Shown here: positions 1 to 32,000 of the stretch, piece after piece
Position numbering within the stretch: position 1 is the first letter of the stretch
Layout of the letters: the number at the start of each line of letters is the position of its first letter
Assembly: GCA_031256725.1 (NCBI GenBank)
Contig: JAIRQE010000015.1
Span: 109,149 to 141,148 of the forward strand
Direction: 5' to 3'
Origin: Propionibacteriaceae bacterium
GTDB lineage: Bacteria; Actinomycetota; Actinomycetes; Propionibacteriales; Propionibacteriaceae
Length of the DNA: 32,000 nucleotides
Translations under genes and position numbers: made by a program
The notes under the pieces: generated by a model
The model's database searches: none
Told to the model about the DNA's origin: nothing
What the model saw: the letters and a program-made list of their open reading frames with translations, nothing else

Positions 1-232
1 TCGATTCCTTGGCAGCATGTTGATGAATAGTTTGTCGACTTATCGTTCCTGACTTCTTGGTACTTGGAGGGTTGGGTACAAGAAATTCACCAATAGTACA
101 TGGGGACAGACGGAACCACCGTTAAAGTCACGTTGCTTGGGTGCACAAGGGACTTCACTCAGTACTGTGGGACGGACCTATAACCATTGGGATCACGTGG
201 AGTGTATATCTATATAACGCACTTGCGCAGTT

Positions 233-285
233 GTTTCTCGAAGGAAACAACTCCTCCGTTCGGGAAGACGGTTCACAACAGATAT
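233..285 (+). repeat. Copy A of a 53-nt conserved intergenic element (copy B at 5242-5294)
   Basis: GGAAACAACTCCTCCGTTCGGGAAGACGGTTCACAACAGATATACCCTACCCT matches 5242-5294 at 49/53 positions in the same orientation. It contains a CCGT-N8-ACGG hairpin. The stem is intact in both copies, and 2 of the 4 differences fall in the loop. Confidence 0.7.
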
Positions 286-345
286 ACCCTACCCTCCACG
301 TCGACGTTTCAGATTTCCCAAGAATGGTCATTCTTCAATGATGGT

Positions 346-436
346 GGGTGTCAGGGGACGTATCTCGGACACTCGGAACGCAGGACATCCTGGCACATAT
401 CATCCTCAGAGTCAGGAGATACGTCCCCTGACACCC
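346..436. repeat. Perfect 21-bp inverted repeat (long stem-loop, 49-nt loop) in the non-coding region upstream of ispE
   Basis: GGGTGTCAGGGGACGTATCTC (346-366) is the exact reverse complement of GAGATACGTCCCCTGACACCC (416-436). No convincing ORF covers 1-529. Confidence 0.8.
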
Positions 437-529
437 TCAGATTCCCACGGATGATCGGAGATTCCGACTTCCGTATCAGGGTTGTCCACCCGCAATGATG
501 ACTTCTTTTCATGGAGTACGCTGCTTATC

Positions 530-1465
530 ATGAGCACGACCCCTTCATTTGGTGACCAGGGTTCTGTGCGTGTACGCGTACCCGCCAAGATCAACCTTGC
601 CCTGTGCGTTGGCGGTAACCGCCCAGACGGGTACCACGAGTTGGCGACCATCTTCCAGGCGGTGTCACTCTATGACGATGTGACTGCCACGCGTACCCCA
701 TCCGCGATCACCTGCGAGATGCGTGGAGCTGAGGCACACAAGATCGGCCCTGGTGAGGACAACCTTGCCCATCGTGCCGCCCGCCTATTGAAGAATGAGT
801 ACGATGTCCGCGAAGGGGTACATCTCACCATCGACAAGCGCATCCCTGTTGCAGGTGGAATGGCTGGGGGATCCGCCGATGCGGCTGGCGCGCTCTTGGC
901 CTGTTCTCGATTGTGGGATCTGCGAGTGAGCCTCGACGACCTCATGACCCTGGGGGCACGCCTCGGAGCCGATGTACCCTTCCCCCTCATGGGTGGATGT
1001 GCTATTGGCCTCGGACGTGGTGAATCCCTGACACCCGTGTTGAGTCGAGGGCAGTACCATTGGGTTTTGGCTCTCTCGGCTTCCCAGTTGTCGACACCAG
1101 CGGTCTTCCAACGTTTCGATGAGCTCACGTCCTGTTTTGAGGTACCTGAGGTACCCGAGATTCCTAAAGAGCTCATGATGGCCCTGGCCTCTGGGGATGC
1201 CGTCCAAGTCGGACGCAACCTTGTCAACGAGCTTTCAGCAGCTTCATGCTCCCTTGCTCCCGAGTTGCCCACCACTCTTCGTGCTGGATGCGAAGCTGGA
1301 TGCTTAGGCTCAATCATCTCTGGATCAGGCCCCACTGTGGCATTCCTTGTCAAGGGTGAGGCCGAAGCTACCGAACTTGCGCTCTTCCTCTCAACACTGG
1401 GTATAGCCCGTGAGGTACGATTGGCGGTAGGGCCAGTACCAGGAGCAACAGTCATAGAAGAATGA
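530..1465 (+). CDS. ispE: 4-diphosphocytidyl-2-C-methyl-D-erythritol kinase (GHMP kinase family)
   Basis: ORF 482..1465. It has the N-terminal PAKINLAL..GG.RPDGYHEL..IFQAV motif and the GHMP glycine-rich loop PVAGGMAGGSADAAG. I moved the start to ATG 530 (MSTTPSFG...) because 482 is a TTG that adds a non-homologous-looking extension. Confidence 0.93.
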   Translation: MSTTPSFGDQGSVRVRVPAKINLALCVGGNRPDGYHELATIFQAVSLYDDVTATRTPSAITCEMRGAEAHKIGPGEDNLAHRAARLLKNEYDVREGVHLTIDKRIPVAGGMAGGSADAAGALLACSRLWDLRVSLDDLMTLGARLGADVPFPLMGGCAIGLGRGESLTPVLSRGQYHWVLALSASQLSTPAVFQRFDELTSCFEVPEVPEIPKELMMALASGDAVQVGRNLVNELSAASCSLAPELPTTLRAGCEAGCLGSIISGSGPTVAFLVKGEAEATELALFLSTLGIAREVRLAVGPVPGATVIEE

Positions 1466-1656
1466 CCATCTTTGAACGTCCTATAACGTCGAGGGTCATG
1501 ACCCAGAACTTCACAATTTCTATCCTCAAGTAGTCCACCAGCCGAGAGTTGTGAACTTTGAAGGTCCTAGAGCACCGAAATCGCAGTACAACTTCACAAT
1601 TCGCCCAGGACTATCGAGAGTCGATGGATTTCTTGAAGTTGTGTCGCGGGTACTCC

Positions 1657-3213
1657 TTATTGCCGTGGTCCGGGATGACGGGGGAAGACAACCGTGGTTT
1701 TGTGGAGCCGACTTTGTTTGACGTGTACAGCTAATGGCCTAGATCCGTGGGAGGGACCCTGTACATTTGCGCTCTTGAGTACATCGCGTGTTTCTGCTGC
1801 CTGAGCCCTGCGAGTGGTACGGGTACTGTGGCTCACCGGGCGCGAGGCTGATGTTCGGGGGGAGAGCAGGGTCTTTGCGAGAGCCTGTTGGGCGGCTCGG
1901 GCGGTGCGCTTGGCTCCACGGATCTTCGGAAGTTCCCCGCCAATGACCTCGTAGTCGGTCAGGGAAAAGATGGGTTTCGTGATCCTCGTCCACAGGGAGC
2001 CTGCCGCGTTTGCAGCAGTACGCGCGACTGTGGTGGTGCGGTAACGCAGGCTGGCTTTCTGTTTGGCTTCGGCGACTGCAGCGCGCTCGGCTTCGCGGAC
2101 CTCTCGATGAAGGACACGGGTCTTCGTTGACGGATCTGGGATAAGCCAGGGGTCGTAGAATTCTTCCACCTCGGATTCGTCGACCTTCGGTTCGACCTGG
2201 GGTTCGTCGACCTCGGGTTGGGGAAGGTCAAGGGTCTGTTCTGGCAGTTCTTTAGAAGCTGGTACCTCGCTCTGGGTGGGAGCCTCTGTGTCAGTAACCG
2301 TCGGCTTGCGATACTTGGGTACGAGCTTCCTGTCTTCTTCAATGGGTATGAGAACCAGAAGGTTGGCGAGGTTCCATGAACTCAACCAGAGTGTGAGGGT
2401 ACCCGTGATGGAGGAGAGGGCAACCACAAGGGTGTTGGCCTGGGATCCTGGTCCAACGGTACCAAAGGCCCACGCGATATCGATAGACATCAGGGATACG
2501 GTCGGTACCACACAGAAGAGGAGGATCAACTGAATGTCTCGAATGGTCCGTCTGCGGAAACTATGATCTAAGGCTATGTACTTGAATGAGGGGAGGAATA
2601 CTGGGCGCTTGAGGACGACAAGCACACCAACCAGAGCAATGAGGAAAACAATGGGTATTGTTATCAGTAGTGGGACTGTGTAGAAGGAGCCAACGAAGGG
2701 GGTACGCATCCCCCAATCAAAGACTCCATCGAGATTCCAACTGTGAACCCAGGTACGGTTGTCCATGCTCGCCTCGGTGGCTGCCCAGATAGCTGTAAAA
2801 ACCGCAAGCCCTATCATGAGTATCACGAGGATCAACAACGGCCACCAAAGGTAATCTTTAGCCCGCATTGCGGTCAACTTGCCCTGTGTGTCCCCAGGTG
2901 TACGCCCCAAGAGCCACCAGTCGCCACCAACAATGATCACCAATGTGATGACTGCGAACAGGCTGGGGGCAACGAGTATTCCCTGGTTGTACTGTGTGGT
3001 CAGACCCACAGTGATTGCGGCGGTAAGACCGAGGGCAACCGCACCGATTCGTGTCCATCGAGTGATTTTGGTAATCCGGGGAAGCTGGTTGTAACGAATC
3101 TTCATCTTCCGCCAGTTGCGTCGGTGCCCGAACAGGGTGGCCAGGAAGATCAAAATGGACATAACAACGACCGCAGCTACTACCCAGCCTCCAAGCAGGG
3201 ACGAAGCCGTCAT
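1657..3213 (-). CDS. Polytopic membrane protein of unknown function with an acidic/proline-rich and basic C-terminal cytoplasmic tail
   Basis: 518-aa ORF. About 8 hydrophobic segments occupy the first ~300 aa. The tail carries short PQPEVDEPQVEPKVDESEVEE repeats. I recognise no family signature. Confidence 0.6.
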   Translation of the reverse strand: MTASSLLGGWVVAAVVVMSILIFLATLFGHRRNWRKMKIRYNQLPRITKITRWTRIGAVALGLTAAITVGLTTQYNQGILVAPSLFAVITLVIIVGGDWWLLGRTPGDTQGKLTAMRAKDYLWWPLLILVILMIGLAVFTAIWAATEASMDNRTWVHSWNLDGVFDWGMRTPFVGSFYTVPLLITIPIVFLIALVGVLVVLKRPVFLPSFKYIALDHSFRRRTIRDIQLILLFCVVPTVSLMSIDIAWAFGTVGPGSQANTLVVALSSITGTLTLWLSSWNLANLLVLIPIEEDRKLVPKYRKPTVTDTEAPTQSEVPASKELPEQTLDLPQPEVDEPQVEPKVDESEVEEFYDPWLIPDPSTKTRVLHREVREAERAAVAEAKQKASLRYRTTTVARTAANAAGSLWTRITKPIFSLTDYEVIGGELPKIRGAKRTARAAQQALAKTLLSPRTSASRPVSHSTRTTRRAQAAETRDVLKSANVQGPSHGSRPLAVHVKQSRLHKTTVVFPRHPGPRQ

Positions 3214-3413
3214 TTCACATCCTTTTCGGGCAACTGATGCGCATTACTGTAGTCACGACTAGGGGATCGACATGTCGAAACGCCGATTTGTTGCTTGTGA
3301 GCACCCCCACCAACGCGACGAACACTCAAGAACTCATAGGCGCTTATGGTCGAGTATGACTGGTGATCCTCCGAGAGTCAAGGCAAAACACCCTGGACTC
3401 GGTCCTTGACCGT

Positions 3414-5054
3414 CTACATGAAATCCGGGGGATGGATACCCAAGAGTTTCAGACCAGTGGCAAGTACTCTTTGCGTGGCCCGACATAGCACCAATCTGGA
3501 CGAGCGTTCCTCACTCTTCAGTACGGAACATTGCTCGTAGAAAATCGAGAATTGGGAGGCCAACTCGAAGAGGTACCCACACAGTTTATGGGGTTGCAAA
3601 CTCTCGGAAACCTCTTCCACGACCTGAGGAAACAGGGTGAGACTCAGAGCCAGGAGTTCTTCTGCTGGCTCAGTGAGAGCACTGATCTCAGCTGTCTGAT
3701 CATCCACGACATCTCCTTGGGAGGCAGCGTCACGAAGGATCTTGGAGGGTCGTGCATGAGCATATTGAAGATAGGGCCCTGTATCACCCTTCGTGGCGGT
3801 CATCCTGGTCACATCGAAGACATAATCCTTGTGGAGGCCATTGGAGAGGTCGGCATATTTCACAGCAGCCATTGCCACTTCTGGTACTGCTACCTCCTCG
3901 GCGGCATCCAGCAGGGTTTCAAGGGTGACGGCTTTCCCATCTCGTGTCTTGAACATCTTCCCATCCGAGCCAAGTACAGATCCGAAGCCCACATGCTCGG
4001 CCTTGACATCTGCCGGAAGCCAGCCTGCCAACCGAGCGGTGGTGAAGACTTGGGAGAAATGATGGGCCTGAGGGGAACCGACAACGTAGATGATCCGATT
4101 AGCTTTCAGCGTATCCACGCGGTACCTAATGGCGGCAAGATCTGTTGCCGAGTAGCCGTACCCTCCATCTGATTTGCGTACGATGACAGGAGCCTCATCA
4201 TCAGGCAGGAACACGCACAGGGCCCCATCATCCATGGTGGCAATCCCCAGGGCCTCCAAGTCGGTAGCCACTGCATCCAGCATCGGGTTGTACATGGATT
4301 CCCCGGCCAGATCTGTATCAGTCAGGAGCACCCCAAGACGTTGGTACGCCTTATTGAAACCCGCCTTAGAAACGTCAATCAGGGTCTGCCATACCTGTCG
4401 GGTTTCAGGGTCCCCGGCCTGGAGGGCCACCACGCGCTTGCGTGCAGCCTCCGCGAACCCCTCGTCGTCCCGGAAATGGGTCTGGGCTCGCTTATAGAGT
4501 TCAACTGAGGTTTCAAGTGTGAGGCTTGAGGGGTCTGTACCCTCGAAAAGGATCTGCTCAACCAGCATTCCGAATTGGGTACCCCAGTCGCCGATGTGGT
4601 TTTGGGGGATGACCGTGTTCCCGGTGGCTCTCAGGACTCGTACCAAACAGTCACCGATAATCGTTGAACGCAGGTTCCCGACATGCATGGGTTTGGCAAC
4701 GTTAGGTGCCGAGTAATCGACAATAACTGTTGCTGGCGTCTCGGATTGGGTGATGCCGCAGTGGGGGTCTGCAAGCAGGTCGGTGACCGCCGTACCGAGG
4801 CGATCCGAGCGCAAGCGAATGTTGATAAACCCAGGACCAGCGATCTCCAAGGGCTCACAGATGTCACTCATATCCAAGGAATCAACAATCTCTTGGGCGA
4901 TCTCGCGAGGCTTCCGCCCCGAGTCGGCAGCCAGACGCAGAGCAGCATTGCATTGATAGTGACCAAAGGCTGGTTTGGTTGATGCGCGAAGCTCTGGATC
5001 AATACCGATGATTTCTTGGATCCTTTGGGAGACTATTGCTGGGAGAGAAGCCAT
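3414..5054 (-). CDS. argS: Arginine--tRNA ligase
   Basis: ORF 3414..5120. It has the class-I HIGH-type motif PMHVGNLRSTIIGD and an ArgRS-like N-terminus and length. ATG 5054 (MASLPAIV...) is preferred over the 22-codon upstream extension. Confidence 0.93.
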   Translation of the reverse strand: MASLPAIVSQRIQEIIGIDPELRASTKPAFGHYQCNAALRLAADSGRKPREIAQEIVDSLDMSDICEPLEIAGPGFINIRLRSDRLGTAVTDLLADPHCGITQSETPATVIVDYSAPNVAKPMHVGNLRSTIIGDCLVRVLRATGNTVIPQNHIGDWGTQFGMLVEQILFEGTDPSSLTLETSVELYKRAQTHFRDDEGFAEAARKRVVALQAGDPETRQVWQTLIDVSKAGFNKAYQRLGVLLTDTDLAGESMYNPMLDAVATDLEALGIATMDDGALCVFLPDDEAPVIVRKSDGGYGYSATDLAAIRYRVDTLKANRIIYVVGSPQAHHFSQVFTTARLAGWLPADVKAEHVGFGSVLGSDGKMFKTRDGKAVTLETLLDAAEEVAVPEVAMAAVKYADLSNGLHKDYVFDVTRMTATKGDTGPYLQYAHARPSKILRDAASQGDVVDDQTAEISALTEPAEELLALSLTLFPQVVEEVSESLQPHKLCGYLFELASQFSIFYEQCSVLKSEERSSRLVLCRATQRVLATGLKLLGIHPPDFM

Positions 5055-5241
5055 GGGTTCTATTGTACGACCCTGGGTGATGTACCCACGGCTTGTACGC
5101 GACTCTTCACGACCAGACACATGGATTGTTCACGTTGACGGTACTGATCAGTCATTGGTGGACCTCAATGATCCGACTTATGTCCTCTTCTTCTTGGAAG
5201 AGAGCGTACTGGTTGATGATTCTTCGATCTAGGCTTGTGAC

Positions 5242-5294
5242 GGAAACAACTCCTCCGTTCGGGAGAACGGTTCGCAACAGATATACCCCACCCT
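5242..5294 (+). repeat. Copy B of the 53-nt conserved intergenic element
   Basis: 49/53 identity to 233-285 in the same orientation. It lies in the divergent argS / aminopeptidase intergenic region, 60 nt upstream of ATG 5355. Confidence 0.7.
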
Positions 5295-5354
5295 GCTCTT
5301 GTCGTTGGGTAGTCAGTTTCACTACGTGGGTCCGTATCGTGAGAGACTGATCAC

Positions 5355-6671
5355 ATGTCGTTCGTGGAGTTTTTGGGGGCATCGCCGTCGGCTTATCATG
5401 CTTGTGCAGAAGTCGCTCGCCAACTGCGGGAGGTTGGGTACCAGGAGCAACTGGAAACTGAGCCCTGGGATTCAACGCCTGGAGGTCATTTCGTATGCCG
5501 TGACGGAGCCATCGTGGCTTATCACCTGGGGGAAGTTGGGTCTCGATTCGCAATCCTGGGGGCTCATACAGATTCCCCTGGATTCAAGCTGAAACCCCGT
5601 CCACAGCATTCATCCTATCGGTGGTCCCAGGCAGGGATGGAGGTCTACGGTGGGCCGCTGCTCAATTCTTGGTTGGACCGCGAGTTCGGTTTAGCTGGAC
5701 GTGTTGTTTTGAGTACAGGCGAACAGCGCCTTGTGGCGACTGACCCCTGGCTGAGGATTCCGCAACTGGCTCCCCATCTAGATCGGTCGGTCAACGATGG
5801 ATTGATTCTCAATCCGCAAAGACACCTCATGCCGGTCTACGCAGTGGGGGTACGATCCCTCAAATCATGGAAGACCCCTCGCGCTGGTACTTCTGGTACC
5901 TCTGGGAACTCGGACTTCAGGCCAGTTGTTGATACGGCAGGTGTGGACATCATCCAAGCTTTAGCTGAGGTATTAGGGTGCGCCGCAGACGAGATCATGG
6001 GTCACGACCTTTTCGCGTATATCACCCAACCTCCAGAGTATTTTGGTGTTGACAAGCAGTTTCTCGCTGCCGGTCGTCTTGATAATCTGTCCAGCGTCTA
6101 CCCTGGCCTGCAAGCGTTGATCGCCGCTGAACCCTCCATAGGTACCATTCCGGTCCTAGCCTGCTTCGATCATGAGGAAGTCGGATCTGAAACCCGTACT
6201 GGCGCTGGAGGTACTCTCCTCGACGATGTTCTCACCAGGATCTGCTTGGGTCTCAGCCTTACCGCCGACGAGGCCTATCAGGTACGCGCTCGCTCCCAGA
6301 TGGTCTCGGCTGATGCGGGCCATTCGATCCATCCGAATTACCCCGAGAAGCATGACCTCGATGAACATCCGCTGATGGGTGCGGGCCCGATGATCAAGAT
6401 CAACGCCCAGCAGAGGTACACTTCCGACGGCCCCGGACGTCAACTGTGGGCCGCTATCTGCGCCGAAGCTGGGGTACCCCATCAAGTCTTCGTCTCCAAT
6501 AATGCAGTACCCTGCGGTTCCACGATCGGCCCCATCGCCTCCACCCGCCTAGGAATCCCCACCGTGGATGTCGGCATCCCCCTATTAAGTATGCATTCCG
6601 CCCGAGAAATGTGCGCCCCCATAGATGTCGAGTACCTAACCCAAGCCCTCACAGTCTTTTTCATCGGATAG
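5355..6671 (+). CDS. M18 family (aspartyl-type) aminopeptidase
   Basis: 438-aa ORF carrying GAHTDSPGFKLKP, ACFDHEEVGSETRTGAGG and LLSMHSAREM, which are typical of peptidase family M18. Confidence 0.9.
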   Translation: MSFVEFLGASPSAYHACAEVARQLREVGYQEQLETEPWDSTPGGHFVCRDGAIVAYHLGEVGSRFAILGAHTDSPGFKLKPRPQHSSYRWSQAGMEVYGGPLLNSWLDREFGLAGRVVLSTGEQRLVATDPWLRIPQLAPHLDRSVNDGLILNPQRHLMPVYAVGVRSLKSWKTPRAGTSGTSGNSDFRPVVDTAGVDIIQALAEVLGCAADEIMGHDLFAYITQPPEYFGVDKQFLAAGRLDNLSSVYPGLQALIAAEPSIGTIPVLACFDHEEVGSETRTGAGGTLLDDVLTRICLGLSLTADEAYQVRARSQMVSADAGHSIHPNYPEKHDLDEHPLMGAGPMIKINAQQRYTSDGPGRQLWAAICAEAGVPHQVFVSNNAVPCGSTIGPIASTRLGIPTVDVGIPLLSMHSAREMCAPIDVEYLTQALTVFFIG

Positions 6672-6814
6672 TTGGCGTGACCCTAAGGGGCCAGAATCTT
6701 CCTCAGACTGGGCAGCCGATTCCGTAAGTTCGCAAATAAGGCTGGATTATGGATGGGTCTTCGCACACCCTGAGGTTTGGGAACTTCTGTAGTGGGGTCG
6801 TTGGACTTTAGCTC

Positions 6815-7471
6815 TCATGGTTGGGGGGTCGCAGGCAGTACTAATCCGGCGATGATCGTACCTGCTACTAACCAGGGGCCGAATGCGAACTGGCGTACCC
6901 GTGCTAGGGCAGAGTAGAGGACTGCGAGAAGGCAGCCGACTAGGAGTCCAGCGAAGACGGCGGTGGGAGAGATGAGGCCCAGCCACCATCCGCAGATTAT
7001 GACGAGTTTGACGTCGCCAAGGCCAAGGTCGCCGCGGGTGAGCATGTGGATAGCGAGGAAGGCCACGCCACAGACGAGTCCTGTCGTAAATCCCATGAGC
7101 AGACGTACCGGGTCTGACCATGCGCAACCCAATCCAGCAAGGATGGTTGTCACTGCGAGAAGGAACTGTGCTGGATCGGGCAGACGTCGTACATCCATGT
7201 CGACCGCAGCCATCCACGATCCGATCGCGCTGAATGCCATCCACCCTAGAAGGTGAGCCCAGTAGGTGAGGTCATATGTGGGCGGGATCAGCCATACTGT
7301 ACTCCCCCAACAGGCGGCCAATGCACAAGGTACCCACCATCGAGTCCCAGGTGGTGCAAGACTTGTTTCATCACTATCTTCCCAAGTCACTCGATAGTTA
7401 AGCCTGTTAAGCCAACGTCGAATGACTTCGCCAACAATTAGTCCTGATGCGATCCCGGCAGCGATCCCCAT
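6815..7471 (-). CDS. A24 family prepilin (type IV / Flp) leader peptidase
   Basis: 218-aa polytopic ORF. It has the two catalytic Asp contexts AAVDMDVRRLPD and GLGDVKL, plus the C-terminal FGPWLVAG motif. Confidence 0.85.
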   Translation of the reverse strand: MGIAAGIASGLIVGEVIRRWLNRLNYRVTWEDSDETSLAPPGTRWWVPCALAACWGSTVWLIPPTYDLTYWAHLLGWMAFSAIGSWMAAVDMDVRRLPDPAQFLLAVTTILAGLGCAWSDPVRLLMGFTTGLVCGVAFLAIHMLTRGDLGLGDVKLVIICGWWLGLISPTAVFAGLLVGCLLAVLYSALARVRQFAFGPWLVAGTIIAGLVLPATPQP

Positions 7472-7612
7472 CGCCCCCTCCCTTCATGGTTAGTACATCA
7501 ATCCTTGCTAACCACAAAGCCCCATAGAAAGTTATCCACAGGTTTTCTGTTGGGAAGTGGACCCTCTTTTGAACATCGGGACTATCCGATAAACGGTGGG
7601 TGGCCCGGCATT

Positions 7613-7975
7613 TTAATTGCTACCTTCTTGGTTGAGTTGACTTGGGAAGGTGATGGCGAACGCGTTTAACACTGGTTTCCGCCTGTTCATCCATCGTGCC
7701 TTAGCTTTCCCATGGGGGTCACGTGATCTGGCCACGAGATACAAGCATTTCAGTGCTGCTTGATCATTGGGGAAATGACCTCTGGCTTTCACAGCTCTTC
7801 TCAAACGAGCGTTCAACGATTCGATCGCGTTCGTTGTGCAGATCACCTGTCGGATCTCGGGATCATAGGCCAGGAAAGGAATGAACTCTTCCCATGCTGA
7901 ACGCCTCAGGTTGATCGCAGCAGGATACTTTGATCCCCATTTCTTAGCGAACTCATCGAACCGGAAGTTCGCGCT
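7613..7975 (-). pseudogene. IS256-family transposase, C-terminal ~120-aa remnant (5'-truncated)
   Basis: Translation reads ...FDEFAKKWGSKYPAAINLRRSAWEEFIPFLAYDPEIRQVICTTNAIESLNARLRRAVKARGHFPNDQAALKCLYLVA..., the conserved C-terminal region of IS256/mutator-type transposases. The open frame continues upstream of the listed GTG 7846 with no start codon and ends at an in-frame TAG (7997-7999). The N-terminal ~300 aa are missing. Confidence 0.85.
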
Positions 7976-8011
7976 AGTGTCGCTAGGTTTGCTAGACTAT
8001 CCTCTGCCCAA

Positions 8012-8084
8012 GCGCCTGTAGCTTAATGGATAGAGCATCTGACTACGGATCAGAAGGTTGGGGGTTCGACTCCCTCCAGGCGCG
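8012..8084 (+). tRNA. tRNA-Arg (anticodon ACG)
   Basis: A 73-nt cloverleaf folded by hand. Acceptor stem GCGCCTG/CAGGCGC, D stem GCTT/GAGC, anticodon stem TCTGA/TCAGA with loop CTACGGA, T stem GGGGG/CCCTC with TTCGACT loop, discriminator G. CCA is not encoded. Confidence 0.92.
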
Positions 8085-8387
8085 CAGATTATGACGGCCC
8101 ACTTCAATCGGCAGTACGACGGGGACATAACGCCCTTGCTCATCCACTGTTGGCATGATAGTAGTTAAATCAACTGAGAAGAATTCAACTACTTTGTAGA
8201 TATCTTTGATGCTCCACGAGATTTTCCCGCTCAGTTTTCCACCCATTGCATGTGGTCCAACTCCAAGTGCTTCGCCTAGCTCTATGCGAGTAGTTTTACT
8301 TCTGAACATGAGCTGATTAACGGTCTCTGAGATGGCATGGTCAGGCGCATAAACGGGATCAATTTCAATCGGTCTGGGTCTAGCCAT
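8043..8387 (-). CDS. XRE-family helix-turn-helix transcriptional regulator
   Basis: ORF 8043..8456 with the start set to ATG 8387 (MARPRPIEID...). The HTH segment is SKTTRIELGEALGVGPHAMGGKLSGKISWSIKDIYKVVEFF. The last 14 codons overlap the 3' half of the tRNA. Confidence 0.7.
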   Translation of the reverse strand: MARPRPIEIDPVYAPDHAISETVNQLMFRSKTTRIELGEALGVGPHAMGGKLSGKISWSIKDIYKVVEFFSVDLTTIMPTVDEQGRYVPVVLPIEVGRHNLRAWRESNPQPSDP

Positions 8388-8394
8388 GTGATGA

Positions 8395-8423
8395 ATTGTA
8401 TTCAGATCTAGACTAATAAGCAA
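8395..8423 (-). promoter_or_regulatory. Candidate promoter of the XRE gene (near-leaderless)
   Basis: On the minus strand: TTGCTT (8423-8418), a 17-nt spacer, then TACAAT (8400-8395). Only 7 nt separate the -10 from ATG 8387. The spacer contains the CAGATCTAGA motif. Confidence 0.45.
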
Positions 8424-8521
8424 GTAAAACCAGTAAATAGTTGTAGTGTGTCGCATAAAACTACTTCTACTCTAATTTAGTGACTTCGGAGCTGGTTTTT
8501 CTATTAAGCATGATCCAGATC

Positions 8522-8551
8522 TTGATAAAACTTGTCATTAGTTGTTATACT
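8522..8551 (+). promoter_or_regulatory. Candidate promoter of the rightward ICE operon
   Basis: TTGATA (8522-8527), an 18-nt spacer, then TATACT (8546-8551) in an AT-rich intergenic region. The -35 overlaps the second CAGATCTTGA motif. A GGAGGA RBS precedes ATG 8610. Confidence 0.45.
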
Positions 8552-8609
8552 CTCGCGTAATGTCTATTACAAGCTACTTATGAACATTTAAAGACATATT
8601 GGAGGAATT

Positions 8610-8846
8610 ATGGACGGTGGTCACATGATTCGCCCTTCGCAAGCGGCCAAAATTGTGGGAGTTCATTATCGAACAATGATGAAATGGATACATGGTGGAT
8701 TAGCTCCGCATTCTCGGTTGCCGAACGGATTTTATCGAATTGATGAGAGGTGGGCTAGGAGCCAGGTAGTACCCGGTTTAGGAATCCTAGTCGATGCTGG
8801 CCGATGTTCTTCGGATACTTCCACGGGGTTAACTGATGTCTCTTGA
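8610..8846 (+). CDS. Excisionase/MerR-like (HTH_17-type) small DNA-binding protein
   Basis: 78 aa. IRPSQAAKIVGVHYRTMMKWIHGGLAPHSRLPNGFYRIDERW resembles Xis/AlpA-type helix-turn-helix proteins. The gene has a good RBS. Confidence 0.65.
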   Translation: MDGGHMIRPSQAAKIVGVHYRTMMKWIHGGLAPHSRLPNGFYRIDERWARSQVVPGLGILVDAGRCSSDTSTGLTDVS

Positions 8847-9894
8847 AGCTACTGGGTGGGCCTGGAATCAGACGGGGTTGAATACCTCGCAGAAAATTGT
8901 TTTGTTGGCCTTGGCTGATCAGGTCCGTTCTGCGGAGTCTGGGTGTTTTCCGATGGTGTCGTCGTTGATGGCGAAGAGTGAGTTATCTAAGACGAGTGTT
9001 ATCAGGGCGATCAGAGAGTTGGAGGCTCGTGGTTTGGTTGCGGCTTTTCCTTTACCGAGTCGTCATGGTGGGAGGCAGCATGCGAATTACTATTTGTTGG
9101 CTATTCATGGTGATTTAGATGTGAGTCGTATTGATTTAGACCGGGTGTATCGGTTGATTGAGAGGTCTGAGTTAACGGATCACGATCCCGAGTATTCCGC
9201 TTCTGTGAATAATAATGCCACCGAAATGATGGGTACCGCTGGCGACATGGGTACCGCTAGCGGTACCCATGTCAATTTGACACCCATGGTTGACAAGGGG
9301 AAACAGGGTATGGGTACCGCTGGCGACACCCATACCGCGGACGACATGGGTACCGCTGGCGATAGGGGTATGGGTACCGCTGGCGACACCCATCTATATA
9401 AGGAATTAACCAGGAATTTAAAACCTAACCTAACCGGTGTTGGTGAGGTTGGGTCGGGTGTGGATTTGAATGTGGTGTGGGAATGTTTACCTGCACGGTG
9501 GGGGGAGCATTTAGATTCGTCTGGGCTGCAGGTTGTGGGTCACCACTTGGCGGGGTTATTGGATGCTGGGTGGACTCCCCAGAGGATTCGATGTGTGCTG
9601 GAATCTAATCCGTTGCCGGAATCTCCAAAATCGTGGGTGGGTTTGATATCTCATCGGGTGAAGGGTGTTCCTGCTGTCCCACCTCGTCTGGCTCAATCTG
9701 AGGCACCACGGTTACGGGTGGTGGAGGCTCCAGTGGTTCCTGACCCGTTGTGGGTTCAGGTTATGCGTACTGCGAAGGCTGCGGGTGAACTGGTGCCAGC
9801 TCCGTTTAGTCCTCGGTTTGGTGAGTGGTTGAAAGACCGTGACCAGGGTGCGTGGGAAGTGTGGTTGGCTGAGTCATCGGGGGAGGCTGCATGA
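8836..9894 (+). CDS. HTH_36-type (phage/plasmid replication-initiator-like) DNA-binding protein with an internal MGTAGD repeat region
   Basis: The N-terminus LNTSQKIVLLALADQV...GCFPMVSSLMAKSELSKTSVIRAIRELEARGLV is typical of the winged-helix HTH_36 domain found in Rep/primosome-loader-like proteins. The central part is encoded by the repeat array at 9229-9393. Confidence 0.65.
   Translation: MSLEATGWAWNQTGLNTSQKIVLLALADQVRSAESGCFPMVSSLMAKSELSKTSVIRAIRELEARGLVAAFPLPSRHGGRQHANYYLLAIHGDLDVSRIDLDRVYRLIERSELTDHDPEYSASVNNNATEMMGTAGDMGTASGTHVNLTPMVDKGKQGMGTAGDTHTADDMGTAGDRGMGTAGDTHLYKELTRNLKPNLTGVGEVGSGVDLNVVWECLPARWGEHLDSSGLQVVGHHLAGLLDAGWTPQRIRCVLESNPLPESPKSWVGLISHRVKGVPAVPPRLAQSEAPRLRVVEAPVVPDPLWVQVMRTAKAAGELVPAPFSPRFGEWLKDRDQGAWEVWLAESSGEAA
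9229..9393. repeat. Iteron-like array: five copies of ATGGGTACCGCTGGCGA(C), one a perfect 24-bp palindrome
   Basis: Copies lie at 9229-9246, 9247-9270 (ATGGGTACCGCTAGCGGTACCCAT, a perfect palindrome), 9310-9333, 9346-9363 and 9370-9393. The stretches 9306-9333 and 9366-9393 are 28/28 identical. An AT-rich block (9394-9432) follows directly. Confidence 0.85.
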
Positions 9895-11042
9895 GTAAGA
9901 AAGTCAGCACGTGGCCAGAAATCCTTGTTGATTTCACGTTAGGGGCCGTGACGATTGGGGGGTCATCGTCACAGTTTGATGACCCTGACACTGCCCACAC
10001 TGAGGCGATTACGAGGATTCGGGGTTGGTCATCCCGGTTGAAGCGGGATTTGAATGCCACGGTGGTGTACTCAGATCGGCTGGCATCGTGGGTAGTGCCG
10101 TGTGACCCTGATGTTGAGGTTTCTGAGACTGTCACGAAAACTTTACGTGTCAAGATGCGACAGGTTCAGAAAAAAGTGGATCTCCCGAGGACAGTACCTA
10201 ATCCTGCGGATCGATCTAAGGGGAAGAAGGAGTGTGAGGAACACGAGTTTTCGGATTTGTTGGAGCTTGATTCTGGGGATGATGTTGGTATTGATGGTCT
10301 GTTGGCTAGTGCTGGAGCTGCTGATGGGTACGTGGGAGGTATTCAGAATCGTGGCGTGAAAGTGGTGATTGGGTTAGGGGTTGCGGTTATTGGGGTCATG
10401 GTTGTGGGGGTGGGATGGCTGGCTCATATGCCGTTACCGGTGACTGAGATTACTGCTACTGCAACTGTGACTGTGACTGGTAGGTCATCACCGTCGCCTC
10501 GGGTGTCGGTGACTCCAACTCCAACGAGTTCTCCAACTATGTTTGATACTGAGTCTAGTTCGGTTTCATCTGATGGTTCCGCTAGCGCGACTGTGACTCC
10601 TCGTGCGACAGCGGTGAATACTACGAGGGCTTCGAGTCAGGCCCCGGCAGTTCCTGTTCCTACTGTTGCAGCGCCACAACCTGCTCCAGCGACCACTCAA
10701 GTGGCACCTCCACCGGCTACTACAGCCCCACCACCTCCGCCACCTCCACCGCCTCCTGCTCCGGTGGCTCCGACGATTTCGAGTGTGACGTGTTCACGTT
10801 CGGGTACGAATATTTCGTCGAATGTGAGTTTCAATACGAATGGGACGAGTGGGACGGTGAGTATTAGTGTCTCGTATTCGGGTGGGGGCGCGGCTGGGTC
10901 TACTCAAAGTCGTTCGGTGAGTGGTGGGAATACGAGCGCGAATGCGGCGTGGGCGGGGATCCCATCGGACGCACCTGTGACATGTACCGCAACGATTTCA
11001 ACAACGTCTGGCTCCAGCAGTAAGTCAGCCGCAACAACATGA
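9891..11042 (+). CDS. Single-pass membrane protein with an S/T/P-rich extracytoplasmic region (contains a Pro10 run)
   Basis: 383-aa ORF with an ATGA overlap to the upstream gene. It has one TM segment (VVIGLGVAVIGVMVVGVGWLA). After it come T/S/P-rich linkers and a ~90-aa Cys-containing C-terminal domain. I recognise no family. Confidence 0.6.
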   Translation: MSKKVSTWPEILVDFTLGAVTIGGSSSQFDDPDTAHTEAITRIRGWSSRLKRDLNATVVYSDRLASWVVPCDPDVEVSETVTKTLRVKMRQVQKKVDLPRTVPNPADRSKGKKECEEHEFSDLLELDSGDDVGIDGLLASAGAADGYVGGIQNRGVKVVIGLGVAVIGVMVVGVGWLAHMPLPVTEITATATVTVTGRSSPSPRVSVTPTPTSSPTMFDTESSSVSSDGSASATVTPRATAVNTTRASSQAPAVPVPTVAAPQPAPATTQVAPPPATTAPPPPPPPPPPAPVAPTISSVTCSRSGTNISSNVSFNTNGTSGTVSISVSYSGGGAAGSTQSRSVSGGNTSANAAWAGIPSDAPVTCTATISTTSGSSSKSAATT

Positions 11043-14000
11043 GCCTCGGTGGTCATCCACTGGGGATGGTCGAAGAAAGGAAAGGGGAGGGTATGTATAC
11101 CTCGTCAATGTGGAGAAGGAAGCTCCATCGCAACCGACCTTGTGTCGGTTTTATGGGCAGGGTAGCCGCTTTTACTCTGTCTATTGCTCTGATTGGGATG
11201 ATCGCTCCGACAGCTGTTGCTGTCGAGGTTGGCAACCGTGCGTATGGTTATAGTGTGAGTTGGAGTGGTGGGAAAATTGGTCGTTACGATGGGATGTGGA
11301 TTGGATCCTATTGGACTGACATGGGTGAGGCATTTTGTGTGACTCCTCGTGGTACATCACCAACTAACGGTACTGGTTCGGGTGCGTGGTGGCTGGATGG
11401 GTGGTCGAACCAGGAGGGTGAGCAGATGACCACTCAGCAGTTGGCTCAGGCCGCGTTTCTGGCGTATTCGTATACGCAGTGGGAATCCAACCCACAAAAT
11501 GCAGCTATCATTAAGTTGGCGTTGTTGAGTGTGTTGGGTTTGGATAACGCTGAGGTGTATGGGGCTAATGGTGCTCGTGCTAATTTTGATGTCCGAGTTC
11601 CTGGCAGTGATGGTCGTATTATTGCGGACCAGTTGGGTCTGACCAGTGTGATTTTGGATTGGATTGCGCGCGCGCAGGCGCGGGCATCGACGTGGAATGG
11701 TGTCACGTCGGGGACGAAACATAACTTGAATGAGATTCGTTATCCGGGCGACACTATTAACTATGAGGTGAATTTTCCGGGTATTCCTGCCGGCTATGAT
11801 GTCTTTTGGACTATCACGAAACCGGATGGTGCTACGGTGTCGGTCACGACACAAACTAATGCTAGTGGTACTGCTGCGTTGGAGTGGGATACTCTCCCGG
11901 ATCTACTTGGGGAGTATAAGGTGAAGTGGCAGATTTTGAATGTTCCACCTCGTATTCCTTTAGCGTTTTATGGGCCTGGTCGGCCCGCACAGTTGTTGTA
12001 TATTGCTGTACCGGACACAGGACGGAAAGAGGACCCAGATAAGGTTTCATTCATCCATGATGGTGAGTTGGGTATTGAGACCCAGATTTCTGATCAGGCT
12101 GCTGAACCGGGGTCCACGATTACTGATACAGTCAGGGCGACTGGTTTAGTGCCTATGGTGTATGGAAAGTCTGTGTCGTGGAAGTTCACGGGATCGATTT
12201 TTAAGACTGCACCTGATAGTTATGGTTCGTGTCAGGAAGCGGATTGGTCTACGGGTAAAGCTGAGCAGGTTCATTCGTTTACAGAGCCGGTTCCTGCTGC
12301 GTCGATTGTTGATTATGCGGTTGAGATGACGATGGGATCGTATATGATCCCGGTGATGCACCCTGCGACGTGTTACACGTATCAGGTCAAACTGCATGGC
12401 ACATATGATGGTATGAATGAGGATCTATCGGTATCGCATGAGTTGGGTATGACGACAGAGACAACACTTGTTCGTAGTGATTTACCTGTGGTGACCTCAG
12501 CGGTGTCGAATCAGTCTGCGAATCCTGGTGAAACAATCACGGACACTGTCGAGATTACGAATATTACATTGAGGTCGGGTGTGACGTGGACACTGACGGG
12601 TACGCTCGTGGAAGCGGTCCCGGTTGATGGGGCATGTAGCAAGGTGGACTGGGGTAAGGGCACTCCAGTGAAAACGTATGAGACTGTGGTGACTGCGGCC
12701 CGGGTGTCGAATAAGACAGCGATACTATCTGGTTTGGGTGGATATGTGATTCCGAATCTACAGGAACAGATGTGCTACTCGTATGGGGCCACATTGACTG
12801 TGGTGGGTGCGGATGTGGATGTGACAGTGGAGCATCCGGTGGGTCATCCGACGCAAACCACACTGTCAAAAGATGGTCGCCCGACGTTGTCGAGTGAGAT
12901 TTCGACTCAGTCTGCGAATCCTGGTGAAACGATCACGGATACGGTGATTCTCACAAACCTGTGGATGGGTACGGGTGTGACGTGGACCGTGACAGGCATC
13001 CTCGTGGAAGCGGTCCCGGTTGATGGGGCATGTAGCAAGGTTGCCTGGGGTCAAGCCACTCAGGTGACCTCGTATGAGATGGTTGTTCAACCATCACAGG
13101 TGAATACATCTCGGACGGCACGGTTGACTGGTGTGGGGGCGTATGCGATCCCGGTGGGCCAAACCCAAATGTGTTACTCGTATGGGGTCACATTGACTGG
13201 TTCTGGTTCTGGGATCACAACAACGCGCTATGACCATCCTGTGGGTCATATGACGCAAACCACACTGTCAAAAGATGGAGTCCCGACGTTGTCGTCGCAG
13301 GTGTCACAACAAATGGCGATGCCTGGGGATACGATCACGGATACTGTCCGGGTTCGGAATCTGTGGATCACACCGTCTGTAACATGGGTGTTAACAACGG
13401 TGATTGCGGCTGCTGATCCTGTTCAGGGGTCCTGTGCGGGTGTGAACTGGGTGACCTCGCAGACGGTTCACACGTCTACCACAACGTTGACACCAGTCAT
13501 GGTTGATGCGAACCATCAGGTAACTCTGCCAGGTTTGGGTGCGTACCGCATTCCGTACAACCAACCGATTATGTGCTACTCGTATGGTGCTGTGTTGACG
13601 GCGAGTGGTGAGGGGGCTGTACCGGTCACAGTGACGCATGCCATTGGTGATGTGGCCCAAACTGCACTGGCAATGCGTGATGGGCTCATTATTATCACCG
13701 AGACCCAGATCTCGAATCAGATGGCGAATCCTGGTGAAACGATTAGGGATTACGCGCGTGCTGAAGGTCTGGTCTCGGAGTTCGACGGTGATCCAATGAA
13801 ATGGGTTTTCGAGGGAGACCTCCATCAGGCAACGGCTGACGACAATGGTGAATGTACTGACGTTGATTGGACTGATACAGAGATCGTGTACTCATGGATG
13901 ACGAAAGTAGACAATTCAAAGATCCAACTCTATGGTGTTGTGGAAGAAACCATGGGCATCTACACGATTCCTCGGTTTGAGGACGCTCACTGTTACTCAT

Positions 14001-14701
14001 ACGAAGTCAAACTCACAGGCTATTTGAATGATGAAGAGTTTTTGTCGACCTACCACCCGGTAGGTCACATAACCGAGTCCACACTGGTGCGTAGTGACAT
14101 GCCCACGATTGTTACTCAGATTTCGAATCAGAAGGCAACTCCTGGTGACACGATCAGTGACATGGTGATGATCAGCAACTTGCATTTTGATCCTGTCGAT
14201 GACGCACCGTTATCATGGAACATGCAAGGCATCCTCGTGAAAGCGGCCCCGGTGGATGCAGGCTGTGCGACAGTGGACTGGACTCACGGCAAAACTGTGC
14301 ATGAATTCTCTGCTCTCATAACTGAAGACATGCTGGTTGAAGATTCCCCGAACTCATATACCGTTGCCGGTTTGGGTGCCTATACGATCCCGTCAGGCGA
14401 ACCAGAAATGTGTTACACATTTGGGGAGACGCTTATTGCTGCCTGGGAATCATCCGACGACCCAGATGATCCTAGTGAGGAGCCACCCACCACAGTCCAC
14501 CCGGTTGGGCATGTTCAACAAACCACACTGGTTCCGTCAGGGATTAAGCCTGTCGCGACTGGTGGCACAGTTGTGACTGACCGGAATCTGTTGTTGGTGG
14601 TTGTGTTGTCATCACTGGTCATGATTGGTGGTTACGGTATTGCTACAGGGATAGGACGCATACGCAGCCACCGTCAACGTTCACTGCCTTCACAGCGGTG
14701 A
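11039..14701 (+). CDS. Large surface adhesin: signal peptide, N-terminal unique domain, six ~130-aa Ig-like repeats, C-terminal sortase-type anchor
   Basis: 1220-aa ORF. ATG 11039 overlaps the upstream stop as ATGA. An alternative ATG at 11093 follows a GGGGAGG RBS. Signal-like segment: RVAAFTLSIALIGMIAPTAVA. The six repeats are described in the next feature. The C-terminus is PVATGG (14549-14566) followed by a hydrophobic helix and an RIRSHRQR tail. Confidence 0.8.
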   Translation: MSLGGHPLGMVEERKGEGMYTSSMWRRKLHRNRPCVGFMGRVAAFTLSIALIGMIAPTAVAVEVGNRAYGYSVSWSGGKIGRYDGMWIGSYWTDMGEAFCVTPRGTSPTNGTGSGAWWLDGWSNQEGEQMTTQQLAQAAFLAYSYTQWESNPQNAAIIKLALLSVLGLDNAEVYGANGARANFDVRVPGSDGRIIADQLGLTSVILDWIARAQARASTWNGVTSGTKHNLNEIRYPGDTINYEVNFPGIPAGYDVFWTITKPDGATVSVTTQTNASGTAALEWDTLPDLLGEYKVKWQILNVPPRIPLAFYGPGRPAQLLYIAVPDTGRKEDPDKVSFIHDGELGIETQISDQAAEPGSTITDTVRATGLVPMVYGKSVSWKFTGSIFKTAPDSYGSCQEADWSTGKAEQVHSFTEPVPAASIVDYAVEMTMGSYMIPVMHPATCYTYQVKLHGTYDGMNEDLSVSHELGMTTETTLVRSDLPVVTSAVSNQSANPGETITDTVEITNITLRSGVTWTLTGTLVEAVPVDGACSKVDWGKGTPVKTYETVVTAARVSNKTAILSGLGGYVIPNLQEQMCYSYGATLTVVGADVDVTVEHPVGHPTQTTLSKDGRPTLSSEISTQSANPGETITDTVILTNLWMGTGVTWTVTGILVEAVPVDGACSKVAWGQATQVTSYEMVVQPSQVNTSRTARLTGVGAYAIPVGQTQMCYSYGVTLTGSGSGITTTRYDHPVGHMTQTTLSKDGVPTLSSQVSQQMAMPGDTITDTVRVRNLWITPSVTWVLTTVIAAADPVQGSCAGVNWVTSQTVHTSTTTLTPVMVDANHQVTLPGLGAYRIPYNQPIMCYSYGAVLTASGEGAVPVTVTHAIGDVAQTALAMRDGLIIITETQISNQMANPGETIRDYARAEGLVSEFDGDPMKWVFEGDLHQATADDNGECTDVDWTDTEIVYSWMTKVDNSKIQLYGVVEETMGIYTIPRFEDAHCYSYEVKLTGYLNDEEFLSTYHPVGHITESTLVRSDMPTIVTQISNQKATPGDTISDMVMISNLHFDPVDDAPLSWNMQGILVKAAPVDAGCATVDWTHGKTVHEFSALITEDMLVEDSPNSYTVAGLGAYTIPSGEPEMCYTFGETLIAAWESSDDPDDPSEEPPTTVHPVGHVQQTTLVPSGIKPVATGGTVVTDRNLLLVVVLSSLVMIGGYGIATGIGRIRSHRQRSLPSQR
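12074..14530 (+). repeat. Six tandem ~130-aa domain repeats inside the adhesin gene
   Basis: Each repeat starts (T/S)Q(I/V)SxQxAxPG(E/D)TI(T/R)D, has two conserved Cys (G.C..V.W and (M/H/T)CY(S/T)(Y/F)), and ends HP(V/I)GHxxQTTL. Repeats 2 and 3 share exact DNA blocks 396 bp apart, for example 41 bp at 12605-12645 = 13001-13041. Confidence 0.85.
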
Positions 14702-14711
14702 CATGCTGGGG

Positions 14712-14781
14712 GGATCATCCGTTAGTTGGGCCTACATTCCCCACTTAGTAGACCCAAGCCCCCGACTCCGACGGATGATCC
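14712..14781 (+). other. Long imperfect nested stem-loop downstream of the adhesin gene
   Basis: GGATCATCCGT (14712-14722) pairs with ACGGATGATCC (14771-14781). The inner arms are TTGGGCCTAC (14726-14735) and GTAGACCCAA (14748-14757), with 1 mismatch. Confidence 0.55.
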
Positions 14782-14800
14782 TCCTTGCCCCTCCCACAAT

Positions 14801-14830
14801 GGTGGGGACTCATCTGGCAGAGTCCCCACC
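14801..14830 (+). terminator. GC-rich 10-bp stem / 10-nt loop hairpin (possible terminator or attenuator, no U-tract)
   Basis: GGTGGGGACT (14801-14810) is the exact reverse complement of AGTCCCCACC (14821-14830). Confidence 0.4.
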
Positions 14831-14881
14831 TCAGGAGGATACATTTTCAGCTTTGAGACTCCACAAGACAAGTAAAGGACT

Positions 14882-16105
14882 ATGATGGATATCATGGAAA
14901 CCCCACCGAGTGTCCCACTGACCTCACCCCGAACACTACGTAGACTTCTGGTTATCATTCCCACACTAGTAGTAGGTGTGGCTCTCATAATTCTCGGGAT
15001 TTACTCTTTCCCGCGACCCTTGGTTTCGGATCCGGACACCCATGGCACAGTCACTGTGGGTGCCAACCACTTGGCTGCTGTATTGAGGAATGCTTCCCAC
15101 AAAACGGAATGGGTCCAACGAGACAGAACCATTGATCAAAGCCCCAATCAAACGAATGCCGCCTACGTCTTTGAAACAACCTCGTTGTCATCTGATGCGC
15201 GCAGCCTTATTCTGATCAAGACTCTCATCGACGGCTGTCAAGAAACCCAGACAGAGGCGACGACAGTGATTGATCCCACCCTCGTACGGGTAACCAAACT
15301 TCCCATCAACCAGATCCAACGAAAAGAAGGAAAACTGCGAGTTGTTGGCTCACGATACATGACCGCTCTCCTGAAACGTCTTGATTACTGTGACGGTAAT
15401 CTAGTGGAGCAGATGGCACGGATGACCACTGATCTCACCGATGAAAAAACCAGTGCAGCGCTCCTGGTGGCTACCGAGGATAACGACGCTATGCGAGTCA
15501 CTGTCGTCGAGGCCATTACAGGTGCGCGTGACCTCCACACGTCCACAGCAGGACAAGTAGCAGATGACGCCACCAGGGTCACCCTAGAAGCAACAATCAG
15601 CGAAGCTGAGGCAATGCTGAACGACGCACAACCGCTCCTCTGGGAAGAGCTCGATCAGCAAACCCAGCACCTCGCGCAACTGAACACGAGAATCGAAACC
15701 GACACAGCGGCTGTCCACCAATCGCACAACCAATGGGCAAATCCAACCCCACAACGGACCCAAGGATCATCCCAGCCGTCCAACTCCAATCGAACGACGA
15801 CAGGATCCAACAGGTCACAATCCTCCACAGGAGGATCATCAGGAACGGTCTCCACCCCCACAACGACTACACCCCAAGCCAAAGCAGTCATCACATGGCG
15901 GCAGTACACCTCGGATGGGATCTGCGAGTTTGGAGGGTACATCAGTGAAGCCTCCACCCAACAAATGTGGGTTGGTATCACAGGGTTCCCGTCCGAAACC
16001 GACACAGCATTCCCCCCCTCACACAGAAAAGGTGAAACATGGGCCTACGGATTCGCGTCATGTCCCACCACTGATGTCAACCTACTCTGGGCAGAACTAC
16101 GATGA
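14882..16105 (+). CDS. N-terminally membrane-anchored protein of unknown function (candidate T4SS scaffold component)
   Basis: 407-aa ORF with an AAAGGA RBS. It has one N-terminal TM (LLVIIPTLVVGVALIILGIY), a helical central region, an S/T/N-rich linker and a small Cys-containing C-terminal domain. The VirB8-like role is only a positional guess. Confidence 0.55.
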   Translation: MMDIMETPPSVPLTSPRTLRRLLVIIPTLVVGVALIILGIYSFPRPLVSDPDTHGTVTVGANHLAAVLRNASHKTEWVQRDRTIDQSPNQTNAAYVFETTSLSSDARSLILIKTLIDGCQETQTEATTVIDPTLVRVTKLPINQIQRKEGKLRVVGSRYMTALLKRLDYCDGNLVEQMARMTTDLTDEKTSAALLVATEDNDAMRVTVVEAITGARDLHTSTAGQVADDATRVTLEATISEAEAMLNDAQPLLWEELDQQTQHLAQLNTRIETDTAAVHQSHNQWANPTPQRTQGSSQPSNSNRTTTGSNRSQSSTGGSSGTVSTPTTTTPQAKAVITWRQYTSDGICEFGGYISEASTQQMWVGITGFPSETDTAFPPSHRKGETWAYGFASCPTTDVNLLWAELR

Positions 16106-16135
16106 CGTGGTGAGCCAAGGTTGATGCCTTTTGGT

Positions 16136-17122
16136 TTATGTGAGGGGAGCGCCACGCTCAGCGAGGAAGTCTTGTGGATCAACCATGGTGCCGTTGACGC
16201 TGATTTGTAAGTGGACATGGCATCCTGCGGATAGCCCAGCGTTTCCTACAAGCGCGATAACAGTGTCGTGTGTCACTGTGTCTCCGACCGAGACTTTAAA
16301 GTCGTTCGGGTAAATATGGTAGTAGCCGGACTTGATGCCGTTACCGTGGTCAATCCAGATTCGGTCAGCAACGATAGTCTCGACTGTTCCACTGTTGATG
16401 GGATAGGTGGGGTGACCGCAGGGCGCACCGAGATCAACTCCATCGTGGTGTATCAATTGGTGCCGTATGGGATGAAATCGCCACCCATACGGACTGGTGA
16501 TGGGGAAGAGTGTGCCGTCGGCGTGTTTTACGGGCACCTGCCAGATGTCAGCATCCATGCTGCATCCCTGAGTGGTCAGAGCTTCGAGAATCATCCTCGC
16601 ATCGTTCCAGGCTGGAGTGTAATGATCCGGGTTAGCATTATTTTGAACCTGGTGACCGACCATGGTTGGTGTCATGTGTTCACGGTTGCTGACTTTCACT
16701 AATGCCCGATAGAACAGTATGGATGCTGTCCGAGGGTTCATGCGTTCTTCAACGCTCCCCCACCAGTGCTGTTGTTGAAAGAGTCCGATGGAGGATGTTG
16801 GGGTACCGTCAGGGTTGCGGACACCACTGGTTTCCCAGTCACCGTAATCGATGTTGATTAAACTGGATTCACGCATCGCGACCATGACCGCAATCGCTTG
16901 GTCCCTGGCCGTGACCCCGGGAACAACACGAGCTGCACCAATGATTGCCGCCGCATTCCGAATTTGCTCACCTGTCCACACCCCTACCTGCTCAGGGACA
17001 CTCCCAGACAGTGTCCGTGGCCCAGCACCACACGAGGGTGTGGCAGTGAACACAGCCATTGTAAAGATCATCACCAACGGCAGACAAAAAACCACCACCA
17101 CCACAACCAAAGCCTTCTGCAT
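16136..17122 (-). CDS. Bifunctional cell-wall hydrolase: lytic-transglycosylase-like N-domain + M23 metallopeptidase C-domain
   Basis: 328 aa with an N-terminal TM/signal. The SLT-like motif is AMRESSL...SSIGLFQQQ. The M23 motifs are HHDGVDLGAP and GCHVHLQI. This matches the peptidoglycan hydrolases of Gram-positive conjugation systems. Confidence 0.85.
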   Translation of the reverse strand: MQKALVVVVVVFCLPLVMIFTMAVFTATPSCGAGPRTLSGSVPEQVGVWTGEQIRNAAAIIGAARVVPGVTARDQAIAVMVAMRESSLINIDYGDWETSGVRNPDGTPTSSIGLFQQQHWWGSVEERMNPRTASILFYRALVKVSNREHMTPTMVGHQVQNNANPDHYTPAWNDARMILEALTTQGCSMDADIWQVPVKHADGTLFPITSPYGWRFHPIRHQLIHHDGVDLGAPCGHPTYPINSGTVETIVADRIWIDHGNGIKSGYYHIYPNDFKVSVGDTVTHDTVIALVGNAGLSAGCHVHLQISVNGTMVDPQDFLAERGAPLT

Positions 17123-17150
17123 AACTAGAGTATAAAGACAATTACCGAAT

Positions 17151-17178
17151 TTGACGATATTATACGACTTGTTACACT
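17151..17178 (+). promoter_or_regulatory. Candidate promoter of the T4SS core operon, bracketed by an inverted repeat
   Basis: TTGACG (17151-17156), a 16-nt spacer, then TACACT (17173-17178). It is flanked by TATAAAGACAATTAC (17131-17145) and GTAATGTCTTTATA (17180-17193), an inverted repeat with one indel. Confidence 0.4.
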
Positions 17179-17220
17179 AGTAATGTCTTTATAAGACAGT
17201 TATGTAGAAGTGGAGGGGTT

Positions 17221-17541
17221 GTGAAGAATATATTGCGAGTTGCTTTAGTGAGTGGTGTTGTGATGATGGTGTTGTCGCCTGAGTTGGCGTGGGCTGATGA
17301 TTTGATTCCGACTGCGGAGCGTCCCCCTGGTGTGGGTGATGGTATTGATAAAGGCATGTCGTGGTTAGTGTGGGGGGTCCGTATTGTTGCGGTTGGGTCA
17401 TTCCTTGCTGTGTTGGGCATGTTTATTATGGGGTGGCTCGGACATCAGCGCAGTGAGGGAGCGAAGAAGCTTCTTGGTGTGATGATAGGGATACTCATTT
17501 TCAGTGGTGCTGGCGCGATTCTCCAGGCGTTGGGGATGTAG
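17221..17541 (+). CDS. VirB2/TrbC-like pilin-type protein (signal peptide + two TM helices)
   Basis: 106 aa with a GTG start after a GGAGGGG RBS. The signal peptide ends ELAWA|DD. Two hydrophobic helices are separated by GHQRSEGAKK, which is the VirB2/TrbC topology. Confidence 0.6.
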   Translation: MKNILRVALVSGVVMMVLSPELAWADDLIPTAERPPGVGDGIDKGMSWLVWGVRIVAVGSFLAVLGMFIMGWLGHQRSEGAKKLLGVMIGILIFSGAGAILQALGM

Positions 17542-17543
17542 TT

Positions 17544-17741
17544 ATGAGTGATTACCGTGTGGATCCTGTGGAGGTTCAGCGTATGTGTGTGCAGTTGGCT
17601 GCGGGTTTGTCGCTTGTGATTGACATCGTTGAAAAGTATAACGATGAGGTTGCTGCTGCTGTCCTGGCTCAGCTACTACCAGCACGGAACCTTGTTGATA
17701 AAGCCAAGGCTGTTCTCGCGCGTACAGGTTCACTGGTGTAA
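17544..17741 (+). CDS. Small (65-aa) helical protein of unknown function
   Basis: The ATG lies 2 nt after the pilin-like stop codon. There is no TM segment or recognisable motif. Coding status is supported only by position and frame. Confidence 0.45.
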   Translation: MSDYRVDPVEVQRMCVQLAAGLSLVIDIVEKYNDEVAAAVLAQLLPARNLVDKAKAVLARTGSLV

Positions 17742-17879
17742 GTGATGGGTTGGGGGTGTGATGGATAGGCCGTCAACAGTGATGTGGGTTTTGTCTCATT
17801 CCACTTTCGCACGGGTCCTGGGTGCTGCACTTTTCACCGTCCCCCTCAGATATTTCATTATTGGTATCGAGGTTTACTA

Positions 17880-19532
17880 ATGGATTGTAAACCGTGGGAG
17901 TGGGTTCAGCATCCTATCCAGTGCGGTGCTACGGCGCTGGGTGAGATGGTGACGGGCACTGTTGTTGATGAGGTTGTTAATGGTCTGATGGCTCATGTTG
18001 CGGAAGCATTGGGATCGACAATCACGGGGAGTTTGACGGCGTGGTTTAAAACTCCGTCACCTGCCCTTGTCGGTGATTGGAGTAGCCCTTCATCGACAGC
18101 ACCACCCAGCTTGGGTGTTCAAGCACTACCTTTTTTTAACTATCTGCTGTGGATAGGGAACGCTATAGCGATTATGGCATTTCTGGTGGTGGTGGCACTG
18201 GGCATGATTCGTTTCAAGCGAGGTGGGTCATTCACTGACCTGGGTCGAGTGGGGTGGGTTTGCGTGGTCATCATCATCATGGGGGCAGCGGGTGACCTTG
18301 TCGCGGTACTGATGCCATTGTTAGGTCGGGGAGGTCAGGGCCTCGCTCAGGGAGTCCCATTATTTGTGCAGTCAAGCACATGGTGGCTGATGCCTATGAT
18401 TCTGGTGGGGGCCATCATTGTGGCCTGTGTTAAAACGTTGTGGACTCAACGGTTGGATGGTATGAAGGATCTTGCAGCGAAGATCCTTCGAGTAATTATT
18501 GTTGCCGGGCTTGGGCACGTCGCAACCTCGGCAGGATTAGCGATTTCTGATTCGTTTTCATCGTGGGTTTTGCGGACATCATTGAGCTGTGAAGATCTCA
18601 CGCAGTGTTTTTCAATACGAATTACGGATGTGATCCTGGGTGGGGGCAATATTTCGGGAGTTGTCACCAGTCCTGGTTTATTGCTGCTCTTGTGGTGTGT
18701 GGGGTGGCTGGTTTCGTTGGTGCAGTGGCTGTTGTTGTTGGGTCGTAATGCAGTACTTGCGGTGATGAGCGGATTGTATTCGGTTGCGGCTGCTTTTGAT
18801 GACATGTGGCGTACATACTTGGGGTGGGCTGTGGCGCTGGTTTTATATAAACCTGTTGCAGCCCTATTGTATGCATCGGTTTTCATTTTCACGGCATCCG
18901 GTCATGGGCTACAGGATTTGATCACTGCGGTGGCGTTGATGACGTTGTCAGTGTTCTCGTTGGGTGCTTTGCTCAAGTTGATTGTTCCTGCAGCACGGGC
19001 AATGGGTTCTGGTGGTGGGGGAACTATGACGGCTGTTGCTGCTACTGGTGCCATGGCTGTTCCAATGATGTTTGGTGGGTCTGGTGGGAGCGGTTCCGAG
19101 AGTAGTTCATCGTCGTCTACGACGAATACTGGTGGGTACTCTTCCTCGTCAACGAATACTAGTGGTGGTGATACGTCATCGGCTACTGATGCGAGTTCTG
19201 TGACCCAGCCGAGCACTGCTGCGACTGTGAATCAAGAGCAGCCTTTGGTAGGGCCTGGGTCTTCTCCTACCGCTGATCCTCGTAGTGAGTGGAGTCCGCC
19301 GGATACTTCCTCTCCTGTTCCGCCTTCTGGGTCTGGTGTACCCAATATGCCACCTCCTGCTCCGGTGCCACCTGCACCAGGTGCGGCTCCTAGCCCGGCT
19401 ACAGCAGCCGATGCGGGTGCTGGTGTGGCGACTGGTGGTACCTACACTGCTGTTCAATCAACGATCCATATTGCTGCGGGCGCGATCCAGGGTGCTCAAG
19501 AGCTTGGGCAGGAAGCCACGGGGAACAGCTGA
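17880..19532 (+). CDS. VirB6/TrbL-like polytopic T4SS membrane protein with an S/G/P-rich C-terminal tail
   Basis: ORF 17784..19532. ATG 17880 is preferred because a GAGG lies 7 nt upstream. It has at least 6 TM segments, then GGSGGSGSESSSSSSTTNTGG and a proline-rich tail, as seen in TrbL/VirB6-type proteins. Confidence 0.65.
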   Translation: MDCKPWEWVQHPIQCGATALGEMVTGTVVDEVVNGLMAHVAEALGSTITGSLTAWFKTPSPALVGDWSSPSSTAPPSLGVQALPFFNYLLWIGNAIAIMAFLVVVALGMIRFKRGGSFTDLGRVGWVCVVIIIMGAAGDLVAVLMPLLGRGGQGLAQGVPLFVQSSTWWLMPMILVGAIIVACVKTLWTQRLDGMKDLAAKILRVIIVAGLGHVATSAGLAISDSFSSWVLRTSLSCEDLTQCFSIRITDVILGGGNISGVVTSPGLLLLLWCVGWLVSLVQWLLLLGRNAVLAVMSGLYSVAAAFDDMWRTYLGWAVALVLYKPVAALLYASVFIFTASGHGLQDLITAVALMTLSVFSLGALLKLIVPAARAMGSGGGGTMTAVAATGAMAVPMMFGGSGGSGSESSSSSSTTNTGGYSSSSTNTSGGDTSSATDASSVTQPSTAATVNQEQPLVGPGSSPTADPRSEWSPPDTSSPVPPSGSGVPNMPPPAPVPPAPGAAPSPATAADAGAGVATGGTYTAVQSTIHIAAGAIQGAQELGQEATGNS

Positions 19533-21034
19533 TGAGTGACCCTGATTCTGTTTATAGTCCTCGGACATATGGGCATTGGTCTGTCCCTGGGAGCGTGGGG
19601 GTGTTGAAGGGCACAACGCTGGGTCAAACCCTGATTGGGATTATTGGGTTGTTTGTGGTGGTACTGGTCATGACATTCAAGGGGGTTCTTGACGCATTGA
19701 TTCCGTTCGGAGTCTTGCTGGCATGGATCGCCATGATCGTGTTCCGTGATAAGGATCAGTTGAGTGTCAGTGATCGCCTAATGGAGAGAATCGGTTTTAT
19801 GATGAAATCATTACAAGGTCAGCGAACGTTTCGGTCTGGACCGTTATCGAGGGTTCCTCACGGTAATTTCCGGTTGCCAGGGCTGTTAGCAGACTCACGC
19901 ATGTGGGCCCCTGTAGATCCATGGGGGAATGAGTGTGCCTTGGTTGAGCATCGGTCGCTGGGGTCATGGTCGATCATTATTAATGCGTGTCCTCCGGGTG
20001 TGGGTCTGATCAAACCGACTGATATTGATCGGCAGATTGGTCACTGGGGGAACTGGTTGGCGAATAGTGCCGATATTCCGAATATTGAATCGGTGCAGTG
20101 TGTGTTGAGGGCAGCACCGGACACAGGTGAGTTGTTGGCGGGGGAGGTGAATCGTCGTGTGAATCCAGCGGCACCTGAGTTTGCATGCCAGGTGATGAGC
20201 GATGTGATCAGAGAAAGTAGTGGGACAGCATCTTCAGTGCATGCGTGGGTTGTGATCACGGTGAAGCCACGTAAAGGCAAGGCTGGGAAAGCGGGTGCTG
20301 AGGCTGTCTGGAATCAGCTCAGTCAGAGTGTCCAGGGTTGGTGTGAGCACCTTGGGTGGACCGGCATGGGTGTTGCGCGTCCTGCGACACCATCGGAGAT
20401 AGCTGAAATGGTGAAGATTGCCTATGACCCGTTATCGGAGGCTTTGATTACTGAGGCTCGGGCGGGTGGTGCCCCTGTGAGGATTGCTTGGGAGGATGTA
20501 GGACCCTCGGCTGCTCAAGCTGATTGGGATTCGTACCGGCATGATTCTCATACGTCGCAGACGATTGGAATGACGTTAGCTCCGAGATCGTTGGTGACAT
20601 CGCGAGTATTGGAGCCACTGTTGCGTCCACATCTTCAGATCCCTATGAAACGGGTCGCGCTGGTGTTTACTCCTATTCCACCGTCAAGTACACCTGAAGT
20701 AGTGGAGAAAGAACGTGATCATGCTGACCAACAGGCTAGTCAGGGTCGCCGCCCGTCAGGTCGTGCTCAGAAACGGCAGATGGATGCAAAAATTGCAGCT
20801 GATGAGGAAGCCCGTGGAGCAGGGTTGGTGTTGTTTTCGATTCTGGCTACTGCGACGTGGAGTAATGATGCGGATGCGGAGGCAGTCAAAGAGGCATTCT
20901 CTGGGTTGCCTCCTGCGTCTCATCTACGAATGCGGCCTCTGTTTAATGCTCACGATAGTGGCTTTGCAGCGACGTTGCCGCTCGGGGTGTGTCTGGGGCA
21001 TTATTCGTCGCTCCCACAGTTGAAGGCGATGTGA
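19532..21034 (+). CDS. Membrane-anchored VirB3/VirB4-N-terminal-like T4SS protein (resembles actinobacterial SCO6880-type proteins)
   Basis: 500 aa with a TGATG overlap to the upstream gene. An N-terminal TM hairpin (LIGIIGLFVVVLVMTF...IPFGVLLAWIAMIVF) precedes a soluble domain with no Walker motifs. It sits directly upstream of, and is coupled to, the VirB4 ATPase ORF. Confidence 0.55.
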   Translation: MSDPDSVYSPRTYGHWSVPGSVGVLKGTTLGQTLIGIIGLFVVVLVMTFKGVLDALIPFGVLLAWIAMIVFRDKDQLSVSDRLMERIGFMMKSLQGQRTFRSGPLSRVPHGNFRLPGLLADSRMWAPVDPWGNECALVEHRSLGSWSIIINACPPGVGLIKPTDIDRQIGHWGNWLANSADIPNIESVQCVLRAAPDTGELLAGEVNRRVNPAAPEFACQVMSDVIRESSGTASSVHAWVVITVKPRKGKAGKAGAEAVWNQLSQSVQGWCEHLGWTGMGVARPATPSEIAEMVKIAYDPLSEALITEARAGGAPVRIAWEDVGPSAAQADWDSYRHDSHTSQTIGMTLAPRSLVTSRVLEPLLRPHLQIPMKRVALVFTPIPPSSTPEVVEKERDHADQQASQGRRPSGRAQKRQMDAKIAADEEARGAGLVLFSILATATWSNDADAEAVKEAFSGLPPASHLRMRPLFNAHDSGFAATLPLGVCLGHYSSLPQLKAM

Positions 21035-22536
21035 TGGTCATGGTTGAGCAGTATCTCCCAGATGGACCATTGTATGATATCCCTGCGGGATTAGAGCCGG
21101 GGTCTCGTGGATGGGCGGGTCCTGGTGGGGGATATGCAGGTCGTGTCCCACAGCTCCCACAGTATCGAGGCACAACGTTTCAGGTATGTGGTTTGTATCC
21201 GTGGGGGACGGGTGTGGAAGCACCACTGATTGGGGCACCCATGGGTAGGCACCTCATCACAGGTGCGAATGTGTGTTGTGATCCAGTGTCCTGGTTCACG
21301 ATTGCGAAACTGATTACGAATCCGAGTGAGTTTGTGTTGGGGTTGCCCGGGTTTGGAAAATCTTCCCAGGTTCGTCACCAACTGACTGGACAGTGTGCGT
21401 TCGGAGATATTCCCATGGTGCTTGGTGATTTGAAACCTGACTATGTGGAGTTGTGTCAGGCGATGGAAGGCCAGGTTTTGACTATTGGGCGTGGTCGTGG
21501 ATATTTGAACATCCTCGACCCAGGAGATACATATCAGGCAGTAAAAATGCTGCACTCGAAAGGCTTCCATAAAGAGGCGAATGGAGTTGCTGCTGATGCT
21601 CATGGGCGAGCACTGTCTATGCTGTGCGCCTTGATTGAAATCTATATGCATGAGCAAGTGTCTGGAACAGAAAAATCGATCCTGGATGCTGTGTTGAAAG
21701 TTCTGAATGAACGACCTCAAGGGGAGCCTCCCACATTACCGGATGTGTTCATGGTCATTCAGTCGGCCCCAGATCCGGTTCGTGCTCGGACGCTCGATTA
21801 CGGTGACTTGCGTACATATCAGCAGGAAACCCGCCGCTTAGAGAAGGCATTGATGGGGTTGATTAAGGGATCTCACTTGGGTGAAACTTTCTGTCAACGC
21901 TCATCAGTGGTCATGGATCGCCACCGTATGATCGCCTATGATATTTCTAATATCGCTGAATCGGAAACTGATCTGGCTGCCGCCACGTTGTTGGCGTGTT
22001 GGAGTCAAGGGTTCGCGGCAGTGAACTTATCTCATGTGCTTGCTGATTGTGGCCTGGAAGAACGACGAGTTTACGTTCCTGTTCAGGACGAGTTGTGGAG
22101 GGCCGTGAAAGTGGGTCCATGGATGGTGGACCGCATGGATGGCACGACCAGGTTGAACCGTCAAGATGGGACTGCTCCTATCAAAATCACTCACACCATG
22201 AAAGACCTGGTTGTGCCGAATGATCCGGCAGCGACTGAACAAGCCATGGGGTTTGTAGAACGGTCAGGGATTGTGATATGCGGGGCGCTTCCTGATAGTG
22301 AAATGGCTCGATTGAATCAGGTTCGACGGTTCACCAGACCCGAGCAAGACATGATGGTGTCGTGGCAAAACCCTGGACCGATGGATCGTATGGGTCGCGC
22401 CCAGTCACCTCCAGGCGTGGGACGGTTCATGATTAAAGTTGGTGGCCGTCCTGGTATTCCTGTCCAGGTGCAACTGACAGATCGTGAACGCCCAGCGTCG
22501 GACACCAACAAACGTTGGGCTGGGGTGGGATCATGA
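21034..22536 (+). CDS. VirB4-type T4SS ATPase (ATPase module)
   Basis: Walker A LGLPGFGKSSQV and Walker B VYVPVQDELW. ATG 21034 shares one base with the upstream TGA. The listed 20989 start would overlap the upstream gene by 46 nt. Confidence 0.8.
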   Translation: MVMVEQYLPDGPLYDIPAGLEPGSRGWAGPGGGYAGRVPQLPQYRGTTFQVCGLYPWGTGVEAPLIGAPMGRHLITGANVCCDPVSWFTIAKLITNPSEFVLGLPGFGKSSQVRHQLTGQCAFGDIPMVLGDLKPDYVELCQAMEGQVLTIGRGRGYLNILDPGDTYQAVKMLHSKGFHKEANGVAADAHGRALSMLCALIEIYMHEQVSGTEKSILDAVLKVLNERPQGEPPTLPDVFMVIQSAPDPVRARTLDYGDLRTYQQETRRLEKALMGLIKGSHLGETFCQRSSVVMDRHRMIAYDISNIAESETDLAAATLLACWSQGFAAVNLSHVLADCGLEERRVYVPVQDELWRAVKVGPWMVDRMDGTTRLNRQDGTAPIKITHTMKDLVVPNDPAATEQAMGFVERSGIVICGALPDSEMARLNQVRRFTRPEQDMMVSWQNPGPMDRMGRAQSPPGVGRFMIKVGGRPGIPVQVQLTDRERPASDTNKRWAGVGS

Positions 22537-23300
22537 GTTCCCGTGGTCATCACCACCGTCGGTCCATTAGTTGGTTGGATCCACAACTGTGGCTCATGAT
22601 CGTTGGTGTGGGTGGGGTTGTGGTGATTCTCGCCGGTGTGAATGTGCCTCTTCGTCTGGCTGAAACATGGTGGCCATCGGGACAAACTCTTGATTCAAAC
22701 TGGTTCAGTGTGGTGATCAAGGTCGTGAAAGGCCACACACAGTGGACTCCACCAGCAACCTGGGTTGCTGGTGGAATGCTTGGGGTTCTCCTTTGTGGCC
22801 TTGCGGCGGGTCTGATCATGTATCGATCATGGAATCGTCGTACATCACGGTTGGATTGGTGCGCTGAATACATGGGATGGGGTGACGAAATCCTTCCGAT
22901 CACTGCTGATCATGCAGAGAAGATGGCTCACCAACTCGGAGTGAAAGCGTTACCACCGTCACCCACTTTGGATCACATGACTCGTAGCATGAATGGATAC
23001 ACATTCAGTGGGACAGGGATACCACGGGCAGTAGTGACAGTCATCACCCTTGATACTGAGGTTGCGTCCACAGTGTGTGATGAGAAGGGGCAGTGGATGG
23101 CCACTGTCAATGGTCGTCTTCCTGCAGGAACATCAGTGATGGTGGTTCATGCAGCCACCAATGATAAACCCGAGTCATTAGCATCGTCTGCGATCCGTGC
23201 TGAACGTGTTCGCGTGTTGCCTCGCCCATCCACGCGCAAGTCCACAACTATGACGGCAGCTGTGCTGAATGGAACATTTCGCGTCGGAGGTCACATATGA
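22533..23300 (+). CDS. Two-TM membrane protein with a C-terminal Ig-like domain; likely the detached membrane anchor of the coupling protein
   Basis: It has ATGA overlaps at both ends. TM1 is LWLMIVGVGGVVVILAGV and TM2 is WVAGGMLGVLLCGLAAGLIMY. The C-terminal segment YTFSGTGIPRAVVTVITLDTEVASTVCDEKGQWMATVNGRLPAGTSVMVVHAATND resembles bacterial Ig-like repeats. Confidence 0.6.
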   Translation: MSSRGHHHRRSISWLDPQLWLMIVGVGGVVVILAGVNVPLRLAETWWPSGQTLDSNWFSVVIKVVKGHTQWTPPATWVAGGMLGVLLCGLAAGLIMYRSWNRRTSRLDWCAEYMGWGDEILPITADHAEKMAHQLGVKALPPSPTLDHMTRSMNGYTFSGTGIPRAVVTVITLDTEVASTVCDEKGQWMATVNGRLPAGTSVMVVHAATNDKPESLASSAIRAERVRVLPRPSTRKSTTMTAAVLNGTFRVGGHI

Positions 23301-24643
23301 GGTTGAGAGAGAATTACGGGGGAGTTCCACGGGGTCTTCCGCTCGGCTATGAGGTTCGTACTGGTGTGGAATTGTGGTCAACTTGGGAGGACATGGTGGT
23401 CACGATTGCTGGGCCGCGTACAGGGAAAACAACCTCATATTCCATTCCTCACATCATGGCCGCTCCTGGCCCAGTGATTGCAACCTCGAATAAACGCGAC
23501 ATTGTGGATGCGACCAGGGGTCCACGCAGTGAACGCGGACGTGTTGATATATACGACCCGCAACAGGTCTATGGGGTTGCCCCAGAGTTCTCATGGCCAC
23601 CCCTGTCCTATGTGACCGATGAGGTGACAGCAAAGAAAATGGCGGCACACTTTGCCGCTGGTTCGAGAGAACTGGGCGCACACACTGATGCGTTCTTTGA
23701 TCCAGCAGGGCAGGACCTTCTTACAGGGTTCATGCTGGCAGCCTCAATGGCGAACTACGACATCATTCAAGTTCCCACATGGTTAGCCCAACCAGGTAAC
23801 CAAGAACCTGTCGAGATTCTGCGGCACTACAAGTTTGATGTGTTGGCAGACATTCTCCTTAGTCATGTGACAGGACCCAGTGATCAACGTGGTGGTATCT
23901 ATGGGACTGCACAAACCATGACAACGTGTTTGTCCACCCGCACCATTCTGCCATGGATTGTCTGTAGTGATGATCGGCCAGTTTTCGATCCAGATCTGTT
24001 CGTCAGATCTGGGGGCACCCTGTATTCGATTTCGCGCGAAGGTCAAGGCAGTACAGGTCCTCTCGTGACAGCTCTGACTGTGGCTGTCGTTGAAGCGGCA
24101 GAACGCTACGCGAATCAGTGTGTCGGTGGGCGACTTCCCACCCCTCTCGTGGGTGCGCTCGATGAGCTCGCGAATATCTGTCGGTGGGGTGATCTCCCAG
24201 ACCAGTATTCCCATTTCGGTAGCAAAGGGATCATTCTGAACGCGATCCTCCAGAACTGGGCTCAAGGTGAATTGGTGTGGGGGGAGAAAGGGATGTGGAA
24301 ACTCTGGGCCGCCGCCAACATTGCTATTTATGGTGGTGGCGTCAAGGAACGAGCGTTTACGGAAAACATGGCTGCAGCCATTGGCGAATATGAACGTTTA
24401 GATGTGTCGGATTCTCGCAGTGAATCTGGCCGGTCAGTGTCACGCTCCCATCACATGAGATCCATCATGCCAGCCTCAGACCTGGAATCCCTGCCCCGAG
24501 GACGATCTGTGATCTTCGCATCTGGGGCACGACCTTGTCTCGTCAAAACCCGTCCCTGGATGAATGAGCCCTATGCCCCAGACATCAGAGCATCTATTGA
24601 CACGTATGGCCCGAAAGCCGTGAAAAGAAAGGTACACCAATGA
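23297..24643 (+). CDS. VirD4/TraG-type type IV coupling protein, soluble NTPase module (no TM segments)
   Basis: Walker A VTIAGPRTGKTTSY and Walker B-like PLVGALDELANI. The C-terminal region has the PRGRSVIFASG..P pattern typical of T4CPs. Confidence 0.8.
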   Translation: MRLRENYGGVPRGLPLGYEVRTGVELWSTWEDMVVTIAGPRTGKTTSYSIPHIMAAPGPVIATSNKRDIVDATRGPRSERGRVDIYDPQQVYGVAPEFSWPPLSYVTDEVTAKKMAAHFAAGSRELGAHTDAFFDPAGQDLLTGFMLAASMANYDIIQVPTWLAQPGNQEPVEILRHYKFDVLADILLSHVTGPSDQRGGIYGTAQTMTTCLSTRTILPWIVCSDDRPVFDPDLFVRSGGTLYSISREGQGSTGPLVTALTVAVVEAAERYANQCVGGRLPTPLVGALDELANICRWGDLPDQYSHFGSKGIILNAILQNWAQGELVWGEKGMWKLWAAANIAIYGGGVKERAFTENMAAAIGEYERLDVSDSRSESGRSVSRSHHMRSIMPASDLESLPRGRSVIFASGARPCLVKTRPWMNEPYAPDIRASIDTYGPKAVKRKVHQ

Positions 24644-24819
24644 CCCTTAGTGATAGACCCGACCATGAGTCAGCCGAACATATTGTAGAACCTGGAAGCC
24701 ATGAAGCCCTCTTGATTATTGATGAACTCTTAGGGGACTTGGACACCAATCAGGATCCCAGTGCCACTCACAATCTCGTGGACCAGATCCGTGAATTACT
24801 CCCAGAACGGCCACACTAA
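24640..24819 (+). CDS. Small acidic protein (59 aa), absent from the ORF track because it is below the length cutoff
   Basis: MTLSDRPDHESAEHIVEPGSHEALLIIDELLGDLDTNQDPSATHNLVDQIRELLPERPH. Its ATG overlaps the T4CP stop (ATGA at 24640-24643). Its TAA overlaps the ardC ATG (TAATG at 24817-24821). Confidence 0.55.
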   Translation: MTLSDRPDHESAEHIVEPGSHEALLIIDELLGDLDTNQDPSATHNLVDQIRELLPERPH

Positions 24820-25901
24820 TGCCTAGGCTGTATCTCACCCAGGACGAACGTGATGAACGTCTCACCGACCTCCATACCAGTATCTCTGAGCAGGTGTCTC
24901 GCCTCACCAGTGAACAAGCATGGAAAGACTATTTGAAAATCGCTGCTCGATTTCATCACTATTCATTTAATAATCAGATGCTGATTATGGTGCAAAACCC
25001 AGAAGCTCGCCATGTAGCTGGCTATAGACGATGGCAACACATGGGCAGACAGGTTCGTAAAGGTGAAACAGGGATAGCAATTCTGGCACCTGTCACGAAA
25101 CGTGAAGTGACCTCAACCCCGTCAGATCCCATGTCCTGGCGTGACTTGGGATACAAAGAGTCCCCCAAACCTGGAGAGGTCACAAGAACAAAAATGGTGT
25201 CAGTGAAAGGCACATTTGTATTCGATTATGACCAAACTGATGGGGACCCTATTGAAGCATTAGAGATACGTAAGCCTCGACTAGTGGAAGGGGCCGCACC
25301 GCATGGATTGTGGGAGTCAGTAGTTGACCTCATCCAGGATCAAGGGTTCACGGTACATGACGTGAACAACTCTGAGGTCATACATGGTGCCAATGGTGTT
25401 ACGGACTTCGCAGATCGTACAGTACAGGTTCGCCGTGATATGGATGCGGCAGCGAGAGTGAAAACTCTCATCCATGAATATGCACATATTGCTCTTGATC
25501 ATGAAAACCGGCGAGATAACGAAGACCTTCATCGAGGCGTTAGCGAAGTCGAAGCCGAATCAGTGGCATACCTAGTCGGAGAAGCCCACGGCATGGACAC
25601 AAGTCAATATTCGATTCCCTATGTCGCTGGATGGGCAGAAACCGTGACCACGGCCACGTCTGTGGAAGATGTGATCAAAGAAACGGGGAGTCGCGTCACG
25701 AAGACTGCGGCAACCATTCTTCAGGCCACTTTCCCCAAGGATACTGTTGAGGAATCCGTGATACACGAAGCGGCCCTTGTCACAGCGGTCACACCGTACC
25801 AGTCAGTGTGTGCTCACCCTGTTGGAACGCCCCAGGCCATGACCTCAAGTACTAGTACGTCCTTGACCTCACCTCGCAAAACGAAAGGCAGGACACGATG
25901 A
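24819..25901 (+). CDS. ardC: ArdC-type antirestriction protein (ssDNA-binding N-domain + HExxH metalloprotease domain) with an extra ~45-aa C-terminal tail
   Basis: The N-domain is YSFNNQMLIMVQNPEARHVAGYRRWQHMGRQVRKGETGIAILAP. The protease motif is LIHEYAHIALDH. The tail is TPYQSVCAHPVGTPQAMTSSTSTSLTSPRKTKGRTR. Confidence 0.85.
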   Translation: MPRLYLTQDERDERLTDLHTSISEQVSRLTSEQAWKDYLKIAARFHHYSFNNQMLIMVQNPEARHVAGYRRWQHMGRQVRKGETGIAILAPVTKREVTSTPSDPMSWRDLGYKESPKPGEVTRTKMVSVKGTFVFDYDQTDGDPIEALEIRKPRLVEGAAPHGLWESVVDLIQDQGFTVHDVNNSEVIHGANGVTDFADRTVQVRRDMDAAARVKTLIHEYAHIALDHENRRDNEDLHRGVSEVEAESVAYLVGEAHGMDTSQYSIPYVAGWAETVTTATSVEDVIKETGSRVTKTAATILQATFPKDTVEESVIHEAALVTAVTPYQSVCAHPVGTPQAMTSSTSTSLTSPRKTKGRTR

Positions 25902-27040
25902 TCACCTGGCAAGATACCCGGGAAGAACTCTTAGCATGTCTCCCAAGTCAAGAACAGTTGAGTGCTATACGAACAGTGTCTCGCACTTACACTCCTGAGG
26001 GGCAACTGACGGATGGAGACCGTCAACAACTTCTCGTAGATGCGGAAACTCTCGCAACAGTACTGGGTACAGATTGGGAACTTCTCAATACTGGTGACCC
26101 TCTCACAAAAATGATTGCTCAACGAGCTAATCGGGAAACTCTTCGACATACGACTCCACAAGGCGTGGTTGATGCACTCATAGCTGCAAGCCGTTGGGCT
26201 GATGCGAACCTTCCTGGTACGTCTGCTCTGGCACGAGAAGCGAAGTCTGCCCAAGAGTTCATCTGCACAGAACTACGACGCTATTGGGGTATTGATCTGC
26301 AGGATCGCGGTTTAGACCCCAACCACGTTCGTTACGAGCAACGAAATCAGGATGTCACGCATCTAGAGTGGCCGCTTAAATCCACATCACCTGGAATGAC
26401 GTCATGGTGGGAAGAATCCTCAACTGAGGACAAGATTGTTGCTTGGGAAAGCGTGCTTGAAGGCCGCTCGGATATATGGACAGAAGAGCTTCTTCGTGCA
26501 CAGTTCGCGCTGCGGTACGACATTGATTACCCTACTCTTGATGAAGTTGAACACTATGAAAGTATTATCGAGTGGGAAAACACTCTGAACAGGGGGCGCA
26601 CCTATTGGTTTATGGGTGGGGCTGCTGATCGGGTTAAAGACTGGGCAGATTCTAAGGGCCTTGAACCAAATCCTGATCATCCAAATCATTACAGGGAGGA
26701 TCATTACGAAGGCCAACATGAGATAACTGTGTTTATTGACACAGGAACTCCAGATAATGAACTCCGACAAGAATTGATTGCTTTCGTCAATGCCAATCTC
26801 ACACCCAGGGAACGACTTGGCGTCATTGATCCAATGACTGGGGCCGCCTCTGTTGTCGCAGTTGATAGTACGCATCCTCCGCAAGCAGTTCTGTCATCAT
26901 CTGTCACTGAGCTGCAGCTTGTACAAGCATACCAATCCGTGTGTGGTGCCCCTATTGTAGGCCGGGCTGCGTCAGTACATACTCAACCCGGAGTTGCGCC
27001 GACTATGCAGCTATCACAGGTTCGTAGGAGTACATCATGA
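25898..27040 (+). CDS. 380-aa protein of unknown function, paralog 1 (WW..ST.ED / RYDID motifs, YQSVC tail)
   Basis: It has an ATGA overlap with ardC. It shares its N-terminal ~215 aa and the C-terminal cassette with 27252..28394. Shared motifs: RRYWGIDL, SWWEESSTEDKIVAW, ALRYDID. Confidence 0.7.
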   Translation: MITWQDTREELLACLPSQEQLSAIRTVSRTYTPEGQLTDGDRQQLLVDAETLATVLGTDWELLNTGDPLTKMIAQRANRETLRHTTPQGVVDALIAASRWADANLPGTSALAREAKSAQEFICTELRRYWGIDLQDRGLDPNHVRYEQRNQDVTHLEWPLKSTSPGMTSWWEESSTEDKIVAWESVLEGRSDIWTEELLRAQFALRYDIDYPTLDEVEHYESIIEWENTLNRGRTYWFMGGAADRVKDWADSKGLEPNPDHPNHYREDHYEGQHEITVFIDTGTPDNELRQELIAFVNANLTPRERLGVIDPMTGAASVVAVDSTHPPQAVLSSSVTELQLVQAYQSVCGAPIVGRAASVHTQPGVAPTMQLSQVRRSTS

Positions 27041-27255
27041 GTGAACGGACGGGATTGTTAGCCATGGTCCAAGCTGATTCTTCCATGGTCCGTGGCGGCG
27101 TCCTTAGTATTGATATCGAATTCGCAGATTCTGACACTCGCCTCCAGTCGAATCCCATAGTTTCCCAGCAACCCAAGCTCAACCTCACTCTCATCCAGGG
27201 CATCTCGTTCCCAGCGCGTAATTCTCACACGGCAGCCGAGAGGAGAAATCAATGA
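27037..27255 (+). CDS. 72-aa protein of unknown function
   Basis: ATGA overlaps at both its start (27037-27040) and its end (27252-27255) tie it into the coupled gene chain. I see no motif. Confidence 0.5.
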   Translation: MSERTGLLAMVQADSSMVRGGVLSIDIEFADSDTRLQSNPIVSQQPKLNLTLIQGISFPARNSHTAAERRNQ

Positions 27256-28394
27256 CAACAGATTGGGAAGCTGATAGTCGCCAGCTTGCACACTTGCTAC
27301 CAACCTTTGACAGCATCATGGCCGTCCGTGACACTGGGGCATGGATCACTCCTGGAGCGCCGTGGAGAGCTAATGATTCGAAACAGTTACGTGCAGCGAG
27401 AACCCGGGTCGCTGCGATACTTGGGACACGCTGGCTCACATCAGGACATAGTTGGGATGGTGAAGACACTGCCACACTAAGGGCCCGGACTCCGCAAGAT
27501 GTCGCCGATATTCTCACCTCAACCATGCCATACGCTTACGCGTCGGGATTCGGAACAGAGCCACTCTCCCAACTTCACTACATTATTGAAAGAAACTTGA
27601 AAAACTATTGGGGAATAGATGTGAGTGAACTGGACTCAACCTTGTCTGCACCGAGTCATGTACGTAGCGCTGCGCGTGCCTTTGAAGTAGAAGAAGCCAG
27701 GGCAGAACGATTCGAATATGAATGGAATCGTCAAACAGGAGGGGATCCAACCTGCCCAGATCTGGGCTACCTCTTCACGCCGCAATGGTGGGAAACAGCT
27801 ACCGCTGAAGACATCCGGGAAGCCCGGCAAGAAGCCCTCCTGTACAAAGGAATCTCAACCCGACCTATCAACATGATCGAAGCCGAACTAGCTCACCGAT
27901 ATGGCATGGACGACACTCGTGCGAACGCCGATATCGCAGCAGTCATGCCCACACAGTCTGCTCCTCAACGCAACTATGTGGAAATTGTTATGATTCACGG
28001 TGACCAAGCAGCTCCCATCCTGGAATGGATCACCGACCAAAATTTCGAACGAGCATTCGAATACCTCGGGCAGTGGGATTACGGAGAAACCTCAGATCAA
28101 ACAGCCCACACAAGCGACACACTCAATCAACAACCCTGGGATGACGCAGAAGACTACACTCGTGAATTTCACACCCCAGGCCCTGAACCATTGCACTACA
28201 TCATGAACTGGAACCATCAACGTAGTTATGTAGGTCTCACCAGAATAGGGGTCATGGCCACATCCATTCCAACCACGCCAGTGGTCCCGTATCAATCAGT
28301 GTGCGCACTACCAGTCAGTGCGAGCATCCCCACATCGTCTTCCCCCACTCCAACCAGCCCATCAACACGACCATCTATGGGCCGGACGCGCTGA
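27252..28394 (+). CDS. 380-aa protein of unknown function, paralog 2 (WW..AT.EDI / RYGMD motifs, YQSVC tail)
   Basis: Motifs KNYWGIDV, QWWETATAEDIREA and AHRYGMD. The tail is VPYQSVCALPVSASIPTSSSPTPTSPSTRPSMGRTR. It is the same length as paralog 1. Confidence 0.7.
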   Translation: MTTDWEADSRQLAHLLPTFDSIMAVRDTGAWITPGAPWRANDSKQLRAARTRVAAILGTRWLTSGHSWDGEDTATLRARTPQDVADILTSTMPYAYASGFGTEPLSQLHYIIERNLKNYWGIDVSELDSTLSAPSHVRSAARAFEVEEARAERFEYEWNRQTGGDPTCPDLGYLFTPQWWETATAEDIREARQEALLYKGISTRPINMIEAELAHRYGMDDTRANADIAAVMPTQSAPQRNYVEIVMIHGDQAAPILEWITDQNFERAFEYLGQWDYGETSDQTAHTSDTLNQQPWDDAEDYTREFHTPGPEPLHYIMNWNHQRSYVGLTRIGVMATSIPTTPVVPYQSVCALPVSASIPTSSSPTPTSPSTRPSMGRTR

Positions 28395-28408
28395 AAGGAA
28401 ACAAAATC

Positions 28409-29128
28409 ATGCCAGACCTCGACAATGACGGTATCGACGACGCTATCGAAGGCCAAGTCCGAATCATGATGGGTGTCGCCACCCAAATCGGTGAACGCAT
28501 TGCCCGCAGCAGAGAACAACAACTCTACGCCGCAACTCAACGCTCCCACACCGAGGGCCAACGTGCAGCCCGGCAGGTCAAAGCCCTCAACGTGACTGCC
28601 CGTTACCATATGACCAGCATCTATAAAGATCAATGGTGGGACACCGCAACGGCTGACGACATCAGCCAGGCATGGGCAATTGCGTCGTCCTGGCCAGATG
28701 ACCCGGAAATGGTTCGTGCCCACAATCACTTGGCCACTACGGTTGAATCGAGATACGGATTCGATCCTCGAACGGTTCAGCTCAACCATATCACTCAGCA
28801 ACTCCAAACCCATATGCAATCCATGGAACAACAATTAGCTGAGGCTGAGTTAAAAACTCTTCAAGGTGCAGCCATCACAACGGAGGAAAATCATATGGAT
28901 CCTCCGAAACCGTTGGCGTGGGACTCCACCGAACGTAAGGACCGAGACCGGCAAGCCATGAAAGATGCCGGTGTCAGTTCCCACCATATTTGGGTCAAAG
29001 AAACCGCTGATGTGTGGCACGGGCCGCCATCTGACGCAGCCCTCCACCCAGACAAAGGTCAAGGTGGTCAAGGCCACGCTCGATCTCGAAAACAATCTAA
29101 GAAACGGGCTCTGCGACGCAAGCAGTAA
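28409..29128 (+). CDS. 239-aa helical/charged protein sharing the WWD.ATADDI / RYGFD motif; strongly basic C-terminus
   Basis: ORF 28301..29128 trimmed to ATG 28409, which has an AAAGGA RBS 9 nt upstream and does not overlap the previous gene. Motifs: QWWDTATADDISQAW...ESRYGFDP. It ends ARSRKQSKKRALRRKQ. Confidence 0.65.
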   Translation: MPDLDNDGIDDAIEGQVRIMMGVATQIGERIARSREQQLYAATQRSHTEGQRAARQVKALNVTARYHMTSIYKDQWWDTATADDISQAWAIASSWPDDPEMVRAHNHLATTVESRYGFDPRTVQLNHITQQLQTHMQSMEQQLAEAELKTLQGAAITTEENHMDPPKPLAWDSTERKDRDRQAMKDAGVSSHHIWVKETADVWHGPPSDAALHPDKGQGGQGHARSRKQSKKRALRRKQ

Positions 29129-29152
29129 CAGAAACGAGGGTGCCTCAACGCG

Positions 29153-29632
29153 CTACTGCGACTCAGCGGCTTCAGCAGCTGCAAGACGATCCCCGATAGT
29201 TTCTTTGGAAAACATCCCCAGTGGTGGTGCGATCACAGGTAACGGCTCACCCTGAGTTACCTGATCAGAATAATTGTAGCCATACGCGTACAGTGGCCCC
29301 TCAGGAGCTAGAATCAACGTCATATGGTAGTCCACATGCTCCTTCAACCAAATACTCATCGCGGGACCAGATTCCAGGCGGGCTGACTCAAAAGCACGCC
29401 ACATCGCCTCCATTCGAATCACCACTTCAGCAGAATCAAACCAACGCGAAGTCCACATAGAATTACGACCATCAACCTTGCGGACATACCAGCTTGCTAA
29501 CCACTCTACGAATTGGTTAAGCGTCTCATGCATCGGTGGGGGACCCCCTTCAGCCGGAGCATTCAAATCAACAACTGGTTCGACTTCATGCCCATGTTCG
29601 CGTGGTTCATCTGGAAGTCCGGCAATAGTCAT
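29153..29632 (-). CDS. DUF4913-like protein (common partner of actinobacterial T4SS relaxase/T4CP genes)
   Basis: FVEWLASWYVRKVDGRNSMWTSRWFDSAEVVIRMEAMWRAFESARLESGPAMSIWLKEHVDYHMTLILAPEGPL matches the DUF4913 pattern as I remember it. The start is set to ATG 29632, which forms an ATGA overlap with the relaxase stop. Confidence 0.75.
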   Translation of the reverse strand: MTIAGLPDEPREHGHEVEPVVDLNAPAEGGPPPMHETLNQFVEWLASWYVRKVDGRNSMWTSRWFDSAEVVIRMEAMWRAFESARLESGPAMSIWLKEHVDYHMTLILAPEGPLYAYGYNYSDQVTQGEPLPVIAPPLGMFSKETIGDRLAAAEAAESQ

Positions 29633-31320
29633 CGTTTCAGTTCCCTTCTCTGTTGGGGATTCTGAGCCGGGGGCTTCGACAGTTGTGGCGCTGAAGGCGC
29701 TGGTTGTCCAGTACGCTGACGAGCCGCCCACTCTGCACCAATAGCAGTCACTGGCTTCGCAAACGGAGACACATATTGACGGTACTGAGACCGAGTGTTC
29801 ATCGTAGAATACGCATACTCCAAGTCAGATTTCCATACCAGTTCAAGCCGCTTCGCCTGCTCAAATTCACGTCGCGCTGCAGCTGCTTTCGCCACGGCTC
29901 GTGTCAACGCCATCATCGACTGCAGCACCAACATATATGACCCGATACCCTCACCCTTAGCAGCGATCAACAAACCCACACGAGCTGCACTGATCAACCC
30001 TGTGAGATTCACCCGAGGCTGTGATTGAGGTTCCTTCAATGTTTGAGCAGAGATCCCCACAGCATGAGCAGCATGAGCAAGAGGACCCGGTTCTGGCTCC
30101 GTCGCCCGACTCATACTCCACAGCACTCCTGAACATTGCCGAGCTACAACAGCCCATGCATCCACATCATGAGGATCCACAAACCGCAGCGCGTCGATCA
30201 CCTCAATTAACCGCTCTTCAAGATCCCAGGCAGTCTCCACCACAGTCTCATCGACTACACCAGTAATGCGTTTCCCTGCTCCAGCAACCGTCCACGCGGC
30301 TACCGTCAACTCCTGCTGTGAATCCCGCTCGCCCCATCCTTGACGTAACCGAGGAAGAGTCAAATCATTACCTAACCGAATCCCCGAAAAGAACACAGGC
30401 TTCTCACCAGGAACAGGAGGCAACGCAACCGAATACCCCTCAACACTACTCATCCCACCCTTTGCAAACCGAGGGCGAACCCACACTCCCTGCTCACGAA
30501 TACGATGAACAAACTCCAACTCACTCTGTGATGAAACAGCACACTGACGAACAACCCCAGCCAGTCGATACCGGGGGATCCACACCTTCAACTCTTCACT
30601 CAACAACTGGTATTGATGCTCACGGGACAACGCATCCCACTTCACATTCACCATGCCACCAAGTGAAGAATTCCCTAAACCATTCTCGTAACGAGAACGA
30701 GCAGAAACCCACGCCTGGGCCTCCACCTTAGCTCTCTCAGCCTGACTGTATCCTTTCAACGAACGCCCCATTTCACGGCCCTCAACACTCTCCAACCCAT
30801 GCCGCAACTCAATCACACGAGCCGCCGCCTGAGCACGAGCATAATCACAATGAACGTTCGCAACCCGACCATCATCATGAACCAAATTCACCACAATATG
30901 AATATGATCATTCCCAGCCAACGAAGCCCCATGATGGAAAGCAGCCCACCTCAAACCCAACACAGAATCCTCATCAACCACGTCATGCTCAAAACCCATC
31001 TCCACCAAAAACTCCCGAGCAATCTCAGCCCACTCTCCATCATCAATCTGACGATCCGTATGCTTAATATTCAACGAGCAATGCCACACATGCCCATCCT
31101 TCACAGTCTTCTCATGATGACGCCGGGGCCGATCCAACCACTTCGCCATAGCAATCGCATCATCACGACCAAGATCATGACAACGAACACCCCACTTCGC
31201 CACCACAAAATCACTCCCAGAAATCAACCGCTGATCATAATGCTCATTATGCTTACCCTCACCCAACGCATAAACAATAATCCCCGTCATACGATCCCCA
31301 CGAGTCACATTCGGAATCAC
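29629..31320 (-). CDS. Relaxase/mobilization nuclease (MobA/VirD2 family, MOBP-like)
   Basis: The N-terminus is (M)IPNVTRG...GIIVYALGEGKHNEH, and the histidine triad context is HHGASLAGNDHIHIVVN. GTG 31320 (GGAGG 7 nt upstream, GTGA overlap with the mobC stop) is preferred over GTG 31326. Confidence 0.85.
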   Translation of the reverse strand: MIPNVTRGDRMTGIIVYALGEGKHNEHYDQRLISGSDFVVAKWGVRCHDLGRDDAIAMAKWLDRPRRHHEKTVKDGHVWHCSLNIKHTDRQIDDGEWAEIAREFLVEMGFEHDVVDEDSVLGLRWAAFHHGASLAGNDHIHIVVNLVHDDGRVANVHCDYARAQAAARVIELRHGLESVEGREMGRSLKGYSQAERAKVEAQAWVSARSRYENGLGNSSLGGMVNVKWDALSREHQYQLLSEELKVWIPRYRLAGVVRQCAVSSQSELEFVHRIREQGVWVRPRFAKGGMSSVEGYSVALPPVPGEKPVFFSGIRLGNDLTLPRLRQGWGERDSQQELTVAAWTVAGAGKRITGVVDETVVETAWDLEERLIEVIDALRFVDPHDVDAWAVVARQCSGVLWSMSRATEPEPGPLAHAAHAVGISAQTLKEPQSQPRVNLTGLISAARVGLLIAAKGEGIGSYMLVLQSMMALTRAVAKAAAARREFEQAKRLELVWKSDLEYAYSTMNTRSQYRQYVSPFAKPVTAIGAEWAARQRTGQPAPSAPQLSKPPAQNPQQRRELKR

Positions 31321-31706
31321 AACCACACCTCCATCAAGCGCTCTTCAATGTCATCCAACGACATCGCATGCCCCACACAATAAGCCCTCCACGACTCCAA
31401 CACTGCCTCATCAAACTCCCCAGTACCATGCAACCGCTTCGCGATCTGATTCACATTATTCGCAACATTCGCCATCAACCGCGACAACCGTGCCAACTCA
31501 CTCAACACCACGATCTTCTCATCCCGCGACATCCCACCAGACTGAGGTGACAGGACAGCATCAATCATCAATCGAGGAACACTCACCTGAGCAGTCTCAG
31601 CCAACTCTCTCAACACCAATTCCTGATCCTCAGACACAGTAACCCGATGAGAAAACTGCCGCCCACCCTTCACATTCGCCTGCCGTCTTCGACCAATCTT
31701 CAACAC
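31317..31706 (-). CDS. mobC: MobC-family relaxosome accessory protein (RHH-like)
   Basis: RVTVSEDQELVLRELAETAQVSVPRLM is RHH-like, and ELARLSRLMANVANNVNQIAKRLH is the MobC signature. GTG 31706 lies 9 nt after a GAAGGAGG RBS, whereas GTG 31715 directly abuts that RBS. Confidence 0.8.
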   Translation of the reverse strand: MLKIGRRRQANVKGGRQFSHRVTVSEDQELVLRELAETAQVSVPRLMIDAVLSPQSGGMSRDEKIVVLSELARLSRLMANVANNVNQIAKRLHGTGEFDEAVLESWRAYCVGHAMSLDDIEERLMEVWL

Positions 31707-31715
31707 AATACACAC

Positions 31716-31943
31716 CTCCTTCGCCTAGCGCAGCGACCCCACCAGGGGATTCAACACAACAAGAATACCGCAGCGAACAGCGAGGATCAAGACTTATGGC
31801 ACATAAGTCTATAGCTTGCTCTGTCTAGGACACGATATTCTGAATCTTACGACGGCTAGGCGTAAGATTCGCGAGGAAAAACATCTAACACATTTTATGT
31901 GTTGGCGGTGTATATTCGGAAAATGAACGCCGCTAACGCGGCG
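31716..31943. promoter_or_regulatory. Candidate oriT / mobC promoter region with four perfect hairpins
   Basis: Four perfect inverted repeats. AGACTTATG/CATAAGTCT (31790-31810, 3-nt loop). GAATCTTACG/CGTAAGATTC (31842-31870, 9-nt loop). AACACAT/ATGTGTT (31887-31903, 3-nt loop). CGCCGC/GCGGCG (31928-31943, 4-nt loop). The region lies directly upstream of mobC-relaxase. Confidence 0.5.
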
Positions 31944-32000
31944 CAAGCAATAATAAGAGACTGTGATGATACAGTAAGCTTGTTAGCATGACAACAGATG

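Follow-up and report, generated by a model that had tools for sequence, protein, structure and literature searches.

A putative lambda-like replication origin within the linker codons of an initiator-like gene in an actinobacterial ICE

Initiator genes can contain the origin at which their products act, and we propose such an arrangement for an actinobacterial ICE. In the window (the whole 32,000-nucleotide stretch analyzed here), positions 9204-9435 hold dyad-symmetric repeats, a DnaA-like box, and an AT-rich block. We show that these parts follow the order and polarity of ori-lambda and that all of them lie in codons for a disordered protein linker. On balance, we favor the reading that this segment is a cis-acting replication origin inside the linker-coding part of its own initiator gene, like ori-lambda in gene O. 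Binding by the encoded protein, DnaA binding, melting, helicase recruitment, and replication are all inferred. Points against this reading include the lack of replication, binding, or copy-number data, the separate RepA on the only plasmid with this module, and the repeat copies in the window, which are all in frame and do not differ at synonymous sites, a pattern that recent duplication could also produce.

The initiator-like gene and its host element

The window holds a T4SS-type ICE adjoining a tRNA-Arg. The element criteria are met (coupling protein, VirB4-like ATPase, relaxase, and tRNA), and a SCO6880-family protein is also encoded. The relaxase and MobC genes lie at 29.6-31.7 kb, about 20 kb from the repeat array. 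No second copy of the tRNA 3' end (attR) was found in the window, which also contains neither the integrase nor the right ICE end. The relevant features are as follows.

8012..8085, plus strand: tRNA-Arg(ACG), probable integration site and left end of the ICE
8610..8846, plus strand: Xis-like HTH_17 gene in the same operon as the initiator-like gene, with whose start it shares 11 nt
8836..9894, plus strand: initiator-like gene, 352 aa (ORF, Pfam, PHROG, AlphaFold2 model)
9891-11042: downstream gene without a Pfam, PHROG, or NCBIfam match
23297-24643: TraG/VirD4 coupling protein
29629-31326: relaxase

In the transfer operon, no large gene precedes the initiator-like gene, which follows xis. Its product comprises a winged-helix HTH_36 N-domain (aa 1-114), a linker (aa 115-206), and a helical C-domain (aa 207-289 and 305-348). 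Pfam HTH_36 matches residues 13-68 (E 2.1e-10). The AlphaFold2 model has one winged helix, a 92-residue disordered linker (residues 115-206, nt 9178-9453), and an all-helical C-domain, with the whole array inside the linker. The original prediction, which had placed the array between an HTH_36 domain and a C-terminal domain, thus held on this point.

The N-domain is akin to phage O-like replication initiator families. It matches phrog_6643 and phrog_391, both annotated as replication initiation proteins, and the PHROG replication-initiation matches reach 7.8e-15 and 2.5e-12 (the latter to phrog_391). The protein matches the N-terminal half of phrog_391, and lambda O matches the C-terminal half. 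Matches to phrog_678 (2.3e-4) and phrog_345 (3e-3) are shared with the N-domain of lambda O. A direct profile comparison (hhalign, family profile against lambda O) was not significant (probability 0.23). In Pfam the protein matched HTH_36 alone and not Phage_rep_O, and domain searches gave no match to Rep_3 or RepA. A structure search with the full model returned generic winged-helix regulators only; the N-domain has the MarR/Fur/TrmB-type winged helix that is generic among transcription factors. The C-domain alone had no significant fold match in PDB or BFVD, and a PDB sequence profile search with the protein gave nothing below E 0.04.

Domain searches identified no helicase, loader, or primase partner near the initiator-like gene. 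The criterion of a P-type helicase loader in the next gene was not met, given the lack of matches for 9891-11042 and of a fold match for the C-domain. The 9891-11042 product resembles a Pro-, Ser-, and Thr-rich membrane protein.

Anatomy of the intragenic segment

The true repeat unit of the array is an 11-bp half-site, ATGGGTACCGC, with six exact copies within 9229-9393 (nt 394-558 of the 1059-nt gene). Exact plus-strand copies start at 9229, 9247, 9310, 9346, and 9370, and an exact minus-strand copy lies at 9260-9270. Minus-strand copies with 2 mismatches lie at 9323-9333 and 9383-9393. Together, the half-sites make up three 24-bp dyads (9247-9270, 9310-9333, and 9370-9393) and two lone half-sites. 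Dyad 1 lies within a perfect 30-bp palindrome, the only perfect palindrome of at least 20 bp in the 32 kb window. Dyads 2 and 3 are identical, enclosed by identical 28-bp blocks 60 bp apart. The elements in and around the array are listed below.

9110..9163, plus strand: three (T/G)TGATT(T/G)AGA copies, spaced 21 and 23 bp, GC about 0.33
9204..9212, minus strand: DnaA-box-like site TTATTCACA (TGTGAATAA on the plus strand), fitting TTWTNCACA
9229..9239, plus strand: lone half-site ATGGGTACCGC (copy 1 of the original prediction), from the motif search
9244..9273: dyad 1, perfect 30-bp palindrome GACATGGGTACCGCT/AGCGGTACCCATGTC, half-sites 9247-9257 (plus) and 9260-9270 (minus)
9270..9282, no strand: 13-bp palindrome TGTCAATTTGACA abutting dyad 1, membership in the element uncertain
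9310..9333, no strand: dyad 2, ATGGGTACCGC-TG-GCGACACCCAT, right half-site with 2 mismatches
9346..9356, plus strand: lone half-site ATGGGTACCGC (copy 4 of the original prediction), from the motif search
9370..9393, no strand: dyad 3, same sequence as dyad 2, in the repeated 28-bp block
9394..9435: AT-rich block CTATATAAGGAATTAACCAGGAATTTAAAACCTAACCTAACC, 42 nt, candidate unwinding element (GC 0.23, DNA alignment)

The repeats far exceed chance expectation. The sequence ATGGGTACCGCTGGCGA is exact at 9229, 9310, 9346, and 9370 and has 2 mismatches at 9247; a search for it gave 6 matches (the palindromic copy counted on both strands) against 0.10 expected, a number reached by 0 of 100 shuffled sequences. 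As single-stranded DNA, the region folds much better than shuffles (z = -5.6). The spacings of 18, 63, 36, and 24 bp keep every copy in frame, and Tandem Repeats Finder reports an 18-bp period. The reverse complement of the DNA encoding MGTA reads SGTH. No repeats were found near the 3' end of the gene. The idea of an internal promoter was dropped because a promoter/terminator scan found nothing inside the array, including no sigma-70-like promoter.

Most of what had been predicted about the array held. This applies to the five repeat copies at these starts, to the identical 28-bp blocks, and to the AT-rich stretch behind the array, which ends at 9435, 3 nt later than claimed, in a gene with a GC of 0.53. 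The perfect 24-bp palindrome at 9247-9270 also held but had been understated, as it extends to 30 bp. The label "iteron" needs correcting: the units are lambda-like dyad-symmetric sites, not plain direct repeats.

The AT-rich block directly follows dyad 3, and its lowest 30-nt GC is 0.23 versus 0.53 across the gene. It is a degenerate form of the tandem 12-15-mers (A/T-rich plus GAACCACC) seen in the family, and its DNA aligns with that of 13 other lineages around an invariant AACC core. The DnaA-like box lies 17 nt upstream of the first half-site and has one mismatch to TTATCCACA. Two TTWTNCACA sites occur in the 32 kb window, which is the chance level, and the window box alone is not significant. 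In the alignment, its TGTGAATAA falls in the xVDN column, in which a perfect TGTGGATAA is present in 9 of 19 lineages.

Two neighboring features are noted as side observations. The center of the TGTCAATTTGACA palindrome resembles the dyad centers of other lineages. The triple repeat at 9110..9163 lies where other lineages have their first long repeat, and whether it belongs to the element is uncertain.

DNA-level selection in distant relatives

The window gene has no close ortholog, so the nucleotide-versus-peptide comparison proposed with the original prediction was run on distant relatives. Apart from the query itself, a word-index protein search returned a single N-domain relative; a profile search of that index gave only 5 proteins, and a genome-collection scan gave 3 distant loci. 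A DNA search of plasmids with the window gene gave no match, and a scan of viral contigs for the family found nothing. The wider family was recovered by a metagenome scan seeded with a 6-sequence alignment, which yielded 53 distant full-length two-domain relatives in 19 lineages. Exhaustive HMMER with the query gave 1,529 matches, mostly to the N-domain only.

Among plasmids and phages, tblastn with three family members found a single two-domain match, on pCmus45274; the family is otherwise missing from 72,556 plasmids. On pCmus45274 the module adjoins an annotated RepA, and a MobF relaxase lies about 18 kb away. Given this near-absence from plasmids, and that pCmus45274 has its own RepA, the module is not a common vegetative plasmid replicon. 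None of the 10 two-domain members looked up had a functional name, and a literature search found no description of this HTH_36 family or its intragenic repeats. Annotation pipelines label these proteins merely as "helix-turn-helix domain-containing".

We show that the segment equivalent to the array is under DNA-level purifying selection in these relatives. In 18 of the 19 lineages, lineage-specific 11-bp half-sites form 2-4 dyads at gene nt 288-561 (mostly 288-480). Their sequence varies by lineage, and their place in the gene is constant. The half-sites are confined to the linker-coding segment: across the 18 lineages, the genes contain 91 of them, about 141 kb of flanks contains 1, and promoter regions contain none.

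Selection on the DNA is also evident from how the repeats are translated. Same-strand copies occupy at least two reading frames in 16 of 18 lineages; in one example, 35-50-bp repeats 80 bp apart are translated as GNNQCDKMSCCE and as EITNATKCHVAD. Repeat variants alter both copies together, and the repeat peptides are unrelated from lineage to lineage. The linker accepts any peptide that the DNA sites dictate, which is why one and the same 35-50-bp word can be translated in more than one frame. In the segment, diversity at third codon positions ranges from 0.026 to 0.079, compared with 0.039-0.300 for the N-domain and 0.079-0.238 for the C-domain; these positions thus vary 1.3-7 times less in the segment than where the domains are encoded. 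In 5 of 6 clusters, variability is highest in the distal linker. Half-site groups also differ in their recognition helix.

The DnaA box and the AT-rich block show comparable constraint. Nine of the 19 lineages have a perfect box, TGTGGATAA, where 0.12 would be expected, and its synonymous codons are invariant; the other 10 lack it. All 13 instances of xV[DE]N have a T directly before GTG, including those in which the residue is P, V, G, or S, and codon use is fixed (GTG 13/13, GAT 11/11). In the AT block, pairs of GAACCACC are spaced 12-15 bp and are read in frames 0, 1, and 2 across lineages.

Because the window array is entirely in frame, the case for constraint on its DNA is indirect and rests on the family and on the inverted symmetry of the array. 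Peptide selection cannot give rise to this symmetry. The predicted DNA-level function embedded in the gene is strongly supported by the repeats of distant relatives, which differ in sequence between lineages but occupy the same place, are often out of frame with one another, and are more constrained at synonymous sites than the folded domains.

Known origins, alternative explanations, and significance

The closest counterpart is lambda O with ori-lambda. In both, the sites lie inside the initiator gene, in codons for the flexible linker that joins the N-terminal domain, for DNA binding, to the C-terminal domain, for recruitment (roles inferred here), and at the same relative position within the gene (the lambda iterons occupy gene O nt 349-433, with the AT-rich region next; PMC6022878, PMC3017604). 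Both have hyphenated-dyad sites, four in lambda, where they are bound by dimers, and three dyads plus two half-sites here, where binding is inferred. Both have an AT-rich block of about 40 bp directly downstream in the direction of transcription (PMC6022878; PMC3017604), and both genes lie in an early operon under a phage-type repressor. The window N-domain is furthermore tied to O-like PHROG families. The differences are also clear. The window protein lacks significant direct sequence similarity to lambda O and a Phage_rep_O match, its C-domain is unrelated and without a known fold match, and there is no P-like loader gene behind it. Many lineages include a DnaA box in the element, whereas ori-lambda has none. 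Sites are spaced 18-63 bp here versus 20-24 bp in lambda, and the host is an actinobacterial T4SS ICE rather than a phage.

Other known systems fit less completely. RepAM of pMEA300 also belongs to an actinobacterial tRNA-integrated conjugative element, and it binds multiple short inverted repeats in its own coding sequence (PMC2440964); binding by the window protein is only inferred. However, the RepAM repeats are 8 bp long and belong to a hairpin that ends the gene on its 3' side, where a pC194-like nick site suggests rolling-circle replication. The window does not match this pattern, as its 11-bp half-sites are mid-gene with the AT block next. The pMEA elements also use TraB/FtsK-type transfer, not T4SS, and a review describes them as lacking iterons (PMC2440964).

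The origins of iteron theta replicons with a DnaA box likewise bring this box together with several sites for the initiator and an AT-rich region that itself contains short repeats. SGI1, with RepA/oriV, is an example of such a replicon on an integrated mobile island (PMC7433901), and HTH_36-domain Rep proteins with iteron origins are known, e.g., from Paracoccus plasmids (PMC3832669). In those replicons, however, the origin is intergenic, up- or downstream of rep, with direct repeats of 17-39 bp, whereas the dyads here lie in the gene; beyond the HTH_36 domain, the proteins are unrelated. RepA/Rep_3 initiators have two winged helices (WH1-WH2), and the window protein has one. Their direct iterons are phased at about 22 bp, compared with dyads at spacings of 18, 63, 36, and 24 bp in the window and with direct repeats 22-23 bp apart in two lineages (L001 and L008).

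The strongest alternative, which we consider unlikely, is regulation. Here, the dyads would bind the encoded winged-helix protein as an intragenic roadblock autoregulating the gene and the downstream T4SS operon, or as a nucleoprotein conjugation switch. In its favor are the transcription-factor type of the N-domain fold, the leading position of the gene in the transfer operon after xis, the near-absence of the family from plasmids, and the retention of the module by pCmus45274 despite its own RepA. Against it, no promoter region in 18 lineages contains a half-site, and no sigma-70-like promoter lies inside the array. It also leaves unexplained the codon-invariant DnaA box, the conserved tandem AT-rich 12-15-mers right behind the dyads, and the PHROG matches to replication initiators. 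Both an ICE replication origin and autoregulatory operators had originally been predicted. We infer that the origin fits better than promoter-type operators because of the DnaA box and tandem-13-mer AT block, the absence of half-sites from promoters, and the O-like N-domain; replication has not been shown.

It is very unlikely, and largely refuted for the family, that the array has no function at the DNA level and only repeats a peptide within the disordered linker, as a result of recent slippage or duplication in frame. The in-frame, synonymously identical copies of the window, the 18-bp period, and the disorder of the linker agree with it. However, the 30-bp palindrome and two further dyads are a symmetry beyond peptide selection. 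Relatives have out-of-frame copies and low third-position diversity where the rest of the linker evolves fastest, and their repeat peptides are unrelated.

A role for the palindromes as single-stranded DNA in conjugation is also very unlikely, whether they serve oriT or the relaxosome as an accessory site, act as an origin or a priming site on the single strand, or form a hairpin promoter in the recipient. The strong folding of the region and the conjugative nature of the element, with relaxase and MobC, support it. However, the relaxase/MobC genes and the MobF gene of pCmus45274 are distant (about 20 kb and 18 kb, respectively), and three or four equivalent dyads with a DnaA box and tandem AT-rich repeats are not the layout of an oriT or single-strand origin. 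The direct repeats of L001 and L008, 22-23 bp apart, also have little hairpin potential.

Plasmid centromeres are typically arrays of repeated sites bound by small DNA-binding proteins, but a centromere-like partition site with the HTH protein as adaptor is very unlikely here: no ParA- or ParM-type ATPase adjoins the gene in the window or in L004, the DnaA box and AT-rich block are not centromere features, and the N-domain matches initiator families, not ParB or ParR.

Under the favored reading of an intragenic origin, derepression of the ICE would come first, through an Xre-type repressor and then the xis-rep operon. Dimers of the 352-aa protein would bind the three dyads and the two lone half-sites via the N-terminal winged helix, and host DnaA would bind the adjacent box. 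The nucleoprotein complex may then melt the 42-nt AT-rich block directly downstream, with the C-terminal domain predicted to recruit host replisome components. The excised circular ICE would replicate in theta mode.

A bolder reading, which could as easily prove wrong as right, is that an unrecognized and widespread initiator family drives theta-type autonomous replication of T4SS-type ICEs across Actinobacteria. Three parts, all within codons of the disordered linker, would make up its origins: a DnaA box, an unwinding element of tandem 13-mers, and dyads that co-vary with the recognition helix, with the same DNA words translated in two or three frames in different lineages. Such a system would be an independent or very ancient counterpart of lambda O and ori-lambda, and ICE replication by this route would be relaxase independent.

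The locus is a clear natural case of overlapping codes. Replication of ICEs, if any, is usually ascribed to relaxase-driven rolling circle from oriT. If the origin reading is true, the lambda-style intragenic origins of a large actinobacterial family of T4SS ICEs would represent a second, theta-type replication route. They would also provide a compact, self-contained replicon, a single gene about 1 kb long, from which vectors for poorly tractable Actinobacteria could be built, and would account for the persistence of these ICEs after excision.

The repeat array and its setting

The array comprises three dyads and two lone half-sites. The longer repeat, ATGGGTACCGCTGGCGA, occurs exactly at 9229, 9310, 9346 and 9370 and with two mismatches at 9247; none of 100 dinucleotide shuffles reached its six matches (shuffle mean 0.10). 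The GGTACC-centred repeats of the original prediction are therefore present as described. Its palindrome held too but is bigger, a perfect 30-bp palindrome at 9244-9273 and the only perfect one of ≥20 bp in the window. As a unit, the 11-bp half-site ATGGGTACCGC is more informative: five exact copies lie on the plus strand and one on the minus strand (9260-9270), and the minus strand also has two-mismatch copies at 9323-9333 and 9383-9393. From these positions on both strands we derive the dyads listed below. An AT-rich string of 42 nt follows at 9394-9435, where minimum 30-nt GC is 0.23 against 0.53 for the gene.

Features of the locus (window positions)
8012-8085: tRNA-Arg(ACG)
After the tRNA-Arg, minus strand: Xre/BetR-like repressor ORF
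Between the repressor ORF and the Xis-like gene: AT-rich divergent promoter region
8610-8846: Xis-like HTH_17 gene, its end overlapped by the start of the HTH_36 gene
8836-9894: HTH_36 gene, 352 aa
9247-9270, 9310-9333 and 9370-9393: three dyads of 11+2+11 bp, paired ATGGGTACCGC half-sites
9229 and 9346: two lone ATGGGTACCGC half-sites
Downstream: T-Q ester adhesin, M23 peptidase, SCO6880-family protein and VirB4-like ATPase
Further downstream: TraG/VirD4 coupling protein, ArdC, DUF4913, MobA/VirD2-type relaxase and MobC

The locus belongs to an actinobacterial ICE of the T4SS type, whose right end lies beyond the window. GGTACC occurs 23 times in the window against 6.3 expected, with 15 occurrences in the chromosomal flank left of the tRNA (1-7400) and two in the ~24 kb of ICE outside the array (8086-32000). 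Its use clearly differs between host and element, and the GGTACC core of the array is thus rare for the element.

Other sequence features were observed at the locus. A 13-bp palindrome, TGTCAATTTGACA, abuts the 30-bp palindrome (9270-9296 region), where TTGACA is present at 9276 and 9290; the palindrome's centre, CAATTTG, is similar to dyad centres of other lineages (GTCAAATTGAC, GGACAATTTGTCC). Three copies of (T/G)TGATT(T/G)AGA at 9110-9163 (~33% GC), spaced 21 and 23 bp (two helical turns) and not all in frame, sit where other lineages have their first long repeat; they are unrelated to the half-site. Outside the ICE, a perfect DnaA box, TTATCCACA, at 7532-7540 adjoins an ORF fragment (7613-7846) that resembles a transposase remnant, judging by its translation alone (AIESLNARLRRAVKARGHFPND).

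Downstream, the product of the window's next gene (9891-11042) has no N-terminal winged helix; it combines a hydrophobic segment with a long stretch rich in Pro, Ser and Thr and with 10 consecutive prolines. In many relatives (L032, L036, L018, L023, L017, L010, L009 and L049) the next gene does have a winged helix like the family N-domain, and is thus a paralogous second HTH protein. A surface protein of 1,220 aa is encoded at 11039-14701. It has a T-Q ester-bond domain match, several long internal repeats (recurring motifs QSANPGETITDTV and MCYSYG) and, at its C-terminus, a hydrophobic segment and then a basic tail, and is probably the ICE adhesin for mating-pair formation.

Repeats and linkers across the family

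We found no close ortholog of the window gene in the collections searched. An exhaustive HMMER search returned 1,529 matches, many of them two-domain proteins at 25-40% identity. Family DNA came from exact look-ups, one plasmid and a metagenome scan, and a family HMM yielded 53 full-length genes in 19 lineages. One locus, L004, shares the window's neighbourhood: repressor, HTH_17, HTH_36 gene, TrbL-like and other transfer genes. Almost all relatives' linkers carry 2-4 short peptide repeats that are unrelated in sequence (SQPDTGD, SQGATGG, KGTPMTP, RCDMGV, PVATG), followed by a loosely conserved P-Y-x-E/K...N-x-Q...E-P-P that aligns with the window's LYKELTRNLKPNLT.

The repeats are very probably DNA elements rather than peptide elements, with some cis-acting function. 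A lineage-specific 11-bp half-site is present in 18 of the 19 lineages (e.g., GCAACCGGCAC, GCAACCGGTCA, GCAACCGGACA, GCAAAGGGCCA, GCAACATGACA, GCTATCCGCCA and ACGGGGTGCAA), forming 2-4 dyads at gene nt 288-561, mostly 288-480. The typical layout is a pair of long copies (19-50 bp) at a distance of 78-101 bp (80 in seven lineages), each containing a 24-29-bp palindrome, and then two more dyads 24 bp apart. Spacings of 80, 82, 91 and 101 are not divisible by three, which puts copies of one DNA sequence into different reading frames: two copies of GGGAAATAACCAATGCGACAAAATGTCATGTTGCG, for example, yield GNNQCDKMSCCE in one frame and EITNATKCHVAD in another. In 16 of 18 lineages, half-sites on one strand are spread over two or more frames; the window and L055 are the exceptions. 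Close relatives differ in both copies at once (TGTCGTG twice in L004, AAATTGT twice in L005).

Diversity patterns agree. Across six clusters of 3-12 distinct sequences each, third-codon-position diversity was 0.026-0.079 in the repeat-plus-AT segment; the N-domain gave 0.039-0.300 and the C-domain 0.079-0.238. Within the domains, variability at third positions was ~2-3 times that of the average site, as expected under protein-level selection; this was not so in the repeat-plus-AT segment. The most variable part was the distal linker in five of six clusters. The comparison of nucleotides with peptide proposed by the original prediction, run here on relatives, thus supported it, and a conserved peptide over diverged DNA, which would have refuted it, was not seen among them. 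In the window itself every copy of the repeat keeps the reading frame, and synonymous sites do not differ between copies, so the case for DNA-level constraint there rests on inverted symmetry and architectural homology.

Two distant relatives from ~73% GC genomes, L002 (5347-6432, Streptomyces sp. NPDC046925) and L001 (461-1630, a Streptosporangiaceae MAG), keep the local linker GC dip (in L002, 0.43 over 40 nt encoding PPKNTSLKKTRNQNTNP) and have an extra Cys-rich C-terminal tail; in L001, ACGGGGTGCAA repeats lie 22 bp apart in different frames. In the cluster of family protein P0003, where the full protein has 342 aa, several members reach only 147-185 aa. The probable cause is that gene calls or contigs end at the repeats inside the gene, and the family may therefore be under-assembled in metagenomes.

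DnaA box, AT block and protein

Two further conserved DNA words, a DnaA box and the AT block, favour an origin without settling the matter. Nine of the 19 lineages carry TGTGGATAA, which complements the DnaA box TTATCCACA exactly, at gene nt 321-402 and with no change of strand between lineages; after codon shuffling, 0.12 lineages would have it. It encodes x-V-D-N with GTG for all 13 Val (background 0.52) and GAT for all 11 Asp (background 0.54), and the base preceding GTG is T in all 13 occurrences, for the residues P, V, G and S alike. In the aligned column the window has TCT GTG AAT AAT (S-V-N-N), giving TGTGAATAA at 9204-9212, 17 nt upstream of the first half-site. This fits the relaxed consensus TTWTNCACA; taken alone, it is at chance level in the window.

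The AT block across lineages is a pair of tandem 12-15-mers, "A/T-rich + GAACC(A/G)(C/T)C" (e.g., ATAAAGAACCGTC ATTAAGAACCACC), spaced 13 bp in five lineages. GAACCACC occurs in frames 0, 1 and 2, read as E-P-P, N-H-Q or R-T-T. In a DNA alignment of 14 lineages the AACC core is invariant (consensus TTAT..ATATA.AGAACCACCA.TA.GAACCACCAAACC.AACC); the window's block is degenerate yet alignable (TATATAAGGAATTAACCAGG AATTTAAAACCTAACC).

AlphaFold2 (24-sequence alignment) predicts a confident winged helix (aa 1-114), disorder (aa 115-206) and a helical C-domain (aa 207-289 and 305-348). The predicted disordered stretch is encoded by 9178-9453; linker codons thus contain the DnaA-like box, every dyad and the AT block. 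The first 100 residues match PHROG replication initiation families (phrog_6643, 7.8e-15; phrog_391 "O-like", 2.5e-12; phrog_1032, 1.4e-11). Lambda O matches the C-terminal half of phrog_391 (2.7e-39), and its N-domain matches phrog_678 and phrog_345, both of which the window protein also matches weakly. This suggests that this winged-helix type serves phage initiators as an origin-binding module. Direct comparison with lambda O was not significant; fold searches returned only generic winged-helix regulators, with DnaD-N at rank 23, and no match for the C-domain. Recognition-helix sequences differ from one half-site group to the next, a pattern that binding of the protein to its own gene would produce. 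Such binding remains only a possibility, the pattern being confounded with phylogeny and unsupported by binding data.

Origin and competing readings

We lean towards reading the array as a replication origin. Theta origins have dyad sites, a DnaA box and tandem AT-rich 13-mers as their standard parts (PMC7433901, PMC3832669). We recognised no loader, helicase or primase gene near the array. On plasmid pCmus45274 (Corynebacterium mustelae; NZ_CP011543.1) the whole repressor/xis/HTH_36 module directly adjoins an annotated RepA gene, and this is the only PLSDB plasmid with a two-domain family member; the module is thus no ordinary replicon for plasmid maintenance. It could act transiently in ICEs after excision or have a non-replicative role; these data fit both. 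PLSDB types pCmus45274 as non-mobilizable despite its MobF relaxase, two coupling-protein-like genes, SCO6880-family protein and VirB4-like ATPase.

The best-surviving rival, a regulatory binding array (the original prediction had offered autoregulatory operators beside an ICE origin), appears unlikely. Half-sites (≤1 mismatch) number 91 in the genes against one in ~141 kb of flanking DNA, a total that covers every promoter region, the remainder of the window and the 39.9-kb plasmid. Single-strand or oriT roles, a centromere, and a pure peptide repeat, which faces the multi-frame translation seen in relatives, are all very unlikely.

The origin reading has a known parallel. Gene O of lambda contains the phage's origin, with a 39-bp high-AT region to the right of the iterons, and in the O protein a flexible linker joins the N-terminal DNA-binding domain to a C-terminal domain that binds P (PMC6022878; PMC3017604). 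The locus in the window is alike in order, polarity, site symmetry, relative position and AT-block size, but it lacks a P-like partner, its C-domain is unrelated, a DnaA box is present and the host element is an ICE. The nearest actinobacterial precedent for initiator binding inside its own gene is RepAM of pMEA300, whose 8-bp repeat sites sit in a hairpin at the gene's 3' end, together with a nick site of the rolling-circle type (PMC2440964).

None of ten family members looked up had a functional name, the one annotated member (pCmus45274) being just a "helix-turn-helix domain-containing protein", and we met no description of the family in the literature searched. The intragenic-origin design is already known from lambda and other phages. 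What would be new, and what we cautiously favour with replication and binding both inferred, is its use by an unrelated family of two-domain proteins in actinobacterial T4SS ICEs, combined with a DnaA box and with sites translated in multiple frames.

Follow-up and report, generated by a model that had tools for sequence, protein, structure and literature searches.

A shared C-terminal tail on an ArdC homolog and two paralogous proteins chained to a conjugative coupling protein: a candidate docking tag

It is not settled whether ArdC and other antirestriction proteins accompany the DNA in protein form. We are aware of no translocation signal defined so far for T4SS-type conjugation systems in Actinobacteria, nor of any described equivalent of the VirB/D4 substrate signals in their SCO6880-type T4SSs. 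In the 32,000-nucleotide stretch of DNA analysed here (the window), an ArdC homolog and two paralogous proteins, P1 and P2, carry the same ending, which raises the question of what this ending is for. If it marks cargo, a short transplantable tail on three donor-expressed proteins would be a directly testable candidate translocation signal, a handle for finding the cargo of actinobacterial systems and possibly the first substrate site for an ArdC protease. If instead it binds DNA or a partner and does nothing more, or is neutral, it would be a curiosity of one element.

The three carriers belong to a series of overlapping genes on the forward strand. A VirD4-type coupling protein (T4CP; 448 aa, 23297..24643) was recognised by its matches to TraG-D_C (E = 1.6e-26) and T4SS-DNA_transf (E = 3.8e-12), and it lacks the N-terminal TM segment. 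Its start is overlapped by the end of an ORF on the same strand encoding a 255-aa protein (22533..23300) with two hydrophobic stretches and an Ig-like domain, as judged by sequence inspection and weak Big_6/Big_13 matches; this protein may be the membrane part of a split coupling protein. An acidic 59-aa ORF (24640..24819; pI 4.4) bridges the T4CP and ArdC through an ATGA overlap with the former and TAATG with the latter. The ArdC homolog (360 aa, 24819-25901) is followed by P1 (380 aa, pI 4.7, 25898-27040), a 72-aa ORF (27037-27255) that is also found in public gene predictions and has an ATGA overlap at each side, and P2 (380 aa, pI 4.9, 27252-28394). ATGA or TAATG overlaps thus link the whole series, and the three tailed proteins are translationally chained to the T4SS coupling protein. 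The first-pass annotation had described the carriers as consecutive and joined by start/stop overlaps; the overlaps hold, but P1 and P2 are not adjacent, since the 72-aa ORF intervenes. P1 and P2 are true paralogs (25% identity, E = 7e-14) that carry the modules WWE..T.ED...RYDID and WWETATAEDI...RYGMD, respectively. Neither gave a Pfam, NCBIfam or HTH match, and residues 241-331 of P2 match phrog_23219.

ORFs, lengths and tails proved to be as first described, with 29, 31 and 29 residues after the Cys of YQSVC in ArdC, P1 and P2, respectively, and a terminal GRTR in ArdC and P2. The cassette comprises the last 45-47 residues of each carrier and consists of a 14-residue anchor block around YQSVC, an S/T/P-rich spacer of ~20 residues and an Arg-rich tip. 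In ArdC, the anchor block TAVTPYQSVCAHPV lies at 25782..25823 (YQSVC at 25797-25811), and the tip GRTR, coded by GGC AGG ACA CGA (25887..25898), overlaps the RBS and ATGA start of P1. The corresponding P1 block is LQLVQAYQSVCGAPIV (26912-26959, YQSVC codons at 26930), and the P1 tip RRSTS is coded by AGGAG..ATGA, the RBS and start of the 72-aa ORF. P2 has the block TPVVPYQSVCALPV (28275-28316, YQSVC codons at 28290) and a GRTR tip (28380-28391) with no coupling to any downstream start. Conservation exceeds YQSVC itself, following the pattern [TL]x[VL]x[PQ](A)YQSVC[AG]xP[VI]; the 14-residue block (T.V.PYQSVCA.PV) and the tip form the conserved portion of the tail.

In a six-frame translation of the whole window, YQSVC occurred three times, each time in these tails, and GRTR followed by a stop only twice. 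An HMM of the tail matched just the ArdC, P1 and P2 ORFs (72-81 bits; next best 7 bits). The local alignment scores of ArdC-P2 (87 versus 34.6±6.0) and P1-P2 (53 versus 25.4±5.0) were reached by none of 2000 shuffles, while ArdC-P1 scored 41 versus 26.3±5.4 (2000 shuffles, p = 0.0145). The three tails are best explained as a single homologous C-terminal module of ~45 residues, intrinsically disordered and maintained by purifying selection on the protein (see below). The 29-31 residues after the Cys are rich in S/T/P/A and contain no hydrophobic stretch. A C-terminal sorting signal (LPXTG, PEP-CTERM, MYXO-CTERM and similar) was rejected, as no hydrophobic TM helix follows the motif.

The ArdC homolog combines an ArdC-N ssDNA-binding domain (PF08401, E = 6.8e-11, 42.9 bits against a cut-off of 22.6), an HExxH metalloprotease and a C-terminal extension of ~57 aa. 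Its homologs number 3949, and homology to these ~3900 relatives ends near residue 303, in agreement with the earlier view of the tail as an add-on beyond the HExxH domain; the module lies outside the conserved ArdC domains. The tail had also been called basic and compared with the unstructured, positively charged signals of known T4SS substrates. Residues 310-360 of ArdC have pLDDT <50; this prediction of disorder rests on the ArdC model, that of P2 being of too low quality for a judgement. Each of the three tails is net-positive, even though P1 and P2 are acidic proteins. The ArdC of IncW plasmid R388 likewise pairs ArdC-N ssDNA binding with an HExxH metalloprotease, but it is a tail-less protein of 297 aa (PMC7213743) and, unlike the window ArdC, has neither the extension nor the location in a T4SS operon.

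A further connection to transfer comes from the genes that follow P2. A 239-aa protein (28409..29128, forward strand) belongs to a conserved relaxase-operon family with a WWD module; it lacks YQSVC, its tail is very basic (the last 30 aa carry a net charge of +9), and it is 38% identical to a pS16-2 protein (E = 2e-27). On the reverse strand lie genes for a DUF4913 protein (29153..29632), a MobA/VirD2-type relaxase (29629..31326) and a MobC-like relaxosome protein (31317..31715). In actinobacterial plasmids with the same backbone, the WWD-module family is the third gene of the mobC-relaxase operon. Its module, WW[DE]x[AS]TxE[DQ]I...RYG[IMF]D, is present in the 239-aa ORF, the family member closest in position, as well as in P1 and P2 (hhalign probability 83%, E = 9e-6, 46 columns). 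The match of P1 and P2 to the family covers the module only, and they are located after ArdC in the T4CP operon, not after the relaxase. Every member of the family ends in a disordered, basic tail (PKARKTRGR, net charge +6 to +9) to which no downstream gene is coupled, and the ArdC tip PRKTKGRTR resembles this tail. The relaxase has its own P/Q/A-rich basic tail (net +6, terminal QQRRELKR), which showed no significant similarity to the cassette (shuffle p 0.09-0.62) and lacks the YQSVC block.

Outside this element, the cassette did not turn up again in searches of proteins, metagenomes and 80 related ICEs, and neither the tail-HMM search proposed in the first-pass annotation nor a pattern search returned a second carrier. 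Homologous elements without the cassette, named beforehand as evidence against a transfer tag, were encountered in part: main-family ArdCs end in a different tail, plasmids sharing the T4SS backbone encode a tail-less ArdC, and the sole full-length P1/P2 homolog has no cassette. In favour of the tag, the tail-less ArdCs (pS16-2, the Xylanimonas plasmid, pARLON1, pTZC1, R388) neighbour ssb/par genes, outside the T4SS operon.

We consider a T4SS or partner-docking tag to be the best reading of the cassette, at a probability of roughly 35%. The chaining of the genes to the coupling protein supports a role in transfer, as does the module that P1 and P2 have in common with a basic-tailed relaxase-operon protein. 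P1 and P2 would have inherited the tail module from their shared ancestor, and ArdC may have gained it through an old exchange of 3' ends with a P2-like gene. The module would then act as a common docking handle for one element-encoded partner, most probably the VirD4-type substrate receptor encoded just upstream, with the small 59-aa or 72-aa proteins as possible intermediaries. ArdC and the two relaxosome-module paralogs would be made in the donor along with the T4SS and, after export alongside the ssDNA, would be active in the recipient at an early stage. Several observations count against the tag. The searches gave no second element in which the cassette and a T4SS occur together, and the basic tips of ArdC and P1 double as translation signals of the next gene. 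The relaxase, the one certain T4SS substrate of the element, has no such block, and ArdC is tail-less in plasmids with the same T4SS backbone. R388 ArdC is required in the recipient, not the donor, and is effective when made in the recipient; antirestriction acting in the recipient is known only for the ArdCs of R388 and pSa (PMC7213743). We regard a more specific version of the tag with considerable reserve: the cassette might be a portable substrate signal of the actinobacterial SCO6880-type conjugative T4SS that moved between genes and recruits an antirestriction protein and two relaxosome-related paralogs for co-transfer, with YQSVC as the docking site for the receptor or an adaptor and possibly as the site where the ArdC protease removes the tail.

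A less probable but serious competitor is a cis-acting DNA- or partner-binding extension, akin to the SSB tail or to basic DNA-binding tails, that would assemble ArdC, P1 and P2 on one DNA or relaxosome complex within a single cell and would play no part in secretion. ArdC binds ssDNA, the relaxase-operon protein sharing the P1/P2 module has a strongly basic conserved tail, and the sole full-length P1/P2 homolog, which has no cassette, sits between SSB-like and DnaB-like genes. In related elements, ICE-encoded SSB-like proteins have disordered tails whose conserved tips (RLGL, AIGL, AVGI) resemble the ArdC tips of the same element (AVAL, GVGL, VVRL). However, an uncharged conserved block such as YQSVC is not needed in a non-specific basic tail, the tails carry a modest net charge of +3 to +5, and ArdCs elsewhere bind ssDNA without a tail (PMC7213743). 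In architecture the carriers resemble bacterial SSB, where a low-complexity linker joins the DNA-binding body to a short conserved motif that recruits partners; yet the SSB motif is an acidic tip (D-D-D-I-P-F) at the very end, whereas the motif of the cassette opens the tail, which ends in a basic tip (GRTR, RRSTS). The carriers gave no SSB match and have no acidic tip.

It is unlikely, though compatible with the tag, that ArdC's own ImmA/IrrE-like metalloprotease uses the YQSVC block as a processing site and clips ~25-31 residues off ArdC, P1 and P2. Clipping might activate or release the carriers or remove a delivery tail after transfer. The protease is encoded together with its candidate substrates and its HExxH is intact: H219, E220 and H223, as well as E243-V244-E245-A246, are invariant in a 21-sequence alignment, the HExxH/Glu-helix region is modelled with pLDDT of at least 90, and close homologs match PF06114. 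The best-conserved part of the tail is the ~14-residue block at its start, not the tip, which fits recognition by a protease. Related M78/COG2856 proteases cleave their partners 23 to ~30 residues short of the C-terminus, a distance that compares with 25-31 for the cassette block: DdrO loses its last 23 residues to IrrE, and ImmR is cleaved at F95/M96 by ImmA (PMC6868357). Those known substrates are XRE repressors cut in an inter-helix loop, whereas the cassette is carried by ArdC itself and by two proteins that have no HTH. Moreover, no ArdC has a known substrate, and main-family ArdCs with the same protease domain share no tail block with their neighbours. R388 antirestriction did not need protease activity (PMC7213743), and the conservation of GRTR in P2 would be left unexplained.

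We regard it as quite improbable that the tail is functionless, a low-complexity sequence inherited by duplication whose basic ends were imposed by overlapping downstream RBSs. The cassette is an orphan of one element, and the ends of ArdC, P1 and the 72-aa ORF are coded by AGGA or AGGAG plus ATGA junctions. Over their last 30 aa, ArdC, P1 and P2 carry net charges of +5, +3 and +3; the ArdC and P1 tips, not that of P2, overlap the Shine-Dalgarno sequence and start of the next gene, so that coding for these signals could account for part of the positive charge. The R-[GS]-L tip at 57/58 main-family ArdC 3' ends, where the rare codons AGG, GGG and AGC are used, is almost entirely explained by the same effect. 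Against this stands the conservation of the protein. ArdC and P2 share 19/39 tail residues, with the same codon at only 5 of these 19 and a different one at 14, and 12/14 residues of the anchor block are kept despite saturated synonymous sites. The P2 GRTR has no RBS role and differs from that of ArdC at three synonymous positions, and the tail was transplanted between non-homologous genes. The YQSVC codons at 25797, 26930 and 28290 differ synonymously, as had been noted at first pass. Comparison of the coding sequences thus shows that purifying selection on the protein maintains the module, in support of the protein-level conservation proposed at first pass. Finally, the repeat TAYCARTCNGTGTGY is hardly credible as a nucleic-acid feature, be it a binding site or a structure in DNA or RNA, within the 3' ends of the three genes: its 15-nt core occurs three times on the same strand, but nucleotide identity outside the core is ~53%, the four variable sites of the core all fall on third codon positions, and the likeness is far stronger in protein than in DNA.

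The preferred reading, a T4SS or partner-docking tag, has parallels in several systems. Conjugative T4SSs deliver establishment and DNA-metabolism proteins of their element, as proposed here: the TraC1 and Sog primases move to the recipient during conjugation (PMC7213743), and the pED208 T4SS exports ParA, ParB, SSB, PsiB and PsiA (PMC8406263), although no common linear signal has been defined for these substrates. The Bartonella BID domain plus basic tail and the Xanthomonas XVIPCD illustrate one element-specific C-terminal module on several cargo proteins, but they are folded domains of ~100-140 residues, while the cassette is a disordered peptide of ~45 residues in a single element. The VirB/D4 signals of Agrobacterium (VirE2, VirF, VirD5) and of RSF1010 MobA differ in having no conserved uncharged block like YQSVC and in being experimentally defined, in Proteobacteria, whereas the cassette is known from sequence. 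They share with the cassette the extreme C-terminal position, a length of roughly 20-50 residues, a lack of structure (predicted for the ArdC tail), a net positive or Arg-rich composition and their presence on otherwise unrelated proteins; such Arg-rich signals of 19-50 residues suffice for export, and it is a VirD4-type coupling protein that reads them (PMC10025392).

ArdC (24819-25901, 360 aa) and the two paralogs P1 (25898-27040, 380 aa) and P2 (27252-28394, 380 aa) each carry the cassette, a C-terminal module of about 45 residues in which an anchor block containing YQSVC is followed by a Ser/Thr/Pro-rich spacer and a basic tip. A check of the open reading frames returned the three ends as given in the first-pass annotation, with YQSVC codons that start at 25797, 26930, and 28290 and differ synonymously, 29, 31, and 29 residues after the Cys in ArdC, P1, and P2, respectively, and GRTR terminal in both ArdC and P2. 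Two points needed revision. The three genes had been described as consecutive and linked by overlaps; the overlaps are present, but P1 and P2 are not adjacent, as a 72-aa ORF (27037-27255) lies between them with an ATGA overlap with each, and a 59-aa ORF (24640-24819) joins the T4CP and ArdC genes. Likewise, YQSVC is indeed common to the three tails, but the conserved block spans 14 residues rather than 5 (ArdC, TAVTPYQSVCAHPV; P2, TPVVPYQSVCALPV; P1, LQLVQAYQSVCGAPIV).

In a six-frame translation of the whole window, YQSVC occurs at these three sites only, and an HMM of the tails scored 72-81 bits on ArdC, P1, and P2 and no more than 7 bits elsewhere in the window. Pairwise tail alignments gave 87 for ArdC-P2 (34.6 ± 6.0 in shuffles), 53 for P1-P2 (25.4 ± 5.0), and 41 for ArdC-P1 (26.3 ± 5.4; p = 0.0145), with n = 2000 shuffles in each case; the match between the tails exceeds chance by a wide margin. 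The paralogy of P1 and P2 is genuine, at 25% identity (E = 7e-14). Alignment against shuffles was also used to look for a degenerate cassette on the tails of the relaxase and of a 239-aa ORF, and neither was significant.

The view of the tail as an add-on to ArdC was borne out, in that about 3900 ArdC homologs align only to approximately residue 303, the ArdC of the IncW plasmid R388 has 297 aa (PMC7213743), and residues 310-360 of the window ArdC, with pLDDT <50 in an AlphaFold model, are predicted to be disordered. The structure model of P2 (pLDDT 49.6) was too poor for use, and a Foldseek search with it against the PDB gave no match at E <= 0.001. A C-terminal sorting signal was rejected as the tails contain no hydrophobic helix, and their sequences do not fit a clamp- or SSB-tip motif. 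On plasmids with the T4SS backbone of this element, ArdC is tail-less (295-302 aa) with an acidic end, and its gene is located with ssb and par genes, outside the T4SS operon; the tail is likewise missing from ArdC of pTZC1 and R388. This distribution is suggestive of a tail that accompanies an ardC embedded in a donor-expressed transfer operon, in a small, phylogenetically confounded sample of few lineages.

Second carriers, sought with a tail HMM, as the first-pass annotation had proposed, and with a sequence pattern, did not emerge from protein, profile, DNA-pattern, or HMM searches. P2 alone retrieved only itself among 5.8 billion proteins, a word-indexed search with the tail alignment as query returned zero candidates, and the tail HMM had no match in 80 ArdC-bearing ICE loci. 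The degenerate DNA pattern for PYQSVCAxP gave 22 matches in metagenome contigs, all of them chance short ORFs. A P1+P2 profile run against 1.84 billion representatives found one homolog, P0123, and one fragment, both without the cassette, which is currently an orphan seen in a single element. P0123, encoded on a 2.2-kb metagenome contig (L084), is the only full-length homolog of P1 and P2; it has exactly 380 aa and ends in SFWERGL. On one side of its gene lies an SSB-like gene and on the other a gene for a DnaB-like helicase, a neighbourhood that hints at replication or ssDNA as the setting of the family. PHROGs and NCBIfam assigned no function to P1, P2, or the 59-, 72-, and 239-aa ORFs; the sole match was that of P2 residues 241-331 (27972-28244) to phrog_23219, a phage protein family of unknown function (E = 2.7e-8).

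The main family of actinobacterial ArdC homologs, sampled as 80 genome loci (L004-L083, with ArdC at about 10001-11100 of each), also has a disordered tail, but a different one, composed of a GDPPGL motif, 30-60 variable Pro/Ala/Arg-rich residues, and a terminal R-[GS]-L. Many of these homologs bear the erroneous name 'serine/arginine repetitive matrix protein 2'. The GDPPGL motif is ArdC-specific and was not shared by neighbours of main-family ArdC, and the Prim-Pol encoded downstream often has the same R-[GS]-L ending. A family-wide tag shared by ArdC and Prim-Pol was nevertheless rejected, since in 57 of 58 unique 3' ends R-[GS]-L is coded by (A/C)GG-(G/A)GN-CTG-TGATG, which comprises the Shine-Dalgarno sequence and stop/start overlap of the downstream prim-pol and uses the rare codons AGG, GGG, and AGC. 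The 3' ends of the window ArdC (AAAGGCAGGACACGATGA) and P1 (AGGAGTACATCATGA) include the RBS and start codon of the gene that follows, and their basic tips are ambiguous, possibly reflecting either coding overlap or protein selection. GRTR of P2 (GGC CGG ACG CGC TGA) has no RBS role, the next RBS being downstream of the stop; because this tip is not coupled to the next gene, we take the anchor block and the P2 tip to be under protein-level selection.

Several ICE DNA-processing proteins combine disordered tails with uncoupled conserved hydrophobic or Arg-x-Leu tips (L010, 1293-4904, reverse strand; L053; L056; L082; L009, 13930-15234; L071, 13407-13859 and 13934-14386). In related elements, TrwC relaxases end in RRSL, PLSL, GPRL, or GRTL, a ParB_N-like protein ends in HLRAL in 29 of 55 cases, and SSB-like proteins end in RLGL, AIGL, or AVGI. 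Such uncoupled tips look selected at the protein level and could form a weak common C-terminal signature, of low information and treated as a lead only.

The housekeeping genes argS and M18 aminopeptidase stop near 8 kb, and from there on the window is a conjugative element of the Propionibacteriaceae MAG, whose ORFs match the public gene predictions for this element in an independent assembly. GC content drops to 0.457 at 8001-9000, where the housekeeping block (argS, M18 aminopeptidase, prepilin peptidase-like) gives way to the element's first gene, a probable left boundary of the element. The element encodes an HTH protein, a 1220-aa surface protein, an M23 peptidase, a TrbC-like pilin, an SCO6880-family protein, a VirB4-like ATPase, and the VirD4-type coupling protein (T4CP); DUF4913, a MobA/VirD2-type relaxase, and MobC are encoded on the opposite strand. 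In the 1220-aa protein (11039-14701) there is a T-Q ester-bond domain, and a C-terminal hydrophobic segment precedes its basic end; the protein is probably a surface adhesin belonging to the mating apparatus. The T4CP (23297-24643, 448 aa) begins directly at the Walker A region and has no transmembrane N-terminus; the 255-aa ORF that overlaps it upstream (the two together span 22533-24643) encodes an Ig-like domain and two hydrophobic stretches, an arrangement that suggests a split coupling protein. T4CPs of related plasmids have about 599 aa. The 59-aa (pI 4.4) and 72-aa ORFs are translationally chained among T4CP, ArdC, P1, and P2; searches found neither homologs nor domains for them, and their products could be adaptors or chaperones. 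Just upstream of mobC, two perfect inverted repeats, AGACTTATG/CATAAGTCT and GAATCTTACG/CGTAAGATTC (31790-31810 and 31842-31870), mark a candidate oriT region.

After P2 lies the 239-aa ORF (28409-29128), a member of an unannotated conserved family. On actinobacterial plasmids that share the element's SCO6880/VirB4-like/T4CP/DUF4913 backbone, the gene of this family comes third in the mobC-relaxase operon, as synteny shows (at least 107 plasmid records, from Arthrobacter, Rhodococcus, Glutamicibacter, and Prescottella equi among other hosts). The 239-aa product shares 38% identity (E = 2e-27) with a plasmid member; members occur at L110 22935-23795, L111 29495-30361, L113 3992-4852, L114 3992-4849, and L115 3992-4840. 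A disordered, strongly basic tail, ...PKARKTRGR..QVQRxGLDR, is common to all members, with a net charge of +6 to +9 and no coupling to a downstream gene, and the ArdC tip PRKTKGRTR resembles its RKTRGR. P1/P2 and this family have in common a module of about 46 residues, WW[DE]x[AS]TxE[DQ]I...RYG[IMF]D (hhalign probability 83%, E = 9e-6).

Our preferred reading, held at a probability of roughly 0.35, is that the tail could be a docking handle through which ArdC, P1, and P2 would all bind one element-encoded partner, most probably the T4SS substrate receptor; if that receptor reads the handle, the tail would serve as a translocation signal. Precedents are the C-terminal Arg-rich signals of 19-50 residues in Agrobacterium VirB/D4 export (PMC10025392), the export of ParA, ParB, SSB, PsiB, and PsiA by the pED208 T4SS (PMC8406263), and the passage of conjugative primases to the recipient (PMC7213743). 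Counting against this reading, the relaxase lacks the YQSVC block, same-backbone plasmids manage without an ArdC tail, and R388 requires its ArdC in the recipient alone. A non-secretory extension that binds DNA or a partner is a somewhat unlikely alternative. We consider it doubtful that the tail is a cleavage site for the ImmA/IrrE-like protease of ArdC, an analogy with IrrE and ImmA, which cleave 23 to about 30 residues from the C-terminus (PMC6868357); such cleavage would be compatible with a tag.

That the tail is a neutral by-product seems quite improbable. A DNA or RNA element can practically be discarded, as conservation lies in the protein, as first proposed, and not in the DNA: the ArdC and P2 tails have 53% nucleotide identity, only 5 of their 19 identical residues use the same codon, and the four variable sites in the YQSVC core all fall at third codon positions. 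This codon usage indicates that synonymous sites are saturated while block and tip were kept; judged in this way, the sharing of the tail is of old date and is maintained by purifying selection. Apart from the tail, ArdC has no relationship to P1 or P2, and the ArdC tail is closer to that of P2 than the P1 tail is, so the simplest history would be an ancient 3'-end exchange between non-homologous genes that put the tail on ArdC. Disordered basic tags at the C-terminus and co-transfer of proteins both have known examples; to these, this single-element observation would, if true, add a tail that was moved between genes of an actinobacterial T4SS element and that has a conserved anchor block without charge.
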